In this document: one piece after another, positions 1-64,000 of the stretch | Numbering within the stretch: position 1 is the first letter of the stretch | How the letters are laid out: each line of letters opens with the position of its first letter | Virus record (IMG/VR): IMGVR_UViG_3300027833_000012 | Coordinates: 48,257-112,256 of that record | Strand: one strand, 5' to 3' | Length of the DNA: 64,000 nucleotides | Source of the DNA: a virus | Lineage: Duplodnaviria > Heunggongvirae > Uroviricota > Caudoviricetes | Made by a program: the position numbers and the translations under genes | The notes under the pieces: model-generated | The model's input: the letters and a program-made list of their open reading frames with translations, nothing else | What the model was told of the DNA's origin: nothing | Database searches by the model: none

Positions 1-37
1 TCATAACCAGTTTTTCTAATTTTATTATCCATATTCC

Positions 38-286
38 TTACTTTAAGTTTCTTCTATTTAATTCACGTACATAACTGTAATAATTAAGCTCTCTTCTAGC
101 GTCTTCCCCATAGTATGTATCTTCATCATACCACACACTATCAACATCAAAACCACCGCCACCTCTCATTATAGTTAGCCCTTCATCGGCTTGTCTATCA
201 ATCCATTTAATAATATTCTTAAGGTGACTCAACTCTAAATCTATTAATTTAATTTCATCACCGTTTTTTGTTATATGATATTCCAT
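38..286 (-). CDS. hypothetical protein
   Basis: 82-aa ORF, no recognisable motif. Confidence 0.4.
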   Translation of the reverse strand: MEYHITKNGDEIKLIDLELSHLKNIIKWIDRQADEGLTIMRGGGGFDVDSVWYDEDTYYGEDARRELNYYSYVRELNRRNLK

Positions 287-288
287 AT

Positions 289-1323
289 TTAAAGTGCTTC
301 TTGCTCAAAGAAATATTCTCTAGCATATTGTGACACATATTTATTAATTTCTTTTGGTTCAAGACCAGCATCAGATATTATATCTAAATCTTCATCCATA
401 ATATCTTTAATTACTAACCTTATATAAGTTGAAAGATGTTTTCTATTAATATCTTCACCATTCTTAGTTACTTCATTAAACATTTGGCTTAATCTCCATA
501 CTGGAGTTACCTTACCAGCAACATCAATTATCTTCTGAAGTTTTTCATTATCAACCTTCTTAATCTTTTTTATCTTAGATTTACCAGCATGTCTATCATC
601 CTTAGTCTTAAATCTATGCATCGTACCTTTATACTCAACTGACCAAACTAGTCCTTCACCAATTCCGCTTGAACCAAAATGTTTTGCAACTGGACATTCA
701 TCACCTATTGCTGTGGTTAACTCCACAAACTTATTTTGAGCCATCTGAGGCACGTTAAAATCAACAGACACCTCGTAAGTCGGAAATTCATTTATGTTCC
801 AAATTTTATCGTTATTTTCAAACCTATAGTCCTCGAAAGGTAACCAGTAGTTAACAAAATCTGGATTAGATGGTTCAGAAACCTTAACACCAAACATGTA
901 GAATGCTTTTTCCAAATTAGCAATAGCGACATTTTTTTGAATACTACCACCAGCCCACTCACCATATACTGATATAGTGTATTTATCGGTATCAATATTG
1001 TTGTCATCACTTATTTTATTTATTAAACTTGTAAAATCAACTTTATTAGTTTCTACAAAAAAAGCGAAACCAGCATTGTCTTTCTCAAGTGTTATTACTT
1101 TTTCTCTAGATTGTGCCCATAAACCATCTTTTGAGTTATAACAAACTCCAGCATTAGTACCATGTATTTTAACGGTACCTTTGAAAATTAAGGTTGGTTT
1201 TTTAACTGTAGGGTCATAAATAGCATCACCATTTTCGTCTAAACCAACGAATGATATCATTCTACTTATGTTAGATACAACATTTCTAAATTGTGGTATC
1301 TTAGGGTAACTAATATGTTTCAT
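289..1323 (-). CDS. RNA ligase 2 (Rnl2-like nucleotidyltransferase)
   Basis: Motif I KIHGTN (identical to T4 Rnl2 lysine-adenylate motif); motif IV EGLVWS; motif V FKTK; about 344 aa like T4 Rnl2. Confidence 0.8.
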   Translation of the reverse strand: MKHISYPKIPQFRNVVSNISRMISFVGLDENGDAIYDPTVKKPTLIFKGTVKIHGTNAGVCYNSKDGLWAQSREKVITLEKDNAGFAFFVETNKVDFTSLINKISDDNNIDTDKYTISVYGEWAGGSIQKNVAIANLEKAFYMFGVKVSEPSNPDFVNYWLPFEDYRFENNDKIWNINEFPTYEVSVDFNVPQMAQNKFVELTTAIGDECPVAKHFGSSGIGEGLVWSVEYKGTMHRFKTKDDRHAGKSKIKKIKKVDNEKLQKIIDVAGKVTPVWRLSQMFNEVTKNGEDINRKHLSTYIRLVIKDIMDEDLDIISDAGLEPKEINKYVSQYAREYFFEQEAL

Positions 1324-1357
1324 ATTTTTATTATTTAATTGTTAAAGTACAAAGATA

Positions 1358-1399
1358 TAAAAAAAAAGGTTATAAAACAACTTTATAACCTTTTTTTTT
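1358..1399. terminator. bidirectional hairpin terminator
   Basis: A9-ggttataaaacaactttataacc-T9. Confidence 0.6.
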
Positions 1400-1619
1400 A
1401 AAATTTCCTATTATCTTCTACAAATAAGTTTGGGTTCTCTTTAATCCAACTTATTAAGTATTCTTGCAACATTGGTGGAATTGGAACTCCTTCCATATAT
1501 AACACTCCACCCACAATGTGAAATGTTTGACCATTTATGAAATTAAGTGTCCCATTATATCCAGGGATATTTAATACCATCTTATGTTTTAACCTATAAA
1601 CTCTATCTATCATATTCAT
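1398..1619 (-). CDS. hypothetical protein
   Basis: 73-aa ORF. Confidence 0.35.
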   Translation of the reverse strand: MNMIDRVYRLKHKMVLNIPGYNGTLNFINGQTFHIVGGVLYMEGVPIPPMLQEYLISWIKENPNLFVEDNRKF

Positions 1620-1637
1620 ATCAACTTATATTATTTT

Positions 1638-2957
1638 TTAGTCACCACTTGTTTTTACAGGTATCGAATGTATATTTAACCCCCCATTAGAAGTTTTATT
1701 ACTAACTTGGAATCCAGTAGAAGAAGAACTTCTATCAAATTTTTCTTTTAAGAATGATATTTTTCTAACCTCATCAATAACTTTAATTTCTGATTTTATA
1801 CTATTCACTATCATCTCTACAGTAACATTTTCAGTTTCAAGGGTATTATTTCTAAGTTTAAGCATCTTTATAGCATTAAATATATGTGAACCACTAACAC
1901 CCGACATGTGGAATAAACCTACAATAGCTTTATCTGAATAAATATCAATATCTTCATTAGTAATATCATCAAAATTTAATTTTAAAGATTTTAATATAAT
2001 ATTTTTAATATTATCAAATGTTAAGTCATTATAAAGTAATGTTTTATCGAACCTACCAGGTCTTTGTGCCGCTAAGTCTAATAAATGTGCAGCATTTGTA
2101 GTTGCAATAACACCAACATTATCGGCTAATTTGTCAGTACCATCCATAACGTCTAAAAAGTCACCTAATAATTGCGAATAAGACCCAGAGTTTCTATCAC
2201 CTAATGATAAATCTAAATCATCCAAGATAATAAGAGATGGTGCTAGAACATTTGCTAATTGGACCTTTTCGTGTAAATATTCACATATTGGGGTTTTTAT
2301 TATGGTAACACCTTGCTTGTTAAGTTCATTTGCTATAACTATTGTAGATTCCGTTTTACCAACTCCAGGATTACCTACTTTAAGGTATCTTAATATTTTA
2401 TTTGATTTTTTAAAAATATTAACATATAATTTTAAATTATCCATTATCTCATTAGGTAAAAAGATATCATCAAAACTTCTTTTTTCAATATCTTTACAAT
2501 CCCAAGAGAACTTATTCCTAGGCATCGTAAAGTACGACCCCTTAAGTTCTGAAGTTTCTAAAGCACAATATAATAAATAGTTATAAATAAATTCACCACT
2601 ATACTTAGTTTGCCCATTACTTTTCACTTTAACATTATATTTCATGTTAGCACCATCCCTATATTTTTTAAATTGGATAGTGAATAACACTCCATCAAAT
2701 TTAAATAAAAATGAAATACCTTCACTACTAAATGAATCCTCACTTACATTAAAATCAACACATATTGAGTTAGAATATAGTGGACAGATTAAATCAACAC
2801 TTAAACTCTCAGCTTTTTCTTTATCACCATCTATAATGTGAAAAAATGTGTCAAATATTTTAAATATGGCATCATTAGCACCACCCATATTTGAATTGAC
2901 TCTAATCTCAAATTCATTTATTTTATTATCTAATAATTTGTAAATTCTTTTATTCAT
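1638..2957 (-). CDS. AAA+ ATPase (classic clade)
   Basis: Walker A GNPGVGKTE; Walker B IILDDLD; sensor-1/arginine finger ATTNAAHLLDLAAQRPGRFD typical of FtsH/proteasomal AAA. Confidence 0.75.
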   Translation of the reverse strand: MNKRIYKLLDNKINEFEIRVNSNMGGANDAIFKIFDTFFHIIDGDKEKAESLSVDLICPLYSNSICVDFNVSEDSFSSEGISFLFKFDGVLFTIQFKKYRDGANMKYNVKVKSNGQTKYSGEFIYNYLLYCALETSELKGSYFTMPRNKFSWDCKDIEKRSFDDIFLPNEIMDNLKLYVNIFKKSNKILRYLKVGNPGVGKTESTIVIANELNKQGVTIIKTPICEYLHEKVQLANVLAPSLIILDDLDLSLGDRNSGSYSQLLGDFLDVMDGTDKLADNVGVIATTNAAHLLDLAAQRPGRFDKTLLYNDLTFDNIKNIILKSLKLNFDDITNEDIDIYSDKAIVGLFHMSGVSGSHIFNAIKMLKLRNNTLETENVTVEMIVNSIKSEIKVIDEVRKISFLKEKFDRSSSSTGFQVSNKTSNGGLNIHSIPVKTSGD

Positions 2958-2969
2958 ATCTTATATTTT

Positions 2970-4487
2970 TTATATTAATTTATTAAGTCCTTTAGCTGAT
3001 GAATCAATTTCTAAACATTCTTCGAATGAATTTGCAGTAACTTTATCATCCCTTAAGTTTTTTAAGCAAGGGTATAATACTGAATGACCACCATTTCTAT
3101 TACTAGATAAACCATTACACTTTACCTCGATTATAGTACCTAACAATGTTTCTTGATTATCTGTAATATATTCCATTAAATCTTCTGGTATTCCTTGTGC
3201 TTTTGTACTCAATTTACCACAAGAACTTTCACAAGTAACACTAGATATAACATTCTCATTCTTAGTACCTTCACTACCGTAATTGAATTCTACTATTTTT
3301 AAATCTAAGTCAAATTCAACTTTCATTTTAATCTGATAATTTGGTTTACCATTTTTCCAAACACCATCTAATGATTTTAATACAGTACCTTCTTCACCCT
3401 TACTTAACATATCACTAAAATGGTTTAAAGCTTCAGCATATGTACTTATGAATTTAAATTCAACCATAGAAATCATTTCATAATCATTTAAATCTAAGTT
3501 AAACTTCAACCAGTTTAACCTTTCTAATCTAGGTCTTTTACAAATATTAGTGTAATATTCATCAACTCCTATAATATCCCAAACTATAAATCTAATCCTA
3601 TCTAATAATTCAGAATAAACAAGACCATGTTTTTTAAACATATTGTCAATGGATTTAGTAGCAGCCTTATTATCTTTTTCTAAGTCAGAATTTAACTTTT
3701 TAGTTATATTAATTATACTTGTAATTAAACCGTTAGATGTTTCTCTTTTTATCCCATCAATTACTAGCTCCCCATTTAATACACAATCATTAAATGTTGA
3801 TAATTCGGTTAGTAGTTTACCACCACCTAATAATGTTTCTTCACCTTGTCTTGAAACTAGTTCTAATTCACCACTTCTAATTATAGCATTACAGTATCTA
3901 CCATCGGCCTTAACTTCAGAAATTGCCTTAACATCACCATTATAATTAGGGTCTAACTTATGGATTAAAATTTCATCCATGTCGGTAATATCTTTAACTT
4001 TATCAAATATAGCTTCAACTTTTTTACTGTTGAAAGATATTGCACCCATATAATGAGTTTTTTCAATAAGTTTTGGGAAAACCTTATTAATGTTAGATGT
4101 TCCCATACCTATTTTTAAATCCTTCTTTATTATTCTTTCTAGAACAATAGCATCATCCTTATGTGAATAAGTTAATAACTTTTTAAGATATTCAATTGCA
4201 GAATTACCAGTTAATTCTCTATCGTAAAATGTTGATAATTTAGCCAGTAATTGTGGCATTGTATAAGCATCTACTGGGTTATATATTGTCTCATATTCTG
4301 GGATTTGTTTTATAAAAAACTTAATCCTTTTTGATTTAGCATAGTATAACGCTTCAGTTAAGTAAGGTGTATTTTTATACTTTCTAAGTATGTCCATCTT
4401 TGCGTTAGAACCACTTTCATTTGAAATTTCGTCAAATATTTCTTTTATTCTCATGTAATTAATTTTATTTTTTAGCAAGATACTCAC
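2970..4487 (-). CDS. ATP-dependent DNA ligase (T4 gp30-like)
   Basis: Motif I KADGRY matches T4 ligase KADGAR; 505 aa versus 487 aa in T4. Confidence 0.8.
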   Translation of the reverse strand: MSILLKNKINYMRIKEIFDEISNESGSNAKMDILRKYKNTPYLTEALYYAKSKRIKFFIKQIPEYETIYNPVDAYTMPQLLAKLSTFYDRELTGNSAIEYLKKLLTYSHKDDAIVLERIIKKDLKIGMGTSNINKVFPKLIEKTHYMGAISFNSKKVEAIFDKVKDITDMDEILIHKLDPNYNGDVKAISEVKADGRYCNAIIRSGELELVSRQGEETLLGGGKLLTELSTFNDCVLNGELVIDGIKRETSNGLITSIINITKKLNSDLEKDNKAATKSIDNMFKKHGLVYSELLDRIRFIVWDIIGVDEYYTNICKRPRLERLNWLKFNLDLNDYEMISMVEFKFISTYAEALNHFSDMLSKGEEGTVLKSLDGVWKNGKPNYQIKMKVEFDLDLKIVEFNYGSEGTKNENVISSVTCESSCGKLSTKAQGIPEDLMEYITDNQETLLGTIIEVKCNGLSSNRNGGHSVLYPCLKNLRDDKVTANSFEECLEIDSSAKGLNKLI

Positions 4488-5253
4488 GATTCCTACCCAT
4501 ATGTTCTGGGTATAATAAGTAAAGTGGTTCAGATTGTGTTATTTCTTTAGTGTCAATATTCATTATAGATAACTTACCACTATATGTTGCACCAGTGTCC
4601 ATATTCCACACATTACCAATATTTATTGGTTTGTCATCATTGTAGTTAATTGTTGGGGTGTGACCTATATAAATTTCTTTATATTGTCCCCATATTACAC
4701 CCACCTTTTCAAAGTTACGTTGTTCAATCATATAACCCCAGAATGACCTATCCCAATAGAATGTTGCATTTTCACCTTTTTTAGTTTGACCAACATCCAT
4801 ATGATACTGTTTATCCATAGCAACCCTTGGATTAAAACCAGCATGTACGAACACCCTATTATCTTCATCAATATAATATTCTAATGCATTAGTTAAAAAT
4901 TCTAAATGAACGTTTAACATTTCCTCAGATTTATTAAAATAACTATCATATGTTTCTTTACCACCTTGACTATACCATAAATGGTTTTCTGAAGTTGGAC
5001 CCGTTTTAAGTGCGTCACGTAAAAACCTTTCAGTCCATTCATCATGATTACCCTTTAAATAAACCAATTTCTTGATTTTAATTAACTCTTCTATAACTTC
5101 AGCTGTCTCTGGCCAACCATCTGTAGCATCACCTAGGGCAATTAGCTTATCATTATCGTAATCAAAACTAACCTTTTCTAGTACTTGAATAAATGCCTTA
5201 TAACCACCATGAATATCCCCTATACAAAACGTTCTACTTATATTATTTTTCAT
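4465..5253 (-). CDS. calcineurin-like metallophosphoesterase (lambda-phosphatase/PnkP-phosphatase family)
   Basis: GDIHG, GDATDGW (GDxxDRG) and GNHDE motifs. Confidence 0.8.
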   Translation of the reverse strand: MKNNISRTFCIGDIHGGYKAFIQVLEKVSFDYDNDKLIALGDATDGWPETAEVIEELIKIKKLVYLKGNHDEWTERFLRDALKTGPTSENHLWYSQGGKETYDSYFNKSEEMLNVHLEFLTNALEYYIDEDNRVFVHAGFNPRVAMDKQYHMDVGQTKKGENATFYWDRSFWGYMIEQRNFEKVGVIWGQYKEIYIGHTPTINYNDDKPINIGNVWNMDTGATYSGKLSIMNIDTKEITQSEPLYLLYPEHMGRNREYLAKK

Positions 5254-5254
5254 G

Positions 5255-5740
5255 TTATTGTAATAATGTTGTTAAATGGTCCCACATTGGTTGTGCACTA
5301 GATGGTGAAGCTTCATATAAAGCTTCTCTAAATTCAGCATATTCTGTCTTATACATATCAATTTTACCACCCATCTCTACGTTTGCAATTCTATCTGCTA
5401 ATTTTAATATAATAGCGTCTGGTATACTAGCAGTCTTAGGTAAAGTTTTTAGTTTTTTTTCTCTTCTGGACCTACCTAATTCATCAGTCACACCATAAAC
5501 CATTTCAGCTACATCAAGCCCAAAATATTTATTTATTTTGTTGTAAGATAAGTCTGTATCTTCTAGCGTATCATGTAAATAACCACCAATAATATACTTA
5601 CCATGATGTCCGAATTTTTTTAAAACTTCAACAACATCATCCAAGTGTTTCCAATAAGGGTATATATCCGAATACGTCTTATTACCATGAGCTTTTATGG
5701 CTACTAACCTAGCTTCTTCATAAATTTTTACTGTATACAT
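5255..5740 (-). CDS. HD-domain hydrolase, RelA/SpoT-like (p)ppGpp hydrolase fold
   Basis: GYLHDTLEDTD resembles the RelA/SpoT HD motif LHDVIEDT. Confidence 0.55.
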   Translation of the reverse strand: MYTVKIYEEARLVAIKAHGNKTYSDIYPYWKHLDDVVEVLKKFGHHGKYIIGGYLHDTLEDTDLSYNKINKYFGLDVAEMVYGVTDELGRSRREKKLKTLPKTASIPDAIILKLADRIANVEMGGKIDMYKTEYAEFREALYEASPSSAQPMWDHLTTLLQ

Positions 5741-5797
5741 AGTTACTTTTTATTTAAGTCAAAGATACGTATAAAAAACACAATAAACAAATAAATT

Positions 5798-6205
5798 TTA
5801 ACTTATTTGTTTAGGTGGTTCATAATTAGTTTCAAGCAACGTCATAATTTCATTTAATTTTTTAAAATCACCATTTAATATTTTTAAAACTTCGTATGAA
5901 ATTTCATCCCAAGATGGTTCTGACTCTTCCGCTTTATAACTAGAAACTAAACCTGGTATTAATGTGTCCATATCAAGTATATTTAATCTAGTTGATTCAT
6001 TACTAAAGATTTTTCCACAATCTGAAGTGAATAAAATATTATAATAAAGTCTAGGTGACCTAACACAAGCCCCTACGGGTAAAACAATCCAATCACTCTT
6101 AGCAAGATTTGAAGAGATTAGACGTGTTGTAAATGTTAAGTTATCTCGATTTAATTGATTTAATCTAATGGTACCAGACACACCATCTTTATTTATATAT
6201 TTCAT
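5798..6205 (-). CDS. hypothetical protein
   Basis: 135-aa ORF. Confidence 0.4.
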   Translation of the reverse strand: MKYINKDGVSGTIRLNQLNRDNLTFTTRLISSNLAKSDWIVLPVGACVRSPRLYYNILFTSDCGKIFSNESTRLNILDMDTLIPGLVSSYKAEESEPSWDEISYEVLKILNGDFKKLNEIMTLLETNYEPPKQIS

Positions 6206-6209
6206 AATT

Positions 6210-6662
6210 TTAATTTGTTAAACTTTTATTTTCTTCAATTAACGTAAAAAGACAATGTTCAAATGCTATCTTAAGCATTTTTAACCTACTTGAAGCCCCG
6301 AAATCTTCACCCACACCTGGTTTTTCTTCACCAACCCTATAAATGTATAACCTATAGCAAATAAACTCATCACTAACAAGTGTTTCACTTTCTTTTTCAT
6401 TTAGATACCCATCAACTAATAATTCAATATGAAACCCCTTAGTTATTAACCATTCGATAACCTGGTCATTAGTTGGTACTATTACAGTATCTTTTTGGTT
6501 AATATCAATAACTTCATTGAATGCTAAGAAGTGTTCTAATTCTGAATATAATTTAGGTTCATCTTCATTGTAATGGTTTCTATATGTTGCAACACACTCT
6601 TCATTAAAACCTAATTCTTTAAGTTGTAAAGCTAGTTGGTAATTTAAAAACATTTCTTTCAT
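6210..6662 (-). CDS. hypothetical protein
   Basis: 150-aa ORF. Confidence 0.4.
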   Translation of the reverse strand: MKEMFLNYQLALQLKELGFNEECVATYRNHYNEDEPKLYSELEHFLAFNEVIDINQKDTVIVPTNDQVIEWLITKGFHIELLVDGYLNEKESETLVSDEFICYRLYIYRVGEEKPGVGEDFGASSRLKMLKIAFEHCLFTLIEENKSLTN

Positions 6663-6710
6663 AATTTATAATTTTATACAAAGGTAAGAAATAATTAACG
6701 ATTAACCTAA

Positions 6711-7043
6711 TTATTTCTTACTTTCTTTTTTAATCCCTAAGTAAGTTCCAACAGAACCACCAATAATAAATGCTAATATCGGTAAAGGTTGACCCTCGGT
6801 TATTGAATTCATACCAAAGGTCATTGATACTAGCCATGTTATACCAATACCATTACCAGTTATTATCGTAGCTAACATTCTTCTTTCCGAAGTATATATA
6901 ACATTTAATGTTCTCAAATAAATAAAAATTATCTGAGATGCTAAAATAACCAGTGCTGAATAATATTGATTTTCAAGTATTTCAGTAAAATCTACCATGA
7001 TATTATATTTTTTATAAAATGTTATACAATCTCTTATTATCAA
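6711..7043 (-). CDS. small membrane protein
   Basis: 110 aa with three hydrophobic helices. Confidence 0.4.
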   Translation of the reverse strand: MIIRDCITFYKKYNIMVDFTEILENQYYSALVILASQIIFIYLRTLNVIYTSERRMLATIITGNGIGITWLVSMTFGMNSITEGQPLPILAFIIGGSVGTYLGIKKESKK

Positions 7044-8127
7044 GGTTAATCATGTAATCTTCTACTGTATCAACCTTACCATCTTTAAGGTTAAAGAATA
7101 AAGAAGAAAACTCCTTAACATCTCTTTTTGATGTTATTTCAAAAACTTTCATTGCGAACTTTTTTTGTTCACCCTTAGTTATGTTTTTAGGTTTGAATGT
7201 GGTTAATTCTTCCCAAACACTTATTAAGTCTAATGTCAGTTTATCGTAATTCACCTTAAGTCTAGTTATCTCTTCTTTTCTTTCTGGAAAAGCAACTACG
7301 AATTCATCAATTTCATTAGATTTAACTACCTCCATAATACTATGCTCACTAGTCTTAGATTTTAAGTGATGTACCGCAATATATTCTGGATTCTTTAATT
7401 TAACTCTATTAAAATTTGCATCGACAACAACATAACCTTCGTCATACCATGGCATATCTTTAAATGTATTAACTAAAACTCCAGCATTTTTAGCATTCAT
7501 ACTGTATGATTTAACTAATGGTACATTTAAAACTTTTGCAACATCCTTTAATGAATTATAGTCAATTTCCAACAACCCTGACAATCTTCTAGCTGCTAAT
7601 AGTGTTATAGAAGACTCCTTATGTGGTTTAACTACAATATTATAAGGTGTGGTCAATTCGAACATATATACAACACCCTTTGTTAAGGCATCTAAATTCA
7701 TATTTATTTTGTTAGCTGTTTCCCAAAATAAATCATTAAATGTTGTTCCGAATTTATTGTTAACCTCACCATCACCTTCAGCAGTACCAGTTGTTGCTGC
7801 AAACCAAGTTTCTTTATTCCAATCCCAATATAATTGAATCATAGAACCATCTAACTTCTCCAATACGTGTGCAGTATCCCAATCAACTTTAGAAGCTAAT
7901 GATTCTGCATTATTGAAGAATTTTTTAAAAGAAAGTGACATAACTTTCCAAGTTCCCTTTTCCAATATTAAACCTCTACACTCTTGAACTTCCGTTAAAG
8001 ACATGTCAGATTCAATCTGATTGTATTTAATAAGAACTTTATCACCATAGTCTTTAACTTTAAGTTTAAAAGCCTTTTCTACACTATCTATACCGTTTTT
8101 ATTTATGTATTCTACTATCTTTAACAT
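7012..8127 (-). CDS. RNA ligase 1 (T4 RnlA-like)
   Basis: Motif I EKLDGS at about residue 90 (T4 RnlA K99 KEDGSL); 371 aa versus 374 aa in T4 RnlA. Confidence 0.75.
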   Translation of the reverse strand: MLKIVEYINKNGIDSVEKAFKLKVKDYGDKVLIKYNQIESDMSLTEVQECRGLILEKGTWKVMSLSFKKFFNNAESLASKVDWDTAHVLEKLDGSMIQLYWDWNKETWFAATTGTAEGDGEVNNKFGTTFNDLFWETANKINMNLDALTKGVVYMFELTTPYNIVVKPHKESSITLLAARRLSGLLEIDYNSLKDVAKVLNVPLVKSYSMNAKNAGVLVNTFKDMPWYDEGYVVVDANFNRVKLKNPEYIAVHHLKSKTSEHSIMEVVKSNEIDEFVVAFPERKEEITRLKVNYDKLTLDLISVWEELTTFKPKNITKGEQKKFAMKVFEITSKRDVKEFSSLFFNLKDGKVDTVEDYMINLDNKRLYNIL

Positions 8128-8138
8128 ATTTTCATTTT

Positions 8139-8498
8139 TTATTCATCCTTTGGTTCATCATCAAGATTTTCATTATCAAAATCTTCACTAGCATTACCAA
8201 AATCTATATCAAGGTTATCTTTTATCTCACGTAATACGTCATCTAATTCACTATCCCCCATACCAGCGATATTGCTATTCGACATATATTTATCGATTAT
8301 TTTCTTAGATGAAAACATAGAACACAAGTCTGTAAATGTTTTCATATCATCAACATCAAACAACAATCCACTAGCTAGTATTAAAACATCACCAGTTGCC
8401 GATATTAGATAATCACCATTTTCTTGCCCTTCTTTATTTAAGGCTCTACCTAAATTAAATAACTTATCACTAAGTTCATCATGTCTTTTATTTTCCAT
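8139..8498 (-). CDS. acidic hypothetical protein
   Basis: 119 aa; Asp/Glu-rich C terminus. Confidence 0.4.
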   Translation of the reverse strand: MENKRHDELSDKLFNLGRALNKEGQENGDYLISATGDVLILASGLLFDVDDMKTFTDLCSMFSSKKIIDKYMSNSNIAGMGDSELDDVLREIKDNLDIDFGNASEDFDNENLDDEPKDE

Positions 8499-8516
8499 AT
8501 CTCATATTTTATATTC

Positions 8517-8526
8517 ACAAATATAC
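8517..8526 (-). promoter_or_regulatory. -7 promoter element acaaatatac
   Basis: 18 nt upstream of the ATG at 8498. Confidence 0.4.
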
Positions 8527-8560
8527 ATAAATAATAACACTTATGCAAATTGTATTAACT

Positions 8561-9622
8561 TTATTTAAATGTTATTTCATTAACTATACCACTTAGGTTT
8601 ATATAATTCTCCAAATTAGACCAATTAGTGATGTCATTAGACATTACTGGTTTAGCACCCTCTTTAGAATTAATTGCTAAAGTTATGTGTGGTATTTCAT
8701 TATCACTATGATAACCTTCAACCATAACTGCAACAGCCATATCACTAACCCCCACTTTAGTTACCCTTATTGGTTTTATATCACCTAAATCAGACTTCAA
8801 ATCTTCTGACAATCCCTTACCGAAATTTATAGTCATATGTTTAGCTATCACCTCCCAACCTTCTGGTATGTAATGCTTAGTAGCTTCAATCAGTTTTTTT
8901 CTTGAGTTATCACCTAACTTAAGTGAAGCCCATTTTTTTCGTTTACCGTTCTTACTTTCCATTATCTTCTTAACTGTTAATTCACCAATACTAGCGTGTG
9001 ATGAAATCATTCTTTTAATTGTTTCTAAAGGTACATTATGTGTATTTCTATTAGCTAACTCTTCAGCTGTAAACCCATTTGTCCCAATATCAACTATTTT
9101 AATGTTACCTTCATCAAAACCCATCTTTAAAGCTGTCTCAACGTACATCTTAGAGTCTCTAGGTTTTATTCCAGTATTATCTATAATAACTGGAGAAACA
9201 CCCCTTAGCATGTCTGATTTAGCGTTTCTATAATTTTGTCCATGCATCTTTCCAAGTGCACTAAAGTCATTACTTTCTTTCATTTTCTTAAAGAAGTCGT
9301 TATAATCACCATTAGACTCAATCACTTCATCAGTAGAGTGAATTGTACCCTCATTAACTAAGCTTTTTGCTTTAGTACTCTTACCAGCACCTGGTTACGG
9401 TATCCCTCTCATGATGAATAACTCTTGAGAGGGACGTGTAATTTTTACGTTAATTGAATTGTATTCTACTAGAATATCTTTTATATTTTTCTTACCCATG
9501 TTTATTAATGAATCACAAACCTTTACATTATATGAGGAAAAAGAACCCCTAAAAAGGGTGTTGAATCCGACCCATTTAACTAATCTTCTATTTTTATATT
9601 TCATAATTATTATTTTATACAA
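8561..9622 (-). CDS. polynucleotide kinase - 2H cyclic phosphodiesterase fusion (Trl1-like healing module), interrupted by an in-frame TAA
   Basis: Upstream ORF ends ...LFIMRGIP then TAA (9395-9397), and the same frame continues PGAGKST... (P-loop kinase). The C-terminal half has two H-x-T-x motifs (HMTINF, HITLAI) of the 2H phosphoesterase (LigT/CPD) family. Deleting 6 nt (gtaacc) would restore a canonical Walker A RGIPGAGKST. Confidence 0.6.
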
Positions 9623-9658
9623 AGATACTAATAATAATTGGAAATATTATTATAAAAT

Positions 9659-10165
9659 CTAATTAATTTTTAAAAATCTAATGAAAAAGAAAATACTTAC
9701 ACAAAATAAACCTATAGATTCAGCTAAGAATAAGGTTATAACATTTAAGAATAATAAAGTTAGTGTAGTTAAGACTATGATGAATATACTTATTTTAGTT
9801 TGTTTAGAGAAAACCTTACTAAAATAAATCAATATAAATAAATTCTCCAGGAAAAATAAAATAGCAAACACATCATGAATATACTCACCCTCTTTTACTG
9901 GGAAGATAACAACACCTAACATTGAGATACCTAGGATAATGTTAAACCTTCTATTTTTATCTATTATACCGTCTAATATAAAGAAAATACTTATAAAACT
10001 TAAAGTCACAATATAAAACCAACACGCTTCTGAATAGATATATTTACTAACACTATCTAAAAATTCACCAGTAATTACTGGTAAAAATACAGGTAAAATA
10101 AAAAGCGTTATCGATAGAAATAATTCTACCTTGATAACGCTTTTTATAATGTTAATTTGGTTCAT
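9659..10165 (-). CDS. polytopic membrane protein
   Basis: 168 aa; 5-6 hydrophobic helices. Confidence 0.45.
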   Translation of the reverse strand: MNQINIIKSVIKVELFLSITLFILPVFLPVITGEFLDSVSKYIYSEACWFYIVTLSFISIFFILDGIIDKNRRFNIILGISMLGVVIFPVKEGEYIHDVFAILFFLENLFILIYFSKVFSKQTKISIFIIVLTTLTLLFLNVITLFLAESIGLFCVSIFFFIRFLKIN

Positions 10166-10230
10166 AACGGACTATATGTTTTCTATTAAATAAATATGTA
10201 AAATTTCCACTTTTATTGGGGTTTTTACAC

Positions 10231-10413
10231 TTATTTTCTAAAAAATCCTGTCCAACCCAATGTCTTACCTTTTCTTCCCCTAGATTTAGGTCCTTCTTTT
10301 AAGTACCAACCACCTTTTTTTGATTTACTCTTATAAACATGTGTTTCTCTATCACTAAACATGTCAAGTAAATTTTCCCACATTTCTAACCAATCAAAAT
10401 CATCTTTTGCCAT
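10231..10413 (-). CDS. small basic protein
   Basis: 60-aa Lys/Arg-rich ORF. Confidence 0.3.
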   Translation of the reverse strand: MAKDDFDWLEMWENLLDMFSDRETHVYKSKSKKGGWYLKEGPKSRGRKGKTLGWTGFFRK

Positions 10414-10415
10414 AA

Positions 10416-10814
10416 CTATTCGTTTGTTTTAAATTTATAATACCAGACTTTACCATTAAACTTACTTAAATCTGGTACTAAAGTATCACCAATAGTTTTA
10501 TCTTGAATTTCTGAAACATGTAATTCATCACAAAATTCAATTGTTGACTCATACAATCTCTTACCACCTATAACCCAATCAGGGTTTTTAGCAAGAGCTT
10601 CTTCTAAAGTATGATAACCCTTTCCGACAACAATAACCTCTCTACCACTTAATTTAGGCATAGATTCAAATGTTGTTCTACCTACTAGTAATTTACAACC
10701 CATAGTCATTTTTTTAAAATGCTTTAAATCATCACTACTCTTCCATGGTAATTTATTATCTAAACCTATGTAGTCAAGTTTGTTAATTGCTATAATAGCT
10801 TTTAATTTATTCAT
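10416..10814 (-). CDS. frd: dihydrofolate reductase (short form)
   Basis: LPW motif, MGCKLLVGRTTFESMP (MGRKTxES) and GGKRLYE motifs; ends in TAG. Confidence 0.65.
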   Translation of the reverse strand: MNKLKAIIAINKLDYIGLDNKLPWKSSDDLKHFKKMTMGCKLLVGRTTFESMPKLSGREVIVVGKGYHTLEEALAKNPDWVIGGKRLYESTIEFCDELHVSEIQDKTIGDTLVPDLSKFNGKVWYYKFKTNE

Positions 10815-11832
10815 ATTGGTTTATATAACTTTTATTAATTTCACTAAACTTATCTAAAATTATTTGATGTTCACCATGTTCACCACATTGTGGGGTTAGG
10901 TATAACATATTCTCTTTAAAGTAACCAGACATTGGGTAAAGGTTTCTAGATATAGTATTTAAATCACTAAGTAATTTACCATGAACCCTAAAATCTCTTT
11001 TATATTTACCATTTAAAGTTTTAGGTTCTGGTTCTTTTTCTACTAACTCATCTAATTCTGAAGTAGCTTTACCTTGTTTAATATAAATTTTACGTAAAAT
11101 ATCTAAACTACTATTAAGGTCATACACACTTACACCTATAATTTGTAATAGTAATTCTTTACAAATTGAATCATCTAGGTGTTCCCATAATTGATACATA
11201 TTCTTTGTCCCAACCCATAATTTATCATCAGATAAATCTATATGACTTAATAAAGAGTCTGTACTATCTGAATCATTAAAATAATATATTGATTTACCGT
11301 CCCATGTTTTCAAATCTCTACCATCAGAAATGAATTTTTTACCACTATGTGAGTATAAATGTTCATCCTCCCCTTCACTTTCCCCTTCATACTTAAAATC
11401 TAATAACTTAAGAATACTTGAATCACCTAATCTTAAAGAATCTGTAGATTTAATAAAATTAGTTGACATGAAATCATAAACTTTTTTATTAATAAACATG
11501 AAATTCCAATCTTCAACTTCACTAGGATTTTTAATCTTATTCAACACTTCTTTATATTTATCTCTACCAAAAGTGTGTTTACCATCAACAAAATAAACAA
11601 CAAATTCTTCAATTGTAACACCAAAGTGTTCTTCAATTAATTTTGTGTTTTCATCTTTTTGTATATTTTTTAAACCACCATAATCATCATACGTACCAAA
11701 AATTGGTAACGTTGCTGGTAAATTTGGTTGATAACCAAAACCATTATTTTTCTTTAAGGGTAATAAAACACATTCATTACCAGATGTAATCGCTATATTA
11801 CTTATTCCACAGTGCACTGACCAACTTCCCAT
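10807..11832 (-). CDS. hypothetical protein
   Basis: 341-aa ORF. Confidence 0.45.
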   Translation of the reverse strand: MGSWSVHCGISNIAITSGNECVLLPLKKNNGFGYQPNLPATLPIFGTYDDYGGLKNIQKDENTKLIEEHFGVTIEEFVVYFVDGKHTFGRDKYKEVLNKIKNPSEVEDWNFMFINKKVYDFMSTNFIKSTDSLRLGDSSILKLLDFKYEGESEGEDEHLYSHSGKKFISDGRDLKTWDGKSIYYFNDSDSTDSLLSHIDLSDDKLWVGTKNMYQLWEHLDDSICKELLLQIIGVSVYDLNSSLDILRKIYIKQGKATSELDELVEKEPEPKTLNGKYKRDFRVHGKLLSDLNTISRNLYPMSGYFKENMLYLTPQCGEHGEHQIILDKFSEINKSYINQYE

Positions 11833-11850
11833 ATTTGTTTTTTTGTTTTA

Positions 11851-11860
11851 ACAAATATAC
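11851..11860 (-). promoter_or_regulatory. -7 promoter element acaaatatac
   Basis: 18 nt upstream of the ATG at 11832. Confidence 0.4.
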
Positions 11861-11892
11861 TATTTTTAATCCAATAAAACAAATAATAAAAC

Positions 11893-11921
11893 AAAAAAAA
11901 ACACCTAAATTAGGTGTTTTT
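11893..11921. terminator. hairpin terminator acacctaaattaggtgt plus T-run
   Basis: Flanked by A9 and T5. Confidence 0.55.
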
Positions 11922-12032
11922 AATTAATTGATAATAACCACTCACAAATCCATAAGTATTAGTTTTACATGTACTTTTCCGCATGACCTTACTTCTATTG
12001 GTTAAATAACCTCAGAGGGTGGTTTATTATAT

Positions 12033-12311
12033 TTATTTTCGTGAATACTTATCAACATGTTCTTTGGTCCAACCATAATCGATTAGTTCACCGTAAAAGT
12101 TAATATATTTTTCTTTACTTTCCTCAATTAACCATCTATAATCAAGATATTCCCAATCATTAATAATTTCTTTTGGAAGTTTTAAATAAAAATCTTCATC
12201 ACAATAGTGTTTTTTTAAATGTTGCTTCCAACATCTTCTAATTCGACTCCAATAATCTTGTGTCGTCATCATCTTACTCTTATAGTAAGGTTTTCTTTTA
12301 CTTCTACTCAT
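12033..12311 (-). CDS. hypothetical protein
   Basis: 92 aa, basic. Confidence 0.35.
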   Translation of the reverse strand: MSRSKRKPYYKSKMMTTQDYWSRIRRCWKQHLKKHYCDEDFYLKLPKEIINDWEYLDYRWLIEESKEKYINFYGELIDYGWTKEHVDKYSRK

Positions 12312-12376
12312 ATCTTCTATATAGGACGTTAGTTTCCCTAGAAGACTGAAGCTTTTATATATTTTTCCATAATTTT

Positions 12377-12610
12377 TTAATCATTTACACTAACATGTAT
12401 TACACCGTCAATAATATCAACCTTAGTATTATAAATACCTTCATGAATTATAATCGGTACATTATCTGATACTTTATTAGGTTTTTTATTTTTTATTTCA
12501 CTAATAACTCTCCTAATTTCATCTTCTTTAGCGGATTTACTTAACCTTGTTGAGTAATCGAAGGATTTTTTTAATATCCTATAAAGTCTTAACATCTCTG
12601 ATATCTTCAT
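12377..12610 (-). CDS. hypothetical protein
   Basis: 77 aa. Confidence 0.35.
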   Translation of the reverse strand: MKISEMLRLYRILKKSFDYSTRLSKSAKEDEIRRVISEIKNKKPNKVSDNVPIIIHEGIYNTKVDIIDGVIHVSVND

Positions 12611-12615
12611 AATAA

Positions 12616-12840
12616 TTACTTGATTAAATGTTTAACTTTTTCACAAGGCACACAAGTAACACCTAGACCAGTTGTTTCTAATGATGCTGCTTTTCTAGAA
12701 GCAACAACAGCAAAACATAACCCAGTCCTATCATCCTTATCGTAGACTAAATCCTCAGCTTTAAAATTTACATTACTAGATGTACCAACTGAACAACTAC
12801 ATAAGAATAATGTAACACATAATACCATTAATTTTTTCAT
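12616..12840 (-). CDS. small lipoprotein
   Basis: Signal peptide MKKLMVLCVTLFLCSCS with lipobox. Confidence 0.45.
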   Translation of the reverse strand: MKKLMVLCVTLFLCSCSVGTSSNVNFKAEDLVYDKDDRTGLCFAVVASRKAASLETTGLGVTCVPCEKVKHLIK

Positions 12841-12863
12841 ATACTTTCTTTTTTTTATATTAG

Positions 12864-13022
12864 TAGAGAGTACAGGATTCGAACCTGTATGGACTTTGTT
12901 TCTTTCGAATCTTTTGTTCCTAGCATTGTCATCTTACCACGCCATATAAGCGGTCTTGATAAGAAACTGATTTTAACGACTATCAGTTTGCATAGCTTCT
13001 TTCCCAATTTAGCCAACTCCCT
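12864..13022 (-). ncRNA. 159-nt tRNA-like RNA (acceptor and T arm canonical, interior expanded)
   Basis: 5' AGGGAGU (rc of actccct, 13016-13022) pairs 7/7 with 3' ACUCUCU (12865-12871), next to T arm ACAGG-UUCGAAU-CCUGU. The D arm is GCU/AGC with a GG loop. The interior holds an 8-bp hairpin AAACUGAU/AUCAGUUU whose 10-nt loop contains GUUAAAA. Confidence 0.35.
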
Positions 13023-13473
13023 ATTTAAAGTACAAGTAACTAACATTACAATGATTCAACTCACTAGAACTCAACTGATTGTACTTCTAAGCTTGCCTTA
13101 TTCTTTATTTCAATAACAAATATTCTATATTGCATCTTTATCCCCTTATGACATATCAAGGGGTACACTGGATAAGGTTATGTGTAGCTCGGTTAGATTT
13201 CTCTCCCTCTACCGATATATTTTTACGTCAGAGACACTACACTTTCCCTCAACTCTCTGTTTGAACTTTAAAATATTTTTGTTATTATATACCAAACACC
13301 CTCACACAGTTTTATAATAAACCAAAAAAATGAAGCTATTATAAGTAATCTTGAATGCCAACTTAAATTATATTTTTTACTTTTATGTGGTATGTGTATT
13401 GATATCAAACTACATCCCAGTAACAATAATAGTGTTTCCATTTTATTTAATTTATATTAATACTTTTTATTTC

Positions 13474-13580
13474 TATAAATAACAAGCTGAATAACCACAA
13501 TCATTACATTCCTCACCATAAGTGCAATGATTGTAATTCTCACTTCCACATTGGGGACATATTTCATTGTTTCTTTTCAT
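13474..13580 (-). CDS. 35-aa zinc-ribbon miniprotein (not in ORF track)
   Basis: MKRNNEICPQCGSENYNHCTYGEECNDCGYSACYL; two CxxC pairs. Confidence 0.3.
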
Positions 13581-13828
13581 CTCTTCTAATTTATTTTTTA
13601 AAAGTAACTATTACTACGCAGTTGTTAACAACTCCACAAGCCCTAATTTGTGTCATATATCATCTCAGACATACTTGTAGTAATCGGATATTAAAGAGCA
13701 TTTCTATCTGTCTCTTATTACTTAAAAACTCTTTGACTCCACCTTCAGTCTTGTGGAATGTTTATTAATAATGTGTGCTATTGCAGCTTCAATACAGCTA
13801 AGTCTCATACATTTAAACATCATCCAAC

Positions 13829-13859
13829 AAACAACAACTACTCTGAAATGTAGTTTGTA
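13829..13859. repeat. 31-bp hairpin repeat, copy 1 (aacaacaactactctgaaatgtagtttgta)
   Basis: Identical copy at 14667-14696; forms AACUAC/GUAGUU stem; both copies lie 3' of minus-strand genes. Confidence 0.6.
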
Positions 13860-13979
13860 GGTTTATAAAAGACTCACCCTTTCGGGTTCCACTTACCTCC
13901 AATGATAGCTTCTTTATTTTCCTACTGTTTATATTCAACCAAAGAGTTTTATTTCATTCTTGTATTTCACAAAATACCA

Positions 13980-14192
13980 TTATTTATATTGTGTTTTTCT
14001 ATTATACTTCCAGGTTCTCCATTTTCTCTGTTGTTGTCTCCATATAAGTTTTTTATTATATTTACCTATTGAATCCCAACCTAAATCCCAATCTATATCA
14101 CTCCAATTATACGCTAATCTTTTGTAATCTAAATTATTTAAAGCTTCTTTAGTTTTAGCTCTACTAATCTTTTTATTTTTTCTTCTTGTCAT
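13980..14192 (-). CDS. small basic protein
   Basis: 70 aa; Lys/Arg/Trp-rich. Confidence 0.3.
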   Translation of the reverse strand: MTRRKNKKISRAKTKEALNNLDYKRLAYNWSDIDWDLGWDSIGKYNKKLIWRQQQRKWRTWKYNRKTQYK

Positions 14193-14435
14193 AATTTATA
14201 GTTTTAATAAAACTATAAATTGTCAAACTTCTTTTTCATACAATATTTATTTTTCTAACCAAATTAACATTTTATTAAACCAATCTCTTTTATTCAGTAA
14301 ACCACATAAAATAGCGATTGGGTAACATAAAAATAATTTTAAGACATATATAATATCACTTTTATTATTATAACCCCATTTTTGTCTAAAATTTTTAACT
14401 TTGGACGTTATTTTATTCATGTTACTTACTTTAAG

Positions 14436-14543
14436 TGTTAGGTGTAGGACTCGAACCTACATACCTTTAATTTAGTTAATTACTCTAAACTAATCAGTTG
14501 CCGCAACATTTACGGAGCGTTGAAACCATTCCGCCAACCTAAC
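14436..14543 (-). tRNA. 108-nt tRNA-like gene (type-II-like, expanded; loop GUUUAGAG contains UUA)
   Basis: 5' GUUAGGU pairs with 3' ACCUAAC; T arm GUAGG-UUCGAGU-CCUAC; D arm GCG/CGC with a GG loop; interior has extra hairpins and no canonical 7-nt anticodon loop. Confidence 0.4.
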
Positions 14544-14666
14544 TTAATTAAAAAAAAAACCCTTTACCCCTTATATTCAGATTATGGGGAATACTGGAAA
14601 CAACCTCCTACCGCCCATGATTCAATGGACAGTGCCAGAATCTAACTGACGTATCTGATACTAATA

Positions 14667-14696
14667 AACAACAACTACTCTGAAATGTAGTTTGTA
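14667..14696. repeat. 31-bp hairpin repeat, copy 2
   Basis: Identical to 13829-13859; also followed by the shared caaagagtttta motif. Confidence 0.6.
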
Positions 14697-14785
14697 ATCA
14701 CGCTAATTCTCCTATTTCAAATTAGTCTTACCGCTCTCCCTAGATTACCGTTTATCTTCAAACAAAGAGTTTTATATTTTAATTA

Positions 14786-16102
14786 TTATTCACAAAGACT
14801 ATCCCCAGGTATATAACTTGTATTCCATTGAGTCAATACATCTCCATTTGATGAAGTCCATTGTCCTGTTGGTAATGGTTGGCCTGATACAGCTTTCCAT
14901 AGAATCATATCTCCTGGCTCAATACTAATACTAAGTACTTCTCCATTCCCATAATCAAATGTAATACTTATTGTGTCTGAACTACCATTATACATTTCAA
15001 TAATGTCTGTTCTAACCCCATCAATATAAATACCTCTAGCGTATACTGTATTGTAGTCAGTTAAATACACATAAGGTGTTACATTTACAAAACTACCAGC
15101 TGGGCTATCACACATACCATACACATATTCTGTGTAGTAAGATGTATCTTCTTCTACTTCCCAGTTATCATCAAAATCACATGGGTGACAATCTAATTCT
15201 GTCCAATCAAAGTTAAAGGTAAAATTATTTACATCCTCAACAACCGAATCATGGTTTACAATCAACATACACCCAAGAGATTCTCCAGTTGTAATATCAA
15301 ATGATGTTGTAAATGTGTTTGTAACATTTGGAAAACTATCACAAACTCTAAACTCATACTCTACCGTAGCACCAGTTGAAGTATCGTCAACATGAGACCA
15401 ATAAAATCTTAATACTTCACTGTAGTTAGTAGCATCAAATTGCTTAGTTAATGTTGTTGAATTACCACTACTATCAGTGTATGTGGCAACAACTACAATG
15501 TAATTTGAATTAAATGTGGCAACCATTTCATCATCTAAGGCTATTAAAGTCATTAATCTTCCAGATGATGCACTCATTTCGAAGACAACCACATTATTAC
15601 CTTCTTCAGTAACTAATACATCATTGTCTTCACCGTAAAATGTAGTGTGAGGTGCTTTTGCCCTCATCTCACCCATTAAATCATTCATATCTGAAGATGT
15701 AGACCCTGGTACAAAACCATAACTGAATTCACCCTCTTTTCTGTAGGTATCAGCAGTAGCTATAAAGTTGTTTGTACCAAGAGCAACGTCCTGTAATACA
15801 AATTCATTTTCACCCGACCCATCGTCAGTCATTTCATAAGTTTCTGAAGTGGAATAACTTGTATTACCTATCGCACCAACATGATTGGCTGTGATGTCAA
15901 TTACATCTATAAATGGTAATACCGTTAGAGGTCTATTAATTGCAACCCTAGATTGACTATTACTTGACGGAGCAACAATAATACTAACGTCTTGTGTTTT
16001 TAATGTTGGGTTAATTACTTCTGGACTCTCAGAGTCATCATTACTGCATGATGTTAACCCAATAATCATCATTAATAATACTAATTTAAAATACTTTTTC
16101 AT
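14786..16102 (-). CDS. large secreted lipoprotein, Ser/Thr-rich
   Basis: MKKYFKLVLLMMIIGLTSCSND signal peptide plus lipobox; 438 aa. Confidence 0.6.
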   Translation of the reverse strand: MKKYFKLVLLMMIIGLTSCSNDDSESPEVINPTLKTQDVSIIVAPSSNSQSRVAINRPLTVLPFIDVIDITANHVGAIGNTSYSTSETYEMTDDGSGENEFVLQDVALGTNNFIATADTYRKEGEFSYGFVPGSTSSDMNDLMGEMRAKAPHTTFYGEDNDVLVTEEGNNVVVFEMSASSGRLMTLIALDDEMVATFNSNYIVVVATYTDSSGNSTTLTKQFDATNYSEVLRFYWSHVDDTSTGATVEYEFRVCDSFPNVTNTFTTSFDITTGESLGCMLIVNHDSVVEDVNNFTFNFDWTELDCHPCDFDDNWEVEEDTSYYTEYVYGMCDSPAGSFVNVTPYVYLTDYNTVYARGIYIDGVRTDIIEMYNGSSDTISITFDYGNGEVLSISIEPGDMILWKAVSGQPLPTGQWTSSNGDVLTQWNTSYIPGDSLCE

Positions 16103-16439
16103 ATTGTTAATTTTTTTTTATTTTGCCTACTCTAAATTAAGTTTTCAGCTACCCTTATTTATTTACTAAAACAAATATACAACTTATTATTTAATAAAAC
16201 AAGTTTAAATTAAATATTTAACTTATTTTTTATATGTGTATGTTGTATCACACTCTTTTGAACCATCAACCTCAACACAATTTATCTTAACACTAGGGTT
16301 AATTAATTTTGATGATGTTAATGTATTACTAGGTTTATTAGGTAAAAAAAACATTGCGAATATACCACCCAATACAAAAAAAAATACCATAACATTAATC
16401 TTTTCATTACTTTTATTTTCCTCCATAATATTTTATATT

Positions 16440-16889
16440 TTAAATTAATTTTAATCCTTCTTGTAGCCCTTCCTCCAATGCTTCTTCGTAGGTTTTAAAA
16501 CTACCTAATTCAATAGGAACATAACCATTTTCATTTTTTTCTGTATAATGATATACCTCACACCCATAGGATTTTCTCTTGGAATAAGGACTAGGTATTA
16601 CTTCTATACCATGTACTTCCCTTAACCATTTTTGTAGTAATGATTGTGATGGTCTTTCATAAAGTGTGTAATACTCATTACTTAAGTCACCAAGATTAGG
16701 TTCACCGTTAACCATGTAAAATTTACTATCAGTTGTTAAATCACCTTCTTCATAAGACTCCAAATGATTAGGGTCACCATCATATTCATAAGTTGAATTA
16801 TGTAAGATGAATAGACAATTACTACCACCTTTATAAGATTTTTCTTTAGCTAACTTTGCCGTTTCAAATGTTATTAAATCTTCTTTCAT
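16440..16889 (-). CDS. hypothetical protein
   Basis: 149 aa; preceded by the 62-bp promoter repeat. Confidence 0.45.
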   Translation of the reverse strand: MKEDLITFETAKLAKEKSYKGGSNCLFILHNSTYEYDGDPNHLESYEEGDLTTDSKFYMVNGEPNLGDLSNEYYTLYERPSQSLLQKWLREVHGIEVIPSPYSKRKSYGCEVYHYTEKNENGYVPIELGSFKTYEEALEEGLQEGLKLI

Positions 16890-16899
16890 TATTTATTTT

Positions 16900-16961
16900 T
16901 ATATGTTTTGATTTACACAAATATAAGAAGAATTTATTTACTGTGCAAATTTAATGTGAAG
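16900..16961 (-). promoter_or_regulatory. 62-bp promoter-bearing intergenic repeat, copy 1
   Basis: tatatgttttgatttacacaaatataagaagaatttatttactgtgcaaatttaatgtgaag. On the coding strand this reads TTTG (-33) ... TTATATTTG (-7, TAnnTTTG), immediately 5' of the start of 16440..16889. Confidence 0.55.
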
Positions 16962-16970
16962 TTTTTTATA

Positions 16971-17414
16971 TTAACATATTGGTTGGTTATCACGTATTAA
17001 TGTATCAACATAAAACCTTTCTTTATCTGATAACTTATTATACCACTCATTAGCTTCTTTAATCCCGTTCAGTTCTTTATACCTTTCTATCTTTAACCTC
17101 TCAACCTCATTAAAATCCTCGACACTTATAGCTTTGAAAGATATATTTTTTGACCCAAATACATTATACAATTTAACCACATAACCTAAATTTTCAACAC
17201 CATACCAATCATCATTATTAAATATATTTAAAGCTTCAAATATATCAATACCCAAAGTTTCCTTTAACTTTTTAATAACTTCGATTTTAGTATACGATAG
17301 TCGCTTTACCTTAAATTTAATATATCTATAAATCACATTTTCATCAAAATATTTATAATCCATATCTAATTCTGCTGAGACAATATTATATTTTATGTTA
17401 CACAATTTACTCAT
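16971..17414 (-). CDS. hypothetical protein
   Basis: 147 aa. Confidence 0.4.
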   Translation of the reverse strand: MSKLCNIKYNIVSAELDMDYKYFDENVIYRYIKFKVKRLSYTKIEVIKKLKETLGIDIFEALNIFNNDDWYGVENLGYVVKLYNVFGSKNISFKAISVEDFNEVERLKIERYKELNGIKEANEWYNKLSDKERFYVDTLIRDNQPIC

Positions 17415-17417
17415 GAT

Positions 17418-17702
17418 TTATTTTAAAGTTCCTATTACTAACCCTTCGAATATAATATCAGTACCTATAATATAACCAAGTTTTTTCAAACCCTCAATTT
17501 CACCAGATACTGGTAAGGGTTTATATGGTAAAGGTTTACCACCAAATCTTTGGATAATCTCACGATAAATGTAAGGTGAAATATTAGAATTAAAAACTTT
17601 ACTAAACCAATAAATATTTGATAAATGTTGGTCATCGATTTGGTTTAAACTTAAAACCCTATCATCATATGTTCTCCATTTAAATTCTGTAACAGTACTC
17701 AT
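17418..17702 (-). CDS. hypothetical protein
   Basis: 94 aa. Confidence 0.4.
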   Translation of the reverse strand: MSTVTEFKWRTYDDRVLSLNQIDDQHLSNIYWFSKVFNSNISPYIYREIIQRFGGKPLPYKPLPVSGEIEGLKKLGYIIGTDIIFEGLVIGTLK

Positions 17703-17706
17703 AATT

Positions 17707-18051
17707 TTAATTATTTTTTGTTATAAAAAAATCAAACCCATTAAAAGGTAAATTAACCCTAAATTTAGTTCCTTTAGGTGCTTTCCATTTGTAAATTAAC
17801 CTCTTAGCTGCCTTTAATGACATAGGGTTAGGTAAACCTAAATAATTCATTGAATAATAAGAGCTGTGTAAACCTCCAAGATTTTTAGGGTTTTTTATCC
17901 ACTCTAATTTGTCAGAATCAAACCACATACCCCTTTCTACTGGCTCAACCCATAGAGGTCTTTTTGTTTTTATGTTATTATTGTGCGGGTTTAAATAACT
18001 AACCGATTTAAACATTCTTTGACCCTTTGGTTTTCTTGATTTAGTACGCAT
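17707..18051 (-). CDS. hypothetical basic protein
   Basis: 114 aa. Confidence 0.4.
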   Translation of the reverse strand: MRTKSRKPKGQRMFKSVSYLNPHNNNIKTKRPLWVEPVERGMWFDSDKLEWIKNPKNLGGLHSSYYSMNYLGLPNPMSLKAAKRLIYKWKAPKGTKFRVNLPFNGFDFFITKNN

Positions 18052-18056
18052 ACCTT

Positions 18057-18125
18057 TATATGTTTTGATTTATTGATTTACACAAATATAAGAAGAATTT
18101 ATTTACTGTGCAAATTTAAAGTGAA
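18057..18125 (-). promoter_or_regulatory. promoter-bearing intergenic repeat, copy 2
   Basis: Near-identical to 16900-16961 with a 7-bp internal duplication; 5' of 17707..18051. Confidence 0.55.
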
Positions 18126-18715
18126 AAAGATTTAAAAAAATTAGTTATCTTGTAACAATGGTTACTAGAAAGACCATTACAACTGTCAACATGAAAGAAA
18201 TTATTACGTTGATTATATAACATGTCTGAATCGTCATCAATTATTACATATCTTCTGAAATTCCAAGCTAAACTTACATCTAATTCCAATTTATCACACA
18301 AATAATCCCTAATGAATGATTGAATCTCCATACCCCTACATGATTCGTTTCTATTAAAGTGTGGGGTAAGTCCTATTATATCGAAATCACAACCTAAAGT
18401 TTTAAAAAATAATCTCATATAGTCTAAACCATGACTTCTCCATGTTGAAGAAATAACAACTTTACTATTGGTATCTTTACATAATTCATTAAATAATTTA
18501 ACTGTGTTAAAGTCAACTGATTCGATATTATATTTTAATTTATCTACATGACTATAACTTTCAACTTCACTATATATGTTTTCATTATCCAACGATAGTT
18601 TATCTAGGTTATTTGGTTCTGAGTTTAATTCTCTTTTATACCTTTCAGAATAAAATTTATGATGATTTAAAACTCCATCAATATCTAAGAATATAATGTT
18701 AGGTACTTTACTCAT
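18116..18715 (-). CDS. HAD-superfamily phosphatase (possible polynucleotide 3'-phosphatase)
   Basis: Motif I FLDIDGVL (DxDG[TV]); motif II SST; motif IV IIDDDSD; directly flanks the tRNA island. Confidence 0.5.
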   Translation of the reverse strand: MSKVPNIIFLDIDGVLNHHKFYSERYKRELNSEPNNLDKLSLDNENIYSEVESYSHVDKLKYNIESVDFNTVKLFNELCKDTNSKVVISSTWRSHGLDYMRLFFKTLGCDFDIIGLTPHFNRNESCRGMEIQSFIRDYLCDKLELDVSLAWNFRRYVIIDDDSDMLYNQRNNFFHVDSCNGLSSNHCYKITNFFKSFSL

Positions 18716-18724
18716 GATTTATTT

Positions 18725-18786
18725 ATATGTTTTGATTTACACAAATATAAGAAGAATTTATTTACTGTGCAAATTTAAAGTGAAGT
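18725..18786 (-). promoter_or_regulatory. promoter-bearing intergenic repeat, copy 3
   Basis: Identical core to copies 1 and 2; 5' of 18116..18715. Confidence 0.55.
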
Positions 18787-18793
18787 TTTTTTG

Positions 18794-18866
18794 AGACCCT
18801 ACTCAGATTCGAACTGAGACTGTAGCTTTCGTAGAGCTAAGTGCTTGTCCATTACACCATAGAGCC
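18794..18866 (-). tRNA. tRNA-Arg (anticodon ACG)
   Basis: rc folds GGCUCUA-UG-GUGU/ACAC... anticodon arm UAGCU-CUACGAA-AGCUA, T arm CUCAG-UUCGAAU-CUGAG, acceptor 3' UAGGGUC. Confidence 0.75.
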
Positions 18867-18870
18867 AATT

Positions 18871-18950
18871 TGTAGCGTAAGTCGGAATTGAACCGACCCA
18901 GCAAACCTTATGAGGGTAAGCCCTCCACCTTGGAGCTACGCAATTTTTGA
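18871..18950 (-). tRNA. tRNA-like gene, non-canonical
   Basis: Clear T arm GUCGG-UUCAAUU-CCGAC and a 6/7-bp acceptor (GCGUAGC/CUUACGC). The interior has a GAGGG-CUUA-CCCUC tetraloop hairpin instead of a 7-nt anticodon loop; about 67 nt only. Confidence 0.3.
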
Positions 18951-19020
18951 GACCCTACCCAGATTCGAACTGGGGCTATAACTTTAGAAGAGTTAGGTGC
19001 TTCCGCTACACCATAGAGCC
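18950..19020 (-). tRNA. tRNA-Arg (anticodon UCU)
   Basis: GGCUCUA-UG-GUGU-AGCGGA-AGCAC; anticodon arm UAACU-CUUCUAA-AGUUA; T arm CCCAG-UUCGAAU-CUGGG. Confidence 0.8.
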
Positions 19021-19023
19021 TTA

Positions 19024-19209
19024 TTATTTTTTATTATTTAACTTTTTTAATTGGGTGATTATCTCATTTAACATACCAAGAAGAGACCCGAATAAAAGTG
19101 CTAAAGATAGTTTATTATAAAATACCATTTCTGAAGGTATTAATATCACAAATGTAAGGGCACTGTAAATAAACCATTGAACTAAACCTTTATAATTATA
19201 TGTTTTCAT
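19024..19209 (-). CDS. small membrane protein
   Basis: 61 aa; two hydrophobic helices. Confidence 0.35.
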   Translation of the reverse strand: MKTYNYKGLVQWFIYSALTFVILIPSEMVFYNKLSLALLFGSLLGMLNEIITQLKKLNNKK

Positions 19210-19213
19210 AAGC

Positions 19214-19480
19214 TTAACCTCTAGTTTTTATTAAATCATTTAATTTTATAATATTTTTACTTACCCATTCATCTAACCCATATATTTGATAATCATCAAA
19301 ATTATATTCCATATGGTTATCATTACTTAAACCCTTAGACTCTAGTAACATATATTCTACACTAAATATATCATTAGCCTCAACAACAATATTATACTCG
19401 AAAAAATCTCCTTCACCACCGCCAGATAATATTACAACAAATTTTTTCATGTTATTACATATTAAAATTAGAACCTCCAT
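19214..19480 (-). CDS. hypothetical protein
   Basis: 88 aa. Confidence 0.4.
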   Translation of the reverse strand: MEVLILICNNMKKFVVILSGGGEGDFFEYNIVVEANDIFSVEYMLLESKGLSNDNHMEYNFDDYQIYGLDEWVSKNIIKLNDLIKTRG

Positions 19481-19544
19481 CCAGATTCGAACTGGAACTA
19501 AAACTTTAGAAGAGTTTTGTGCTTATCCATTACACCATGGAGGC
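19472..19544 (-). tRNA. tRNA-Arg (anticodon UCU), second copy
   Basis: GCCUCCA acceptor; anticodon arm AAACU-CUUCUAA-AGUUU; T arm UCCAG-UUCGAAU-CUGGA. Confidence 0.75.
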
Positions 19545-19552
19545 TTATATTG

Positions 19553-19630
19553 TGGTCCAGGTGAGACTCGAACTCACATGTGACCAAATTACGGTTTCAA
19601 CTGCTTATGAGGCAGAGCCGATACTGGACC
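19553..19630 (-). tRNA. tRNA-like gene with CAU (Met/Ile2-type) loop, non-canonical architecture
   Basis: Perfect 7-bp acceptor GGUCCAG/CUGGACC; T arm GUGAG-UUCGAGU-CUCAC. The CUGC-CUCAUAA-GCAG hairpin lies only 8 nt after the acceptor (no normal D arm), and 23 nt separate it from the T arm. Confidence 0.45.
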
Positions 19631-19638
19631 TTATTTTG

Positions 19639-19715
19639 TTGTGCGAAAGGGATTCGAACCCTTATTTCCAACCTTTACCTTAGTCACGCTTATCAGACGT
19701 GCTGGTTACCGCACA
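19639..19715 (-). tRNA. tRNA-like gene with GAU (Ile-type) loop, non-canonical architecture
   Basis: Acceptor UGUGCGG/UCGCACA; T arm AAGGG-UUCGAAU-CCCUU. The anticodon arm CACGU-CUGAUAA-GCGUG is almost identical to E. coli tRNA-Ile(GAU) but displaced toward the 5' end. The D-arm-equivalent sequence lies 3' of it (CCAG...UUGG pairing). Confidence 0.45.
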
Positions 19716-19785
19716 ATATTACACTTTTATATCACAAAGATACAACTAATAATTTAAATACACAAGTAATTTAAATATTATTTTG

Positions 19786-19857
19786 CGGACATGGAGAATT
19801 ACGATATCTCGACCCTTCGGTTAACAACCGAACGCTCTTCCTCTGAGCTACATGTCC
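19786..19857 (-). tRNA. tRNA-Asn (anticodon GUU), copy 1
   Basis: GGACAUG-UA-GCUC-AGAGGAA-GAGC-G-UUCGG-UUGUUAA-CCGAA...; acceptor 3' CAUGUCC; T loop variant AUCGUAA. Confidence 0.7.
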
Positions 19858-19868
19858 TAATTATTTTG

Positions 19869-19940
19869 CGGACATGGAGAATTACGATATCTCGACCCTT
19901 CGGTTAACAACCGAACGCTCTTCCTCTGAGCTACATGTCC
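19869..19940 (-). tRNA. tRNA-Asn (anticodon GUU), copy 2
   Basis: Identical to copy 1. Confidence 0.7.
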
Positions 19941-19948
19941 TAATTTAG

Positions 19949-20034
19949 TAGAAAGACTGGGACTCGAACCCAGGGACCCCTTTTGAGGGCCTACGGTTTA
20001 GCAAACCGCTGCATTACCACTCTGCCACCTTTCC
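19949..20034 (-). tRNA. tRNA-Ser (anticodon GCU), type II
   Basis: GGAAAGG acceptor; D arm GCA/UGC with GG loop; anticodon arm GCGGU-UUGCUAA-ACCGU; long variable arm; T arm CUGGG-UUCGAGU-CCCAG. Confidence 0.8.
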
Positions 20035-20039
20035 AATTG

Positions 20040-20157
20040 TGTAAGAAATAGGATTCGAACCTATGAATGATTACCTTCTCTGATAATCTCAGTATAACTA
20101 ATGTTAACATACCATTTTCAAGTACCCTGGTGCTTTCAACCACTCAGCCATTCTTAC
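20040..20157 (-). tRNA. 118-nt tRNA-like gene (Ser/Leu-type D arm) with about 30 nt of extra internal sequence
   Basis: Perfect acceptor GUAAGAA/UUCUUAC; D arm GCU-GAGUGGUUGAA-AGC; T arm AUAGG-UUCGAAU-CCUAU; no canonical anticodon arm located; contains the palindrome AUGUUAACAU. Confidence 0.4.
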
Positions 20158-20179
20158 ATATCTTTATGAATATAATGTA

Positions 20180-20464
20180 CTAATTATTTTTCTTATATTC
20201 ATCAAAAAACCAACTATAATATTTTTTTGACTCCATAAAACCATAATCAGTTATATTAACATCTTCTTGATATATATTTTCTGTATGATTACAAAATGGA
20301 CAATCTTTAACAATAATCCCATCTAAATGTGCGTCAAACCCAGAATGAAACCCCATATTAACTAAAATTTCTTTATTACACTTATTACATTCACATACAC
20401 CAATTATAGAAGCTAATGGGTCATCTTTTAGCACTTCTTTAACATTTTTAACTAACTTTTCCAT
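20180..20464 (-). CDS. Cys-rich small protein (zinc-binding?) inside the tRNA island
   Basis: 94 aa; CECNKCNK ... CPFCNH. Confidence 0.45.
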   Translation of the reverse strand: MEKLVKNVKEVLKDDPLASIIGVCECNKCNKEILVNMGFHSGFDAHLDGIIVKDCPFCNHTENIYQEDVNITDYGFMESKKYYSWFFDEYKKNN

Positions 20465-20490
20465 ATTACAAAATTTTTACATTACTATGG

Positions 20491-20577
20491 TAGAGAGAAT
20501 GGGACTCGAACCCACACAGCGAATGAACGCTGAACAACTTTCCAAGCTGCTGCAATACCAATTATGCTTACCTCTCT
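20491..20577 (-). tRNA. tRNA-Ser (anticodon GGA), type II
   Basis: Acceptor AGAGAGG/UCUCUCU; anticodon arm GCAGC-UUGGAAA-GUUGU; variable arm CAGCG-UUCAUU-CGCUG; T arm GUGGG-UUCGAGU-CCCAU. Confidence 0.7.
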
Positions 20578-20696
20578 ATTTACGAGTTCTTAGTTAATAC
20601 CGAAGTATATTCTGGTGTTACTCGCCTTATATGTCACCTACTATTATTCGGTCACATACGTCACTAACCCTAAGATTAGTTGTTTATCGTACAAAA

Positions 20697-20774
20697 AGTC
20701 AAGGTAGTAGATAGAGTAATCGAAACCCATGGTGTAACCCATCCCTGGGTTTCAAGCCCAGTTTGTCACCTTGA
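20697..20774 (+). ncRNA. tRNA-like element with aberrant topology
   Basis: 7-bp GUCAAGG...CCUUGAC closing stem and T-arm-like CUGGG-UUUCAAG-CCCAG, with 7 extra nt between T arm and acceptor. Long internal hairpin GAAACCCA...UGGGUUUC. Strand uncertain. Confidence 0.25.
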
Positions 20775-20792
20775 CGGTACCTACTAATTTTG

Positions 20793-20885
20793 CGGAAGAA
20801 GTGGGATTCGAACCCACACGGCTTTTTACACCCCTTCGTTTTCAAGACGAGCACTGTTACCCAGAATCTTTCAGTTTATTCTTCC
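20793..20885 (-). tRNA. tRNA-Ser (anticodon UGA), type II with enlarged D loop
   Basis: Acceptor GGAAGAA/UUCUUCC; anticodon arm UCGU-CUUGAAA-ACGA; long variable arm; T arm GUGGG-UUCGAAU-CCCAC. Confidence 0.6.
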
Positions 20886-20898
20886 TTATTTTATTTCG

Positions 20899-20970
20899 CA
20901 CGTCATCCAAGATTCGAACTCGGAGCCTTCGGGTTGGAGCCGAAAATGTTAGCCGTTACACCAATGACGT
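20899..20970 (-). tRNA. tRNA-Trp (anticodon CCA)
   Basis: ACGUCAU-UG-GUGU-AACGGCUA-ACAU-U-UUCGG-CUCCAAC-CCGAA-GGCU-CCGAG-UUCGAAU-CUUGG-AUGACGU. Confidence 0.8.
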
Positions 20971-21049
20971 GTGTTTTAATTTTAATATGTCAATGAACTT
21001 TCTTTCATAAACCCCGACTGACTGTACAGTCGAGGTAAATATCATTATG

Positions 21050-21123
21050 TCAACCGTATGGGAATCGAACCCATGTTACTCGTTTCACAGACGAGCCACC
21101 TTTCCAATTTGGTGCAACGGAGG
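21050..21123 (-). tRNA. tRNA-His-like (anticodon GUG), imperfect acceptor
   Basis: D arm CACC/GGUG; anticodon arm CUCGU-CUGUGAA-ACGAG; T arm AUGGG-UUCGAUU-CCCAU. The acceptor CCUCCGU/ACGGUUG has two pyrimidine-pyrimidine mismatches. Confidence 0.5.
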
Positions 21124-21168
21124 GATGTTGAGTGAGGTTTTTACATTCACTTTATTTTGGGTGTTACC

Positions 21169-21241
21169 ACGGTATCGAGCCGAGTTCTTCAGATTCACAG
21201 TCTGACGCTTCACCTTAAAGCTTGAAACACCATATTTAATT
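21169..21241 (-). tRNA. second GUG-loop tRNA-like gene with degenerate T arm
   Basis: Anticodon arm UCAGA-CUGUGAA-UCUGA at canonical 27-43; acceptor 6/7; T loop CUCGAUA with a mismatched stem. Confidence 0.4.
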
Positions 21242-21765
21242 TTTTGGGAAAACTACCCATTTACTTTTCTTTTCTTTTTCGTTGATGTCTTTTAAAGTTT
21301 TATCAATTACTTGTTTTAATTTATTTTCCCATTCTTTTTGGGTTGATTTTCCTTTATTATACATCTTTAATTTTCTTCTAATTCAACAAAGATAATCATC
21401 TTACCTTTTTCTTTTTTAAATTTAAGTGGACCATTATAACCAGTTGTATCTGCTATTGTTCTGTACTTATCAACAATTAGGTCAAAATCTTTCATAAAGT
21501 TTTTAACTTTTTCACTCCCTAACTTTCTAACTAAAATTCCCATACTTATTAAAATTAAAAAACCCGAAACTATTTCTAGAATCGGGTTTTGTTTATATTA
21601 TTTATATGAATCTTACTTCATACTGTAAACATTTAGCATACCCGCTTCTCTTGAAGAATTACGTCTCCAATTACTGCTCGAAATCATATGTATGTTAATT
21701 GTTCTCATTTTACTTTTTTTATAAACACTTTTTTAGTGTTGTTATTAATATATATGACAAAGATA

Positions 21766-22197
21766 CTAAAAGTTATCTGATTTGTCAAGTTTTTTTGTAA
21801 AAACTTTTTCGTTTTGTACTAATTTTTTTATAAACGCCTCATTTTCAGCGTTTTTTAAATTACTACCATCATATTCATTTTCTAAATATTCTGTAATAGT
21901 GTTAGTTATTTCTTTTATAAGTTTAAAATTCTTAATTGATTTACTCTTGTACCATTGTGGGAAAAAAGTAGTTTTCATATCGAATAAACTTTCTGTTGAG
22001 TCAGCTTCAACTTCTTCAACTTTCATTCTAAAGTATTTTTCATCAAATCTAATTGATGCTACCATATTTTTATTATTATATTTAAATGGTATAACTTTGA
22101 ATAATTTTTTATTATCATCTAAGAATAAGTGTTTTGATGTTTTATTAACATATTCATTCATTCTTTTTGTCCAGTTTTCTAATTTTATATTTTCCAT
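21766..22197 (-). CDS. hypothetical protein
   Basis: 143 aa; the overlapping plus-strand ORF 21782..22213 is judged spurious. Confidence 0.45.
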   Translation of the reverse strand: MENIKLENWTKRMNEYVNKTSKHLFLDDNKKLFKVIPFKYNNKNMVASIRFDEKYFRMKVEEVEADSTESLFDMKTTFFPQWYKSKSIKNFKLIKEITNTITEYLENEYDGSNLKNAENEAFIKKLVQNEKVFTKKLDKSDNF

Positions 22198-22310
22198 AAT
22201 TTCTTTTTTTTAATTTATTAATTTTAAGTATAAAAGCTCAAGGCTTTAACATTGCTGTTTGGAAAATATACTTTATGGACCTCTGGTGTAAACCTAAGTG
22301 TTTTTCATAG

Positions 22311-22672
22311 TTACTGATTTTTATTAGTTAAATTATTTGTATTACCTAGTAGTGGTAATGAACTTACTAACTTTCTAGTCAATTCTGTAGGTTCAAATGC
22401 TACTGCTGTTATTTGGTCCCCTATATCGGGTTCTCTAAATACTGTATGGTTTATTCCCTTTACGTCAGCTTTTTCTATTAATTTTTCTAAGGATGCTTCA
22501 TCCTTTGCTGTTAGGAATATTAAATAATTCGATGTTGTATTCCAATCTTTAGCGTCTATCGGATTTTCTAATATGTAATCTGCGACTGCATGTCCACTTT
22601 GGACTGCTTGATATCCGATTGGAAGGTCTTTTCTTGTAACTACTGTTAACTTTTTGTTTTTAATCTAAGTCA
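22311..22672 (-). CDS. peptidyl-tRNA hydrolase, PTH2 family (not in ORF track; in-frame TAG at codon 3)
   Basis: ATG(22672-22670) ACT TAG(22666-22664), then an uninterrupted frame IKNKKLTVVTRKDLPIGYQAVQSGHAVADY...TAVAFEP matching the PTH2 core (VVRTDL, GKxAAQxxHA). The frame has no internal Met, so a Met-dependent ORF caller missed it. Confidence 0.6.
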
Positions 22673-22704
22673 TAACTTCTTAATTTATTTATTATTAATT
22701 TATC

Positions 22705-22781
22705 TGGTGCGAATAGTGGGAATCGAACCCACTACATCCGAGTTTAGAAGTCGGTACCCCAACCATTAGGGTCTTACTCGC
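22705..22781 (-). tRNA. candidate amber-suppressor tRNA (anticodon CUA) with encoded CCA
   Basis: GCGAGUA acceptor pairs UAUUCGC, then A and CCA. D arm CCC/GGG with G18G19. Anticodon stem CCGA/UCGG plus C-C closing pair and 7-nt loop UUCUAAA: U33, CUA at 34-36, A37 A38, as in supF-type loops. T arm GUGGG-UUCGAUU-CCCAC. Confidence 0.55.
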
Positions 22782-22813
22782 AGTTTTGATTAATCTTATT
22801 AGATTATCTTAAT

Positions 22814-22823
22814 ACAAAGATAC
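22814..22823 (-). promoter_or_regulatory. -7 promoter element (coding strand GTATCTTTGT, TAnnTTTG) upstream of the suppressor tRNA - Pth2 unit
   Basis: Plus-strand acaaagatac; same motif family as other intergenic promoters. Confidence 0.45.
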
Positions 22824-23007
22824 TACATATTTTTGGATTAATCAAGTTTTTTTTAAAAATAATTAAAAACTTATAATAGATTGTTATTTAACGATTTATA
22901 TTCGATTATATTATTTGTTTTTTTTTAAGTTATCCTAAGATTATCTTAATTCGTTTAAGTTAAACGTTGGGATACCATCAACTCTAATATGACCATAGAA
23001 TCTGTTG

Positions 23008-23499
23008 TTAAAATTTACGTAATTTAGCGGTATATTCTGTCCCACCTATATATTTACCAGTATCATCTTTTTTCATTAATTTATAATTCCCCCAAATATT
23101 TTTTAAATCTTCTTTAGTATATAATTTAACTCCCATTTGCTGTTTAGAATATTGAGCACCAGTTAAATCAATAAATAAATCACCAACCTTTAATATTGTA
23201 TGTACTAAATATTTTTTATCATATTTTTTCCATTCTGGGTGAGCATCATCAGTTTCAAATTTAGGGTTTAATAAATCGATTAATATCAATTGGTTATCAT
23301 CATAACCTATCTCTAGTAAATGTTTATATAACATATTAGATACAGTGTCACATTGACCTTTTGATAAATCACATGAATTAATTAAATCACTTATTTTAAC
23401 ACCAGAATTTAAATTTAACTTTGTGAAATTATTAATGTCATTTATAAGTTTATCTTTATTTAATCCTTCCCTTAATAAATTTTGTATAAATTTTTTCAT
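23008..23499 (-). CDS. leader-family protein A1 (MKKFIQNLLREGLN...), putative capsid-targeted protein
   Basis: N-terminal 14 aa identical to the next gene, also at nucleotide level. Confidence 0.5.
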   Translation of the reverse strand: MKKFIQNLLREGLNKDKLINDINNFTKLNLNSGVKISDLINSCDLSKGQCDTVSNMLYKHLLEIGYDDNQLILIDLLNPKFETDDAHPEWKKYDKKYLVHTILKVGDLFIDLTGAQYSKQQMGVKLYTKEDLKNIWGNYKLMKKDDTGKYIGGTEYTAKLRKF

Positions 23500-23526
23500 A
23501 ATATATTTTTATTAAATATCTTCATC

Positions 23527-24813
23527 TTATTCTATTAAACCTGGGTTATATGAATTTGCTAAACGTTCTAGTTCATTTGCGTATTCTGGTATTATAATTT
23601 TCATAATATTAATATCTCCTTTAGGTATTATATTATTAAGACTAGTAGAAAGTAACTGAATTGCCTTATCCTCATCACCATCCACCATATCCATCCAAAG
23701 ACTTGCATCCTTAGTGTATTTTTTACCTTTAATACTTTTTATACCTCTTAATGCTCTAATTATATGCATATATTTCGATTTATAAGATTTACCTAAAAAA
23801 CCATTTAAATTTTTATCAATTTCTTTATATATTTTAGGTGTATAAATACCCTTAGTTTCGGATACAAACATATCAATACCCATTTTTTCAATAATATATT
23901 TCAAAGTCTCATATCTACCTTCAACTAAAACATGTCTATATATATCATCATTAATATCAGTACTTCTTATTTTTTCAAGTATTTCACTATCTGAGATATC
24001 TGATAAATCTTTTTTACTAATATTATTTACTTCTTCATGATATGTATCACTCCATTGTTCTATAAATTTAGAGAACTCTATATTATATGAACCATACATA
24101 TCAATTGGTGCTTTTATTTTTTTATCAGTACATAACACACCAACTACATACCTAGAAATTGGGTCTTGTATATTCCAATCTCCATCCTCAATTAAGTAAA
24201 ATATTACATCACCATCAAGTATTGAATCTCTAATTTGACCAGCACCACCTTCACCATCGTGCTGCCCTTTACTTGTCCAATTAGAATCATCATCTTTTAA
24301 ATCTTTCATATCTCTAAGGTCTTCACAAGATGTTATCCTAGGTTTTGCTGATTTACTAGCTAAATCATGTGGATGTCTCGATACTACAACATATAAATCA
24401 CTTCCTTCATCATTTGAACGATTTAATCTATCTAAGTATGAATTATAATTTTTAAGTAATTTAAAATCTAATTTATTTAATATTTTACTAATTTTAATAT
24501 TTTGATTACTTTTATTATTTTTAGCAATATTTTTATCCATATCAACAATAGAATAATTATATTTTTTAAGCATACTTGAAATATCATTATTTAGTTTTTC
24601 AATATTTTTAACATCAAATTTAAGTTTTGGTGTCTTCCTTGTTGGAGTGATTTGTTTACCAGTCTCCAAATTATAGTATAATCTATATACATTTTTACCA
24701 AAAATATCATCTAATTTACTTTTATCCCAAGTATTCCTTAATTGTTTACTTAAATTTAATGATATACTCTCATTCAAACCTTCCCTTAATAAATTTTGTA
24801 TAAATTTTTTCAT
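23527..24813 (-). CDS. leader-family protein A2 (MKKFIQNLLREGLN...)
   Basis: 428 aa; same leader; body unrelated to A1. Confidence 0.5.
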   Translation of the reverse strand: MKKFIQNLLREGLNESISLNLSKQLRNTWDKSKLDDIFGKNVYRLYYNLETGKQITPTRKTPKLKFDVKNIEKLNNDISSMLKKYNYSIVDMDKNIAKNNKSNQNIKISKILNKLDFKLLKNYNSYLDRLNRSNDEGSDLYVVVSRHPHDLASKSAKPRITSCEDLRDMKDLKDDDSNWTSKGQHDGEGGAGQIRDSILDGDVIFYLIEDGDWNIQDPISRYVVGVLCTDKKIKAPIDMYGSYNIEFSKFIEQWSDTYHEEVNNISKKDLSDISDSEILEKIRSTDINDDIYRHVLVEGRYETLKYIIEKMGIDMFVSETKGIYTPKIYKEIDKNLNGFLGKSYKSKYMHIIRALRGIKSIKGKKYTKDASLWMDMVDGDEDKAIQLLSTSLNNIIPKGDINIMKIIIPEYANELERLANSYNPGLIE

Positions 24814-25928
24814 ATTTCCATAAATTCTGGTACATTTTCACCAGGTGGGTTGTTTTCACTAACATATTTTATTAATTCTTTAAAATAATCTTCTAATTCT
24901 CTTTGATTATCTTCTTCACCATTTATGTCTTTTATTAATTTACTTGTTAAAACACTAACTGTTTCATTGTTTAAATTATTAGTAAGTTTTAATAAATCAC
25001 TAACATCAACTCTAAAATGATAATCACGTCTACTTTCGTATTCATTCATTAAGAAAATAACATAAACATCATCTAAAGTTAATTCATTAACATTAACATC
25101 TTCCTTGACCTCATAACCACTTACGTATAAAAGTTTTAATGAATCAATAAAATCTTCATTAATTTTTTCTTTTTTTACATCATTATATAAGTAATTTTGT
25201 AAATTACTTATATTATCAACGCTAATTATTTCATCAAAACCTTCACTTTTAGAAGGTTGTTCGTATGATTTAAACATTCTATCAAAAGCTTGTGGTGGTA
25301 TTGTTTTTGATTTACCCATTCGTTTAGCTGATTCTGCTCTATTATTTGCCACTTGTTTAATTAATTCTTCAGAACCTTTAAATTTAAAATCAACAGCAAT
25401 TTTAATATAATCACCTTCATTACCTTCGATTGCTTTTAATGCTCCTTTTCTTGAACCAGAATTCATATTAGTCATATCCACTACTATCACTTTACCACTA
25501 GGGTGTGCGTCTTTAACCCTTGAATTGAATAAATTTTGAACTTTATTATTTGCATTAATTACTTTATCAAAAACAGTGTCGGCCCATGTCATCCAGCTTG
25601 GTGATTCTATAACAGTACCATATTTTTCGTCAACATCACCTATTTTAGCATCTTCTGGTGGTGTTGAAAATAAATCATCATATGTCCAATTGTAAGTTGA
25701 AGCAACTTCTTCAACAATATCATCTCTACTAATTACATATGAATTAGGGAAATTACTTTTAATCCATGTTGATTTACCTACTGATGGTGGGCCTACTAAA
25801 ACTATTATTTTTCTCTTTTTTAACCCCCCATCTACCTCTTCACGTAAAAGACTATTTTGTTTAATATATCTTTGTTCTGAAAGTATATTAGCTTTCATCA
25901 TATTTTTAAATTTATCTAATTTTCTCAT
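24810..25928 (-). CDS. polynucleotide 5'-kinase (T4 Pnk kinase-domain-like) behind a 30-aa shared leader B
   Basis: VLVGPPSVGKSTW and FPNSYVISRDDIVEE parallel T4 Pnk GCPGSGKSTW and NPGFYNINRDDYRQ; DMTNMN ~ DTNLN; no DxDGT phosphatase domain; leader MRKLDKFKNMMKANILSEQRYIKQNSLLRE. Confidence 0.7.
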   Translation of the reverse strand: MRKLDKFKNMMKANILSEQRYIKQNSLLREEVDGGLKKRKIIVLVGPPSVGKSTWIKSNFPNSYVISRDDIVEEVASTYNWTYDDLFSTPPEDAKIGDVDEKYGTVIESPSWMTWADTVFDKVINANNKVQNLFNSRVKDAHPSGKVIVVDMTNMNSGSRKGALKAIEGNEGDYIKIAVDFKFKGSEELIKQVANNRAESAKRMGKSKTIPPQAFDRMFKSYEQPSKSEGFDEIISVDNISNLQNYLYNDVKKEKINEDFIDSLKLLYVSGYEVKEDVNVNELTLDDVYVIFLMNEYESRRDYHFRVDVSDLLKLTNNLNNETVSVLTSKLIKDINGEEDNQRELEDYFKELIKYVSENNPPGENVPEFMEI

Positions 25929-26002
25929 AACTTTTTTTATCTTTTTTTCTCATTAGTATTTTTTAATATTAACATATCCATGTTATAAATAAATATCATT
26001 AA

Positions 26003-26045
26003 AAACAAAAAAAAACCATACTTAAAATATGGTTTTTTTGTTTTT
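26003..26045. terminator. hairpin plus T-run terminator
   Basis: aaccatacttaaaatatggtt flanked by A-run and T-run. Confidence 0.55.
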
Positions 26046-26052
26046 AATGATA

Positions 26053-26679
26053 TTAATCTCTTTCTGGTGGGTCCATATCTGGACCTTCTGGTAGATAATA
26101 TTCTGAGTGTTCCTCTATATGATTTTCAATAGCATTACGTATTTTACTAAGTGTTTCAGAACTAACCTTAACTTCATGAATTATTTCTTGATTATCGTCA
26201 ATTTTATAGATTTCATGTATATAAAAATACACCTCAAACTCTGGATATTCCTCTGGCTCTTCAAGGGTTGATGCTCTATGACTACCAGACCAAGAACTTT
26301 CGTCATCGATTTTAACCAAATATCTACCACCATCATAAATCCATGGGTATTTATCTTTAGATGTTACATTACCAAAAGCAAAATAATATTCACCATCTTC
26401 TTTAATATAATCTTCTAAATAAACTTTATCGTTATGTATTACATTACCTAATTCATTTTCATTAATCCTTTTTATTTTATTAAAGGTCTTATTAAATGAT
26501 TCGATAAGATTACTTCTATTAACATTTAAATCTGTAACTAATTTTTTTGATGGATTTTCATCAACATCTTTATATTCAATTTCATTATTTTCCCTTAAAA
26601 GACTATTTTGTTTAATATGTCTTTGTTCTGAAAGCATATTAGCTTTCGTAATATTTTTAAATTTATCTAATTTTCTCAT
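26053..26679 (-). CDS. leader-B family protein (MRKLDKFKNITKANMLSEQRHIKQNSLLRE...)
   Basis: First about 30 aa and about 80 nt nearly identical to 24810..25928; body unrelated. Confidence 0.5.
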   Translation of the reverse strand: MRKLDKFKNITKANMLSEQRHIKQNSLLRENNEIEYKDVDENPSKKLVTDLNVNRSNLIESFNKTFNKIKRINENELGNVIHNDKVYLEDYIKEDGEYYFAFGNVTSKDKYPWIYDGGRYLVKIDDESSWSGSHRASTLEEPEEYPEFEVYFYIHEIYKIDDNQEIIHEVKVSSETLSKIRNAIENHIEEHSEYYLPEGPDMDPPERD

Positions 26680-26730
26680 AACTTAATTTTATTATAAATA
26701 TTATTAAAATATTAAAAAAATTATAAATTT

Positions 26731-28227
26731 TTATTTTAAGTGCGGTTTAATTGCGAATGATATATAACATCCTACCATAAATCCAAGTGTTGATGGAATT
26801 GGGAAAACAACATCCTTACCGAACTTTGTCTTATATTTTTCTCTATTAAGTATTAAGCTATCAAATCTTTTAAAGATGTAATATGATAACCCTATTAAAA
26901 TATAGTTACCAGAAGCTACCATTGCAATTGCTAACCCACTTAATAGTCCATGAGTAAAGTTTATAATAGAGTGTTTTGAAACTGTCTTAATAGTTTCGTT
27001 AGCATCCATCATTTTTCTTTCTTTTTCTATAATTTTTTTAATTTTCATTTCTCTTTTTTTTAATTTAGGGTAAATATATGACCTTTTTTTAGTTCTACCA
27101 AATATTTTATCAATAAATTTATCTTTCTCTAACGTTTTGATAACATTACCTAATTCTGGCCCTGGTTTCAAGTCGTATTTCTCTAATACTTCACCCCCAG
27201 TTACTGTTAATTCAAAAACAATGAATGCATTAACAAAATTCTCATCAAGATTAATAAGTTTAGAAAACTTAACAATTTGTTTAGGTGTTAAACCAGACCT
27301 TTTTTGTTCTTTTTTCATAGAAGAAACTTCAAAAATAGATTTATCATTAACAAAGTTAGTAAATAGAATTAAGAATTTAATACCTCTTATTTCCTCACTA
27401 CTATATTTTAATTTATTTAACGTTTTAACAATATTTAAAATATTATTATCACGTAAAAGAACAGTTAACAATAATATTGGGTCACGTTCTTCAATTAAGA
27501 AATTATTGACCATTAACCCTTTAAAGATATCCTTGAATAAGCCAAATTTATTAGTTAAAGTTAAAAAGTGAGTTACTGATTTAGAAGTCTTAAGACCCTT
27601 AAGGAATTCATCTCTAATTCGCTCACCAGAAACACCTTCTAATGAAGAATCTTTAATTAAAGCTTGTTCGGTATCAGTATGAAGGTTTGAACCGAATCTA
27701 CCAGCAAATCTGATTGCCCTTAGTATTCTAAGTCTATCCTCATTAAATCTTTCTTCAGCTTTACCTACTGTTCTTACCACACCGTTTTTAATATCTTCAA
27801 CACCACCCACTAAATCAACGATTTCATTAGTATCTATGTCAAAAAATAGTGCATTAATTGTTAAGTCACGTCTTAATACATCCTTATCAATGGTTGTAAA
27901 TTCTACTGAATCTGGTCTTCTACCAGATGATAGGTCACTTCTGAATGTAGCAATTTCGAATTCATTTGAGTCAGTGAATACGTTAATTACACCGAATGAC
28001 TTACCCGTTGGTAGAGTTCTGATACCAGCTACCTCCATCATTTCTTCTACTTTATCTGGTGTTGCGTCTGTTGCTAAATCCCAATCTTTAATTGGTTTGT
28101 TTAAAATAGAATCACGAACAGCACCACCAACAATGTAAAGTTTAAAACCATTACTTAAGAAAATATCCTTAATGGTTAAAATATCCTTTGGGATTGGTAG
28201 GTTAAATTTAATTCTTTTTGTGTTCAT
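26731..28227 (-). CDS. cca: CCA-adding enzyme / tRNA nucleotidyltransferase (class II) with C-terminal membrane-helix extension
   Basis: YIVGGAVRD (GGxVRD) and DWDLATD motifs; C-terminal about 90 aa hydrophobic. Confidence 0.7.
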   Translation of the reverse strand: MNTKRIKFNLPIPKDILTIKDIFLSNGFKLYIVGGAVRDSILNKPIKDWDLATDATPDKVEEMMEVAGIRTLPTGKSFGVINVFTDSNEFEIATFRSDLSSGRRPDSVEFTTIDKDVLRRDLTINALFFDIDTNEIVDLVGGVEDIKNGVVRTVGKAEERFNEDRLRILRAIRFAGRFGSNLHTDTEQALIKDSSLEGVSGERIRDEFLKGLKTSKSVTHFLTLTNKFGLFKDIFKGLMVNNFLIEERDPILLLTVLLRDNNILNIVKTLNKLKYSSEEIRGIKFLILFTNFVNDKSIFEVSSMKKEQKRSGLTPKQIVKFSKLINLDENFVNAFIVFELTVTGGEVLEKYDLKPGPELGNVIKTLEKDKFIDKIFGRTKKRSYIYPKLKKREMKIKKIIEKERKMMDANETIKTVSKHSIINFTHGLLSGLAIAMVASGNYILIGLSYYIFKRFDSLILNREKYKTKFGKDVVFPIPSTLGFMVGCYISFAIKPHLK

Positions 28228-28250
28228 AACTACTTTATTTAATTGTTAGA

Positions 28251-28262
28251 GTGCAAATATAG
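28251..28262 (-). promoter_or_regulatory. -7 promoter element (rc TACTATATTTGC)
   Basis: gcaaatatagta, 25-36 nt upstream of the cca start. Confidence 0.4.
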
Positions 28263-28387
28263 TAAATTATATTTAATAAAACAAAATTATTTAGCTAAAT
28301 TTCTTTTAATTAGTGTTTGTAGGTCATTAATATCCTTAGCTATGAAGTCAAATGTAAGTAAAATTTATATAATTAACAAATAAATTG

Positions 28388-28795
28388 TTAAATTTTTATA
28401 ACATAGGCAATAATAAAGGTATCACCTGATAAGATTCTAGATGTTATCCTATGGTGACCATCAATAGCATAATAAGTATCACCAATTAATATTAATGTTG
28501 CATTTGTGTCTTTACCAACACCCTTAACTTTATCTAAATTATTTAATGATATAAATCTTTGTGTAGGTGCAATATCTTTAAGATTAACTTGTTGTTTATC
28601 AGCATTTGATAAGTTATTTATTTTATCTTCAACTGAATTTACCTTGGCGTTAAAATCTGAATTATATGATGTCCCATGTGGGTTAGGTTTAGCAAATATT
28701 ACTCTAGTCCTAACTTTAGATTGACCATTAAATAATTTATCAACATTACTATCATATAAACCCTCTTTAAGTAATTTTTTAATTAAACTTTTCAT
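28388..28795 (-). CDS. leader-A family protein with ParB/Srx-like nuclease domain
   Basis: MKSLIKKLLKEGL leader; IDGHHR motif. Confidence 0.5.
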   Translation of the reverse strand: MKSLIKKLLKEGLYDSNVDKLFNGQSKVRTRVIFAKPNPHGTSYNSDFNAKVNSVEDKINNLSNADKQQVNLKDIAPTQRFISLNNLDKVKGVGKDTNATLILIGDTYYAIDGHHRITSRILSGDTFIIAYVIKI

Positions 28796-28796
28796 A

Positions 28797-29981
28797 TTAT
28801 TTTATATTAAACATGTTAGATTCATCTTCTCTCCTAGATTTATGACCTTCATAACTAACATTAGTTGTTTTTATTTTTTCCTTAGCTTCTTTATACTTAC
28901 CATTCTTTACTAATTGTATAAATTCTGTATTTCTAAAACCTTGTCTACCCATATTAAAGGCCATGGATGTCATAGCATCATACATACCTTGTGTTATATC
29001 AAATTCAATACCCTTATTTTTCCAATCTTCCAATATATCATCAATAGTAGCTTTAGCCTTACTTAAATCTTGTTTAAATAATTCATTAGCGGTTTTAATA
29101 TCTATTTTTTGATTTTTCTTAAAGCTTGAAGATTTAATTGGTTCAGCATGTCCCCAACCAACGGTAACTTTACCATCACCCAATTCATATGCTCTTAAAA
29201 CTGGTTCACCCTTTCTCTTAGCCGAACCTTCATGATTTTTAAGCATATTTATTAAATTCGAAGATACTTTATTTGGAGTATTAAATTTTGTGTCAACAAC
29301 ATCCTTAATATTTGTTTTTAAAGAATTTGTATCAACTTTTTTGCTAGGTACCTTTATTTCTTTAGAATCTAAAGCATTACCCATATCACCTATTAAATTA
29401 TTAAAGGAAGTTAAGCCTATAACACCAATTAAGGTTGTTATAGCATACTTCTTCAACTTCTTTTTTATATTTTTGGGTAATCTATCACTTTTATTATTTA
29501 ATGCGTTTAAATAGCTCTTAGCATCTTCTTCACTACTTATATCATTAACTGATTTATCGATATTATCCTTAGCAACCTCCCAGGATATTGTTGGAGATGA
29601 ATCGTCTGAATCGTAATCAAATTGACTTACAGCTTCGTTTAAAAATTTATTCTCATATAATGGTAAATCTTTATGTTTAAACTTTGCACCTAGGTCGGTT
29701 TTCATTGATGGTACATATTGATATTCAGGGAATTCATTCTTTATGTATTTAACCATCCTTGAACCTAAACCTTGTCTCCTTAATTCTGGTCTAACTCCAA
29801 TATCACTTATTGTTATTTCACCATCATAAAGTACATATTCAGTAACACCAACTAGTTCACCATTTAATGATAATTCTAGTTGGTAGTTATGTTGGTCAGA
29901 ATATGAATCCATATGTCTGTTATAATATGTTATTTTACCTTCAAGTTCTTCTCTAAGTAATTTTTTTATAAAACCTCTCAT
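28797..29981 (-). CDS. leader-A family protein: GNAT acetyltransferase plus C-terminal lysozyme (GH24-like) fusion
   Basis: MRGFIKKLLREELE leader; GNAT motif RRQGLGSRM; C terminus DAMTSMAFNMGRQGF...KEAKEKI resembles the T4 lysozyme NMVFQMGETG region. Confidence 0.6.
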   Translation of the reverse strand: MRGFIKKLLREELEGKITYYNRHMDSYSDQHNYQLELSLNGELVGVTEYVLYDGEITISDIGVRPELRRQGLGSRMVKYIKNEFPEYQYVPSMKTDLGAKFKHKDLPLYENKFLNEAVSQFDYDSDDSSPTISWEVAKDNIDKSVNDISSEEDAKSYLNALNNKSDRLPKNIKKKLKKYAITTLIGVIGLTSFNNLIGDMGNALDSKEIKVPSKKVDTNSLKTNIKDVVDTKFNTPNKVSSNLINMLKNHEGSAKRKGEPVLRAYELGDGKVTVGWGHAEPIKSSSFKKNQKIDIKTANELFKQDLSKAKATIDDILEDWKNKGIEFDITQGMYDAMTSMAFNMGRQGFRNTEFIQLVKNGKYKEAKEKIKTTNVSYEGHKSRREDESNMFNIK

Positions 29982-29982
29982 T

Positions 29983-31128
29983 TTAATGTACTGCTAAAAA
30001 TGTCTTGTGTACATCCTTACGTTGTGCACTTATATCTGTATCACCAGTAGGTAACACTATCACATCATATTGTAAAGGTTTACCTTCATTAGGTGGTAAT
30101 TCATCATGATATTTTATTCTATTTATATCGATATTATAAGAGTCAGATACTCTTTTTCTAAGTTCTTCTTTTCCCCCATCAACAAATATAGGTAACCCTT
30201 TTTCATCCTTAACATAGTGAGGACCTTTTTTCTCAAAAATGTCGTTAAATAACTTCTTTGGAATTATGTCGGAATATTTGTTTTTATCTAAATCAACTAA
30301 TTTTAATTCTTTTGGTGCTGAACCCTTAGAGAAGTTCATAATGAAATCATCACTAGCTAGGTTAACAAATTTAGCTTGTTTAGTGTAAGCATATGATTTA
30401 ACATCAAAACCAGCATTAACCAAATCTTCAGTAACTTTCTTTGCTATATCAAAATACTTTTGACTAAAGAAATCACCAGCATCATTCCACCTCATAACTA
30501 ATTTAGGTACTGAACCACTTCTTCTACCTTGTCTTTTTAATTTGAAGGCTAGAGGTTCTAATTCATCCATAATCATATTGTAGTATTCTTCTGGGTCATT
30601 CATTAATAAGTTAAGTCTTCTAATCAATTTAAGAACTTTACCATCATTCATACCATAGAAACCTTTTCTAGCATAACAAACTAGTTGACAAGAACCAGCA
30701 CCTGGACAAGTATTTATGTGGTAAAATTTATCACCAGCTTCATCATATATGATACCCTTTATGGCTGGTAAACCAGTATTAACTGTCATTTGTTCACCAC
30801 CATCATCACTCTTCTCCATCTTAGGGTTTTGGTCGAATATTCGTTTAGGTGGTGTAGTTATTAATTCTTTAAATTTAGCCACATCTAATTCACCATCACC
30901 AGTTAAATTCTTTTCAATTTGTTTTCTAGTTAAAATAGCATCCTTAGTACCACGCTTATCTCTATCTTTAGAAGATTGATTAAGCCTGTCTAATTCCTTA
31001 TTCATATCATTAGCTAATTGTTGTGGTGAAACACAACTTGCCTTAGTATCTGAAAAATCACCTTCCCAATCAACCTCATTAATTAAGTTTAAACTTTCTC
31101 TAAGTAACCCCTTTATAAATTTTTTCAT
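29983..31128 (-). CDS. leader-A family protein (MKKFIKGLLRESLN...), function unknown
   Basis: ORF track starts 17 codons upstream at 31179; the internal Met gives the conserved leader; Cys cluster CPGAGSCQLVC. Confidence 0.5.
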   Translation of the reverse strand: MKKFIKGLLRESLNLINEVDWEGDFSDTKASCVSPQQLANDMNKELDRLNQSSKDRDKRGTKDAILTRKQIEKNLTGDGELDVAKFKELITTPPKRIFDQNPKMEKSDDGGEQMTVNTGLPAIKGIIYDEAGDKFYHINTCPGAGSCQLVCYARKGFYGMNDGKVLKLIRRLNLLMNDPEEYYNMIMDELEPLAFKLKRQGRRSGSVPKLVMRWNDAGDFFSQKYFDIAKKVTEDLVNAGFDVKSYAYTKQAKFVNLASDDFIMNFSKGSAPKELKLVDLDKNKYSDIIPKKLFNDIFEKKGPHYVKDEKGLPIFVDGGKEELRKRVSDSYNIDINRIKYHDELPPNEGKPLQYDVIVLPTGDTDISAQRKDVHKTFLAVH

Positions 31129-31165
31129 ATTAATAACTTTATTTACATATAAATATCTATTAAAC

Positions 31166-31200
31166 ACAAAAAAACCCAATAGTTTTACCTATTGGGTTTA
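31166..31200. terminator. hairpin terminator
   Basis: aaacccaatagttttacctattgggttt. Confidence 0.5.
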
Positions 31201-31283
31201 TAGTTCGTGTACCTATCCATTACGTTCAGTGACTACACTTTACCATTACTAAATTGTTTACTGAAACAACAACCGTTCACACA

Positions 31284-32690
31284 CTATTTATCTTTGTTAG
31301 TTAATTGCATTAACATAAGAGTTTCATTTGAAATACTTGAACTTCCTTTACCATCACCACCAACAATCATAGTATTAGGTACAGCTCTTTTAGCTCTAGC
31401 TTCTTCTTTAGCAACCTCAGCATTTAATTCCATTTCTAATCTCTTTTCTGGCGTAATACCCGCTTGAACTTTCTTTTTAATTTCATAAGACTCAGCATCT
31501 GCCATAACTCTAACTCTTTGTGCTTGTTTTTTAGCAGCCGCAAGTAAATTAGTTTCTTCCTGTTCTTTATAAGACGCTTCTTTAGCTTTAGTGTCAGCCG
31601 AAATAGTTTTTTCTAATTGGATTTTTTCTAATTTAACCCTAGTTTCAGCTTTTTCACGCTCACCCTTAGCAATTGCCTTTTGTGTTGCATAATATTCTTT
31701 CTCAGCTTCTTGTTTTTCAAGTTGAGTCTGGGCTACTTGTTCTTTTTGGTCAGTTAACCTCTCATCAAAGCTTTTTTCCCAATCAATATTAGTTACAGCC
31801 GCTTGTTGAACTGTTAAACCATACCTCTTTAATGAATTAGAACTATCTCTAATTGGGTCACCATTACTATCTCTTCTAATTCTATATTTCTTTTCACGTT
31901 TATTACCATTACTAACTTTACCCTTGGCAACTGTTTTTGTTGTATCATTCGCAACTATTGAAACTTCTTCAATGTCTGAATAAACTTCTTCGGTTAAATA
32001 CATACCGTTTTCCATTTGGTCTTTTAAGTAATAATCGAATTGAGAAGATGCTCCAGAAATATAATCTTGTGCATCCATTAATTTACATGTATTCTTTAAC
32101 GCTTGTTCATAAACTGGGTATATCCTAGCCTTAACTAATTTGAGTTCACTTCTATTTTTATCCACCATAGTTAAAAAACCTTCTTCATCTGAATAATTAA
32201 TAGAAACAATTAAAGATGCGGCAACATCAGCCTTAATTGCATCAGCAAACTCCCTTTGCTGGGCTTTTCGAAAGTAAATCCCCTCACTTTCTGGTAATGG
32301 CATAAATTTACCATCTTCATCTTTTTCTAGGATTACATCTTGCATTGCAATTTCAAAAGATACTGGTATTGTATTCCCCCAGAATTTTAATTTTAACCCT
32401 TGTGTTGTTACGGCTTTATCACCACCCCATAAATACTGAATTGATGTTGCTGTTCCAGACTTATTGATGAAGAACATACCACTAATACACATTAAAAATA
32501 CACCTAAACCAACAAACATAAGTGTTTTTTTACCAGTGTAATTTAATAAAAAAGGTGGGCTCGCCCTTAAGGTTATTTTTTCACCAAAACGATTAGTGGA
32601 AACCACATCTTCTTCCCTTAAGTTGATAAATTTTGTTACTACATATAAAGCAACCGATAATAGAATAATTAATACTCCTAATACTGTCAT
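31284..32690 (-). CDS. SPFH/band-7 (flotillin-like) membrane protein
   Basis: N-terminal TM helices; long EA/KE-rich coiled coil typical of flotillin/HflK. Confidence 0.5.
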   Translation of the reverse strand: MTVLGVLIILLSVALYVVTKFINLREEDVVSTNRFGEKITLRASPPFLLNYTGKKTLMFVGLGVFLMCISGMFFINKSGTATSIQYLWGGDKAVTTQGLKLKFWGNTIPVSFEIAMQDVILEKDEDGKFMPLPESEGIYFRKAQQREFADAIKADVAASLIVSINYSDEEGFLTMVDKNRSELKLVKARIYPVYEQALKNTCKLMDAQDYISGASSQFDYYLKDQMENGMYLTEEVYSDIEEVSIVANDTTKTVAKGKVSNGNKREKKYRIRRDSNGDPIRDSSNSLKRYGLTVQQAAVTNIDWEKSFDERLTDQKEQVAQTQLEKQEAEKEYYATQKAIAKGEREKAETRVKLEKIQLEKTISADTKAKEASYKEQEETNLLAAAKKQAQRVRVMADAESYEIKKKVQAGITPEKRLEMELNAEVAKEEARAKRAVPNTMIVGGDGKGSSSISNETLMLMQLTNKDK

Positions 32691-32728
32691 AATTTTTTTT
32701 TTATTTATTAATATTTAATTTATTGATT

Positions 32729-32738
32729 ACAAATATAC
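32729..32738 (-). promoter_or_regulatory. -7 promoter element acaaatatac (rc GTATATTTGT)
   Basis: Conserved intergenic motif 38 nt upstream of the 32690 start. Confidence 0.4.
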
Positions 32739-32772
32739 AACCTTTTTTCAATACTCACAAGTATTTTTTAAT

Positions 32773-33063
32773 TTATTTTACTTCATTAGGGAAATCTGGT
32801 AATTTTCTCCAATGCGTATATGGTAAATGTGCTTCTTCTGTACCAGTAGGGCCAGCCATCCAACATTGTTTTTCCTTATTCCACCAAGCGGTATCCATAG
32901 TCCAACCACAATCATAAGTATCACAAGCCGCTAATACAACTTCATGAGGTGGTTTTTGTTTTGAAAATTCTACCCAAGGTGATGGTGTGGGTACTATTGG
33001 TATTTCTTTAATAACTTCTACTATAACTTCCTTTTCTCTAAATAACCTACTTAACCAACTCAT
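32773..33063 (-). CDS. hypothetical protein
   Basis: 96 aa; Trp/Cys-rich. Confidence 0.4.
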   Translation of the reverse strand: MSWLSRLFREKEVIVEVIKEIPIVPTPSPWVEFSKQKPPHEVVLAACDTYDCGWTMDTAWWNKEKQCWMAGPTGTEEAHLPYTHWRKLPDFPNEVK

Positions 33064-33350
33064 ATTTTACTTTCTTTAATTTCAATTAATTCATATTCAA
33101 CAACAACCCAATCTTCTTTACTTGTAATCAAATAATTTCCAAATTGATTAGTTTCAATCTTTTTTAAATTAAATTTTTTAATTAAAGTTTCAGAAATATT
33201 TACACCTTCTGTATGTAAATATTTTGGGTATTGATGTGTTTCATATAATTTACCTCTAGTGCCAAGATTTGACTTATCTTTAGACCATCTACCCTTAACG
33301 GGTTGGTAAAATAACCCCGTAGGTTTATGTCTTAGTTTGTATACTATCAT
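33060..33350 (-). CDS. hypothetical protein
   Basis: 96 aa. Confidence 0.4.
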   Translation of the reverse strand: MIVYKLRHKPTGLFYQPVKGRWSKDKSNLGTRGKLYETHQYPKYLHTEGVNISETLIKKFNLKKIETNQFGNYLITSKEDWVVVEYELIEIKESKI

Positions 33351-33619
33351 AATAAAGCTTCTAAATAAATTGACTTATGTGGTTTACTTAAACCTTTTAC
33401 AATATCGACAATATCAGTAAATGATTTTGTGATATCATTAGTTTCTGAACATTCATTATGAATTTCTATATTACCACCATCCATGATTCGACAAAAATTG
33501 TATTCACATTTCTTATCAATTTCTTTCTCTAATAAAGTGAAATAGTCTTCTTTATTTGTCTCAGGTAATAAGACAACTATAACACTAAACGCTTGTACTC
33601 CTTCTTGTATTTTTAACAT
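33347..33619 (-). CDS. hypothetical protein
   Basis: 90 aa. Confidence 0.4.
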   Translation of the reverse strand: MLKIQEGVQAFSVIVVLLPETNKEDYFTLLEKEIDKKCEYNFCRIMDGGNIEIHNECSETNDITKSFTDIVDIVKGLSKPHKSIYLEALL

Positions 33620-34497
33620 ATTAAACTTAAATTTCTAAATTCTTTAATTAACTCATTTAAATCACCATTATTATTTATAACATAGTCAAACTCATAATCA
33701 TCTAATGCTATTTCTGAAGGGTGATTCAATTTTTCACTCATTTCTTTATCATGACCCAATAACCAAGCTAGAATCCCACCAGAATAACTTAAATATTTAT
33801 TAGAAGAAGCATAAAGTTTCCATAACTTAGGAAATCTTAAATCAATAGGTCTTTCAACCCTAATTAAAATGCCACCCCTATCTTTAATAGCTTGAGCTTC
33901 GTTAGGAAATCTAACATCTGTTATTATCCATTTAGGTTTAATCAAATCAAAACCTTGTTGAGGAGGGTTACTTAATAATAAAGTATTATTATTAATTTTT
34001 ACAGCTTTATAATCAGCAAATAAAGCCTTTACCCAAATATCTGGGTGTATAATTTGTCTACCACATTCAGTACCTATAAGTTGCATGATTTTTCTAGGTG
34101 TTAGTTTAACTAATGTTACTTCTTCCTCGTTTTTAGGGAATCCATCGTTATAATTAAATTTAAAACCATTACCTTCTTCATAATACCACCACTCTTCACC
34201 AAGTTCTTTTTCCTTGAAAACTCTATCTTCTAATTGTTCTCTAGTGCAACCAATAAGTATACAAACAATATCTTTAAGTTTATCACCATATTTCTTGTTT
34301 AAGAAACCATCAGACCTTGTATAACTAATATTGGGGTTGAATTCCCCTCTTAGTTGGTCTGTAAAATGAGAATCATCATCCTTATAATTAAGAAGTAGTA
34401 ATTCCCTAGCGATTATTTGACCTAGAGTATCTTTACCAGAACCTATCTTCCCACTAATACCTATTAAATTTGGTATTGTTTTTGTTTTTTTATCCAT
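33613..34497 (-). CDS. deoxynucleoside monophosphate kinase (T4 gene 1-like)
   Basis: LIGISGKIGSGKDT ~ T4 FLSGVKRSGKDT; WIITDVRFPNEAQAIKDRGGILIRVERP ~ T4 YIVPDTRQDHEMDAARAMGATVIHVVRP. Confidence 0.75.
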   Translation of the reverse strand: MDKKTKTIPNLIGISGKIGSGKDTLGQIIARELLLLNYKDDDSHFTDQLRGEFNPNISYTRSDGFLNKKYGDKLKDIVCILIGCTREQLEDRVFKEKELGEEWWYYEEGNGFKFNYNDGFPKNEEEVTLVKLTPRKIMQLIGTECGRQIIHPDIWVKALFADYKAVKINNNTLLLSNPPQQGFDLIKPKWIITDVRFPNEAQAIKDRGGILIRVERPIDLRFPKLWKLYASSNKYLSYSGGILAWLLGHDKEMSEKLNHPSEIALDDYEFDYVINNNGDLNELIKEFRNLSLIC

Positions 34498-34511
34498 AAA
34501 CTTTTATTTAT

Positions 34512-34521
34512 ACAAATATAC
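34512..34521 (-). promoter_or_regulatory. -7 promoter element acaaatatac
   Basis: 14 nt upstream of the ATG at 34497. Confidence 0.4.
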
Positions 34522-34780
34522 TACTTTCATTTTAAAATAACAACAATAAAAAAACCTAACACAATGTGCTAGGTTTTAATTATTTTCAGAAAGATGTTTT
34601 TAGTTTTCCATACTGTTAAAATTGCTGAATTCTTTCTTTATTAATCATTTTCAGGTTAGTGTTTGTTAAAATGTATAAAATTTTCCTAGTGTAAATTGCT
34701 GAAACTAACCTTTATTTTTTTGTGACAAAATACCAAAGTCTCACATGACAAAGATACTAATAATTTACATTAATGTCAAG

Positions 34781-35017
34781 TTATTTTTTAACTTTATTTG
34801 TTAATGCAAAATCATCTGTATATTCTTCTATTATAATATAAATGTCAATCGAATCACTAACATTGTGTATGACATTTACAACTCTATAATATACCCCTTC
34901 ACTCTTTAAATAAATTAATTCATGTGTTCTAGGAATAAATTTTAATTTAACATTTTCCAACTTAACTTCCCATTTTTCATTTAAAAATGAAATTCTACTT
35001 TTATTAAATAACCCCAT
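34781..35017 (-). CDS. hypothetical protein
   Basis: 78 aa. Confidence 0.35.
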   Translation of the reverse strand: MGLFNKSRISFLNEKWEVKLENVKLKFIPRTHELIYLKSEGVYYRVVNVIHNVSDSIDIYIIIEEYTDDFALTNKVKK

Positions 35018-35139
35018 ATCTATGTTTTACCTTAAAATAACATAAATTTATTAAAAAATAAAGTTATAATATTTATAATTTAATATAATATCATTATATT
35101 TATTAATAAATAACAAAGTTAAATAAAAAACAGATATAT

Positions 35140-35262
35140 TATGGGATGTTCGTGTAAAAACAAAAAAAACAAAAAAACTAACACAAATACTAACAGTGTT
35201 AATTCTAAAAGTAAAACTACAATAAAGGTAGATACTTCAAAGAAACCAGGAAATAAAAAGTA
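35140..35262 (+). CDS. 40-aa basic miniprotein MGCSCKNKKNKK... (not in ORF track)
   Basis: Plus-strand ATG with a hairpin terminator immediately downstream (35263-35293). Confidence 0.25.
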
Positions 35263-35293
35263 ATAAAAAACCCACTTAATAGTGGGTTTTTTC
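35263..35293. terminator. hairpin terminator aacccacttaatagtgggtt plus T-run
   Basis: Near-identical hairpin recurs at 36435-36456. Confidence 0.55.
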
Positions 35294-35301
35294 AGTTTTA
35301 A

Positions 35302-35532
35302 TTAGTTTTCACTCTTTCTCCTAAATGTTTTGAACACAGATGCCCCTAACATTGAACCAGCAAATATCAACATAGAATCAAACATGTCGTTATTTATGTC
35401 GTAAAAATCAAAACCATCAACTACAAAGGCTATAAATGTTAATAGCCCAGCTAAGATACCCATAGTTTTTTTTGATGAAAATTTTTCATCAGATTTGTCT
35501 TCCGTAAAAATGTCTTTAATAAATTGTTTCAT
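35302..35532 (-). CDS. small membrane protein
   Basis: 76 aa; two TM helices. Confidence 0.4.
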   Translation of the reverse strand: MKQFIKDIFTEDKSDEKFSSKKTMGILAGLLTFIAFVVDGFDFYDINNDMFDSMLIFAGSMLGASVFKTFRRKSEN

Positions 35533-35561
35533 AATGTTTGTTTAATGATAAATACCCTTAA

Positions 35562-35596
35562 AACAAATAAAGCTCCCAATTTGGGAGCTTTATTTT
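35562..35596. terminator. hairpin terminator aaagctcccaatttgggagcttt
   Basis: Perfect 10-bp stem, flanking T-run. Confidence 0.55.
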
Positions 35597-35612
35597 AACA
35601 ATATAAAATAAA

Positions 35613-36359
35613 TTATACGAATGAAACTATTTCTAAATCGAAAGTTAAATCCTTACCAGCTAATGGGTTGTTCCCGTTGATTACAACTGTCTCGTCTTTT
35701 ACCTCAGATACAACAACATTCATAGGTCCATGTTCTGTTTGAGTTGTTAGTAACGCACCCACTTGAATGTTTTCTGGGACAAATTTCTTTTCAATTTCCT
35801 GGAAACGTTCAGGTAATACATCACCATATGCTTGAGATGATTCAATTGTGACTGTTTTCTTTTCACCTTGCTTCATCCCCTTTAAAGCATCTTCGAATCC
35901 AGGTATAACCATACCTTTACCTAATTCTACTGTTATAGCTTCTTTATCGGTAAATTGTGTTCCTTCAACAGCAACAGATGAGTCAAAGACTTCACCGTTA
36001 TCATACTTACCCGTATAGTGCACTTTTACAATGCTATTCTCATTAATTTCTGACATAATTTTCTCTTTTTTATTTACTTTATTATTTAATTTCAACCTTA
36101 AAACTGGTATTATTTTACTAGAAGTTTGGTAGTCAACATCGAGTTCAAAATTAATTAAATGCTTTTTTAAACAATGGTGTAATCTATAATTTAACCCACC
36201 ACCCTCTTCTATATCCTCTAACATGAAAAATTTAAAAGGTTTATCACCTTCTTCATAAGCTTCACCAGTAGTGTACATAGTAGGTGTTACTTTATTTTTA
36301 AAATCATCATCATTAATTTTATCCATTTGTTTATCGTAAAACTCACTTATATTAACCAT
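35613..36359 (-). CDS. FKBP-type peptidyl-prolyl cis-trans isomerase with N-terminal extension
   Basis: HYTGKYDNGEVFDSS...ELGKGMVIPGFEDALKGMKQGEKK FKBP signature. Confidence 0.75.
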   Translation of the reverse strand: MVNISEFYDKQMDKINDDDFKNKVTPTMYTTGEAYEEGDKPFKFFMLEDIEEGGGLNYRLHHCLKKHLINFELDVDYQTSSKIIPVLRLKLNNKVNKKEKIMSEINENSIVKVHYTGKYDNGEVFDSSVAVEGTQFTDKEAITVELGKGMVIPGFEDALKGMKQGEKKTVTIESSQAYGDVLPERFQEIEKKFVPENIQVGALLTTQTEHGPMNVVVSEVKDETVVINGNNPLAGKDLTFDLEIVSFV

Positions 36360-36390
36360 ATTTATTTTTTTATTAATTATTTAATTGATT

Positions 36391-36423
36391 ACAAATATAC
36401 TACAATTTTTCTTAATTGTCAAG
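36391..36423 (-). promoter_or_regulatory. promoter: TTGACA - 17 nt - TATATTTG on coding strand
   Basis: rc of acaaatatactacaatttttcttaattgtcaag; 31 nt upstream of the FKBP start. Confidence 0.5.
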
Positions 36424-36429
36424 TTAAAA

Positions 36430-36458
36430 TAAAAAAACCCACTTAGTAGTGGGTTTTA
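36430..36458 (-). terminator. hairpin plus U7 terminator ending the tmRNA-like unit
   Basis: On minus strand AAACCCACUACUAAGUGGGUUUUUUU. Confidence 0.55.
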
Positions 36459-36500
36459 GTTGTTTAAACGTTTCTGTAAAAGGTACAAAAACGTGTCAAA

Positions 36501-36868
36501 TGTGGAGATGGAGGGGCTCGAACCCTCGTATCAACCTAAGCTTAAAAAGCTTTCTACATGTTTAGGTTAACATTTTTCTTATGTTCCAAAAATAGTTAAT
36601 TTTTTTATGGATACAAAAAACAAAATCCACTAACCATTTTTTTTAACATCACAAGGTTTAGTTTCGTGATGGTGGGCGAACCCACTACAATCATTTAGGC
36701 GAATGCTACCTCTCCTGATTCAACTTCTACAGAAGCGTTTTCAAGGAAATTTACGTCAATGTCAAACGAGTTGTCATCTAAAAAAATCGATAGGTTATTT
36801 AAGTGTTTCCATCTAACACTACATGCTTACAAGAAAAGTCATTAAGTGAGCAATTCCAAGTCATCCCC
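36501..36868 (-). ncRNA. ssrA: tmRNA-like (ssrA-like) RNA, about 368 nt
   Basis: 5' GGGGAUG pairs with 3' CAUCUCC (G3:U70 wobble, A73). T arm GAGGG-UUCGAGC-CCCUC. 5' segment ACUUGGAAUUGC resembles the tmRNA D-loop analogue. Internal tag-like frame ...ASVEVESGEVAFA-UAA (36736->36695). No ORF longer than 30 aa. Own promoter and terminator. Embedded UUCG tetraloop hairpin GUGGG-UUCG-CCCAC. Confidence 0.6.
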
Positions 36869-36902
36869 AATATGTTTAAGAACATTTATAATTAAATATA
36901 CA

Positions 36903-36912
36903 CAAATATACT
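36903..36912 (-). promoter_or_regulatory. -7 promoter element for the tmRNA-like transcript
   Basis: acaaatatac, about 35 nt upstream of the proposed mature 5' end, with no coding gene downstream. Confidence 0.45.
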
Positions 36913-36961
36913 AATAAACTTTTAATTATGCAAGTTTATTTAAAAATATTTTTCATATTCT

Positions 36962-37297
36962 TTAAAAATATAAAATATAAATATCTTTACCGAGCTTGTG
37001 AGCCTTACCTATACTGTCCCTAGTACCTCTTGATTTTTTATCCCAACAAGCTAATACCATATCACAATCATTTATTATATCTGAATTTCTAATGAATCCA
37101 GCAGCCTTACCATGCTTATCCCAATCTGGTTTATGTATTATGGTTTTTAAACTGTTTTCAGATGCATACCTTTCACTTAATTTATCTGCACCATGTGCAC
37201 CTCCAGAAATAATAGTAGATGGCTTAAGACGGTCTAAAACCACCTTAAGCCTATTATAATCATCAAATGACCTACTACCTACTACTGCAATTTTCAT
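36962..37297 (-). CDS. SLOG/DprA-LOG-like Rossmann protein (DUF2493-like)
   Basis: VVGSR...ISGGAHGADKLSERYA motif. Confidence 0.5.
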   Translation of the reverse strand: MKIAVVGSRSFDDYNRLKVVLDRLKPSTIISGGAHGADKLSERYASENSLKTIIHKPDWDKHGKAAGFIRNSDIINDCDMVLACWDKKSRGTRDSIGKAHKLGKDIYILYF

Positions 37298-38034
37298 TAA
37301 GGGTTCTTTTTCAATATAATACCATCGATTATACCGTATTCTTTAGCTTCTTCAGCTGTTAACCAGAAATCTCTATTGGCATCTAACTGAACTTGTTCTG
37401 ATGTTTTACCAGTAAATTCACCAAGCATTTCAAATAAAATATCATTATATTTATCACCCTCAGCTACACTAATCCTTACATCGGCCATAGTTCCTTGTGC
37501 TCCAGTACTAACTTGGTGTAACATAACCTTACTATGTTTAAGACTATAACGCTTACCCTTAGTTCCGTTACCTAATAATATTGACCCCATCGATGCCGCC
37601 ATACCTGTGTTGATTGTCATTACATCAGATGTTATATAGTTCATAACATCAACCATACCTAACCCAGATTTAACTGAACCACCTGGTGAGTCAACGTGCA
37701 TAGTTATATCAAGATTACTATCAATACTATCTAAGAACATTAATTGTGCCTGTACAACTGTACTCATCATATCGTTTACTGGACCATTAACCCATAAAAT
37801 TCTATCAGCCATCATTCTAGAGAATATGTCCATTTGAGTAACCCTCATAGGTCTTTCCTCTAAGATATATGGTGTTAAACTATTCTTTGGTGTTGAAGCA
37901 CCTACACTCACATTAGAGTATAACTGGCTTTGAATTTTATCCCATGCGTGAAATTGCATTGAACTAACACCCATATGTTGTATAGCGTATTTCTTAAACT
38001 CGCTATAAAAATCTAAATTACCGTATCCTTCCAT
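37297..38034 (-). CDS. clpP: ClpP-family serine protease
   Basis: DSPGGSV, MAASMGS (Ser nucleophile), HQ and D catalytic triad context; 245 aa. Confidence 0.85.
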   Translation of the reverse strand: MEGYGNLDFYSEFKKYAIQHMGVSSMQFHAWDKIQSQLYSNVSVGASTPKNSLTPYILEERPMRVTQMDIFSRMMADRILWVNGPVNDMMSTVVQAQLMFLDSIDSNLDITMHVDSPGGSVKSGLGMVDVMNYITSDVMTINTGMAASMGSILLGNGTKGKRYSLKHSKVMLHQVSTGAQGTMADVRISVAEGDKYNDILFEMLGEFTGKTSEQVQLDANRDFWLTAEEAKEYGIIDGIILKKNP

Positions 38035-38049
38035 ATTATTTTATATTTT

Positions 38050-38301
38050 TTAAATTTCTGTGTTTATAAAAACTGGTGTATATTCCCCTAACCATCCACC
38101 AACTATGTTATATGAATAAAATTCATAAGCTTCTGTATAATCCATACCATCTCTTTCCATCATAATGTTTATGATTTTATCAACATCGTATGCAACTACT
38201 GGACCTAGATTTATTCTTTCAGCCATACCGATTATAGCTTTATCAAACCCATCCACCATTAATGCTTCAGGGTTTATTTCACTTACATCTTCTCTAGTCA
38301 T
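38050..38301 (-). CDS. hypothetical protein
   Basis: 83 aa. Confidence 0.4.
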   Translation of the reverse strand: MTREDVSEINPEALMVDGFDKAIIGMAERINLGPVVAYDVDKIINIMMERDGMDYTEAYEFYSYNIVGGWLGEYTPVFINTEI

Positions 38302-38708
38302 TATTTTTTATTTTTTTCCATTTCATAAAGCGTCCTAATGCTTTCTTGTAACGATTCATAATGGTCTTTATACTTTGCAAGTATCCCAGAGAATGTCTTA
38401 ACATCTGGAGTTTTAACTTCTAATTTATCTTTTTCAGTATTAAAGTATAAAGCAGCAATAGCTTCTTCAGCGACAATTGTTCTATGTAAGTCATTTAATT
38501 GTTCGAAGATTAATTCATTTAAGAAGATAGTTGCATCTACACCGACTTTAAACTTAGTATATTCATTTGTTTTAGAAACACTATATATTTTTTTCATATT
38601 GTTATCCGAAACAATATCTATGTTAATATATCTATCTAATTCAGCTACCGATATTAGATTCTTAAACGTTTCTAACGTGTCCTCGAAAGGAGTTTCAAAC
38701 TTTCCCAT
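38301..38708 (-). CDS. hypothetical protein
   Basis: 135 aa. Confidence 0.4.
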   Translation of the reverse strand: MGKFETPFEDTLETFKNLISVAELDRYINIDIVSDNNMKKIYSVSKTNEYTKFKVGVDATIFLNELIFEQLNDLHRTIVAEEAIAALYFNTEKDKLEVKTPDVKTFSGILAKYKDHYESLQESIRTLYEMEKNKK

Positions 38709-38820
38709 ATTTTTTTTTATTTATTTATATAATTACTTTAGACAAATATACTAATACTTTTACTTAATTGCCATATTTGAACTATTTATTTTTAAATAAA
38801 GTTATTTATATTTAACTTAT

Positions 38821-39480
38821 ATGTATAGAGTCATTTTAACGAAAAATGGTGAGTATAAAAAAACACTTCACCGCTGTAAAACTAGGGAAACATCATTTAT
38901 TAATTATAGACAATTAATAGAGGAAAATAAATCTATAATTTATCCAAAACAACATATAAATTATAATGGTATTAAGAGAGTTACTTATAAGATTTATATA
39001 GTAAAGGATATTGAAGATGGTGATGAATATAGGTTACTTAGAGATTCTTTAGGTAGGTCATATGTTGAAAAACCTATTTTTGACCTATGGACTGTCTTGG
39101 ATGATAATGAGTATAATATTGAAGAGACTTTTTGGATGTTTGGTAGAGATTCTAAGGTTGATAGAATCACAATACATGATTTTTTAAAACCATTAATGAA
39201 GAATGCTTATAGAAAAATGTTAACTAAACAATTAATCGTTGTTCACAATAAATTAGTCTTATATAATGAAGAGCAATTTGAGATGGTTGTCTGTAAGAAT
39301 AAATTAGACGCACAACGTTTACATCATGCATTAAATAAAGCTTGTAAAAAGAATAAAATTAAGAGTATTATATTTATGGGTACTGCTTCTGAAGCAACTA
39401 TCCCACAGATGTATAAAATAATACATGAGCATACTGGTTGGCCAATGACTAAGATTCGTAGGACATCTACTCGTCCTTAA
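38821..39480 (+). CDS. hypothetical protein (one of few plus-strand genes)
   Basis: 219 aa; AT-rich upstream region. Confidence 0.45.
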
Positions 39481-39718
39481 TTAATTTCAATTTATCAGCT
39501 CGTTTTAATTTTTTTATTTTATACTCTAACTTACTAGCTTCTGACCTATTAATACTTTCCCAGGATTTCTTAAGTATTACTGGTCTCCTATGTTTTGTAT
39601 ACTTTGCCCCTTTACCCTTGTTATGAGTTTCAATTCGTTTAGTTAGATTATTCGTGATACCAGTATAGAGTGAACCATCGGAACACTCTACAATGTATAC
39701 GTACCACTTATCTTTCAT
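39467..39718 (-). CDS. GIY-YIG nuclease-domain protein (short)
   Basis: [30 protein letters not shown]; start taken at the internal Met just after the stop of the upstream gene. Confidence 0.55.
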
Positions 39719-40238
39719 ACATGACATCTGTTCTAATTGCATATTTAACACCGTGTTTAACAGCAAGTCCAGCATGCATGACATTTTGTTGGAAGACAAG
39801 ACATTTACCAGTTTCAGGTGTAACCGCACCATTTAGGAAAAATGTTTCACCACCTCTATAATCTTCATTTAAATAAATTAACATAGTTAATAAACTTCTT
39901 TCATTTTCATCACTAACAAAAGAAACATCTTTGTGCATTTTAAATCGTTGGCCAACTTCATACTTATACACCTTCATTTGCCCATTTAAACCCTTTAATT
40001 TCCAACCATCAATATTAGCTGGTAACTTATCTTTAAATTTATCAAATAGTTCATTACATAAGTTAACATCGTCTAATAACGCACTACCATTATTTCTAAT
40101 ATGCTCTTGAATCATTTCACCTCTAGGTGTCTTTACTTTAGGTTTACTAAACCCAATACTTTCACCTAATGATATGAATTTAGAACATTCACTTTCTGAT
40201 AATAAATTTTCAATTTCTATTTTAACCATAATTTTCAA
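39708..40238 (-). CDS. 2OG-Fe(II) oxygenase (prolyl-hydroxylase-like)
   Basis: HKD ... H facial triad in a jelly-roll context; RxS near C terminus. Confidence 0.6.
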
Positions 40239-40824
40239 CTTTTATTACACCACAACCTTTTGTGTATTGTTCTTCTATTTGTTCAAGTGATAAATCATCA
40301 AATAACATTAATTTAAGTTTATATGAACCTTCAATTGAGTTACCATCCTTATCTATAGGATTTTCATCAGTAAATTCAAGATAATAAGGTTTTTTAATAA
40401 CATTTGAGTTATAAACAATTACTAAATTATCATCTAAATTATCACTAAAATTGATTTTATATCTATTAAGGTAATAATTTGAACCAAAGGTATAATCAAT
40501 AAATTTTCTTAAATTACTACTAATCATTAAGTTATTACCAGGACCAATCATCGTAGCTTGATGAATTTGTGTTGAAATTTGATTAATCTTAGTAACTAAA
40601 GTTACGTTCCAATCCTCTTTAGTGTATGGAGAACGTAACCCGTAATAATCCCATCTAAGTTTCCATTTATGTTTTTCAACATGAAATATACTGAAATTTA
40701 AATCATTTAACTTATCAGATAAATTAGGGTGATTTGTAAAATAAAAATCACCCGAATTATTTGGTATATTATAATTTAATTGTTTAATCATTTTTACCTT
40801 CATCAGCCCCTTGGCCAATATCAA
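40222..40824 (-). CDS. hypothetical protein
   Basis: 200 aa. Confidence 0.4.
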   Translation of the reverse strand: MILAKGLMKVKMIKQLNYNIPNNSGDFYFTNHPNLSDKLNDLNFSIFHVEKHKWKLRWDYYGLRSPYTKEDWNVTLVTKINQISTQIHQATMIGPGNNLMISSNLRKFIDYTFGSNYYLNRYKINFSDNLDDNLVIVYNSNVIKKPYYLEFTDENPIDKDGNSIEGSYKLKLMLFDDLSLEQIEEQYTKGCGVIKVENYG

Positions 40825-41080
40825 AATTTTTAACTAGAGATTCTACAATAGAATTAACCCTACTCATATCAACCTCAGCTAATTGAATAGGGTTAATACA
40901 TTCTAATCTTTCCTCACCATCAGTTGGTAAGAAGAAAGCCATTGCATTAGCTCCAGTGTTTTTAATCATGAAATTAACTTGCTCCGTAAATGGAACAATT
41001 ATCTCATTAGTACTCATCATTTCCCTATCTAGATAAAAAACTAGAATTAATGGGTAGTTGTTAACACTGTTTTCTTCCAT
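40784..41080 (-). CDS. hypothetical protein
   Basis: 98 aa. Confidence 0.35.
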   Translation of the reverse strand: MEENSVNNYPLILVFYLDREMMSTNEIIVPFTEQVNFMIKNTGANAMAFFLPTDGEERLECINPIQLAEVDMSRVNSIVESLVKNFDIGQGADEGKND

Positions 41081-41082
41081 AA

Positions 41083-41457
41083 TTAAAACGGTAAATCGTC
41101 ATTATCTATCCCATCACTTTTATTAGCGTAACTTTGAAAAGCTTCAGCATGAGAAGGTTCACTAGCACTAGTAGTACCTTCACCTAATTTTAAAATTTTC
41201 CAACCTTGTACTGAGTTGAAATACTTAACCTCTCCTTGAGGATTAGTCCATTCTCTACCCCTTAAATTTAAAGATACTCTAACGGCTTCACCAACAGCAT
41301 AACTATTTAACATATCACACTTGTCTTGTACAAATTCAATTAAAATATGTTGTGGGTATTGCTCTTCAACAGTCACAACTAATTCTCTTTTTCTAAAACC
41401 ATTCGCACCGAATGTTTTTGTTTCACCAATTAATTTGATTTTTCCTTCTAATTCCAT
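41083..41457 (-). CDS. SSB-like OB-fold protein with acidic C-terminal tail
   Basis: C terminus DGIDNDDLPF resembles the bacterial SSB DDDIPF tip. Confidence 0.45.
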   Translation of the reverse strand: MELEGKIKLIGETKTFGANGFRKRELVVTVEEQYPQHILIEFVQDKCDMLNSYAVGEAVRVSLNLRGREWTNPQGEVKYFNSVQGWKILKLGEGTTSASEPSHAEAFQSYANKSDGIDNDDLPF

Positions 41458-41493
41458 ATTTATTTATTTTTATATTTATAAACTTTTATTATG

Positions 41494-41503
41494 ACAAATA
41501 TAC
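41494..41503 (-). promoter_or_regulatory. -7 promoter element acaaatatac
   Basis: 37 nt upstream of the 41457 start. Confidence 0.4.
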
Positions 41504-41525
41504 TACTAATTTATTAAAACCACAA

Positions 41526-41723
41526 CTATTTTTGGTTAATATATTCAGTATAAGCCATTAATCTAACATTATATGTTAACCCAATAATATTTAAAGAGTG
41601 TAAAACCTCATTTTTAGTTTCTATAGACATGATTCTAGCACTTTCCACTATACCATCACTAGTCTTATAATAGACTAATAATTTAGAACCATTAGCATCC
41701 ATTTCTTTTATTAATATATTCAT
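41526..41723 (-). CDS. hypothetical protein
   Basis: 65 aa. Confidence 0.3.
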   Translation of the reverse strand: MNILIKEMDANGSKLLVYYKTSDGIVESARIMSIETKNEVLHSLNIIGLTYNVRLMAYTEYINQK

Positions 41724-41774
41724 ATTACTTTATTTTAATTAAAGCTAATTAAAATATTTCATATTGTAAACAAT

Positions 41775-41808
41775 AAAAAAGGTTTATGCGAACATAAACC
41801 TTTTTTTT
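41775..41808. terminator. hairpin plus T8 terminator
   Basis: ggtttatgcgaacataaacc then tttttttt. Confidence 0.55.
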
Positions 41809-41969
41809 CAGAATGTTGTGGTAATTTACTTCTATTACCAAATAAGAAGTTAGTTATTTTAAAAAACTTTTTTTTAAAATTAATAGAGTGGATAACCAAT
41901 TAAAACCACTCAGTGATTACAGTTTATATATATATGTGTTATTTGCTGTATACATTCTTTATATTTTTA

Positions 41970-43433
41970 TTAAATAACAATCTGACTATATCTATCAGAA
42001 TTTATTGTTTTATACATAATATTAATTGGTGACATATCTTCACCACTTAAGATACTTGTTAATATACTAGGACTAAACCCAGATACTAATGCGGCATTCA
42101 TCTTGTTAAATTGAACTGGATTATTATCACTAGAAGCGTTAATATTCCAATAAACAATCTTAGGTGTGTCATAACCAGACTCAGTATATAACCTTTCAAT
42201 CATTTTTTGAGCTGTAGGGTTATCACCACCCCTAATACCTCTATTAAATTCCATGTCACTAAGAATTAAAATAGTTGTTGGCATTTCTTCTTTAGGTACA
42301 TTCATTTTAGTAGCTTTATCTAATAAAACTTGGAAAGTTATTTCTAAATTTGTTGAACCACCCCAGTTAGCATTTTTCATTTGTTTATAACGTTCACTAA
42401 GTGAACCACTCACATATTCAAGTCTTGGGTTATTATCGAATGTTATGAATCCATTTTTAAATGGTCCTTCATTTCTTTCAGAAATATATAAACCTAACGA
42501 TATTGCTACATCCATACAATTAAGTGTTGGTGAACCACCAGCTGAACATGTCATTGAGTACGACACATCAACTACAGGAAGAACCATTTCTTCATTACCT
42601 TCTAAATAGTTAGGTAATGAAGACCATTGTGTATTTGCACCAAGTACATTACCAGACTTTAAACTTTTTAAAACATCATATGGGTATATAGCACCAGCAT
42701 TTATTTTGACATCACCAGAATTAACTTGCTCAAGATAATCAGTAAATCTAACAGTATCGTGTTTAGTAAACGCTCTCATGTAGTCAGACATAGCCTTAGA
42801 TGGTACATGAGAATAGTTAATTTTATCAAACTCCTTAGCACACATTTGTTGCTCAATAGTATTAGATAAACCTACAATTAAATTTCTATATTTTTTTTGA
42901 GATAAGTTTAAGTGTTCTCTTAATTTTTTAGCTAAGAAGTTCTTCTTACTATTTTTAGAGTTACCTCTTGGCATCCATTTAGCACATAAATTATTAGACT
43001 CTTTTAAACCTTTAGAAATAACATCTAAAGCTTCTTTTTCTAAAGGCGTACCTAATAAAGTAAATAAATCATCCCATCTACCATAAACTGGTATTAAGTG
43101 TAGATTTTTACTTAAAGTTTTAGTTTGGTGTGTTGCCAGGTATGTGATTATTTCTTTAAATGTAGACCTTTCACCAGCACCACCTCTAATATCCCTAACC
43201 CAGAATAATATTTTCATAGCCGTTAACGCATCTTCAGCAAATGCTTTAGTAAATGAATTAATCTTAATAGATTCATCTTTACCTCTAACAGCACCTATCT
43301 TAAAAAATAGGTCAACACATGAGTTTAGTGTTGTAGAATTTGTTGTCATACCATTTTGGGTATAACCATCTTCAGTTCTTAATGCGTCTATTAATCTCAT
43401 AATATTTTTTTTAGTGTGATACAAATATATCAC
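41970..43433 (-). CDS. vWA-domain protein (MIDAS DVSYS), possible TROVE/Ro-like
   Basis: VVDVSYSM (DxSxS) ... TILILSDMEF; 487 aa. Confidence 0.45.
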   Translation of the reverse strand: MIYLYHTKKNIMRLIDALRTEDGYTQNGMTTNSTTLNSCVDLFFKIGAVRGKDESIKINSFTKAFAEDALTAMKILFWVRDIRGGAGERSTFKEIITYLATHQTKTLSKNLHLIPVYGRWDDLFTLLGTPLEKEALDVISKGLKESNNLCAKWMPRGNSKNSKKNFLAKKLREHLNLSQKKYRNLIVGLSNTIEQQMCAKEFDKINYSHVPSKAMSDYMRAFTKHDTVRFTDYLEQVNSGDVKINAGAIYPYDVLKSLKSGNVLGANTQWSSLPNYLEGNEEMVLPVVDVSYSMTCSAGGSPTLNCMDVAISLGLYISERNEGPFKNGFITFDNNPRLEYVSGSLSERYKQMKNANWGGSTNLEITFQVLLDKATKMNVPKEEMPTTILILSDMEFNRGIRGGDNPTAQKMIERLYTESGYDTPKIVYWNINASSDNNPVQFNKMNAALVSGFSPSILTSILSGEDMSPINIMYKTINSDRYSQIVI

Positions 43434-43458
43434 TTTATTTCCATTAATTCAAGTTAAT

Positions 43459-43689
43459 TTACTTTTTTTTTATTAATTTAACTAAAATACCACTTATTTC
43501 TATTTCTATAACATCATTATGTATGAATTCACCTGTTAAACTATCCTTAGATGATTTATAAAAAAGGTGTTCATCCATCTTCATATGGTTAATTTCATCT
43601 AACTCGTAAACTAAAATTAAACCACCCTTAAATATGTTTTCATTCTCGACAATCTCTGAGACTGTCTTTATTAAATTATCATAATCCAT
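43459..43689 (-). CDS. hypothetical protein
   Basis: 76 aa. Confidence 0.35.
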   Translation of the reverse strand: MDYDNLIKTVSEIVENENIFKGGLILVYELDEINHMKMDEHLFYKSSKDSLTGEFIHNDVIEIEISGILVKLIKKK

Positions 43690-43690
43690 A

Positions 43691-43999
43691 TTAAAACTTT
43701 TTAAATATTTTTCTTAAAGTTATTTTAACCCTTTCTAACAAACTTTTCTTGATTATTTTAACTTCATTTGGGTTTGTTTTTATTTTTGCACCTAAACCAC
43801 CATTAATTTCGTTAATAAAATTTTGTTTTTTTAATTCGGTACTATTTTTAGAGGTTATAATACTATTCTTAATTGATTCAATAGATTCAATTGGTTGTAT
43901 TGATTCTTCTTTTTCCAAATCATTAATAAATTTTTTGTTATGTGTATTAAATTTATTAACTAAATCATCTAAGGAAGTTAACTTATTTTTATCATTCAT
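43691..43999 (-). CDS. hypothetical protein
   Basis: 102 aa. Confidence 0.4.
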   Translation of the reverse strand: MNDKNKLTSLDDLVNKFNTHNKKFINDLEKEESIQPIESIESIKNSIITSKNSTELKKQNFINEINGGLGAKIKTNPNEVKIIKKSLLERVKITLRKIFKKF

Positions 44000-44020
44000 A
44001 ATTTATTTATATTTAAAATC

Positions 44021-44383
44021 TTGACTTATTGTACAAATATACGTATTTTTAAATTAAAATTAAACGTTATGATTAAATTAATTATTTTTATATTAGTAAG
44101 TTATGGAATAACCAATATCTTAATATATGGGTCTATTTTCTCTAGGTGGAGGGATTTTATTGGTGCATCGGTTGAAGAACCTAAGAATCTTGGTAAGTTA
44201 TTTAGTTGTTTTATGTGTCTATCCTTTTGGGTTGGTGTACTGGTTTCTTTGGTTATGTTTTCACCAACATTAACTTATGGTATGTTTGATAATGTAAACT
44301 TTTTAAATGTATTCTTTGATGCTTGTTTAGCTTCTGGAGGTGTTTGGTTAGTTCATACTTTACAAGAGTATTTAGAACAATAA
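44021..44383 (+). CDS. membrane protein, 3-4 TM (holin-like candidate)
   Basis: Plus-strand ORF ending at a bidirectional terminator; hydrophobic. Confidence 0.45.
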   Translation: MTYCTNIRIFKLKLNVMIKLIIFILVSYGITNILIYGSIFSRWRDFIGASVEEPKNLGKLFSCFMCLSFWVGVLVSLVMFSPTLTYGMFDNVNFLNVFFDACLASGGVWLVHTLQEYLEQ

Positions 44384-44412
44384 AAAAAGACCCATTATGG
44401 GTCTTTTTTTAT
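44383..44412. terminator. bidirectional hairpin terminator agacccattatgggtct
   Basis: Flanked by A7 and T7. Confidence 0.6.
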
Positions 44413-44416
44413 TATT

Positions 44417-45115
44417 TTAAAATCCTTTTTCATTCATACATTTCCCACAAGCTTCTTCTGGACCACATTCACATGGACCAGTTGTCATTTCATGTGGTAA
44501 GTCATATGTTTCTACTTCTATGTTACCCTTTGGAGGTAATTCAATCGTCTGATTTTTATAAGTGGCTGTCCTAACATTACTAGAGTTTAAAACACCTACA
44601 CCACCATTAGTAAAACCATCAAACTTATCATCTTCTGAAATTAAACTTTCTTGTTCTGAAACGTCTTCTTGTTCTACAATTTCAACGCTTTGTTCAACAA
44701 CATCTGATTCATTTAAATTAATATCTAATTCACTAATTTTTGGGTTAATAGAATCACCATCACTGAAAGTGAATCTTAAGGTTTCTAATTTATTTAATTC
44801 GTTAGTTTTAAATAATTCTTTTAATTCATCAACCTTAACTTTTAATAATTGAAACTTATTTTCTCTTTCAATATTAATGTTAATTATAGCCTCAACATAA
44901 TCTAACAATGTATCGACTGTAACATTATCATTATCTTGACTGTAGAACATGTAGTAGTTCTTAGGTTCATCAACTAATTCTTTCTTAATGATATCAGAAT
45001 CTGGTACAGTCCAACCTTCTTTAAACATCGCATCAACTATCTGAATACCTTCCAGGTATCTTATACCCACTATATAAGGTTTTAATATATTTAACCTATC
45101 TTGTATCTTTGCCAT
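44417..45115 (-). CDS. hypothetical protein, acidic middle, Cys-rich C terminus
   Basis: 232 aa; ...CECGPEEACGKCMNEKGF. Confidence 0.4.
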   Translation of the reverse strand: MAKIQDRLNILKPYIVGIRYLEGIQIVDAMFKEGWTVPDSDIIKKELVDEPKNYYMFYSQDNDNVTVDTLLDYVEAIININIERENKFQLLKVKVDELKELFKTNELNKLETLRFTFSDGDSINPKISELDINLNESDVVEQSVEIVEQEDVSEQESLISEDDKFDGFTNGGVGVLNSSNVRTATYKNQTIELPPKGNIEVETYDLPHEMTTGPCECGPEEACGKCMNEKGF

Positions 45116-45123
45116 AAAACTTT

Positions 45124-45339
45124 TTATTTAATATATAAACCATTAAAAATGGTCATTAATATGTATGCTATTGACATAGCAAAAACCCACAAACTACTCT
45201 TACTTAACAAATATCTTGATGGGTTAGATGAGTTTGATTTAACCCATACTTGTATAAAATAAAATATATGTCTAAGTGTGTTTAAAATAGACATATATAA
45301 TAGAAATACTAATACTTTATTTATTATTGCTATAAGCAT
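45124..45339 (-). CDS. small membrane protein
   Basis: 71 aa; two TM helices. Confidence 0.35.
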   Translation of the reverse strand: MLIAIINKVLVFLLYMSILNTLRHIFYFIQVWVKSNSSNPSRYLLSKSSLWVFAMSIAYILMTIFNGLYIK

Positions 45340-45796
45340 TGTTTATTTTTTCTTTAGTTCAGAAACTTCAACCCTTACGTCTTGTGCAATTTTTTTCAAT
45401 TGTTGCATACCCTGTCTTAATCTAGTTCCAGCAGCATTATTTTTTTTGTCATAGAACTTCTCAGCGTCCTCAGTTAAATTACTTAACAATTCTTTTAATT
45501 TTTCAAAATTTTCCATCTATATATTTTTTTTTAATTTTCACTATTATTATCTACACTAGCATTCGTGACTCCACCAGTATAATCATTCCACTTTTTAATC
45601 ATGGAATCTATCATAACTAATTCCTTTAAACATTCTTTAATCTTTAAAGTAGTTGGATTAGTATCATCTTTACTATTTACTAACCTTTGTAAATTCTCTT
45701 CCTGGATTAATTTATCAATTCCAAGTTGCATTAAAACTATTTGTACTATTCTCATATCCAAATATAGTTTTTATATTTGGATAAATAAACCCTTAT

Positions 45797-46222
45797 TTAA
45801 TTAATTTTTAAACTTTTTTCAAGCATTAGGTAAGATTCTATTAGAAGCTCTATATCACCACCAATTTTATTTTTATCATAATTTAATATATTTAACCAAT
45901 CTAATTTTAATTCGTTATTAAGTTCTTCAGTCTTTTCAAAATCCCAATAACTACTATAAAGATATAAATAATAATGTTCAAACGCATTATCATTATGTTC
46001 AAATATAATACCCTCTGATTTAAAATTTTCAATGTTTTTTTCCCAACACCATTTAAAATGTGCGTACTTATCATCGTCATTCATCACATCATCACCTAGA
46101 TAAGTTTGAAATACAATCGATAAAAGAGATTGTGAAAAATCGCTGAATAATTCACATAACTCATACTTAATATTATTTGCACTATAAATCATTTTAACAC
46201 TATGTATACTCATTTTTCTCAT
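45797..46222 (-). CDS. hypothetical protein
   Basis: 141 aa. Confidence 0.4.
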   Translation of the reverse strand: MRKMSIHSVKMIYSANNIKYELCELFSDFSQSLLSIVFQTYLGDDVMNDDDKYAHFKWCWEKNIENFKSEGIIFEHNDNAFEHYYLYLYSSYWDFEKTEELNNELKLDWLNILNYDKNKIGGDIELLIESYLMLEKSLKIN

Positions 46223-46227
46223 AATAC

Positions 46228-47097
46228 TTATATACTTAATAACATATCTATAAGTTCTTGCTGTGGGAACATATCAAATTTATCTTTTCTTGTGTTAGTG
46301 TGTGTCCACATACCTTTAACTCTACCATAATATGCATCCTCGTTGAATTCAAATGCTTTTACACCATTCTTTTTTATTTCTGATATAAGACCATCCCTTA
46401 CTTGTATATTGTCCCTCTCAGCTAAGTATTTAATTAATTTTTCTGCGGACTTTATTTGTTCATCTGAATATTTATGCCATTCACTATATCCTCTAAAAGG
46501 TTTACTTAATTTTACTATTTGTTCTTCTACAACATTAGTTCCAGCATATGTTTTACCATCAGTTAATTGACCAAAATTACATACTTCTATACCTATTGAA
46601 TGTGTATGCATGTATTGTGACCCATTTTTACCTAAATGCCAACCATAACCACCATTTGGTATAGCTTGTAGAATGTTACCATCATAAGTATTTTCATTAC
46701 CCTTAACACTTTGACCACCTATCACAAATTCAGTACATATAGTTCCTCTAGTATCTCTACCCCATTGGTCAATTTGATTATAAGGATTGTGCCAACCAGC
46801 TGTGTGGTGTAAAAATAAATAATCCTTAGATGTTGGACCTGGTTTATATTCTCCGTTAGGTAAGAAGTGTTTAATTATACCTATTTTATTTATATTTTCT
46901 GACATATCTGTAGAAGCCAACATCATAGAGTCCCAAGTTTTTGGGCCTACAATACCGTCAGCAACTAAATTGTTTTTACTTTGCCAAAGTTTAACATGTT
47001 TTTCCGTATTAACACCAAAAATACCATCAGCATTAAGGTTTAAAAACTCTTGTAATAATTTTACATCATCACCAGTACTACCTTTTTTTAATATCAT
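46228..47097 (-). CDS. endolysin: PG-binding domain plus N-acetylmuramoyl-L-alanine amidase (Amidase_2/PGRP)
   Basis: Two PG_binding_1-like repeats (DGIFG..T, DGIVGPKT); FLHHTAG ... HSIGIEVCN zinc-amidase motifs. Confidence 0.75.
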   Translation of the reverse strand: MILKKGSTGDDVKLLQEFLNLNADGIFGVNTEKHVKLWQSKNNLVADGIVGPKTWDSMMLASTDMSENINKIGIIKHFLPNGEYKPGPTSKDYLFLHHTAGWHNPYNQIDQWGRDTRGTICTEFVIGGQSVKGNENTYDGNILQAIPNGGYGWHLGKNGSQYMHTHSIGIEVCNFGQLTDGKTYAGTNVVEEQIVKLSKPFRGYSEWHKYSDEQIKSAEKLIKYLAERDNIQVRDGLISEIKKNGVKAFEFNEDAYYGRVKGMWTHTNTRKDKFDMFPQQELIDMLLSI

Positions 47098-47123
47098 AAC
47101 TTTTTATTAATAAATACCCTTAA

Positions 47124-47157
47124 ACAAAAAAAACTCCCCTTGTGGGAGTTTTTTTAT
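47124..47157. terminator. hairpin terminator aactccccttgtgggagtt
   Basis: Flanked by A-run and T-run. Confidence 0.55.
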
Positions 47158-47217
47158 TATTTAATTTTATTTTTTTATTAACATCCATTTCTACTATATT
47201 CAATTAATTAAAAAATA

Positions 47218-49284
47218 TTAAACATTACTTAACATAGAAAGGATAACTCCAGACATTATATGTGGTTGATAATATTCACCAGGTCTTCTGTCTTGTAATT
47301 TTTTAATGACTTGTGTTAACACTTCTTTTTTTGTGTTAAAATGACTATAAAACATACCTGGGTCATCACCAACAAATGAATTATAATAATCTTCCCCAGC
47401 ATCTTCATCATCATCAAAATTTTCATTTACACTGTTATCTGCTGATTTATTTCTAAGATTTTTTAAATCTTCACCATCAATATCACCATCTTTATCAGTA
47501 TCCATATTATCTGACTGCTTATCACTTAATTCCTCATCAATTGATTCAAGGCCTTCGAATATCTCATCAAATCTATCATTATCTTCACAATCCCCTTCTT
47601 CTTTAATTGGTAAATTAGGACTCTTAGGACCAGCATGTGTGTCATCACCTTTTTTACCCTTTACTGGTAAACCTTTAATAGTTTTACTATGGTTTTCTTC
47701 ATTATCACCATTTACTGGTAAACCTTTAATAGATGGTCCAGAGAATTCTTTAGTAGATTCAGTTAACATATTTGATGTTTTATTCACATTTTCCAATAGA
47801 ACTTTTGTCTTATTCAAAACATCTTTAAATGATGCATTTTCTGTTAATCTTTCACTACCCTTAAGTGTTCCAAGAGTCTCTTGTGATTTATAACCCATAA
47901 GGTGTTTCATATGATTCATGTTTTCACTAATCATATTTTTATCTTCAGCCTTTAAAATTACAGCTCTACCTTCATTTAATGAACCTTCCCATCTGATTTC
48001 ATAATTTTCATTACCGTCTGTCATTTGGAAAGTCTTATCATTTACTTTATAATTTTCTGGTATTAATTGTAAAGCTTTACCTACACCATTAAATGGTTTT
48101 TTAAATCTAAGTCTTTTCATTTTCGTTTCTTTTTTATAATTTTCTTGTATTTTATCTTGTTTAATTTCATCACTAAGTTTAATTAATTCTTTTTTTAACG
48201 TATTAAACTTAGTATATACTGGCCCAACTGCTTGATTACCGTCTTGTGAAAAAAACTTAGTTATTAAGTCTATAGCAGTATTTAAAGTGTTTCGTTCTTT
48301 TGGGTTTAATCCCATTTTAGCTAAATCTTTGCCAGTTTGTTTTGTATTTTTAACTAAATCAGTAGTTGATGTTGAATTATTAATTCCATCAACATCACCT
48401 TCGATAATTAACCTATAAGCTAATTCTTTTATTTGTTTTTTATTCATTGTTATATTTTTTTTACCTTTTGTCTCTAATAATTCATCTTGTAATTTACTAC
48501 TTAGTTTTTTTTTATTTAAATTAAATTTACCACTAAAATTTAATTTATATTGTTTAACTTTATCACCAACCTCATTCAAACTTTTTATTGTTGTATCCCA
48601 TAACCAACTATATTTATTTTTAAAAAAACCTAATAATTTATAAACTTCATCGAAACTATTACCACTCAATTTATTTAAATTAGTAAATACATCAGTAACA
48701 CCACTTAAGAAATCACCTTCAAACTCATTTAATATATTTTTTATCTTACTACCATCTAAGTTCTGTATAGAATCTTTAATCTTACTTACAACACCATTAA
48801 TAATTAAATTAACACTAGAGATTTTCTTGTTAATATATGATAACAATGTGTCTGTTATAATTGATATTAAAAATGTTAACCAACCATTATTAATTTTATC
48901 ATTTAAAAAACTTAATATCTTTTTTAAGTACTTACTTAAACCTTCTTTAAATTTAAGTAAAAATTTAAAACCACCTTCTATTTTATTATTTTTTAATTTA
49001 TTTATAATAATTTCTAAATTATTATCAAAAATATCAAACTCTTTAATTATAAGTTCTGATGACTTTTTTAATTTACTTGTAAAAAAGGTATTAACATCGT
49101 TAAGTAAATTAGGGTTATCTATTAAATTTTTAATTAATAACGCTATTTGACCTGGGGTTTTAACTACATCAACTACATTTTTTTTTGTTTTATCTGCCCA
49201 TTTTTTTAAGTCTTGATAGAATGCTTCTTTAATTAATTCCTCATTAATTAAAACCCTTAATTCTATATCACTATTAATAGACAT
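47218..49284 (-). CDS. large hypothetical protein (virion/internal protein candidate)
   Basis: 688 aa; acidic; C-terminal domain paralogous to that of 49292..50353. Confidence 0.45.
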   Translation of the reverse strand: MSINSDIELRVLINEELIKEAFYQDLKKWADKTKKNVVDVVKTPGQIALLIKNLIDNPNLLNDVNTFFTSKLKKSSELIIKEFDIFDNNLEIIINKLKNNKIEGGFKFLLKFKEGLSKYLKKILSFLNDKINNGWLTFLISIITDTLLSYINKKISSVNLIINGVVSKIKDSIQNLDGSKIKNILNEFEGDFLSGVTDVFTNLNKLSGNSFDEVYKLLGFFKNKYSWLWDTTIKSLNEVGDKVKQYKLNFSGKFNLNKKKLSSKLQDELLETKGKKNITMNKKQIKELAYRLIIEGDVDGINNSTSTTDLVKNTKQTGKDLAKMGLNPKERNTLNTAIDLITKFFSQDGNQAVGPVYTKFNTLKKELIKLSDEIKQDKIQENYKKETKMKRLRFKKPFNGVGKALQLIPENYKVNDKTFQMTDGNENYEIRWEGSLNEGRAVILKAEDKNMISENMNHMKHLMGYKSQETLGTLKGSERLTENASFKDVLNKTKVLLENVNKTSNMLTESTKEFSGPSIKGLPVNGDNEENHSKTIKGLPVKGKKGDDTHAGPKSPNLPIKEEGDCEDNDRFDEIFEGLESIDEELSDKQSDNMDTDKDGDIDGEDLKNLRNKSADNSVNENFDDDEDAGEDYYNSFVGDDPGMFYSHFNTKKEVLTQVIKKLQDRRPGEYYQPHIMSGVILSMLSNV

Positions 49285-49291
49285 TACTTTA

Positions 49292-50353
49292 TTATTTATT
49301 TAATTTATTATCATTTTCACTTAATAGTGATTTTATTTTATCTATCCCATCTCTAAATGAAATATTTTCATTAACACTACCAGTGTCTTCTGATTTATAA
49401 CCCATAAGGTGTTTCATGTGTAACATGTCCTCATTAAGTGTAACTTTATTAGAAGCTTTTGTTACCACTGCTTTACCTTCTGACAATGTTCCTTTCCATA
49501 CCATTTGATATTTCTCATCCCCATCTGTCATTTGGAATACTTTATTATCTATCTTATAAGATTCAGGTATTAAATCTAAAGCGTTTGATAACCCATTAAA
49601 TGGTTTTTTGAATGTTAACCTTTTAATTTTATTTTCACTTATAGCAACCTGTTTTTGTTTTTTATTTTTACCTCTTGGAATAGCAACATCACCCATACCA
49701 TCGTAATTTTGAGCATCAGATTCTTTATCTACCCTAGACTTTATACGCTTACTTAAATTCTTACCGAATTCTGGACCCGTGAACCCAGCTTGGTCAGCCG
49801 TAATAACATTACCCCATTCTGGGTTATTACCCATCCTAGACGAACCCTCTAAAGCTTCTTTAGCTCTTTCACTATAAGTTTCATCTGGTTTGTTATCAAA
49901 TTTAGTCATCTCCAAACCGTTTAAAGTTTCTAATTCATCATGAATTTCTTTTTGTTCTTTAGAATTTTCATATTTCTTAGTAACTTCATCATTCTCCTTT
50001 TCATCCTTTGGAGCTTTATCATACTCAGACATTTTAGAACCAACTTCTTTTTGGTATTCTTTGTTGAATTTTTCACTATCTTTTTGAACCTTTTCAGTAT
50101 CAGATAAACCTTTAGGTTTTTTATCCTCATTAATTTGAGAAATTTTCCAATTACTACCAGTATCACCAATAGTGAAGAAATGTCCATCATCACTTTTAAA
50201 CCTACCACCTTCTAAATTATCAATATAAGTGTAGTTATCACCCTTATCGTTAGGACCATTATTAGCGTTTCTGATATTGTACTTAACACCCTTAACGAAC
50301 TTTTCAGTTATGAAAGTTTCATTTAAATATTTTTTTATTTTATTTTTATTCAT
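49292..50353 (-). CDS. hypothetical protein sharing a C-terminal domain with the preceding gene
   Basis: KRLTFKKPFNGLSNALDLIPESYK...HMKHLMGYKS aligns with KRLRFKKPFNGVGKALQLIPENYK...HMKHLMGYKS. Confidence 0.45.
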   Translation of the reverse strand: MNKNKIKKYLNETFITEKFVKGVKYNIRNANNGPNDKGDNYTYIDNLEGGRFKSDDGHFFTIGDTGSNWKISQINEDKKPKGLSDTEKVQKDSEKFNKEYQKEVGSKMSEYDKAPKDEKENDEVTKKYENSKEQKEIHDELETLNGLEMTKFDNKPDETYSERAKEALEGSSRMGNNPEWGNVITADQAGFTGPEFGKNLSKRIKSRVDKESDAQNYDGMGDVAIPRGKNKKQKQVAISENKIKRLTFKKPFNGLSNALDLIPESYKIDNKVFQMTDGDEKYQMVWKGTLSEGKAVVTKASNKVTLNEDMLHMKHLMGYKSEDTGSVNENISFRDGIDKIKSLLSENDNKLNK

Positions 50354-50393
50354 CTTATGTATTTTTATATAAATATTATAATAAATCTTAAAC

Positions 50394-51734
50394 TTATTTA
50401 TTTCTCTTTATAATAGCTTTAACTTCCTTTATACTTCTACCAGTCTTTCTTGCTATTTCAGCAAAAATGTTTTTACTAATAACTGAGTTTTTACTACCCT
50501 TTGTTTTAACAACACCACTATCACCCTGGTTACAACCTCCGTTTTGAGCCACTTTATTATTATTTAGTTTAGTACAATCGTCTAAATCAACAAACCCACC
50601 ACCTGGATACTGAGTATCTGTCTTTGCGTTTTCATTAACTTTTTTCTTGTTTTGTTTATTTCCAGCATTCCAAAAATCACTACCATCACCAGCTGGTGCA
50701 TCGTAAGCGAAAGTTCCGCTATCACCACCTACTGAAGTTGTTGTTGTGGTTTCTTGTAATTCATCGTCTAAGTTTGATTCGAATTTTTTACTAGTTGATA
50801 AAGGAGCTACAAAAGAACCTGAAGAACTAGCTGTTGTTGTTTCTGACATAGGTACTAATGATTTCATAAGGGCCTCGTCATTACCATAATATTTTTTAAT
50901 ATCTCTAAGGTTTCTAGGTGTAACTATAGCTAAGATATGTTTAAATGGGTCTTTACCCACCTTTAATTTACCACTAACAAATTTATCATTAATAAAATTA
51001 TTAGAACGTTCAGCATCAAAATCACCAACTTGTGATTGACCACAATAATCGTTTACCTCTTCACCACTATTATATGAGTCAAAATGTACAAATGCTTTAC
51101 CTTCCATATGGAAAACTACAACACCGTCTTCTTCTTCATTAGAATAAACCATTTTAAGTGGGTATTGAGAAGCTTCTATACAATCTTCCTCTTCTTCTTC
51201 TGGTGCGTCTGGTTGATTCCATGGTGCGTCTGATGTGTCCATATAATCATCATACTCATTAACCATAGTTTCCATGTTTTCCATAGCTCTATATTCGTTA
51301 CAACCATTTTCAATTTCACTTAAAACTTTAGACATAATTTCCTTAAGTCTATTTTTGTCGTTTTTAAATTTTTCTTTTTTTAATCTACCATTCTCTATAA
51401 GACCAGCAACCTCCATAAGTGAAATCAATTTACCGTACTTTGAATCAGAACTTTCATTAAGACCGTAAACCTCATTTATGAAATCTTCATATAATTTTCC
51501 CATTTCTTTTTTAACACCACTATCTAATGACTTTGAGAAATTTTTTGTAACTTTATTACTAGGCATGCTATTTTTTGGGACTGATTTACCAGCAATAACA
51601 TCTTCGGTTGAAAGTTCCCTCATTTCCATTTCTTGTAACATTTTATATTGTTTTTCAGAAACCTTAAGGGTTTTGTTATTGGTTCTATTAGAAATCATCT
51701 TAGCTTGCGATTCTGTGATTTTTAATCTTTTCAT
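50394..51734 (-). CDS. hypothetical acidic protein
   Basis: 446 aa. Confidence 0.45.
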   Translation of the reverse strand: MKRLKITESQAKMISNRTNNKTLKVSEKQYKMLQEMEMRELSTEDVIAGKSVPKNSMPSNKVTKNFSKSLDSGVKKEMGKLYEDFINEVYGLNESSDSKYGKLISLMEVAGLIENGRLKKEKFKNDKNRLKEIMSKVLSEIENGCNEYRAMENMETMVNEYDDYMDTSDAPWNQPDAPEEEEEDCIEASQYPLKMVYSNEEEDGVVVFHMEGKAFVHFDSYNSGEEVNDYCGQSQVGDFDAERSNNFINDKFVSGKLKVGKDPFKHILAIVTPRNLRDIKKYYGNDEALMKSLVPMSETTTASSSGSFVAPLSTSKKFESNLDDELQETTTTTSVGGDSGTFAYDAPAGDGSDFWNAGNKQNKKKVNENAKTDTQYPGGGFVDLDDCTKLNNNKVAQNGGCNQGDSGVVKTKGSKNSVISKNIFAEIARKTGRSIKEVKAIIKRNK

Positions 51735-51735
51735 A

Positions 51736-51990
51736 TTATACTGATTTATTTTTTAATGTTGTAGTCCAAAACCCACGCTTAACCCAAAGAGTCTTGTAAA
51801 GTTGTGTAATTACATTCTTAGTTATTTCAACAACCTTATCTTCTAAGGCTTTTTCATTTTTAATTCTATCTTTAACTATTTTTTCAATTTTACTTTTAAA
51901 ATCATTAGTATCTAAATAACTTTTAACCTCTTTTTTAACATCAGATTTAGATATCTCTTCCTTTAGTATTTTTCTTATTGAATTTTTCAT
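51736..51990 (-). CDS. hypothetical protein
   Basis: 84 aa; Lys-rich. Confidence 0.35.
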   Translation of the reverse strand: MKNSIRKILKEEISKSDVKKEVKSYLDTNDFKSKIEKIVKDRIKNEKALEDKVVEITKNVITQLYKTLWVKRGFWTTTLKNKSV

Positions 51991-52024
51991 AATTAACTTT
52001 TATTATAAATATTAGTAATAACAA

Positions 52025-52050
52025 TAAAAGCCCTATTCGGGCCTTTTTTT
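52025..52050. terminator. hairpin plus T-run terminator
   Basis: aagccctattcgggcc then ttttttt. Confidence 0.5.
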
Positions 52051-52480
52051 AGAGTACTAATTTAGCACTATTAGGTTTTATACTTAATTCATATTCTATC
52101 AACCCATCATCCCTATAATCAAGTTTACCGAAATCAACCTCAACAATTTCACACTTATTTATTTCCCATATCTCAAGTACAACCCCAGTTGGGTCTAACA
52201 AAGATAATTGAATGTCAAAATTTGAACCTTCAGTTAAGGTTTTATATACTTCTTTTATTGTTGAATTCGTAACGGTATCTCTTAGTCTTATTTTCATTAA
52301 ACTAATTTCATACTTTTTCCAGAAATTCCACCATTTAGTTTTTTTAAATTTAGGTCTTTCAAACGAGCTAACCAATTGTTCATTCAAACCATCATCACCC
52401 ATTATTTTTAGTACCCAAAGATTTGATTTCTTAGGTTCATAATGAACCACCTTTGTATTATAAGTTTCCCCTATTTTCAT
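52049..52480 (-). CDS. hypothetical protein
   Basis: 143 aa. Confidence 0.4.
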   Translation of the reverse strand: MKIGETYNTKVVHYEPKKSNLWVLKIMGDDGLNEQLVSSFERPKFKKTKWWNFWKKYEISLMKIRLRDTVTNSTIKEVYKTLTEGSNFDIQLSLLDPTGVVLEIWEINKCEIVEVDFGKLDYRDDGLIEYELSIKPNSAKLVL

Positions 52481-52514
52481 AACATTAATGTTTTAATAAT
52501 AAATATACGTTATA

Positions 52515-52994
52515 TTATTTTATCAATAATATAGTTGCTATTGGTAGAATACCCGCTGATATAAATCCGAAAACCTTAAGCCTTTTTTGTCTCCTAGTTT
52601 CCTTTATTTGTAATCTAAGGTTTTCATTAATAATTTCAATCTCTTTATTTTTATTTTTAACAACCACATTCAAATTATCAACCTTACTCACATAATTAGA
52701 ATTCTTATTGATTAATTTTCTAATCATGTCTTCTTGTAGTGTGATTGTTTTAGTATTTAAAGTATCTTTTCTCTTATAAACAATTAACAAACTATCAGCA
52801 TACTTTTTTTCTAGAACATCCCTAAGTAGGATTTTAGCATCCTTATATGATAATACTATGTTAGACCCACCAAATGAATCTTTAACGACTGATACCCTCT
52901 CTTTTTTATTTACTTTCGAGATATTCTGAGAGTGACCTTGCAACCCCATCAGCATCAAGCCCATCAACAAAATGACGTAATTTACTTTTTTCAT
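52515..52994 (-). CDS. secreted/membrane-anchored protein
   Basis: N-terminal signal peptide; C-terminal TM. Confidence 0.4.
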   Translation of the reverse strand: MKKVNYVILLMGLMLMGLQGHSQNISKVNKKERVSVVKDSFGGSNIVLSYKDAKILLRDVLEKKYADSLLIVYKRKDTLNTKTITLQEDMIRKLINKNSNYVSKVDNLNVVVKNKNKEIEIINENLRLQIKETRRQKRLKVFGFISAGILPIATILLIK

Positions 52995-53257
52995 CTTCTA
53001 ATTCTTTAATTTTTATTTCACTTAATTCTAATTTATCCTTAATTGTATCCAACTTTTTATCTATGATTGATATCTCTTTATCTAATTTTAAATTTACTAG
53101 AATTAAACTATCATTTTTCTTTAATAAATTTTTATTATCAACCTTTAACTTATTTAATATTTTTTCATTATTATCTGTAACAAGTGAAGGTCCAAATACA
53201 ACCATCCCTATCAATATGATAGTTAAGGATATAATTAATATTGTTTTTAAATCAATT

Positions 53258-53728
53258 TTATAATTCATCGTTTGTTTTATTTGAATATTCTTTTCTCATT
53301 CTTTCTTCCCACTCGATTTTAAAGTTTTCACCAAATGCATTTAGTTTTTTAATTTGATTAGCTAACTTATCATCTAATTCTACATTATCCATGTTGATAT
53401 ACATACCATCATTTACTGATACTTGCCATTCTAAACCACTCTTAAGTTTACCGTTAAAAATAGCATTACCATTTTCTGGGTATAATTTAAAAAAACCAAA
53501 ATCTGAGGGACCAACTTGTTCCACAAAAGAATCTTGTTGTTCAAGAGCTTCTTGGTTACCTAAATCTTCACCATCAGAGACTTCAGTTTCCTCAGTATCG
53601 ACAATATCATCATTAGCCTCACCACCTAAATTATCTTCTAAATTTTCAATTAATTTTTTTCTACTATTACTCTCAGCTTTCCTTATTGTTTCAAGCATCG
53701 ATTTAGTTATATCGTGTTCTTTACTCAT
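53258..53728 (-). CDS. hypothetical acidic protein
   Basis: 156 aa. Confidence 0.4.
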   Translation of the reverse strand: MSKEHDITKSMLETIRKAESNSRKKLIENLEDNLGGEANDDIVDTEETEVSDGEDLGNQEALEQQDSFVEQVGPSDFGFFKLYPENGNAIFNGKLKSGLEWQVSVNDGMYINMDNVELDDKLANQIKKLNAFGENFKIEWEERMRKEYSNKTNDEL

Positions 53729-53734
53729 AATCTT

Positions 53735-54349
53735 TTATATTTCTTCTACTTTATTTTTAAATAATTTAAAATCCCAGGCTGGACTTAAATCCGTATAACC
53801 CTTATTAAAATTACTCTTATAAAAAACTCCATTATCATTTGATTCGTTTTTTATAATTGTATTATTGTCAATCACATTCAACGGTATGTCAAATGTTTTA
53901 GATAATTCTTTAACTAAGTTAATTGCAGAATTAAATTGTTCCTCACTGTAAGGTGCCCAATATCTAAAATTTCTCCATTTTTTATTGAATATTGAGTCAT
54001 CTCTTTTATAAATAGTCCCAACATAATTAACATACTCTTTTTCGTTTAACAAATTTTTATTCAACCAACCCTCATTCTCTATTAATATGGATATAATTGA
54101 TTCGTCAAGTTTAATATCGTTAGTGAAGTTTGAGAAATATTTAGGTGGGAAGTGTTGGTGAATTTCACCATTTAAAGATACTGTAAACATAGCAGTTTTT
54201 TTATATTCACCACCATTTCTTTTTGACCAACCTATTGTATGTTGCATATCACTAGAAAAGGTATTACCAAGAACAATTCTGGTCTTGATAGTACCTTCAC
54301 TTATATAATTCTTACCACTTAATGTGTAGTCATTTTTATTTATTTTCAT
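53735..54349 (-). CDS. possible Amidase_2/PGRP-like cell-wall hydrolase
   Basis: ISILIENEGW and YWAPYSEEQFNSAINLVKEL resemble amidase_2 conserved blocks; weak. Confidence 0.35.
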   Translation of the reverse strand: MKINKNDYTLSGKNYISEGTIKTRIVLGNTFSSDMQHTIGWSKRNGGEYKKTAMFTVSLNGEIHQHFPPKYFSNFTNDIKLDESIISILIENEGWLNKNLLNEKEYVNYVGTIYKRDDSIFNKKWRNFRYWAPYSEEQFNSAINLVKELSKTFDIPLNVIDNNTIIKNESNDNGVFYKSNFNKGYTDLSPAWDFKLFKNKVEEI

Positions 54350-55598
54350 TACTACCCTTTTTAAAGATTAAATTATTAGGGTCGTCACCCTTAGTAATCT
54401 TATTGGTACCCACTCTATTTACATTACCAGAATTTTCATCTCTATTAGGTATTTTAACTGAAAAACCTCTTTCCCTTTCTTTTATCTCCCTTATATCACC
54501 TCTAACTATTTTCTTAACTTTATTTGACTTATCCTTAAATTTTACCGCATCATTTGCCGCATCAGAATCAGTTATAGTAGGTTTTACTGGTTCACTTTCA
54601 ATAACTTTAGGTGTTTCAATAATCACTGGGTTCTTTAATTTTATTTTATCATCAGTAACTTCTAATTCTGGTGTAGGTGCGTTATCTACACTATAATGAA
54701 GTTTTGGCTCATTTGCATACACACCAGGACTTACAAATACTTTATCAGTATTAGGTGGTGTTGGATTGTTTGGCTCATCACCATTTGATTCGTCGTCAAT
54801 ATCACCCTTATTAACTATTTTATTAAATACAATTACCATTAATACTGCCATAGGGTCACCAATCACAATTAATAATAATATAAACCACTTCATAACTTCA
54901 TCCATAGATTTACCAGTTACTGTTGATAAGTATTTCAATGAATTCAATTCACTAGCACCTTCATTGTTTTGATTTAATTCAATAACCTTTAGAGAATTAG
55001 AGTTGATACTATCGTTAATCACACCTAACTTATTACTTAATCCGTTAATTTCATTCTCAATAATCTTGATATCATTGTTAGCATCTGATATTATTTTCTC
55101 AGTCTTTTTAGCTGAACTATACCATCTTTTATTATATAGTGAATCTAACCTAACCTCTTGTTGTGACCTAACCTCTAGAATTTTATTTATCCTACTTCTT
55201 TTAAGTTTTATATCCTCATTTAAATTTACCTTATTCTCGATTAGTAACTTACTCTTACCTTCAATTAATTCTATTTTATTTTCAGTAACTATCATTGAAT
55301 TAAAAGATTCTTGATATGAAGTACTTAAAAAACCATATATACCAACGGAAGTGATTATCATTGAAATAAGAATACCTAAAGAAAGACATATTGAATAGAA
55401 TAAACCTATTTTTTTATTGTAAGTGTGTATTGCTGATGTTGCAACAATTTTAGCAATCTCTATTGAAGAGAATAATAACAACCCTAGAGTACCAGCACCC
55501 GAAAATACTTTAAGTAAACCGTTGACTGATACATAAGCAACTATAGCAGCCATAGTAACTGCCATAAGTAAAACTAAATATAATAATATCTTTTTCAT
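54336..55598 (-). CDS. membrane protein with coiled-coil and Pro-rich C-terminal region
   Basis: 420 aa; 4 N-terminal TM helices. Confidence 0.45.
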   Translation of the reverse strand: MKKILLYLVLLMAVTMAAIVAYVSVNGLLKVFSGAGTLGLLLFSSIEIAKIVATSAIHTYNKKIGLFYSICLSLGILISMIITSVGIYGFLSTSYQESFNSMIVTENKIELIEGKSKLLIENKVNLNEDIKLKRSRINKILEVRSQQEVRLDSLYNKRWYSSAKKTEKIISDANNDIKIIENEINGLSNKLGVINDSINSNSLKVIELNQNNEGASELNSLKYLSTVTGKSMDEVMKWFILLLIVIGDPMAVLMVIVFNKIVNKGDIDDESNGDEPNNPTPPNTDKVFVSPGVYANEPKLHYSVDNAPTPELEVTDDKIKLKNPVIIETPKVIESEPVKPTITDSDAANDAVKFKDKSNKVKKIVRGDIREIKERERGFSVKIPNRDENSGNVNRVGTNKITKGDDPNNLIFKKGSNENK

Positions 55599-55618
55599 TT
55601 CTTTTTTATTTATAAATA

Positions 55619-56461
55619 TTAATCATTTATTATATCAAATAAATTATGAGCATTATGTCTAAGTTTTCTTAACGCTTTTTCTTTTATTTGTCTTATCCTT
55701 TCCTTTGTTAAACCATATCTACCCCCAATATCTTCAAGGGTCATATGTTCAAAACTTTTATTAACACCATAATAACATTCAACTATTTCTCTTTCTCTTT
55801 CTGAAAGTAACCCTAACATAATGTCAAGTTCTTCTTTAACCATATTTTCATTATCTAAAAACATATCGTCTGTATAACTAGATTTATCCTCAATTAATTG
55901 TTGTAATTCACTACCATCTTCATTGATAGATTCATTTAAAGAAGAACACTTTGGTAATGAGCTTATATCTAAAACATCATCATTACCTATAAAGTCATCA
56001 TACGTTGCTTCTCGTTCATTATTAAACTCAAACCTTTCAAAGTGTTTCTTTGAACTTGATAATTTATTAATAATATTAGAAGGTAATCTAATAGTTCTTG
56101 AGTTATCGTTTAAACTTTGTTTTATACTCTGTCTAACCCACCATACAGCATATGATATAAAACGAAAACCCCTGGTATGGTCAAAACGTGAAGCCGCTTT
56201 TACCATACCAAGGTTTCCTTCATTTATTAAATCCCCAAGTGTTAAACCTTGACCTTGATATTCTTTAGCAACTGAAATTACAAACTTTAAATTTGATTCA
56301 ACTAATTTATTAAGTGCCTTTTGGTCACCATCCTTAATTCTTATTGCTAATTCAACTTCTTCTTCTGGGGTTATTAACGATGTTTTTCTAATTTCATTAA
56401 AGTAATTAGAAATAGTTTCATCATTAACTGTATTTACGTATGTTTTACTCATCTTTTTCAT
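55619..56461 (-). CDS. sigma-70 family RNA polymerase sigma factor
   Basis: Region 2 FISYAVWWVRQSI; region 4.2 LTLEDIGGRYGLTKERIRQIKEKALRKLR. Confidence 0.8.
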   Translation of the reverse strand: MKKMSKTYVNTVNDETISNYFNEIRKTSLITPEEEVELAIRIKDGDQKALNKLVESNLKFVISVAKEYQGQGLTLGDLINEGNLGMVKAASRFDHTRGFRFISYAVWWVRQSIKQSLNDNSRTIRLPSNIINKLSSSKKHFERFEFNNEREATYDDFIGNDDVLDISSLPKCSSLNESINEDGSELQQLIEDKSSYTDDMFLDNENMVKEELDIMLGLLSEREREIVECYYGVNKSFEHMTLEDIGGRYGLTKERIRQIKEKALRKLRHNAHNLFDIIND

Positions 56462-56547
56462 TTTTTAATCTATATTATTTACGTCACTCGGAACATATTA
56501 ATATACGTAAAAAACTGAAAAAGTAAACTATTTTTGACTACTTTTTT

Positions 56548-57141
56548 TTATATTTTTTCAGATAATTTAGATAGAATTCCCTTTTCATATTCTGTTATTG
56601 AATCACCCTTATCTAATATTTCATCTATTATTCTCTCTATTTCTGATGTCCCCATATCTTCCCTTATATGATACCAAACTTTAGCTTTAACTCTTTTCGT
56701 TTCTACTTTCATATCTATTTCTGGGGTTTCAAAACCATTATCAGTTAATGATGATTTTATCTGGTCTTGTAGGGATGTGAATTTATTTACGGTTTCTTCA
56801 AATTCTTCTTTATTAAGTAATGAATCAAATAATGAGTCTGTCTTAGATTCCGAACCATTTTTCTTATCTAACATTTCATCAAAAATCAACTTCTGAATAT
56901 TTTTATCAGTTAAATTAAAACCAGAATTATCTAGGTTGAGTTCGAATACAACAAAATTTCTTTTAAATGATTTAAAATATGAAGTTAATTCTTTAACTAA
57001 TAAGACACTACTGAATGTCGAAATAACTAATCCAGTAGCCTCCATATATCTGGGTTTTTCAATGTCGGAAACTTTTTCTATTTGAGTTTTACAACCACTA
57101 ACATCCCCTAACATTATTACACAATATTTTTTAAATTCCAT
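56548..57141 (-). CDS. hypothetical protein
   Basis: 197 aa. Confidence 0.4.
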   Translation of the reverse strand: MEFKKYCVIMLGDVSGCKTQIEKVSDIEKPRYMEATGLVISTFSSVLLVKELTSYFKSFKRNFVVFELNLDNSGFNLTDKNIQKLIFDEMLDKKNGSESKTDSLFDSLLNKEEFEETVNKFTSLQDQIKSSLTDNGFETPEIDMKVETKRVKAKVWYHIREDMGTSEIERIIDEILDKGDSITEYEKGILSKLSEKI

Positions 57142-57221
57142 ATATTTTTTTTATTATTATTTATCTATATTACAAATATACATTTTTTTTAACTTAAATA
57201 ACTAATATTCGTTAAAAAAAA

Positions 57222-59600
57222 TTAACTTATTTTAACTTTAGATATGTTACCTTCCTTAACAACAGTAACAACATTATCACTCCACTCTTTAACTAAATCA
57301 CTTTGAGTTATGAAGAATACTTTATCGAACATATCTGATACTCTATCAAATAGAGGTTTTAATTTAGGTACGTTATTTCTAGCTACCCTTCCACCTAAAA
57401 CCTCATCAAAAGCTATAAAATTAGGTGTTGGTAAGGAAGAAACTTTACCTAAGACACATCTAAGTGCTATACTAGATATGGTTAATTCAAATCCACTACC
57501 AGATTTTAATGGTGCTTCTACCTCATCTTTAATTAATAAATATCTGACTTCGTTTTTATCGTCAATAAAAATTTCAACATCGAAATCAGTTATATCTTCT
57601 AATAGTCTTTGTAATTCCCCGTTTATTATTGGTAAGACTGACCTAAGTACTAACTTACTAATACCTTTTTTACCAATCATTTCAATATAAACTTTAAAAA
57701 CTTTATTTATTTCATCTTCTTGTTCTATTGATTTAATAATTTTACCCTTACTAATGATATCCTTATTATTAGAGTTTAAATCTATAGCTACCATTTGTAA
57801 CTCTTTATTTAATAAACCACTCTCATGTTCATTAACCCTTATTTTAGTATCAACTATACTTATTTGACTATCTATATCTCTATTTTTCTCAATACCGTCG
57901 ATATTCTCTTGGTATTTAGTTAAGTCTAACCTCTTCAATCTTAAGTCGGTCCTAAGTGATTCTAATTCAACTGATATTCTATCTTTTTTTAACTCTAATT
58001 GATTCTTAAGGTTAACTTTATCTTTAGAATCCTTTAATTTGTCAATCTCAGATTGAATTTTGGTTAATTCTAAATTATGACCTTCTAACTCTTTAATTAA
58101 AAGTTCTATTTCTTTTTCATGACTTTCAATATGTTTTGAATTATCTACATCATCTAACTTTCTATTACAAGCATGACAAATACCACTAGAAATTAAATTC
58201 TTTATAACAGATTTTAATCTACCTATTTCAGATTCTTTAACACCAATTTTTGTGGTTAATAAACCCTTACTTTTATTTAATTCAAAATCCCTATCTTCAT
58301 CGAAATTAATAGTACCAATATCTAATATTTCTTTACTAATTTTATCCTGATTAGATTTAAAATTCTTACCTTTAGTAGTAATAGCTTCAATCTCATCATT
58401 AATTTTTGATGGGTTTAATGATAGTATTTCTGAATCTATTTTTTCTTTAGATTCGATTAACTTAACCTTTTGGTCGTGCAATTCTACTTTTTCATTAGTC
58501 TTAACTTTAATTTGATTTTCTAAGGTTTCATTCTGGAAATTCAAATCAACAATATTTTTCTCATGTTCTTCAATTTCTTCAACCAATGTTGGGCTATCAT
58601 ATATGTTAGACTTCATTGTTTTTGTGAAATTAGAATACATTTTCCTAACTACAACTTCCTTTAATGTAATAACTTCAAGACCAATTAACCTTGTGATTAA
58701 TTTACCACTTTCACCACTTGTTGAGTCAACCAGTGTGTCTAAATTCCTTGATGTAACTAAAACAACTAAGTCAAAATCTTTTTCTGTACCAACCGTTTCA
58801 CTAATTAGTTTTGTAGTCTTAATAGCATCCTCATCATTTAATTCCTCTTCGTCACCATCTGGTAGTATTCTATAATAGTTAACTTTATTTGTAATATTAA
58901 AACCACCCTTCCTTTTTGGAGTTCTTTTTAACTTTCTTTCGATTATAATTTCATCTTCACCGTCAATTTCAATCATCCCTCTAACGGTTAACTCATCCTT
59001 ATCACTAAACTTATTAAATACTTGACTATTGGTATCCGTCTTGGTTGTTTTACCAAAAAGTAAATATTTCATAGCATCAATAACTAATGTAGTCTTACCA
59101 CCTTGATTTTCTGGTATTGAATTTACAACTGTAAAACCTTTGAATCTATCCACTGGGAAAAAGTTACCTTCACCAAAAGAAAGGAAGTTATTAAGCATTA
59201 TCCAACTTACTTTATATTTTTTATTCTGCTTTTCATCTAAATCAATATCCAATTCGCTATTAACTTTATCATCTAATTTAAATAACCTATTGATATCGAT
59301 ATTTTTATTCTCCCTAACTAACCATTCTTTAAATAGTTCACGTTGGTAAGGGGTATTCATTATATTATCTATTGTGGCACCATCTATAGATATTGTTTCA
59401 CCAGCACTATTAACCCTAACTGGTCTATAGATTACATTTATTTGTTGTGATGATACCCCATATTTCTTTGCGAAATACTTCTTAACTTTGCTTCTATTGT
59501 CTTTAGAATAGTTTTCTGGCATATCATCCCAGTGCACCTTTATTTTAGCGTAAGGTGGTATATTTACTATATCATTATTTTTATTATTTAACATCTCCAT
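57222..59600 (-). CDS. Rad50/SbcC-like recombination ATPase (T4 gp46-like)
   Basis: Walker A NQGGKTT; long coiled coil; zinc hook CHACNR; signature/Walker B near C terminus (IAFDEVLG). Confidence 0.8.
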   Translation of the reverse strand: MEMLNNKNNDIVNIPPYAKIKVHWDDMPENYSKDNRSKVKKYFAKKYGVSSQQINVIYRPVRVNSAGETISIDGATIDNIMNTPYQRELFKEWLVRENKNIDINRLFKLDDKVNSELDIDLDEKQNKKYKVSWIMLNNFLSFGEGNFFPVDRFKGFTVVNSIPENQGGKTTLVIDAMKYLLFGKTTKTDTNSQVFNKFSDKDELTVRGMIEIDGEDEIIIERKLKRTPKRKGGFNITNKVNYYRILPDGDEEELNDEDAIKTTKLISETVGTEKDFDLVVLVTSRNLDTLVDSTSGESGKLITRLIGLEVITLKEVVVRKMYSNFTKTMKSNIYDSPTLVEEIEEHEKNIVDLNFQNETLENQIKVKTNEKVELHDQKVKLIESKEKIDSEILSLNPSKINDEIEAITTKGKNFKSNQDKISKEILDIGTINFDEDRDFELNKSKGLLTTKIGVKESEIGRLKSVIKNLISSGICHACNRKLDDVDNSKHIESHEKEIELLIKELEGHNLELTKIQSEIDKLKDSKDKVNLKNQLELKKDRISVELESLRTDLRLKRLDLTKYQENIDGIEKNRDIDSQISIVDTKIRVNEHESGLLNKELQMVAIDLNSNNKDIISKGKIIKSIEQEDEINKVFKVYIEMIGKKGISKLVLRSVLPIINGELQRLLEDITDFDVEIFIDDKNEVRYLLIKDEVEAPLKSGSGFELTISSIALRCVLGKVSSLPTPNFIAFDEVLGGRVARNNVPKLKPLFDRVSDMFDKVFFITQSDLVKEWSDNVVTVVKEGNISKVKIS

Positions 59601-59913
59601 AAATATCTAATCTATTATTATCTTTCTCTATTTTCAATTCTTCTTTAACTTTAATTAATTCCGCATCTAAGGATTTAATTTTATCTGTTAGTTTTTTTAC
59701 TTCCACATCGTTGGTAACAAATACTTCTTTTTCAACTATTTTTTCTACCACCTTTTCTTTAATTTGAACTTTACCAGACCCAGGTTGTGAACCATACTTT
59801 TCAGATGTGAAGCCCGATTTAAAAATCTTAATCATGAATTCATTTATGTTGGTGATATCGTTTACTCTACAATAATCCCAAACCTCATCTTTTAATTTTT
59901 TACCTAATTCCAT
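59584..59913 (-). CDS. hypothetical protein between the SbcC and SbcD homologues
   Basis: 109 aa. Confidence 0.4.
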   Translation of the reverse strand: MELGKKLKDEVWDYCRVNDITNINEFMIKIFKSGFTSEKYGSQPGSGKVQIKEKVVEKIVEKEVFVTNDVEVKKLTDKIKSLDAELIKVKEELKIEKDNNRLDIYGDVK

Positions 59914-59915
59914 AC

Positions 59916-60728
59916 CTACTTGTTTGTTAATATTTCATTATTATTTTCTATATCATTTATTGAATTTATTTTAAATTGGTAAAAACCAAAATTTGTTTCA
60001 ATATCACATTCTTCAAATGTCCTTTGTTCAATATCCCAAAATAAAAACCCATGTTTGTTAATACTTTCCCCAAAGTTTTGTTGTATTAATGATGATGGGT
60101 AAACTATAGGTGCACCCTTATATTTGAAAGATTGCCTCTTATGTATATCACCTAACATTACGATGTCACAACCTTCAAAATGTGATAACCCTTGTGCTTC
60201 ATCAAATTCATAACCAATATCTGTACTAGAACCTACTATTGGTGCATGGTATAATCCTATGTACGTTTTGTCATCACCATACTCAAGTCTAGCTAATTCA
60301 ATATCTGGTCTATCATTATCTTCGAATATCGAATATACGCACCAAACAATATTGTCATCTAACATACATTCACTCTTTTTGTAATAACTAATACTCTGAC
60401 TATCAATTAAATTAACCATAGGTGATAGACTATCTAACCTATCTTTATTTCCCTCAATTAAATCATGATTACCAGCTATAAGCACTACTGGGGCTATTTT
60501 ATCTAATTGTTTTAAAAACCAAGTTCCTAACATTAATAATTCGTTAGATATTGTGATTTTTTGATGAACGTAATCCCCAACAATGACAATTCTAACCTCA
60601 TCTCTTTCATAACCCTTAACTAATCTATTAATCTCATCAATTGTTGAGTTAAAGGCTTCAGCGTATTCCTCATGCATCTTATATGTTCTGATATGTAAAT
60701 CAGCCATATGTATTACTTTTTTTATCAT
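59916..60728 (-). CDS. Mre11/SbcD-like nuclease (T4 gp47-like)
   Basis: HMADLHI (motif I), GDYVH (II), AGNHD (III). Confidence 0.8.
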   Translation of the reverse strand: MIKKVIHMADLHIRTYKMHEEYAEAFNSTIDEINRLVKGYERDEVRIVIVGDYVHQKITISNELLMLGTWFLKQLDKIAPVVLIAGNHDLIEGNKDRLDSLSPMVNLIDSQSISYYKKSECMLDDNIVWCVYSIFEDNDRPDIELARLEYGDDKTYIGLYHAPIVGSSTDIGYEFDEAQGLSHFEGCDIVMLGDIHKRQSFKYKGAPIVYPSSLIQQNFGESINKHGFLFWDIEQRTFEECDIETNFGFYQFKINSINDIENNNEILTNK

Positions 60729-60734
60729 ACTATT

Positions 60735-61676
60735 TTATAATTTATCTAATGATTCTTTTAATAATTTTAACCTATCTTCTTCAGCTATAATATCAAATTT
60801 CTTTTTCTTCATTACTGAATCTATTCTAGGTAATGGGTCCATAGTTAATACTGTATTTATAAAATCTTTTGGTACTCTGAATTCTGTAAATACTGTATGT
60901 TCTGTTAAATGTACTATAATACAACCTAATAATTTAATATCACCATATTTTGTACCTTTTAACATGTCTAATAACAATCTACCGTATAGTGGTAGTTGGA
61001 TTTTATAATGACCTAGTGCGGTATCCATTTCATCCTGGAATGGTTCTAACATTGGTTCTGTGTAAGAATGTACTTGGAAGTTTTTAGGTTTATTTGTTTT
61101 CCAATCTGTGATTATTAACCCTAAATTACCATCTTTATCTAACATAATCCACACTTTATCTGGTTGACCAGTATACTTTAAAGTGTTACTACCTAACACC
61201 ATTTCGGTATCTAACAATACCGCACCTCTCCTATGCATTAAACGTATAAAATCATGTCCAGCATCAATCATAGCATTACCATCAGCTGTTTGTTTTTCAT
61301 CACATTCAAAAATAGGTTTTCTAACACCTTTATAAGAACCATATTGTTTCAATAAATCAGTTTCTAATAAGTAATGTACCCTAGAACCCTTACTGTTTGC
61401 GTAGTCAGCTGTACCTTTCCATTGTCTAAGTAAATCATCCTGTTTAAATATATTACCATCACACATGTCCAAAGATTTCTCAAGTGCTGGGAAATCATTG
61501 TAAAATTGCTTTATAACGGTAGATACTGAAGGGAACTCTGTAGTTATTTCACCCTCTAACGTTCTTATATAGTATGTGTGTGTATCTTCAACGAATGATA
61601 AGTCTAATTCTTTTTGTTTTTCTTCTATAATAGCTCTAATTTCTTTAGCTATTTCTAATAATTTACTGTTATCCAT
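60735..61676 (-). CDS. PD-(D/E)XK (RecB/Cas4-like) nuclease
   Basis: GQPD ... ITDWKTNK (D..DxK) and QLPLY (QxxxY) motifs. Confidence 0.5.
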   Translation of the reverse strand: MDNSKLLEIAKEIRAIIEEKQKELDLSFVEDTHTYYIRTLEGEITTEFPSVSTVIKQFYNDFPALEKSLDMCDGNIFKQDDLLRQWKGTADYANSKGSRVHYLLETDLLKQYGSYKGVRKPIFECDEKQTADGNAMIDAGHDFIRLMHRRGAVLLDTEMVLGSNTLKYTGQPDKVWIMLDKDGNLGLIITDWKTNKPKNFQVHSYTEPMLEPFQDEMDTALGHYKIQLPLYGRLLLDMLKGTKYGDIKLLGCIIVHLTEHTVFTEFRVPKDFINTVLTMDPLPRIDSVMKKKKFDIIAEEDRLKLLKESLDKL

Positions 61677-61747
61677 ATAATTTTAATATATTAGCAAATA
61701 TACGTTAAATTTGTAGGATTTTCAACTATTTATAATAAAAGTTAATT

Positions 61748-62488
61748 ATGAAGGATTTCATTAAACAAAAATTAAGAGAAGATTTAGAGTATCATCACGC
61801 TTCGGATGCTACTAAAGATGAATATGTGATAAGTGAAAATAATAATAGTTTTACCTTATATCATGGTAGTCAACATAAGATAAATTCAAAAGAGGGTTTT
61901 TTAACAAAATACGTTTTAAGTGGTGAAGGGTTAAATGCATTTGGTTGGGGTTTATATTTTACTGATGTAATTGAAATTGCTAAATTTTATTCTAGAAATA
62001 ATAGGGCTAATGAGCTTAATAAATTTTTAACATTAGCTAATGACTTTGGTATTGATTCTGTTGTTGATTTTATAGAATTTATTGATATGCAAGATGGTTG
62101 GGGGGAAATTTCTAAAGAAACTGAAGTTTTTCTTAAGAAGAATAAAAATAAGAGTATAAGTAAATTATTTAAAGGTGGTATACTTTATACTGTTCAAATA
62201 ACCCCGTCTAAAAATAAGACTCTTGATTGGTTTGAATCTATTGAGTCTAGTGAATTAGAATTACTTAACATTAATAATGATAACATGACTGGGAAGGATG
62301 TTTATAATTATTTAATAAATGAGTTGGGGAGTGATAAATTAGCTTCAAAATACCTATATAATAATGATTATTTTGCTATTAAATACCCAACTGAATCTTA
62401 CGTTAAAGTTAAAACTGACACAAAGGGTTATAATTATGTAATTTTTAATGAAAAAGATATCAAAATAACTAATATAGAAAATCAATAA
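61748..62488 (+). CDS. leader-A-like protein (MKDFIKQKLREDLE...), plus strand
   Basis: N terminus follows the leader-A pattern. Confidence 0.45.
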   Translation: MKDFIKQKLREDLEYHHASDATKDEYVISENNNSFTLYHGSQHKINSKEGFLTKYVLSGEGLNAFGWGLYFTDVIEIAKFYSRNNRANELNKFLTLANDFGIDSVVDFIEFIDMQDGWGEISKETEVFLKKNKNKSISKLFKGGILYTVQITPSKNKTLDWFESIESSELELLNINNDNMTGKDVYNYLINELGSDKLASKYLYNNDYFAIKYPTESYVKVKTDTKGYNYVIFNEKDIKITNIENQ

Positions 62489-63432
62489 ATTTTACTTTCT
62501 AATAACCTCCTACTAGTCTTTAGAAGTCTAACAATACCATCACTACCCCATTTCTCAAATATAGAGGATGGGTCGTGGTTAGGTGGTGGTGTACACATTT
62601 TAACTCTATTATATAAGTCACCTATATTTAAACTTTTATAAAGTCTAATAGCATCTTCTTGAGCATCATCATCTAATAGAATTACTATATCAGCCTTTGT
62701 ATTTTTATATAATAATCCTCTTAATTTTTCTGAAATAGTCTTACCTAATAATGGTATTGAGTTTGGGATTACAATATGGTCAAAAACACCTTCAACTAAA
62801 TATAAAGTAGCATCCCAATTAATTTTATCTTCATTGAATATTATCAATTGTTTTTCAGCATCTGGGTTTAGGTATTTATATCTAACCCAATTATCCCAAG
62901 CTCTACCTACAAAGAAATTTAATTCACCAACCTCATCATATGATGGTATTATAACCCTAAATTTATACTTATCAAGAACTGTATAACCGATATTATAATA
63001 TTCAATCATATCATCTGTGAAACCTCTATTAACTAAATAATTGTAAGCATCTTTGTATTTGTAATCTGAAATGGAAGATTCACTTAGTTTTTTAAAACCT
63101 TTTGGTAAGGTTACTTTTGTTGGAACTAATTTACTCTTGTCGTAATCATCTTCTGGTTTTAAAAGAAGGTATTCTCTAAGTAATTTTTTATTACCAAACC
63201 TAACAATTAATCTTGATAATTTACCATACATATTATTTTCATATGCACATACCCAACACTTAAAAATACCCTTTTTATAATTTACAGCAAGTTTGTATTT
63301 ACCATCACCATCTGACATACCCTTTTCTTCAGCACAAGCTGGACAATTAAATGACATTTGACCACTACTTTCGTTGTGGTCTTTATAATCACCTAAAAAA
63401 CTCTTTAATATGTTTGGGATAATGTTTAGCAT
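62482..63432 (-). CDS. DNA primase (T4 gp61-like; zinc ribbon plus TOPRIM)
   Basis: CPACAEEKG...CWVCAY zinc ribbon; TOPRIM LVEGVFD and LLDDDAQ. Confidence 0.75.
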   Translation of the reverse strand: MLNIIPNILKSFLGDYKDHNESSGQMSFNCPACAEEKGMSDGDGKYKLAVNYKKGIFKCWVCAYENNMYGKLSRLIVRFGNKKLLREYLLLKPEDDYDKSKLVPTKVTLPKGFKKLSESSISDYKYKDAYNYLVNRGFTDDMIEYYNIGYTVLDKYKFRVIIPSYDEVGELNFFVGRAWDNWVRYKYLNPDAEKQLIIFNEDKINWDATLYLVEGVFDHIVIPNSIPLLGKTISEKLRGLLYKNTKADIVILLDDDAQEDAIRLYKSLNIGDLYNRVKMCTPPPNHDPSSIFEKWGSDGIVRLLKTSRRLLESKIY

Positions 63433-63461
63433 AATGCAAATATACTAAAAAGATAATAAAC

Positions 63462-63773
63462 TTACAAATTAAATTTATTATCTTTTGAAAAATTTATTAA
63501 ATATTCTTTTAATAGTTCAACTCTAAATTTAAAATCAACTCTATTTGTTTCTTTAAATCTAATTGCATTTTCATCTTCTTTTAGTACTGAGTTAATACTA
63601 TGATATATTTCTTTTACTAATTCAGTTAATTTATCTTCAAAACTAAATTTATTAACTTGTTTTGTTTCTATAACTTCATTTTCTAATTCTTGACAATATT
63701 GTATTAATTCTTTAACAGATTCTTCTTCCATTAAATATTCATTATCTTTAAATATCTGTCTTATTGATTTCAT
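63462..63773 (-). CDS. hypothetical protein
   Basis: 103 aa. Confidence 0.4.
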   Translation of the reverse strand: MKSIRQIFKDNEYLMEEESVKELIQYCQELENEVIETKQVNKFSFEDKLTELVKEIYHSINSVLKEDENAIRFKETNRVDFKFRVELLKEYLINFSKDNKFNL

Positions 63774-64000
63774 AATGTAAAAATACTGAAATTATTTTAC
63801 AAATGCAAGTTAGTCTAAATTTTCTGGTGACCATTTACCTATTTTATGCATGAATCCAAGGGTACATGCAACAGCATCTGTCATATCAAACACTTCCTTT
63901 CTAAGTGTATTATTTCTAGTGTATAACCAATTTATCTGAGGTTCTAAATCTGAAACTAATTCCCATATTATCATTTTCTTATCAACATCCCATGGGTGAG

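Follow-up and report, generated by a model that had tools for sequence, protein, structure and literature searches.

In bacteriophage T4, a capsid-targeting sequence (CTS) of about ten residues (MKTYQEFIAE↓, where ↓ marks here and below a known or proposed cleavage site) opens the otherwise unrelated, hypervariable internal proteins (PMC9026906, PMC3012670). The ten N-terminal residues of IPIII are enough for capsid targeting, and the prohead protease gp21 cuts after L/I-x-E (PMC9026906). T4 also packages its ADP-ribosyltransferase Alt, which gp21 trims and which is injected (PMC9026906, PMC5512222). In the jumbo phages phiKZ, 201phi2-1 and SPN3US many proteins, among them ejection and inner-body proteins, are packaged, and redundant sites in their propeptides are cut by the Glu-specific, gp21-related proteases gp175 and gp245 (PMC9026906, PMC5694885). 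Polyvalent proteins are predicted effectors delivered with the DNA, with their domains joined in one giant polypeptide (Iyer et al. 2017, PMC5512222), and the Dar anti-restriction proteins of phage P1 are loaded into the head during morphogenesis and released at infection (PMC9024508, PMC12810830).

We analysed a window of 64,000 nucleotides (the whole stretch, positions 48,257 to 112,256 of IMG/VR record IMGVR_UViG_3300027833_000012) from an AT-rich, marine, uncultured and distantly T4-like phage, whose genome measures 222 kb or more and encodes ClpP and tmRNA. Six genes of the window (A, B, E, F, G and H; Table 1) open with a short leader, M[KR]x[FL]Ixx[LK]L[RK]ExL, and a second leader of 30 residues (MRKLDKFKN..KAN.LSEQR.IKQNSLLRE) opens the cluster genes C and D; together the two leaders stand on at least eight proteins with unrelated bodies. 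An earlier note on this DNA had counted seven ORFs with the short leader and had missed the long one together with C and D. The short leader itself is real and beyond chance, but it has six clear members, and the positions given in that note for the cluster are 3' ends, since all cluster genes lie on the minus strand. A degenerate DNA pattern for the short leader matched the window five times, each time at the ATG of a leader gene, and gave no match in 100 dinucleotide-preserving shuffles of the window. One probable member (gene I, which begins 58 nt past the stop of a gp19-like tail-tube gene) and two possible ones (gene J, with a homologue kept in the relative L009, and a 353-aa ORF with no PHROG match) can be added to these.

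Table 1. Leader genes and neighbouring features of the window. Genes on the minus strand start at the higher coordinate; ↓, proposed cleavage site.
Feature	Coordinates	Strand	Length (aa)	N-terminus	Leader and body
Gene A	23008..23499	-	163	MKKFIQNLLREGL	Short, MKKFIQNLLRE↓GL; body without assigned function; mature 17.5 kDa, pI 8.4
Gene B	23527..24813	-	428	MKKFIQNLLREGL	Short, identical to that of A; body without assigned function
Gene C	24810..25928	-	372	MRKLDKFKNMMKANILSEQRYIKQNSLLRE↓E	Long; P-loop kinase body (AAA_33, polynucleotide kinase-like)
Gene D	26053..26679	-	208	MRKLDKFKNITKANMLSEQRHIKQNSLLRE↓N	Long; acidic body without assigned function
14-mer before gene D	26687-26700				TATTTATAATAAAA, 21 nt before ATG
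CCA-adding tRNA nucleotidyltransferase	26731..28227	-			No leader; embedded in cluster
Gene E	28388..28795	-	135	MKSLIKKLLKEGL	Short, MKSLIKKLLKE↓GL; orphan basic body with string IDGHHR
Gene F	28797..29981	-	394	MRGFIKKLLREEL	Short, MRGFIKKLLRE↓EL; GNAT acetyltransferase, weakly hydrophobic segment 180-198, T4-type lysozyme 262-387
Gene G	29983..31128	-	381	MKKFIKGLLRESL	Short, MKKFIKGLLRE↓SL, second site LINE↓VDW; Pfam GP88-family body
Intrinsic-terminator-like hairpin	31172..31199	-			11-bp stem and T run
Gene J, possible member	35302..35532	-	76		MKQFIKDIFTE↓D; C-terminal half hydrophobic
Amidase endolysin candidate	46228-47097				
ORF, possible member	49292..50353	-	353	MNKNKIKKYLNE↓T	
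Gene I, probable member	51736..51990	-	84	MKNSIRKILKEE	MKNSIRKILKE↓E
gp19-like tail-tube family protein	52049..52480	-			Lineage HMM from T4 gp19 and relatives, E = 1.8e-10
14-mer before gene H	61727-61740				TATTTATAATAAAA, 21 nt upstream
Gene H	61748..62488	+	246	MKDFIKQKLREDL	Short, MKDFIKQKLRE↓DL; ADP-ribosyltransferase-fold body, ART-PolyVal family

In the alignment of the leaders and their DNA, which the earlier note had proposed as a check, M1, I5, L9, E11 and L13 are invariant across the six short-leader genes, and nucleotide identity falls from 71% over codons 1-13 to 34% over codons 14-53. Near-identical leader DNA, also claimed there, holds for A and B (35 identical nucleotides) and not elsewhere: among the other pairs 50 of 115 codon differences are synonymous, which places the conservation at the protein level. 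Past the leader the bodies diverge completely, as had been stated, with no blastp match below E = 0.09 between any two short-leader bodies once the leaders are removed. In related loci, N-terminal 35-mers gave 109 same-locus pairs of at least 25 bits, against 3 for control segments (residues 45-80). The short leader is an amphipathic stretch whose helical moment (1.1-1.75) exceeds the interior mean of 0.94, and in AF2 models of G and H it is a detached helix with pLDDT below 50. It has no hydrophobic core and is therefore no Sec, Tat or lipoprotein signal.

Across IMG/VR, the degenerate short-leader pattern was found in 103 stretches, all AT-rich, and opened a real ORF in 84 of the 86 cases among the matches read; in the sample read, 87 bodies fell into 44 unrelated families. 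Positions 1-13 of the resulting logo are forced by the search pattern. The long leader occurs in 70 stretches, on AT-rich contigs, with 34 body families in the sample read, and here residues 21-30, which lie outside the search pattern, are still conserved (Y21 86%, L22 90%, K25 93%, E30 91%), with conservation collapsing at residue 31. One body family bears either leader, and there are 77 body families in all. A kinase related to gene C has the short leader in the relative L005 and the long leader in L279, orthologues of the CCA enzyme carry a short-type leader in L005 (MKQTIKQILREGIINE...) and L009 (MKDFIRNKVRKGLINE...), and across phages both enzymes occur in short-leader, long-leader and leaderless forms. 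Judged from this distribution, the leader behaves as a portable module. Leader-bearing bodies in relatives also include SprT-like and cupin proteins, and many are small, without a recognisable domain and rich in acidic low-complexity sequence. More distant relatives have different, genome-specific leaders on the GP88 orthologue and on other ORFs, each common within a genome (MKNKDQILLE↓N, seen seven times; MKF..L...IME↓; MKKDSKQRLFEVM..LNE↓). All of these end in [LIM]-x-E, and in 90 aligned leader ORFs of more distant relatives the conservation of E11 is 90% or more.

Both leaders of the window end in an invariant [LIV]-x-E, at residue 11 or 30. This is the cleavage motif of gp21, as the earlier note had recognised, and a second L-x-E frequently trails the first (for example LLRE.LLNE). 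Since [LIVM]-x-E is by itself low in information, occurring in the first 40 residues of about half of the window ORFs, the informative feature is solely its constant placement where the leader ends. Among 80 short-leader loci, gp23 was present in 26, gp21 in 17 and gp20 in 4, in the order portal, gp21, scaffold, gp23, leader gene(s). A set of 80 gp23-centred loci contained 14 short-leader ORFs; each begins 0-5 kb downstream of gp23, and the upstream side has none. Of the 27 long-leader loci with a gp19 gene, 24 have the leader ORF beginning 21-207 nt beyond the gp19 stop; long-leader genes adjoin tail genes and not head genes, which is a point against head cargo. The gp21 homologues of the clade match T4 gp21 with E down to 2e-21, and an alignment of two of them (L075, L068) pairs their G(E/T)L(N/D)H and SSR(G/A)LG stretches with those of T4. 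The clade gp23 keeps LLTE↓ at the T4 maturation site FLTE↓A, and by tblastn it matched 2588 phage records, chiefly from T4-type phages whose hosts include Escherichia, Synechococcus and Klebsiella. The protease link rests on phages with the same leader, because gp21 and gp23 of the window phage are not in the sequence read (the window and about 40 kb past its ends, which holds baseplate, RNR and other genes). Within the window, the gp19-like gene is, by its profile match, a context marker for T4-type virion genes.

The window cargo is best read as mostly enzymatic on predicted folds and domains: the ART-fold protein H, the GNAT-lysozyme F, the P-loop kinase C and the Cys-containing GP88-family protein G; A, B, D and E are four cargo proteins without assigned function. 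A has no Pfam or PHROG match, nor has B, whose peptide patterns found no IMG/VR relative and whose start shares 4 nt with the stop of C. The ParB/Srx-like domain that had been suggested for E was not borne out, as E has no match in Pfam or among solved-structure sequences and only 2 homologues exist. Pfam confirmed the GNAT and lysozyme fusion in F, in which the SAR-like hydrophobic segment is unusual for a capsid-held protein; the separate amidase endolysin candidate exists besides this lysozyme domain. Gene G, previously described as a Cys-cluster protein, is the most widely conserved cargo, with C141, C147 and C151 invariant, and its AF2 model (pLDDT 80.6) has no convincing match to any solved fold. 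Conserved residues of H are H39, Y70 and an acidic one at position 235, and Pfam ART-PolyVal is found in its homologues. The predicted model of H matches the diphtheria-toxin and PARP catalytic folds, and its best match, 9k3a_B, is a chain of the capsid-internal pre-ejectosome of cyanophage A4 (PMC12002296); injection is likewise predicted for the ART domains of polyvalent proteins (PMC5512222). The kinase and the CCA enzyme belong to activities that T4 employs without packaging them, and the CCA gene of the window has no leader, which sits less well with capsid cargo.

A 14-mer, TATTTATAATAAAA, stands 21 nt upstream of three leader genes (D, H and I); a copy with 2 mismatches precedes the ORF 49292..50353 and degenerate copies precede the gp19-like gene. 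This common element could possibly co-regulate leader genes. The upstream DNA of most leader genes is not conserved. The hairpin at 31172..31199 closes the upstream unit just before the promoter-like region of gene G. A TTG-extended ORF for G was rejected, as it would run into this hairpin, and the internal Met proposed in the earlier note is the right start.

Compared with the T4 internal proteins, the likeness lies in a leader of similar length (MKKFIQNLLRE↓ in gene A) on unrelated bodies, in the aromatic residue at position 4 and the L/I-x-E end, in the flanking tRNA cluster and dNMP kinase gene, close to which T4 ipI also lies, and in the T4-type gp20/gp21/gp22/gp23 head module of the clade. 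The claim of a T4-like targeting leader with variable cargo is supported by the 44 body families and by gp23 in about a third of the loci. Unlike in T4, there is a second, 30-residue class, the leaders have no recognisable homology with MKTYQEFIAE, and many leader genes lie inside late structural operons, after gp23 or gp19. The mature bodies (7-48 kDa, pI 4.6-9.7) reach larger sizes than the T4 internal proteins, many of them are enzymes, and they are not all small and basic as those are. Gene H resembles Alt in its ART fold and L-x-E-ending leader, and we propose that the two may be functionally comparable; however, H is of the H-Y-E/D type of ART-PolyVal, whereas the Alt/VIP2 clade is R-S-E, and H has only 246 aa. 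T4 Alt is much larger than this. A second L-x-E recalls the redundant sites of the phiKZ-type phages, but their motif is S/A/G-x-E and not L/I/V-x-E as here and in T4, the literature compared reports no one short leader common to their proteins, and the head genes here are T4-type. The domains of polyvalent proteins overlap with this cargo (ART-PolyVal, lysozyme, GNAT, SprT-like), although here they sit in separate genes with their own leader and only F has two enzymatic domains. Loading of P1 Dar proteins depends on a hierarchy of partner proteins and is not known to use one common cleavable N-terminal tag.

We consider it unlikely that the leaders are assembly tags on proteins that are not injected, be they transient core or scaffold components that are later degraded or expelled, like T4 gp67, gp68 and gp22, or, especially for the long leader, tail-associated proteins. 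The long-leader ORFs directly behind gp19, gene I trailing the gp19-like gene, the many small, domainless, acidic bodies and the L/I-x-E sites of T4 core proteins (PMC9026906) would all be compatible with such a role. However, the numerous enzymatic bodies (ART, GNAT, lysozyme, kinase, CCA enzyme, SprT-like, cupin) make little sense as disposable scaffold, 77 hypervariable families are unlike structural proteins, and the same body family can bear either leader.

Quite unlikely, in our assessment, is a function unrelated to the capsid, in which the leader would be a membrane or compartment helix, a docking tag for a phage chaperone or a ClpP-type protease, or an inhibitory propeptide, and L-x-E a coincidence. 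It would draw on the amphipathic moment, the ClpP and tmRNA of the phage, the cytoplasmic action of the CCA enzyme and kinase and the low information of L-x-E; but leader genes occupy specific places in T4-type head and tail operons, two unrelated leader classes and the lineage-specific leaders all have an invariant Glu exactly where conservation stops, T4 gives a direct experimental precedent (PMC9026906), and the lack of a hydrophobic core counts against a membrane signal. That recombination or gene shuffling simply left the common 5' ends behind, as the boundary of a mobile cassette without protein-level function, strikes us as very improbable: the 35 nucleotides shared by A and B, the variable slots of the leader genes and the upstream 14-mer would suit it, yet the amino acids are kept at the 50 synonymous codon differences, most upstream DNA is not conserved, contigs that share just 40-65% identity in their GP88 orthologues still keep the leader, and distant relatives use analogous but different leaders.

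Both leaders are probably capsid-targeting propeptides, analogous to the CTS of the T4 internal proteins, and this reading is supported in that all comparative tests run appear to favour it. By analogy with T4, we infer that the leader would form a short amphipathic helix through which the fused protein binds to the scaffolding core during prohead assembly, after which a gp21-type protease would cut behind the invariant Glu (LLRE↓ at residue 11 or 30) and leave the mature protein free within the head. In the following infection it would exit together with the DNA, and it may act before any phage gene is expressed. The same tags are carried by dozens of further protein families among related phages.

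We found that the motif M[KR]x[FL]I[QK]xLL[RK]E[GES]L opens five ORFs between 23008 and 31179 (genes A, B, E, F and G in the table below), and that a sixth gene with this short, 11-residue leader, H, lies on the plus strand with the N-terminus MKDFIKQKLREDL; the earlier note had listed seven such ORFs, of which these six stand and the seventh is not counted. A degenerate pattern of the leader DNA matches the ATGs of exactly these five minus-strand genes, with 0 matches in 100 dinucleotide-preserving shuffles. M1, I5, L9, E11 and L13 are invariant among the six, so the L-x-E ending that the note had seen in LLRE belongs to all of them. Nucleotide identity falls from 71% in codons 1-13 to 34% in codons 14-53 and 50 of the 115 leader codon differences are synonymous, so the leader is conserved at the protein level; the near-identical DNA that had been claimed holds for A against B and not elsewhere. 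The bodies diverge after the leader as had been described, no pairwise blastp match between leaderless bodies being better than E = 0.09. Gene G starts at the internal ATG that the note had proposed, since extension to the TTG codon would take the ORF into an 11-bp terminator hairpin. A second, 30-residue leader that had been missed, MRKLDKFKN..KAN.LSEQR.IKQNSLLRE, opens genes C and D and also ends in LLRE, so that, with unrelated bodies throughout, the window has six genes of the short and two of the long leader class, besides three weaker leader-like N-termini (I, J and the ORF at 50353). The CCA-adding enzyme gene, which lies mid-cluster, is leaderless, while its orthologues in two relatives have a leader; a vestigial leader was looked for 5' of this gene and none is there.

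Coordinates of leader genes and other features of the window (single positions of leader genes are starts)
Feature	Position	Strand	Description
Gene A	23499	minus	short leader
Gene B	24813	minus	short leader
Gene C	25928	minus	long leader; AAA_33 / PNK-like P-loop kinase (Pfam/PHROG)
Gene D	26679		long leader
Gene E	28795	minus	short leader
Gene F	29981	minus	short leader; GNAT + phage lysozyme (Pfam/PHROG)
Gene G	31128	minus	short leader; Pfam GP88 (Pfam/PHROG)
Gene H	61748	plus	short leader; weak direct ART-PolyVal/PARP matches (Pfam)
Gene I	51990		weaker leader candidate
Gene J	35532		weaker leader candidate
ORF	50353		weaker leader candidate
14-mer	26687-26700	minus	exact, 21 nt before D
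14-mer	51998-52011	minus	exact, 21 nt before I
14-mer	61727-61740	plus	exact, 21 nt before H
Terminator hairpin	31172-31199		11 bp
CCA-adding enzyme gene	26731-28227		no leader
RNA-repair/handling genes	289-8127, 24810-28227, 41970-43433		dense
Main tRNA block	18793-21123		10 tRNAs
tRNA, anticodon CTA	22705-22781	minus	directly downstream of leader cluster
SPFH/Band 7 protein	31284-32690	minus	just upstream of cluster
dNMP kinase gene	33613-34497		DNMK at 38 bits
FKBP	35613-36359	minus	FKBP-type prolyl isomerase
tmRNA gene	36502-36868	minus	tag DNSFDIDVNFLENASVEVESGEVAFA
ClpP	37297-38034	minus	full-length, Pfam 1.4e-57
Overlapping ORFs	39467-41080	minus	four, different frames, several TTG starts
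ORF	40222-40824		weak match to lineage gp23 HMM
Endolysin candidate	46228-47097	minus	PG_binding_1 + Amidase_2
gp19-like gene	52480		tail-tube HMM match
Second Amidase_2 protein	53735-54349	minus	near tail-tube-like gene
Sigma-70 family factor	55619-56461	minus	regions 1.2, 2, 4

Signals for Sec, Tat or lipoprotein export have a positive n-region, a hydrophobic h-region of about 10-15 residues and a signal-peptidase site. The short leader, with mean hydropathy of -0.05 to -1.3 and charges throughout its 11 residues, lacks a hydrophobic core and such a signal peptide is ruled out; the true signal or lipoprotein N-termini of the window (16102, 55598) are unlike the leaders. An RNA-level or operator reason for the conserved gene starts is likewise out, the differences being largely synonymous and the upstream DNA not common to the genes.

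The window has a GC content of 26-32%, nearly all of its genes are on the minus strand, and it carries 11 tRNAs and a tmRNA. Its T4-like functions include RnlA, DNA ligase, an SbcC-like gp46 homologue, primase, a possible RuvC-like resolvase and dNMP kinase, and one ORF matches the gp19 tail-tube HMM (E = 1.8e-10); past the high-coordinate end, transcriptionally upstream, lie gp25-like and other baseplate genes and RNR. The leader cluster is flanked by the dNMP kinase gene and the tRNA cluster, and T4 ipI is placed alike, between gene 1 and tRNA genes. Megablast of the 10-kb cluster against cultured phages gave no match at the DNA level, and the sole tblastn match of G was Streptomyces phage Gilgamesh (28% identity). 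The same proteins are present on marine metagenome contigs, TARA samples included, with the exact H protein on a contig of 222,253 bp. The window and about 40 kb of flanking DNA yielded no gene for the gp21 protease, the scaffold or the capsid protein, and 14 large ORFs upstream of the window gave no useful PHROG or Pfam matches. The gp23 of a contig from the same sample retrieved 80 relatives, and because the nearest-relative contigs of the window were not among them, this direct linkage of the phage to head genes failed.

Searching all of IMG/VR with the short-leader DNA pattern returned 103 stretches, all AT-rich; 86 matches were read, of which 84 stand at the start of real ORFs. Together with the six from the window there are 87 bodies, in 44 unrelated families. 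These matches include the contigs of four known relatives of the window phage (L005, L008, L009, L010). Among the 80 short-leader loci read, T4-type gp23 is found in 26, gp21 in 17 and the portal in 4, in the order portal, two small genes, gp21, scaffold, gp23, leader gene(s), and a 306-kb contig (3300032268_000832) holds gp21, gp23 and leader genes together with a 41% homologue of the protein just past the window end. In 80 loci of the clade centred on gp23, 61 of them with gp21, all 14 gene-strand short-leader ORFs start 0-5 kb downstream of gp23 and 0 upstream. The long-leader pattern gave 70 stretches with 81 ORFs in 34 body families, one of which is also found with the short leader. Residues 21-30 of this leader, which the search left unconstrained, stay conserved up to [LIV]28-x-E30 (E in 91%), after which conservation collapses, and in 24 of the 27 loci that hold gp19 the long-leader ORF starts 21-207 nt past the gp19 stop. 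In many relatives, L224 and L239 for instance (loci L223-L287 and others), a long-leader gene with a body that differs between contigs fills the slot right after gp19, which looks like a hot spot for cargo exchange.

The GP88 protein encoded by G has homologues on more than 100 IMG/VR contigs of up to 353 kb, and its N-terminus varies by lineage, always abutting a conserved (L/I)NE(V/I)DW. In each lineage unrelated ORFs elsewhere in the locus carry the local leader as well: MKNKDQILLEN heads seven or eight ORFs (L039, L040), MKF..L...IME is found in five (L074), MKKDSKQRLFEVM.RLDKTFKPKLNE in L050-L078 and a long MRRFDK... leader in L005 and L009, all of the lineage leaders ending in [LIM]-x-E. 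As a control, identical-offset 12-mers were compared within loci, which gave 76 same-locus pairs when taken from the N-terminus and 1 when taken from offsets 30 or 45; blastp-short paired N-termini 109 times at 25 bits or more, and segments of residues 45-80 3 times. When 90 non-redundant leader ORFs were aligned, M1 and E11 were the only positions conserved to 90% or above. Their Pfam census gave GP88 (13), GNAT (3), AAA_33 (2), PARP/ART (2-3) and single cases of CCA enzyme, lysozyme, cupin, SprT-like, Mor, NTP transferase and 2H phosphoesterase, with no domain in most of the 90.

Using T4 gp18-gp24 as phmmer queries, we found that GP88-bearing relatives hold a T4-type sheath, tube, portal, gp21 protease and gp23, and that the head module of L075 and L079 includes the GP88 gene, about 1 kb downstream of gp23. 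The gp21 homologues of the clade match T4 gp21 with E down to 2e-21, two of them (L075, L068) aligning with T4 at the G(E/T)L(N/D)H and SSR(G/A)LG stretches, and the clade gp23 has LLTE↓T (the arrow marks the presumed cleavage point) aligned to the T4 maturation site FLTE↓A. T4 IPII and IPIII begin MKTYQEFIAE↓A and T4 gp24 begins MAKINELLRE↓S, a site that is cleaved. Replacing the P1 residue by Asp stops processing in T4 and leaves targeting intact. T4 gp21 cleaves after L/I-x-E (PMC9026906); the first 10 residues of IPIII are enough for encapsidation, residues 4 and 7 mattering for targeting and 8 and 10 for processing (PMC9026906; see also PMC3012670). The leaders resemble this capsid-targeting sequence (CTS), as the earlier note had suggested, in their plan: one short leader is common to several unrelated proteins of the same genome, it ends, in the window and in relatives, in L/I-x-E where conservation stops, and MKKFIQNLLRE↓G has Met-Lys, an aromatic position 4, a hydrophobic pair and x-Glu. 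The resemblance does not extend to demonstrable homology with MKTYQEFIAE and is one of pattern only, which would be analogy or very remote divergence. In phiKZ-type inner-body proteins the site is S/A/G-x-E with a gp175-type protease, whereas P3 of the leaders is L, I or V and the head genes of the clade are T4-type. Polyvalent proteins join 2-15 disparate domains in one polypeptide, whereas the genes here are separate and mostly single-domain, F alone having two enzymatic domains. In gp22-like scaffolds of the clade (L170 5335, L182 10113, L123 3300; sequence MADK..SILEEA..KEILRSVAKEEI..) there are leader-like amphipathic stretches with the L/I-x-E sites SILEE↓A, KEILRSVAKEE↓I and VKE↓SL, possibly docking partners for the leaders or what the leaders mimic. 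Flavobacterium phage immuto, which has the nearest cultured capsid protein (40% identity), showed no obvious shared leader in its head module.

Both domains of the GNAT and lysozyme fusion that had been proposed for F were matched; the lysozyme domain is not required for lysis, since there is a separate endolysin candidate. A second Amidase_2 protein is also encoded. A, B, D and E have no family match in Pfam or PHROG searches. The ParB/Srx domain attributed to E was not borne out, with no Pfam match (E <= 0.01), no PDB sequence match and only two homologues in 5.8 billion proteins, so that this call comes down to the string IDGHHR. The direct Pfam match of H is sub-threshold (1.4e-4), and 5 of its 12 homologues carry PF18760 (identity 36-49%); the alignment keeps H39 and Y70 without exception and has D or E at position 235. 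The AF2 model of H (pLDDT 75.6) matches diphtheria-toxin and PARP catalytic domains, its best structural match being 9k3a_B (E = 6.9e-4), a chain of the pre-ejectosome inside the cyanophage A4 capsid (PMC12002296). Fold and His/Tyr/acidic triad fit ART-PolyVal / H-Y-E ADP-ribosyltransferases, and H is thus a predicted enzyme of this type. G has 2898 homologues at E <= 1e-10, and C141, C147 and C151 are invariant in GP88 alignments; its model, of good quality (pLDDT 80.6) and predicted from a GP88 alignment of database proteins rather than locus-derived sequences, has no convincing match among solved folds. Nothing useful came from comparing the sequences of G, E and H with those of solved structures. 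The models of G and H both place the leader in a detached helix of pLDDT below 50.

Taken as sequence evidence, these observations make it likely that the leaders, in two classes, form a T4-type capsid-targeting and propeptide system whose highly variable cargo is mainly enzymatic. Several points weigh against capsid targeting, namely that L-x-E alone is low in information content, that some cargoes are cytoplasmic-type enzymes, that F has a hydrophobic segment, that long-leader genes adjoin tail genes, and that the protease of this phage itself did not turn up in the window or the ~40-kb flanks. The bodies are also unlike internal proteins (IPs) in size and charge: T4 IPs are small (about 8-20 kDa), basic and DNA-associated, whereas the mature leader-gene products are of 7-48 kDa and pI 4.6-9.7, several of them enzymes. 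The neighbourhood of tail genes would also suit tagged proteins that are transient core or tail components and not injected effectors, which we regard as unlikely, the enzymatic bodies standing on the other side. A leader function unconnected with the capsid would accommodate the cytoplasmic-type enzymes and is set against the strict placement of short-leader ORFs downstream of gp23; we give it quite a low probability. That the common 5' ends are recombination footprints only, as the likeness of A and B at the DNA level might suggest, is very improbable beside the many synonymous differences.

The 14-mer TATTTATAATAAAA has three exact copies in the window, each before a leader-type gene, and two-mismatch copies 20-25 nt before the gp19-like gene, J and the ORFs at 50353 and 55598; terminator-like hairpins precede several of the copies. 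It is, with modest confidence, a candidate phage-specific, perhaps late, promoter common to a virion gene. A sigma-70 promoter scan gave 68 sites against 74 expected and is uninformative because the DNA is so AT-rich; the window encodes a sigma-70 family factor. The tmRNA gene adjoins ClpP and FKBP, which recur as neighbours in L005 and L009, and the three could be a phage-borne trans-translation and proteolysis module. The CTA tRNA (amber suppressor type, ARAGORN label Pyl) is set apart from the main tRNA block. RNA-handling genes comprise an Rnl2-like RNA ligase, RnlA, an ATP-dependent DNA ligase, an HD domain protein, a metallophosphoesterase, a PNK-like kinase, the CCA-adding enzyme and a phrog_850 match (annotated 'RNA-binding protein'), a set that suggests strong investment in tRNA and RNA repair. 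An SPFH/Band 7 gene precedes the cluster, and past the low-coordinate window end (L089 13384-14082, 17129-18418) are PspA/IM30 and a ligand-gated ion-channel-like protein, as well as a 429-aa PARP-domain protein without leader. The overlapping ORFs at 39467-41080, one with a weak gp23 match (E = 1.6e-4), could be frameshifted or fragmentary genes, or the match could be spurious.

The CTS principle is known from T4, and it has already been suggested in a review that T4-like phages may use the CTS to load various proteins (PMC9026906). Our full-text literature search found neither a paper with the leader strings KKLLRE or LLAEQRYL nor an account of such leaders in distant marine T4-like phages; unusual here are the second leader class, the enzymatic cargo and the breadth, with at least 77 body families in this small sample. 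We tentatively hypothesise, as a possibility that we ourselves find somewhat doubtful, that the leaders are searchable address labels for the whole injected arsenal, RNA-repair cargo included, of a clade of marine T4-like jumbo phages that is very large and uncultured, with two compartments: the short leader could lead to the head core, as suggested by the place of its genes after gp23, and the long leader, whose genes follow gp19, to a site near the portal or tail. Pre-packaged CCA-adding enzyme, PNK-like kinase and 2H phosphoesterase would then be delivered with the DNA and would counter tRNA-cleaving host defences before phage gene expression. If the leaders are indeed capsid-targeting tags, a simple sequence search would give a catalogue of the proteins that abundant uncultured marine phages deliver at infection, most of them without assigned function and prime candidates for anti-defence and host-takeover factors, and phage capsids could be loaded with foreign proteins by means of new short tags. 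The CTS principle, experimentally shown in T4, would then be general and evolutionarily plastic across distant T4-like lineages, with packaged enzymes much larger than the T4 internal proteins.

Follow-up and report, generated by a model that had tools for sequence, protein, structure and literature searches.

The capsid targeting sequence (CTS) of phage T4 is the textbook route by which non-structural proteins are loaded into a phage head for injection. To our knowledge, the proteins shown to carry T4-type CTSs are few and come from coliphages, and T4 polynucleotide kinase (Pnk) is not known to be part of the virion. Mullaney and Black are said to have described the CTSs of the T4 internal proteins in 1996. 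According to a review, T4 CTSs are carried by IPI, IPII, IPIII and Alt, and the cleavage motif of the prohead protease gp21 is L/I-X-E (PMC9026906). In the sequences compared here, IPII and IPIII both begin with MKTYQEFIAE and then diverge. In the giant phages phiKZ, 201phi2-1 and SPN3US, many head-internal proteins are cut after Glu by a diverged gp21 homologue, and SPN3US gp53 and gp54 are paralogous cargoes with identical N-termini (PMC5694885, PMC7411985).

We analysed a window, a 64,000-nt stretch of DNA from an uncultured marine virus of the Caudoviricetes (IMG/VR record IMGVR_UViG_3300027833_000012), where two genes share an N-terminal leader, here called leader-2 (Table 1). Like the T4 CTSs, leader-2 is a putative N-terminal propeptide on unrelated bodies that ends in hydrophobic-x-Glu; both systems have gp21-family proteases (here in related contigs), and in both the cargo genes are variable and non-core. 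Unlike the T4 CTSs, to which it has no sequence homology, leader-2 is 30 aa long rather than 10–19 aa, and it is basic on acidic cargoes, whereas the T4 internal proteins are themselves basic. Its scale is also far bigger, with at least 580 putative cargo clusters and several leader families in one genome.

The T4 shell proteins offer a second comparison. The T4 gp24 propeptide MAKINELLRE (S next) and a short leader in the window, MKKFIQNLLRE (G next), are of like length and have the same LLRE end. The T4 gp23 propeptide is 65 aa long, and the capsid propeptide of related phages, which ends ..SSLLTE/T, aligns to its end, ..GSFLTE/AEIGG (slashes mark the T4 cleavage position and the point aligned to it). 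In contrast to gp23 and gp24, the propeptide-like segment here stands on enzymes and orphans (a kinase, a lysozyme fusion and a GP88-domain protein), not on shell proteins. The giant phages resemble the leader-bearing phages in their large genomes, but their cleavage motif is S/A/G-x-E rather than L/I-x-E, their propeptides often exceed 100 aa, and no single conserved leader over hundreds of bodies has been described in them.

Table 1. Positions of features in the window.
Feature	Position	Strand	Basis
Gene for 372-aa protein: leader-2 (aa 1–30), linker (aa 31–38), Pnk-like P-loop kinase (aa 39–240), helical C-terminal extension (aa 250–372, low-confidence prediction)	24810..25928	minus	Pfam, PHROG, structure model
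Leader-2 coding block of kinase gene (MRKLDKFKNMMKANILSEQRYIKQNSLLRE)	25839..25928	minus	Pairwise comparison, leader profile
Polynucleotide-5'-kinase-like domain: P-loop GPPSVGKST, SRDD, DMTNMN, lid region KRMGKSKTIPPQAFDRMF	25209..25814	minus	Profile search of PDB, Foldseek, model
Gene for 208-aa protein: leader-2 and orphan body	26053..26679	minus	Family, phage-protein and PDB searches
Leader-2 coding block of 208-aa gene (MRKLDKFKNITKANMLSEQRHIKQNSLLRE)	26590..26679	minus	Pairwise comparison
Second, internal leader-like motif in 208-aa protein (NLIESFNKTFNKIKRINENE)	26452..26514	minus	Read directly from sequence
Promoter-like motif ATATTTATA, 22 nt 5' of 208-aa gene ATG	26693..26701	minus	Motif scan
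Promoter-like motif (ATATTTATT), 68 nt 5' of kinase ATG	25988..25996	minus	Motif scan
Terminator-like hairpin AACCATA-loop-TATGGTT and T-run, between 208-aa gene and kinase gene	26000..26034	minus	Read from sequence
Two genes, 428 aa and 163 aa, short leader MKKFIQNLLRE, GL following	23008..24813	minus	ORF list, N-termini
Three tightly packed short-leader genes: GP88-domain protein (MKKFIKGLLRE), GNAT and lysozyme protein (MRGFIKKLLRE), 135-aa protein with DGHHR motif (MKSLIKKLLKE)	28388..31128	minus	ORFs, Pfam
Terminator-like hairpin (31172..31199), then ATATTTATA motif (31148..31156), ahead of first short-leader gene	31148..31199	minus	Scans
Metallophosphoesterase gene	4465..5253
ClpP gene	37297..38034		PF00574, E = 1.4e-57
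Gene for tail-tube-like protein	52049..52480

Two genes share a thirty-residue leader

The genes for the 372-aa and 208-aa proteins are genuine minus-strand ORFs. Counted from the ATG, their leader-2 copies are identical at 84 of 90 nt (93%) and 26 of 30 residues, and in the stretch that follows only 19 of 60 nt and 1 of 20 residues agree. The match in the 40 nt 5' of the ATG (23 identical positions) is that of an AT-rich background plus a common AAGTT ahead of the ATG, and a BLASTP comparison of the kinase body with the 208-aa body gave E = 0.8 at best. Consequently, the homology block spans Met1–Glu30 (..NSLLRE) exactly, and the bodies are unrelated. The earlier note, made by a model from the sequence alone, had described about 80 nt and 30 aa in common, ending in LLRE before the proteins diverge; the residue count and the sharp end after LLRE both hold, while the nucleotide length is really 90 nt.

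In the kinase protein, AlphaFold predicts the leader as a single helix (residues 2–24) followed by an unstructured linker, and a cut after Glu30 is predicted from the sequence. A reading of the leader as an amphipathic helix was rejected, its hydrophobic moment lying below the shuffle mean.

Leader-2 is carried by hundreds of unrelated proteins

A 31-position leader profile was used in an exhaustive search of 1.84 billion representative proteins. The profile finds 580 protein clusters at E ≤ 1e-3 (179 at E ≤ 1e-10), matching almost all at residues 1–30 of proteins 33–616 aa long; nearly all of the best 150 matches cover residues 1–30 or 1–31. The bodies of 141 leader-2 proteins fell into 78 unrelated groups. 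Pfam matched only 3 of 126 cargoes, and no functional theme was drawn from them. Leader-2 is basic, with a net charge of about +4, and the median pI of its cargoes is 4.9. A 30-residue segment, far better conserved than what follows it, is found on hundreds of unrelated, mostly unannotated, acidic proteins.

Conservation is strongest at the junction. Of 149 leaders, 148 have Glu30, 129 have Leu at position 27 and 148 have Ile, Leu or Val at position 28, and in the leader alignment conservation falls away at residue 31, where a flexible, acidic, unconserved linker begins. Leader-2 coexists with other leader families, all ending in the same protease motif, and one phage can repeat the same leader on adjacent genes (three loci). 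These comparisons indicate that leader-2 is a portable module, found at the N-terminus of unrelated bodies, and not a paralogue remnant. The proposed check, a search of related phages for the leader on other bodies, thus returned 580 clusters with at least 78 unrelated bodies, and the case named as refuting the idea, an ordinary N-terminal helix of paralogous enzymes, is made improbable by the same 78 groups and by the two unrelated focal bodies.

Leader-2 was found in no cultured phage by tblastn at E ≤ 1, and cultured phages contain no close DNA relatives of positions 23000–31200. In the literature searched, we found neither the string MRRFDK nor a described CTS in marine T4-like phages, and neither a proteomic study of a leader-bearing phage nor a report of a packaged polynucleotide kinase.

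The 372-aa protein resembles polynucleotide 5'-kinases

The kinase domain matches PF13671 AAA_33 (E = 1.2e-8) and the polynucleotide kinase family phrog_505 (E = 1.9e-10), and its AlphaFold model has a pLDDT of about 90 or more. The motifs quoted in the earlier note are all present: GPPSVGKST at residues 46–54 (Walker A, GxxxxGK[ST]), ISRDD at 66–70 and DMTNMN at 151–156. A direct phmmer search of the kinase against the PDB gave no matches, and polynucleotide kinases were reached only with a family profile, which at E < 0.01 matched only Clostridium thermocellum Pnkp, T4 Pnk and mammalian PNKP. These matches are weak (E = 3e-4 to 1e-2), and Pnkp1 came next at E = 0.012, equal to unrelated GTPases. 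The top 12 Foldseek matches of the model are all PNKP/Pnkp kinase domains, with mammalian PNKP and C. thermocellum Pnkp foremost; the margin of polynucleotide kinases over other kinases in these searches is modest. Judged by sequence profile and predicted fold, this body, a P-loop kinase, appears to have polynucleotide 5'-kinases as its only relatives of solved structure.

The P-loop, SRDD at the presumed position of the catalytic Asp, DxTN and the lid region are common to this domain and the kinase domains of T4 Pnk and bacterial Pnkp. Arg68 and Asp69 of SRDD are invariant among 42 homologues, and conservation of Arg197 and Arg203 in the lid region is complete or almost complete; these SRDD and lid residues were paired with T4 Asp35 and Arg126 by reading of the alignment, not by structural superposition. 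The present fold differs from T4 Pnk and Pnkp in an insertion of about 35 aa and in a 120-aa extension, predicted with low confidence, that follows it. Residues 250–372 gave no HAD or metallophosphoesterase match and no family match in Pfam or PHROG, so the protein differs from bifunctional T4 Pnk in having no fused 3'-phosphatase domain, which agrees with the earlier description of a T4-Pnk-like 5'-kinase without that domain. A separate metallophosphoesterase gene lies elsewhere in the window.

The same genome also codes RnlA-type and Rnl2-type RNA ligases and a CCA-adding enzyme. Within this RNA-repair gene set, the kinase alone bears a leader. Its homologues, with bodies about 70% identical, carry at least five unrelated leaders, each ending hydrophobic-hydrophobic-x-E, or are leaderless; in some, the short motif is internal and separates the kinase from an N-terminal domain of 170 aa. 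Because close relatives hold the same kinase without a leader, and because only the kinase of the RNA-repair set has one, virion delivery would be neither intrinsic nor obligatory to the enzyme.

Head genes and promoter-like motifs accompany leader genes in related phages

Terminase, Portal_T4, Peptidase_S77, scaffold and gp23-like capsid protein genes adjoin leader-2 genes in related contigs (L014, L022, L032/33 and L044/45/49/51). A search with the protease found 3577 homologues, all those listed being PF03420, and five contigs hold both a protease and a leader-2 locus. In 3300001336_000001, 3300030838_000001 and 3300028676_000003, a gene homologous to that for the window's CCA-adding enzyme precedes the leader-2 locus, which in 3300032223_002716 and 3300027861_000056 lies beside the head module. 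Among the best 120 of the 3577 homologues, none is on the kinase-bearing contig of 222,253 bp, and an exact 38-mer from the kinase gene has no match in IMG/VR. No prohead protease, capsid or other head gene was found in the window or in the 10 kb read past each end; the flanks code for large proteins without annotation and for replication and accessory functions.

The scaffold of related phages is very acidic (median pI 4.1, net charge about −68). Homology between leader-2 and either the capsid propeptide or the N-terminus of the scaffold was rejected as evidence, since the hhalign probability was below 1% and the likeness was limited to six columns, KG[LH][IV]KE.

The motif ATATTTAT lies 19–30 nt 5' of 79% of head genes and 61% of leader-2 genes, compared with 22% of other ORFs (Fisher P = 2e-10), and a ATATTTATA-type motif stands at equal spacing ahead of head genes in related phages. 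In the window, copies of ATATTTAT stand ahead of the kinase gene, the 208-aa gene, the first of the short-leader genes and the gene for the tail-tube-like protein. Its window-wide enrichment is not significant (27 matches versus 19.7 expected), and the argument for co-regulation is one of motif position 5' of start codons across loci, not of the window-wide count.

Leader-2 as a probable capsid-targeting propeptide

We consider it probable that leader-2 is a T4-style capsid-targeting propeptide cut by the prohead protease, so that the kinase would be packaged and probably injected. Four observations make this the best-supported reading: the leader ends in the gp21 motif L/I-x-E, its junction L27-[ILV]28-x-E30 being L-L-R-E in the window; related leader-bearing phages code T4-type heads and a gp21-family protease; their capsid propeptide has the end LLTE, in line with the gp23 cleavage site of T4; and a promoter-like motif is common to leader genes and head genes. 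The earlier suggestion of a capsid-targeting or cleavable signal is strengthened by these four, and the lack of a head gene or protease in the window and its 10-kb flanks weighs against it. The motif [LIV]-x-E is also short and common by chance, and the acidity of the cargoes (those of T4 are basic), together with the greater length of leader-2 and its non-homology to any T4 CTS, counts against it as well. Further points in its favour are the portability of leader-2 with its sharp junction, the exchange of leaders among kinase homologues, the codon evidence for selection on the peptide, the likeness of the short leader to the gp24 propeptide, and the opposite charges of leader and scaffold.

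We infer packaging, cleavage and ejection from sequence and from analogy with T4. The common promoter-like motif suggests that leader genes would be transcribed along with virion genes. By analogy with the T4 CTS, the basic N-terminal helix may then dock the precursor on the strongly acidic scaffold core of the prohead during its assembly, and a gp21-family (Peptidase_S77) protease, as coded in related genomes, would cut after Glu30 of G-L-[ILV]-x-E. The freed cargo would remain in the filled head and enter the host with the DNA, like T4 IPI–III and Alt. The window's leader-2 cargoes would be the polynucleotide-5'-kinase-like enzyme and the orphan 208-aa protein, and the shorter leader MKKFIxxLLRE may load at least five further proteins, including the lysozyme fusion. 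More speculatively, a pre-made kinase could phosphorylate 5'-OH RNA or DNA ends from the start of infection, for example in healing tRNA cut by host anticodon nucleases.

Leader-2 could instead direct its cargo to a different part of the virion (for instance the tail lumen or the baseplate) or to a different late assembly, and not be removed by the prohead protease. In many related contigs a leader-2 gene lies directly 3' of a conserved 162-aa homologue of the window's tail-tube-like protein, and of 80 protease loci just 2 have a leader-2 gene no more than 10 kb away. However, hypervariable cassettes typically lie 3' of strongly expressed late genes, a position that says little on destination, other leader-2 genes come straight after the capsid gene, and the invariant x-E junction with its likeness to the gp23 and gp24 cleavage sites points to the head protease; we regard this destination as unlikely.

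A functional N-terminal helix retained on cytoplasmic proteins, for docking to a common partner or for oligomerization, would agree with the single long helix predicted by AlphaFold and with the internal position of the short motif in the kinase homologues that have a 170-aa N-terminal domain. It is improbable in view of bodies that are not paralogues, of one kinase occurring with five different leaders or none, and of a helix that is not amphipathic and is followed by a flexible, unconserved linker.

The window's true ClpP, which is kept in its six closest relatives, raises the idea that the leader is a degradation or adaptor tag for a phage ClpP system, by which a set of late proteins would undergo timed destruction or processing in the cytoplasm. 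We think this quite unlikely: ClpP degrons are short and need no exact boundary, whereas the leader has 30 conserved residues and a near-invariant Glu at its junction, that junction is the same as both the gp21 motif and the end of the capsid propeptide, we saw neither a Clp ATPase nor an adaptor in the window, and T4-like phages with other leader families show like anatomy beside the gp21 protease (L009). A nucleic-acid role for the shared block (as a site of recombination or cassette exchange, a translation-initiation element or an mRNA structure), with the peptide incidental, is highly improbable: the window copies are indeed 93% identical in DNA including synonymous sites, which suggests recent duplication or gene conversion, and the cassettes have a terminator and a promoter-like motif at their borders, but the upstream DNA is unconserved beyond that short motif, and across 62 distinct leader DNAs the third codon position is the most variable (entropy 0.69, 0.48 and 1.00 at positions 1, 2 and 3) with pS of about 0.69 against pN of about 0.20 (pN/pS about 0.29), which indicates that selection acts on the leader peptide and not on the DNA.

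If leader-2 is a capsid-targeting propeptide, a system far larger than that of T4 is indicated in uncultured marine phages with genomes of about 200–380 kb. We tentatively propose that leader-2 and its sister leaders may be exchangeable packaging tags on a very large, almost wholly uncharacterised injected arsenal of abundant marine T4-like phages, including a 5'-kinase that would counter RNA- or DNA-cleaving host defences at time zero. An N-terminal sequence search would then list the injected effectors (anti-defence, host-takeover) of uncultured phages in metagenomes, RNA/DNA end-healing activity could be delivered pre-made, and new packaging tags would become available for engineering, for example to bring foreign proteins into such capsids. 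The cultured T4-like Flavobacterium phage vB_FspM_immuto has analogous leaders beside its head module, without leader-2 itself, and would permit a direct test of the general leader idea.

Other leader genes and DNA elements in the window

The first gene of the 428-aa and 163-aa pair overlaps the kinase stop codon, so joint transcription of the pair with the kinase is probable. In L033, a homologue of the 428-aa protein adjoins both the capsid gene and a leader-2 gene. The terminator-like hairpin between the 208-aa gene and the kinase gene was missed by the hairpin scan, its stem having only two G-C pairs.

For the body of the 208-aa protein, searches of Pfam, PHROG, phage proteins and PDB sequences yielded no family and, apart from the protein itself, no homologue; the single-sequence structure model of the protein (pLDDT 42) is not interpretable. 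Its second, internal leader-like motif, NLIESFNKTFNKIKRINENE, resembles the ends of long N-terminal leaders in four kinase homologues (P0007, P0010, P0011 and P0012).

The shared block ends exactly at residue 30

The window has a G+C content of 28.5% and holds nearly all of its real genes on the minus strand. Two of them, encoding a kinase-like protein of 372 aa and an orphan protein of 208 aa, have a common start (MRKLDKFKN..KAN.LSEQR.IKQNSLLRE), the 30-aa leader-2. Counted from the ATG, 84 of the first 90 nt are identical between the genes, as are 26 of the 30 aa they encode. Past the leader, they match at 19 of 60 nt and at only 1 of the following 20 aa, while the 40 nt 5′ of the two start codons are identical at 23 positions; BLASTP found no similarity between the 372-aa and 208-aa bodies. 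Because identity stops there and the bodies are dissimilar, the homology block is exactly Met1–Glu30. The shared leader proposed in the earlier note is real, although its coding stretch measures 90 nt instead of about 80. The two copies are 93% identical, synonymous sites included, which points to an event in this genome's recent past, either duplication or gene conversion.

Leader-2 is a portable peptide under selection

An exhaustive search of 1.84 billion representative proteins with a 31-column leader-2 profile matched 580 clusters when the threshold was E ≤ 1e-3, and 179 when it was E ≤ 1e-10; nearly every match falls on residues 1–30 of proteins 33 to 616 aa long. Among the 149 best matches, positions 1–30 are highly conserved: M1, D5, N14 and E18 are invariant, 148 have E30, 148 have I, L or V at position 28 and 129 have L at position 27. 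From position 31 on, the same proteins are essentially random yet acidic, with a median body length of 146 aa and a pI of 4.9. Grouping the 141 bodies that reach 30 aa gives 78 unrelated groups, and only 3 of 126 bodies have a Pfam match. Since leader-2 sits on so many unrelated bodies, the earlier note's alternative of an ordinary helix common to paralogous enzymes is ruled out.

Across 62 distinct leader-2 DNAs from public viral contigs, the codon-position entropies are 0.69, 0.48 and 1.00, the third position being the most variable, and pN/pS comes to about 0.29 (pS about 0.69). Third-position variability and pN/pS together indicate that selection maintains the leader-2 peptide, and not an RNA or DNA element.

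One kinase family carries many leaders

In Pfam, the 372-aa protein hits AAA_33 (E = 1.2e-8); its PHROG matches are families labelled polynucleotide kinase and ATPase. When a family profile built from 42 homologues was compared with all PDB sequences, only polynucleotide 5′-kinases scored below E = 0.01, namely mammalian PNKP and the kinases of C. thermocellum Pnkp (3e-4) and T4 Pnk (5e-4). The next match, at 0.012 and on the same level as unrelated GTPases, was Capnocytophaga Pnkp1. The AlphaFold model from the 42-homologue alignment contains a confident kinase domain at residues 39–240, and PNKP/Pnkp kinase domains take the first 12 places in its Foldseek comparison with the PDB, other P-loop kinases ranking lower. 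The P-loop, R68-D69 (SRDD), DMTNMN and the lid arginines are invariant or nearly so among the homologues. Pfam and PHROG searches found no phosphatase domain; residues 250–372 are helical, poorly predicted and missing from most homologues. The earlier note's label for this body, a Pnk-type kinase without the phosphatase, is reasonable as a prediction, though the sequence evidence is modest.

The 208-aa protein has no Pfam or PHROG family, no PDB match and no homologue besides itself, and its structure model is unusable. C-terminal of leader-2, it contains a second leader-like stretch, NLIESFNKTFNKIKRINENE, that resembles the long-leader ends of four kinase homologues (P0007, P0010, P0011 and P0012).

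Hundreds of marine homologues share about 60–75% identity with the kinase domain, and their N-termini vary widely. Some start with the 30-aa leader-2 itself (MRRFDK..LLKE); others have short leaders (MKKSELRQIIRE and MKITKTYLRQVIKEE among them), MKEILNEWRKFLKEQ, MKYTQEFLYMQKLAGLITE or a leader of some 42 aa with KRINEDE at its end. Still others have an N-terminal domain of 170 aa and, after it, an internal SLIRESL motif, or have no leader (MKRKMLVLVGPP). Leaderless kinases occur in close relatives (compare phage loci L173 and L007). In other phages, neighbouring genes repeat whichever leader the kinase bears: MKEILNEW.. on four consecutive genes in L009, ..LRKLIRES on several genes in L007 and MRRFDK.. 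on two genes in L010. By this comparison, the leaders are lineage-specific. In many kinase homologues (among P0013–P0062; also L175 6001..7197), a 170–250-aa N-terminal domain is followed by ..SLIRESLNxIFE.. abutting the kinase domain; if this internal motif were a protease site, those homologues would yield two proteins.

Relatives combine leader-2 with T4-type heads and proteases

We retrieved 80 IMG/VR loci with leader-2 genes (G+C 28–37%; contigs up to 380 kb). In L014, L022, L032/33 and L044/45/49/51, only a few kb separate a leader-2 gene from a T4-type head module of large terminase, gp20-type portal, gp21-type protease, acidic scaffold and a gp23-type capsid protein, which matches 2548 T4-like phage records. 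In L009, Portal_T4 and Peptidase_S77 adjoin leader genes, and in L033 a homologue (46% identity) of the 428-aa short-leader protein from the window is encoded next to a leader-2 gene and the capsid gene. A search with the protease found it on five contigs together with a leader-2 locus. On three of them (3300001336_000001, of 288 kb, 3300030838_000001 and 3300028676_000003) the leader-2 gene follows a CCA-adding-enzyme homologue, and on two (3300032223_002716 and 3300027861_000056) leader-2 genes adjoin the head module; all protease homologues among the matches listed belong to Pfam PF03420. For the window's own phage, no head module was found in the 64-kb window and 10 kb beyond each end, none of the best 120 of 3577 gp21-type protease homologues lies on the 222-kb contig that carries the kinase, and an exact 38-mer from the kinase gene had no match in IMG/VR.

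In dozens of related contigs (e.g. L011 9334..9822), a leader-2 gene directly follows a gene for a 162-aa homologue of the window's tail-tube-like protein; from gene order, there are thus two conserved insertion hotspots, the other one being 3′ of the CCA-adding enzyme. No cultured phage in the collection searched has leader-2. The nearest cultured system, a relative, is the T4-like Flavobacterium phage vB_FspM_immuto (vB_FspM_immuto_3-5A, L176; grown on Flavobacterium sp. LMO8). It has analogous leaders directly 5′ of its terminase gene, for example MKKQILSEQFRRMQKLAGIITE, MKKSQLRQIIKE and, as a pair, MADNFNLRSFLTENKLTKNAQLLKE with MENFDLKKFLVENKLTTNSKILKE. In its regions 2103..11178 and 15602..17715, leaders ending in hydrophobic-x-E stand 5′ of the terminase and inside the head module (among them on the genes at 3922..4386, 5435..6193, 9878..10879 and 10879..11178), and one 24-aa leader is common to two adjacent genes. 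Our literature search found no proteomics or biochemistry of any leader-bearing phage; immuto would permit a direct test of the leader idea.

Comparison with T4 and giant phages

In T4, gp21 cuts after L/I-X-E, and the 10–19-residue propeptides of the internal proteins (IP) are capsid targeting sequences (CTS), in which targeting depends on the N-terminal part and processing on residues 8 and 10; Asp at the cleavage position stops T4 processing yet leaves targeting intact (PMC9026906). The T4 gp23 propeptide junction is ..AQAFGSFLTE|AEIGG in the T4 record; MAFFT places the relatives' ..QASSLLTE|TT at that site, and this end is kept across 44 distinct capsid sequences of related phages. The T4 gp24 start, MAKINELLRE|STT, has a 10-residue propeptide almost the same as the window's short leader, MKKFIQNLLRE|GL, and T4 IPII and IPIII share MKTYQEFIAE and diverge afterwards. 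Leader-2 resembles the T4 CTS in its N-terminal position, unrelated cargoes and L/I-x-E end; a gp21-family protease is encoded by relatives that carry leader-2. Unlike the T4 CTS, however, it is longer and without homology to it, and its cargo is acidic where that of T4 is basic. No significant profile similarity links leader-2 to a capsid propeptide or scaffold, and the propeptides of giant phages (phiKZ, SPN3US) differ from it in cleavage motif and leader architecture.

By analogy, the leader system would work like the T4 CTS/propeptide system, and we class it with that kind. What is new is a highly conserved 30-aa leader family that heads at least 580 cargo clusters among large, uncultured marine phages. 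Also new are several leader families that coexist and are swapped on one cargo, and a putative polynucleotide-kinase-like cargo on leader-2.

A promoter-like motif is common to leader and virion genes

Many leader-2 genes form a cassette of their own, in which a hairpin and T-run are followed by (G)ATATTTATAA(A/T)TAAA and, about 23 nt on, the ATG. With equal spacing, ATATTTAT stands 5′ of terminase, core-protein, protease and scaffold genes in leader-2 phages. It was present in 79% of the regions upstream of head genes, 61% for leader-2 genes, 55% for short-leader-like genes and 22% for other ORFs 120 aa or longer (leader-2 genes versus other ORFs, Fisher P = 2e-10). In the window, ATATTTAT(A/T) lies about 20–30 nt 5′ of start codons (−22 for the 208-aa gene and −28 for the first short-leader gene, where a terminator-like hairpin precedes it), the exception being the kinase at −68; it also occurs 5′ of the tail-tube-like gene and its neighbours. 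Leader genes and tail-region genes have the motif in common, and head genes of relatives have it too. Across the whole AT-rich window ATATTTAT is not over-represented, and the argument therefore rests on position and cross-locus comparison, which suggests that leader genes are co-expressed with virion genes, as packaging would need. The motif core TATTTATA is the reverse complement of what we take to be the T4 late promoter, TATAAATA.

Proposed mechanism

A portable N-terminal peptide under purifying selection is observed together with an invariant hydrophobic-hydrophobic-x-Glu junction, T4-type heads and gp21-family proteases in relatives, matching capsid and gp24-type cleavage sites and a common promoter-like motif. 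That the leader is instead a degron-type tag has a low probability; the window phage does encode a true ClpP, and no Clp ATPase partner for it was seen within the window.

For capsid targeting, leader-2 has a net charge of about +4 and is modelled as a helix (residues 2–24) followed by a flexible linker, and the relatives' scaffold has a median pI of 4.1 and a net charge of about −68. The basic helix would dock on the acidic scaffold core, the prohead protease would cleave after Glu30, and the cargo would stay in the head and then be injected. More speculatively, an injected kinase could heal the 5′-OH ends left where host defences have cut tRNA or other nucleic acids, acting with the phage's RnlA, Rnl2, metallophosphoesterase, HD protein and CCA-adding enzyme.

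Neighbouring genes

The short leader, MKKFIxxLLRE, is present on five more genes clustered tightly around the focal pair, and both window leaders end in L-L-R-E. In the repair set, only the kinase has a leader; the ligases, metallophosphoesterase, HD protein and CCA-adding enzyme have none, even though the last lies amid leader genes.

Features of the window
Feature	Position	Strand	Remarks
Rnl2-type RNA ligase	289..1323		repair set
ATP-dependent DNA ligase	2970..4487		repair set
Metallophosphoesterase	4465..5253		repair set
HD protein	5255..5740		repair set
RnlA-type RNA ligase	7012..8127		repair set
Signal-peptide ORF	12616..12840	minus	..LFLCSCSVG..
Signal-peptide ORF	14786..16102	minus	..IIGLTSCSNDD..
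Short-leader gene	23008..23499	minus	
Short-leader gene	23527..24813	minus	428-aa protein
Kinase-like gene	24810..25928	minus	372 aa, starts with leader-2
Orphan gene	26053..26679	minus	208 aa, starts with leader-2
CCA-adding enzyme	26731..28227		repair set
Short-leader gene	28388..28795	minus	small protein, DGHHR motif
Short-leader gene	28797..29981	minus	GNAT + lysozyme fusion
Short-leader gene	29983..31128	minus	GP88 domain
ATATTTAT(A/T) motif	25988..25996, 26693..26701, 31148..31156, 50368..50376, 52004..52012, 52498..52506, 55611..55619	minus	
ClpP	37297..38034	minus	PF00574, E = 1.4e-57; conserved in closest related contigs
193-aa ORF	40222..40803	minus	capsid-like stretch
Large conserved protein	41970..43433	minus	phrog_850 'RNA-binding protein', E = 2.5e-149
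Tail-tube-like protein	52049..52480	minus	phrog_4542, E = 9e-9
Sigma-70-family protein	55619..56461		

In the 193-aa ORF, 63 aa are 49% identical to residues about 424–486 of the gp23-like capsid protein of related phages; a capsid insertion domain may exist here as a separate, free-standing copy. The large phrog_850 protein, whose homologue in L010 is DUF2828/DUF7788, is surrounded by small conserved genes common to relatives. Two ORFs start with lipoprotein-type signal peptides that we take to be Bacteroidota-like, which, with the low G+C, hints at a flavobacterial host. Two more genes of this phage lie just outside the window at its low end (L179 13384..14082 and 17129..18418); one product belongs to the PspA/IM30 family, and the other has a PARP domain and is a possible ADP-ribosyltransferase.

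Follow-up and report, generated by a model that had tools for sequence, protein, structure and literature searches.

Gene order and transcription unit of the locus

We analysed a 64,000-nt stretch of phage DNA (the window). A predicted tmRNA gene lies on its minus strand, preceded by a ClpP gene (37297..38034, 245 aa) and, between ClpP and the RNA, a YspA/SLOG-family gene (36962..37297, 111 aa; Pfam YAcAr, 1.2e-14). A gene for an FKBP-type peptidyl-prolyl isomerase (35613..36359, 248 aa; Pfam FKBP_C, 3.2e-20) follows downstream; all three are on the minus strand. The ClpP product matched Pfam CLP_protease (1.4e-57, profile positions 6-180 of 182) and solved bacterial ClpPs over the whole fold (E 7e-49), with an N-terminal extension of about 50 aa. 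Its alignment contained the AASMG, HQ and RDF motifs and the Ser-His-Asp triad; judged by these features, it is a genuine ClpP (peptidase S14). A distance of 429 bp separates the end of the ClpP gene from the tmRNA 5' end, in agreement with the 430 bp given by an initial annotation, which had proposed a tmRNA-like gene at this locus.

ARAGORN in tmRNA mode called a one-piece tmRNA on the minus strand at 36502-36868. The Rfam covariance model RF00023 found the RNA at the same coordinates with 64.5 bits (E 7.5e-23; gathering score, 47 bits), and the match spanned the whole model (positions 1-374). Both programs thus supported the proposal. Together with covariation in the family, they define a mature RNA of 366 nt, counted to the discriminator A36503 (36503..36868, minus strand), with a minimum free energy of -89.9 kcal/mol (z = -2.4) and a G+C content of 36%. 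As annotated, the gene does not encode CCA, and its 3' end reads A-CAU. The CCA-adding enzyme that had been attributed to the phage was located at 26731..28227 (minus strand), a class II nucleotidyltransferase of the CCA-adding type (Pfam PolyA_pol head, 8.9e-37, plus an RNA-binding domain) that also weakly matched tRNA_NucTran2_2. Two figures of the annotation had to be corrected: mechanical ORFs in the unit reach 39 codons instead of staying within 30, and the acceptor strands are separated by 351 nt rather than about 330 nt. An alternative genetic code, prompted by tRNA(CUA), was also considered and rejected for this window; the standard code gave 86% coding with TAA as the dominant stop, and reading TAG as sense added little.

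The predicted promoter (36903..36933, minus strand) consists of TTG(CAT) at 36933-36928 and TAGTATATTTG at 36913-36903; the latter corresponds to the -7 motif annotated at the start of the unit and recurs in the window. The spacing is 20 nt between TTG (36933-36931) and TATATTTG (36910-36903), and 14 nt after TTGCAT. Bacteroidota sigma-A promoters have the consensus TTTG at -33 and TAnnTTTG at -7, and the sequence predicts a promoter of this type. Allowing up to one mismatch, we counted 16 copies of the motif in the window (5.7 +/- 2.2 expected), all on the minus strand, which is the coding strand; those copies that were compared with the ORF list or the RNA-gene calls lie just 5' of gene starts. 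A similar element is present upstream of most relatives' tmRNAs.

The 5' leader of the precursor (36869..36902, minus strand; at most about 34 nt) ends in GTTCTTAAACATATT (36883-36869). This is the window's version of a family motif, GTTCTTTAATTTAT, found immediately before the mature 5' end in the flanks of 24 members. Directly after the mature 3' end, the trailer folds into a 16-bp hairpin (36463..36500, minus strand; -24.7 kcal/mol, z = -6.2) containing the motif TTTTTGTAC, which is common to about half of the relatives; we infer that this hairpin has a role in processing. Pairing of the leader with the trailer as a processing stem appeared possible by eye in the window and in one relative (L007), but was inconsistent in other members and was discarded. 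The unit ends with an intrinsic terminator (36427..36457, minus strand), in which a 10-bp hairpin, AAAACCCACU ACUA AGUGGGUUUU (36457-36434), is followed by a U run, as had been described. A terminator scan returned two matches where 0.3 were expected, both of them this hairpin, read once on each strand.

Lying on the same strand between these genes, the RNA might alternatively belong to a neighbouring mRNA, either as a long structured 5' UTR or riboregulator for FKBP or as the 3' UTR of the SLOG/ClpP operon. However, the unit has its own promoter, and its strong terminator is followed by a separate FKBP promoter (36422-36394) before the FKBP gene begins, which argues that it is not a 5' UTR. 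Moreover, many relatives lack FKBP or SLOG, or carry intervening genes, while the RNA is unchanged, and it scores as a full tmRNA. We regard a UTR as barely credible.

RNA structure and tag reading frame

Relatives were collected at 48 loci and comprise about 39 distinct sequences; the loci all have a matching phage gene order. Viral contigs that carry relatives reach 362 kb. For a covariation alignment we used 24 distinct family sequences; the mean column identity of the family is 64%. Deposited phage genomes yielded no similar sequence even at E <= 1 in blastn searches with the locus and one family member. An exact 25-mer scan of IMG/VR with the T arm and acceptor sequence gave no match, and FKBP used as a probe for IMG/VR relatives gave no confirmed one.

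The 5' strand of acceptor stem P1, GGGGAUG (36862..36868, minus strand), pairs at all seven positions, G3:U70 included, with CAUCUCC (36510-36504). The T arm and the acceptor 3' strand occupy 36504..36527 (minus strand), with GAGGG UUCGAGC CCCUC at 36527-36511 followed by the acceptor strand, and the D-loop analogue ACUUGGAAUUGC lies at 36861-36850 on the same strand. The acceptor stem, the alanine identity set (G3:U70 and A73, the latter at 36503), the T arm and the D-loop analogue were therefore all where the annotation had placed them. In the family alignment, 23 of the 24 sequences form 7/7 acceptor pairs and the remaining one 6/7; pairs 5-7 covary among AU, UA, GC and CG, and both G3:U70 and A73 are found in 24/24. 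G12 of the D-loop analogue is invariant. The T stem is paired in 99.2% of cells, and 4/5 of its pairs have changed on both sides.

Helix P2 joins a 5' strand at 36821..36849 (RNA nt 20-48) with a 3' strand at 36531..36561 (RNA nt 308-338), both on the minus strand; the latter carries the Bacteroidota-type signature CAUGUAGAAAGC. Both-side changes occurred in 11 of its 19 pairs, and RNAalifold recovered the helix independently. Its inner part, GCAUGU:ACAUGU, is almost without variation across the family. Among the 11 outer pairs (alignment helices 3 and 4), 8 have zero or one unpaired cell; the other three are unpaired in 5, 14 and 17 of the 24 sequences. Pseudoknot PK1 (36789..36820, minus strand) was identified as two stems in the family alignment. 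Stem 1, AGUGUU:AACACU (nt 49-54:62-67), is 92.4% paired with three pairs changed on both sides, and stem 2, GAUGG:CUAUC (nt 56-60:76-80), is 92.5% paired and maintained through one-sided GU/GC/AU changes. PK1 ends 13 nt upstream of the resume codon. Across all 53 tested pairs, 92.7% of cells were paired versus 41-49% in slid controls, and 27 pairs had changed on both sides; none of 500 shuffles reached the observed values. The covariation supports the acceptor stem, T arm, P2, PK1 and the 3' hairpin, and the alignment demonstrates that core tmRNA elements have been maintained by compensatory evolution across the phage family.

The PK2-PK4 region (36565..36685, minus strand) is reduced, and folding gave four hairpin elements on that strand. 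The first is the UUCG hairpin already noticed in the annotation (36685-36673). It is followed by a hairpin CAUCAC...GUGAUG with GGUUAG (36671-36630), whose loop CUAAACC can pair with GGUUAG as a candidate pseudoknot, by a hairpin UGGAU...AUCCA (36629-36608), and by a hairpin GGAACAU...AUGUU-AA-CC (36587-36565) that covaries, both sides having changed in 6/7 pairs. At least one good H-type candidate is present, and the best set of H-type pseudoknots without overlap, two in number, sums to -19.2 kcal/mol, compared with -7.9 +/- 3.5 for the best three in shuffled sequences. In the 24-sequence family, these helices are not alignable between lineages and covariation gave no confirmation of the PK2-PK4 pairings; a metagenome scan for closer relatives returned 19 loci, none near the window sequence in this region. 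Of the complete pseudoknot series, covariation thus supports PK1, whereas PK2-PK4 were not demonstrated as a series; the folds make them plausible. PK2-PK4 are replaceable in E. coli, so the missing confirmation does not bar the RNA from tmRNA membership.

The tag frame (36695..36775, minus strand) extends from a resume codon GAC at 36775-36773 through 26 sense codons for DNSFDIDVNFLENASVEVESGEVAFA to the stop codon UAA at 36697-36695. GAC was called by ARAGORN, and the Rfam alignment sets it on the consensus resume codon. The annotation had begun the frame at 36736 and ended it at 36695; its A-F-A end (GCA UUC GCC UAA) was right, but its start was too far downstream. The frame has no start codon. 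An A at position -4 plays a role relative to the resume codon in tmRNAs; here UAG-AU precedes GAC and supplies this A, and all 24 aligned sequences have both the A at -4 and a G-initial resume codon. Despite three 3-nt indels, all 24 sequences keep the frame open and in register, with no in-frame stops although the sequences are A+T-rich, and with length varying only by multiples of three. The minimal numbers of changes at the three codon positions are 13/11/29, a third-position excess. This pattern in the aligned sequences shows that the tag frame evolves like a translated frame.

The frame also contains a stem-loop (36712..36748, minus strand), present in 24/24 sequences, in which an outer helix UUCC:GGAG (nt 121-124:154-157) encloses an inner hairpin, GCUUC UGUA GAAGU (nt 133-146). 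The outer helix is invariant, and the inner stem is 5-8 bp long and unrelated in sequence between lineages; the variable middle of the frame is a covarying RNA hairpin. Per-sequence folds further gave helix P5 (36689..36707, minus strand; nt 162-180), with the stop codon in or beside its loop, and inside the loop in most members. The hairpin forms, with compensatory changes, in 22/24 members (for example, GCUGUA...UAUAGC versus GCAGUU...CACUGC), and the minimum free energy fold differs in the other two (L005 and L011). Much of the conservation of the tag coincides with UUCC:GGAG and P5, so the case for selection on the peptide is carried mainly by the conserved frame and the excess of third-position changes.

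The helix-enclosed hairpin makes this frame unusually structured, and the PK2-PK4 region is reduced. Both features would suit a tmRNA-derived decoy that binds SmpB, AlaRS or EF-Tu, or enters ribosomes, to block or sense host trans-translation, with its frame not productively translated. SmpB is not encoded nearby, and sensing of the host state through tmRNA was mentioned by Al-Shayeb et al. (PMC7162821). The frame itself argues against a decoy, since its length shifts only by threes, in-frame stops are absent from the 24 sequences and third-position variation is in excess. The conserved A at -4, the G-initial resume codon, the stop near the P5 loop and the full set of alanylation identity elements point the same way. 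We consider a decoy quite improbable.

Comparison with bacterial and phage tmRNAs

The P2 signature CAUGUAGAAAGC combined with GGTTCGA matched almost exclusively Bacteroidota genomes, and by these features the RNA is of Bacteroidota type. Bacteroidota ssrA shares its architecture and the CAUGUAGAAAGC...GGUUCGA signature. The 5' domain measures 94 nt in the phage RNA and 95.5 nt in Bacteroidota, and the 3' domain 57 and 59 nt; Bacteroidota ssrA likewise has a Gly or Asp resume codon followed by Asn, and G3:U70 with A73. The nearest relatives in the sample compared were Chitinophagaceae (Chitinophagales). The phage frame, by contrast, is 78-81 nt long (26 codons in the window) versus about 30 nt (about 9 codons) in Bacteroidota, and has the extra helix-enclosed hairpin; the PK2-PK4 region is about 40% shorter (about 127 versus about 211 nt). 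The window tag ends in V-A-F-A and the family tags in A-(V/L/F/Y)-A, whereas almost all of 106 sampled Bacteroidota tmRNAs have (L/M/F/I/Y)-A-A. Also unlike Bacteroidota ssrA, the phage gene has phage genes around it, a phage promoter and a G+C content of 36%.

ssrA is a common integration site, and with an RNA so clearly of Bacteroidota type, we considered that the window might hold the host's own ssrA through a prophage junction or an assembly chimera. This is very improbable. The gene is full length, uses the promoter motif that recurs in the phage and is flanked by phage genes, whose order is the same at 48 loci from viral or metagenomic sequences; neither an integrase nor a repeat junction was seen. 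Apart from two long outliers, which are unrelated in sequence, the 106 sampled Bacteroidota tags all differ from that of the phage. The family has also diverged deeply (64% mean column identity) within a constant phage context, and the tmRNA is apparently a long-term resident of phages. We conclude that the unit is very probably a functional phage-encoded one-piece tmRNA (ssrA) of Bacteroidota descent in a huge Mahaphage/Lak-related phage.

Phage-borne tmRNAs as such are already known. They have been annotated in huge and jumbo phages, namely those of Al-Shayeb et al. 2020 (PMC7162821), phage G (PMC12484599), Mar_Mega_1 (PMC9723777) and Cellulophaga phage Calle (PMC8776804). As here, these tmRNAs were found by ARAGORN in genomes rich in tRNAs and translation genes. 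These four reports list genes only, and do not describe the tag family, the structure or the linkage to ClpP and FKBP. The tag of phage G, AKLNITNNELQVA, is also non-canonical and ends in Q-V-A (PMC12484599).

Our searches also found a second huge-phage tmRNA family, family B (L223, L219, L206 and others), located beside SmpB. Like the window family, it is Bacteroidota-like and occurs on large viral contigs. Its members are about 395 nt long, match the window family only at nhmmer E values of 1e-10 to 1e-17, and are linked to SmpB rather than to ClpP. Their tags are long (about 21 codons), start with GN and end in V-V-A (GNILDKMSAIGLIRAEEVVVA); the sequence differs from that of the window family and includes basic residues.

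Mesoplasma and Mycoplasma provide a further comparison. The Mesoplasma florum tag is long, ends in NYAFA, is read by Lon instead of ClpXP and largely escapes E. coli proteases, a precedent for a tag that changed its protease (PMC9382460). Mycoplasma-type Lon-specific tags end in YAFA or FAFA. Mesoplasma and Mycoplasma tags resemble the window tag in length (about 27 residues if the charged Ala is counted) and in the AFA end, but the remaining sequence is unrelated and the hosts belong to another phylum. Mycoplasma is also without ClpXP, whereas a ClpP gene adjoins the phage tmRNA.

ClpP linkage and possible function of the tag

ClpP lies 5' of the tmRNA in 29/29 IMG/VR loci and likewise wherever a metagenome locus includes an upstream flank. 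The SLOG gene is a variable insert rather than a constant part of the unit, being found only in the window, L005 and L023/L024. FKBP is the first recognised downstream gene in five relatives (L007, L010, L011, L013 and L017) and is downstream in every metagenome locus with a downstream flank. The order ClpP, tmRNA, FKBP is conserved only in the phage's own clade. The ClpP regions of LR745206, LR756502, LR756504 and Lak-C1 contained no tmRNA within 8 kb, so the ClpP-tmRNA link is not general to Mahaphage-type phages, and sister clades with ClpP had no tmRNA within 6-8 kb. Since the link occurs in a single clade that shares the surrounding gene order, and sister clades lack a nearby tmRNA, the proximity to ClpP may be inherited synteny only.

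Neither SmpB nor ClpX was found in the 64-kb window or in the examined flanks of relatives, so the tmRNA would depend on partners encoded elsewhere. A scan of viral contigs for SmpB gave at least 410 carriers; among the 80 matches listed, none was on a contig of the window's clade.

From these elements we propose the following course. RNase P would presumably cut the precursor at G36868, the 3' end would be trimmed to A36503, and CCA would be added by the phage enzyme (26731-28227) or by the host CCA-adding enzyme. Host AlaRS would charge the tmRNA through G3:U70 and A73. SmpB, supplied by the host or by the phage genome outside the window, would then act with EF-Tu, during infection, to bring Ala-tmRNA into ribosomes that have stalled on mRNAs which are broken or lack a stop codon. 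Translation would resume at GAC (36775), adding A-DNSFDIDVNFLENASVEVESGEVAFA, and the ribosome would be released by termination at UAA. What the phage gains is probably mainly the continued availability of ribosomes; the tag most likely serves to mark the aborted products for proteolysis.

Our leading guess for how the tag would be read, which we hold weakly, is a Clp-type route in which the neighbouring phage ClpP works with a host unfoldase. The window tag does not have the canonical ClpXP-type ending (L/V/M)-A-A-COOH; it ends in A-F-A where the presumed hosts have L/M-A-A, so it is doubtful that a ClpX-type system would recognise it. One further option is a quality-control branch of the phage's own, in which the tmRNA writes a long A-Phi-A degron poorly read by host ClpXP. 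Tagged chains would then go to the phage ClpP next door by way of an adaptor or unfoldase of host or phage origin, or be kept apart from host substrates, and the FKBP foldase would complete a conserved proteostasis module; the hairpin in the tag frame could in addition serve as a regulatory or protein-binding element. We think this unlikely.

A functional tmRNA whose tag has switched away from the host ClpXP route is a serious possibility, although short of probable. The tag would be a Lon-type degron, a degron that only a phage factor reads, or non-degradative, and ClpP would be incidental synteny or have another job. The 26-codon tag with its A-F-A end, and family ends of A-V-A, A-L-A or A-Y-A but never L/M-A-A, are consistent with such a switch, as are the delivery of the long NYAFA tag of M. 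florum to Lon (PMC9382460), the Q-V-A end in phage G (PMC12484599), the V-V-A ends of the unrelated family B beside SmpB, and the sister phage clades that retain ClpP without an adjacent tmRNA. However, the likeness to Mycoplasma tags stops at length and the last three residues, and the grouping of ClpP, tmRNA and FKBP is retained at all loci of the lineage despite unrelated inserted genes.

New here is a tmRNA family whose tag is three times the host-type length, has a different end and is always beside a phage ClpP gene. For an uncultured huge-phage clade, the RNA type together with the promoter motifs is an independent line of evidence on the host, pointing to Bacteroidota, possibly Chitinophagales. 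The family is also a case of a tmRNA frame lengthened by an inserted RNA stem-loop. Published reports only list the tmRNA genes of phages, and the family gives a concrete handle on why phages carry them. Because the phage tag is unmistakably unlike that of the host, phage- and host-driven tagging would be separable by mass spectrometry. The repeated shift of the tag end in huge phages, from Phi-A-A to A-Phi-A, leads to the testable idea that phages may redirect the fate of rescued proteins.

A complete tmRNA gene between ClpP and FKBP

ARAGORN called a tmRNA at 36502-36868 (-) with the tag DNSFDIDVNFLENASVEVESGEVAFA, and the Rfam tmRNA covariance model matched 36500-36868 (-) from end to end (64.5 bits, E 7.5e-23; gathering score, 47). 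Thus, both tools proposed by the initial annotation, which had suspected a tmRNA-like gene here, gave positive results. The claimed GGGGAUG/CAUCUCC acceptor pairing with G3:U70 and A73 was present, as were the T arm, the D-loop analogue, the UUCG hairpin, the interior frame ending in AFA-stop, and the promoter motif and terminator of the unit, each at the site originally assigned. Other details needed correction: the interval, described as having no ORF longer than 30 codons, contains mechanical ORFs of up to 39 codons; the acceptor strands are separated by 351 nt rather than ~330 nt; and the tag begins at GAC 36775, well upstream of the first assignment. The window locus passed every core tmRNA membership test, which places it within the known tmRNA class.

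Pairing was examined in an alignment of 24 distinct family sequences, using 53 pairs from P1 (the acceptor stem), P2 (the long helix), both PK1 stems, the tag-frame helix, the last hairpin before P2 and the T arm. Paired cells amounted to 92.7%, compared with 41-49% when the partners were slid by 1-3 columns; both-sided changes occurred in 27 pairs, and none of 500 shuffles matched the observed values. RNAalifold independently yielded the same nested helices. The acceptor stem was paired at 7/7 positions in 23 of the 24 distinct sequences and at 6/7 in the remaining one, and all 24 carried G3:U70 and A73. Only a few family members encode CCA, and the window tmRNA is not one of them. Its single-sequence fold modestly beat shuffles (z = -2.4). 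Of the expected pseudoknot series, PK1 was supported by alignment pairing, whereas PK2-PK4 are plausible candidates only: the region is predicted to form four hairpins, offers one or more good pseudoknot candidates and outscored shuffles. The PK2-PK4 helices differ from lineage to lineage, and no relatives close enough for covariation were found. Among the relatives, L025 (4579-4936) and L027 have an 11-nt hairpin (GAGC UUA GCUC) inserted immediately 3' of the first acceptor strand, and their acceptor stems contain a U-U mismatch. The T loop reads GUCAUGC rather than UUCGAnn in several family members of marine origin (e.g. L297, L299 and L287).

A TAGTATATTTG motif occurs in 16 copies at ≤1 mismatch in the window, all on the coding strand (expected, 5.7 ± 2.2), and those copies that were compared with the ORF list or RNA-gene calls sit just upstream of gene starts. 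Within the motif is TAnnTTTG, the Bacteroidota -7 element. The tmRNA is the only unit behind the copy at 36913-36903, and the same type of element lies upstream of most relatives' tmRNAs. A 14-nt leader motif, GTTCTTTAATTTAT, abuts the mature 5' end in nearly all members (upstream flanks of L005-L033; window version GTTCTTAAACATATT, 36869-36883, -); possible roles are an RNase P context, a different processing signal or an element of the start site. Directly after the 3' end, folding indicated a strong 16-bp trailer hairpin (36463-36500, -), followed by the terminator and then FKBP's separate promoter. The 5' strand of this hairpin contains the motif GAC..TTTTTGTAC, common to about half of the family (listed for L006, L007, L013-L015, L018, L022, L025 and L030). 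In several relatives, an ORF starting MARKEKK.HYIY lies 3' of the tmRNA; judged by eye, it looks like a GIY-YIG homing endonuclease. The window locus is a complete, autonomously signalled and evolutionarily maintained tmRNA with a translated-looking frame.

A long tag with an altered end

Each of the 24 aligned sequences has a GAC, GGC or GGA resume codon and an A at -4; despite three separate 3-nt indels, the frame between this codon and the stop remains open and in phase throughout the alignment. Minimal changes at codon positions 1/2/3 outside the hairpin numbered 13/11/29 (chi-square ~11, p ~0.004, our own calculation), and conserved tag residues showed many synonymous codon alternatives. 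This third-position excess and these synonymous alternatives suggest that the frame is translated. In mid-frame, an invariant UUCC:GGAG helix surrounds a hairpin of 5-8 bp that shows no sequence relationship from one lineage to another; P5 follows on the 3' side, with the stop codon inside its loop in most members.

The family tag follows the pattern [DG]-N-x-[FL]-...-N-F-L-...-G-E-[LVM]-A-[VLFY]-A. In Bacteroidota tmRNAs that share the P2/T-arm signature, the tag nearly always has 8-10 codons (e.g. GENNYALAA, GNTQYAMAA and DNTSYALAA). By this comparison, the phage tag keeps the host-type start but is about three times as long and ends in A-Phi-A (Phi, hydrophobic residue) instead of Phi-A-A. 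Set against 106 Bacteroidota tmRNAs, the phage RNA has 5' and 3' domains matching theirs in length, a 2.6-fold longer frame and a PK2-PK4 region shortened by ~40%.

Relatives and genome context

We collected 80 loci with ClpP relatives in IMG/VR. The window's gene order (orf219, orf135, orf83, ClpP, then orf78 downstream) was found in 29, each of which has a co-oriented tmRNA 0.1-1.8 kb downstream from ClpP (21 detected by ARAGORN, the remaining 8 by Rfam); the family profile picked exactly the same 29. Within 6-8 kb of ClpP at loci outside this clade, no tmRNA was found. Scanning metagenomes with the tag end common to the window and its relative L007 brought in 19 further loci (several of them in TARA ocean samples), and the order ClpP, tmRNA, FKBP, orf76, orf78 was kept in all of these with enough flank. 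Viral contigs with relatives reach 362 kb in length; no similar tmRNA was found in deposited phage genomes. Neither SmpB nor ClpX was found in the window or the relatives' flanks. Many other viral contigs carry SmpB; among the matches listed in the viral-contig scan, none was on a contig of the window's clade.

The window (G+C, 28.5%) uses the standard genetic code and encodes a sigma-70 factor, a lysozyme and an SbcC-like nuclease. The tmRNA region is surrounded by an RNA repair/quality-control set (289-1323, 7012-8127, 24810-25928, 26731-28227 and 41970-43433, all -) of two RNA ligases, an AAA_33 kinase-like protein, a CCA-adding-type enzyme and a DUF2828/DUF7788 protein; the last also matches phrog_850 ('RNA-binding protein') and is presumably Ro/TROVE-like. 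A tRNA cluster (18793-21230, -) includes four tRNA-like Rfam matches missed by ARAGORN, among them 19553-19630, 21160-21230 and 20040-20157, the last of which, at 118 nt, possibly contains an insertion or intron. A tRNA with anticodon CUA (22705-22781, -; amber suppressor, labelled Pyl by ARAGORN) has its own promoter motif at 22815-22825. A TAG-recoded code was rejected: the standard code fits, TAG terminates 6 of 90 ORFs, and coding density scarcely rises when it is translated as sense.

The window ClpP is closest to those of uncultured 634-642 kb phages and Lak megaphages; this is the Mahaphage group, to which Al-Shayeb et al. assigned Bacteroidetes hosts (PMC7162821). The N-terminal extension of the window ClpP, ~50 residues long (37297-37450, -) and missing in the solved bacterial ClpPs aligned, could be a propeptide or docking segment. 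The only AAA+ ATPase in the window (1638-2957, -; 439 aa; PF00004, 2e-14) lies 34 kb from ClpP and has a 160-aa N-terminus without domain assignment.

Proposed action and fate of tagged proteins

From established tmRNA biology, we infer that the precursor would be cut by RNase P and trimmed at its 3' end, CCA would be added, and host AlaRS would alanylate the product. SmpB and EF-Tu would deliver it to stalled ribosomes, where translation would resume at GAC, append the 27-residue tag and end with release at UAA. Degradation of tagged proteins by Clp is one possible fate: in its favour, the neighbour is a genuine ClpP and the neighbourhood is conserved; against it, the tmRNA-ClpP linkage is limited to one clade of conserved gene order, and the phage tag lacks the canonical end. 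Its closest precedent is the Mesoplasma florum tag, likewise long with a hydrophobic AFA end (NYAFA), which is read by Lon and mostly escapes E. coli proteases (PMC9382460).

Previous work reported tmRNAs and SmpB in huge phages in 2020 (PMC7162821), and later papers list tmRNAs in several phage genomes (PMC12484599, PMC9723777, PMC8776804). We found no description in the literature of a family-wide long tag with an altered end, a stem-loop inserted in the tmRNA reading frame, or the ClpP-tmRNA-FKBP neighbourhood. A second, distant huge-phage tmRNA family (~395 nt; L223 3908-4300, L219 4137-4531, L206, L211, L214, L216 and L217, on viral contigs of up to 308 kb) adjoins SmpB on the opposite strand and also has long tags, ending V-V-A (e.g. 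GNILDKMSAIGLIRAEEVVVA and GNVLDKMAAIGLIREDAAVVA). The published phage G tag ends Q-V-A (PMC12484599). Together, the V-V-A tags of the SmpB-linked family and the Q-V-A of phage G suggest that non-host-like tag ends may be a wider habit of phage tmRNAs.
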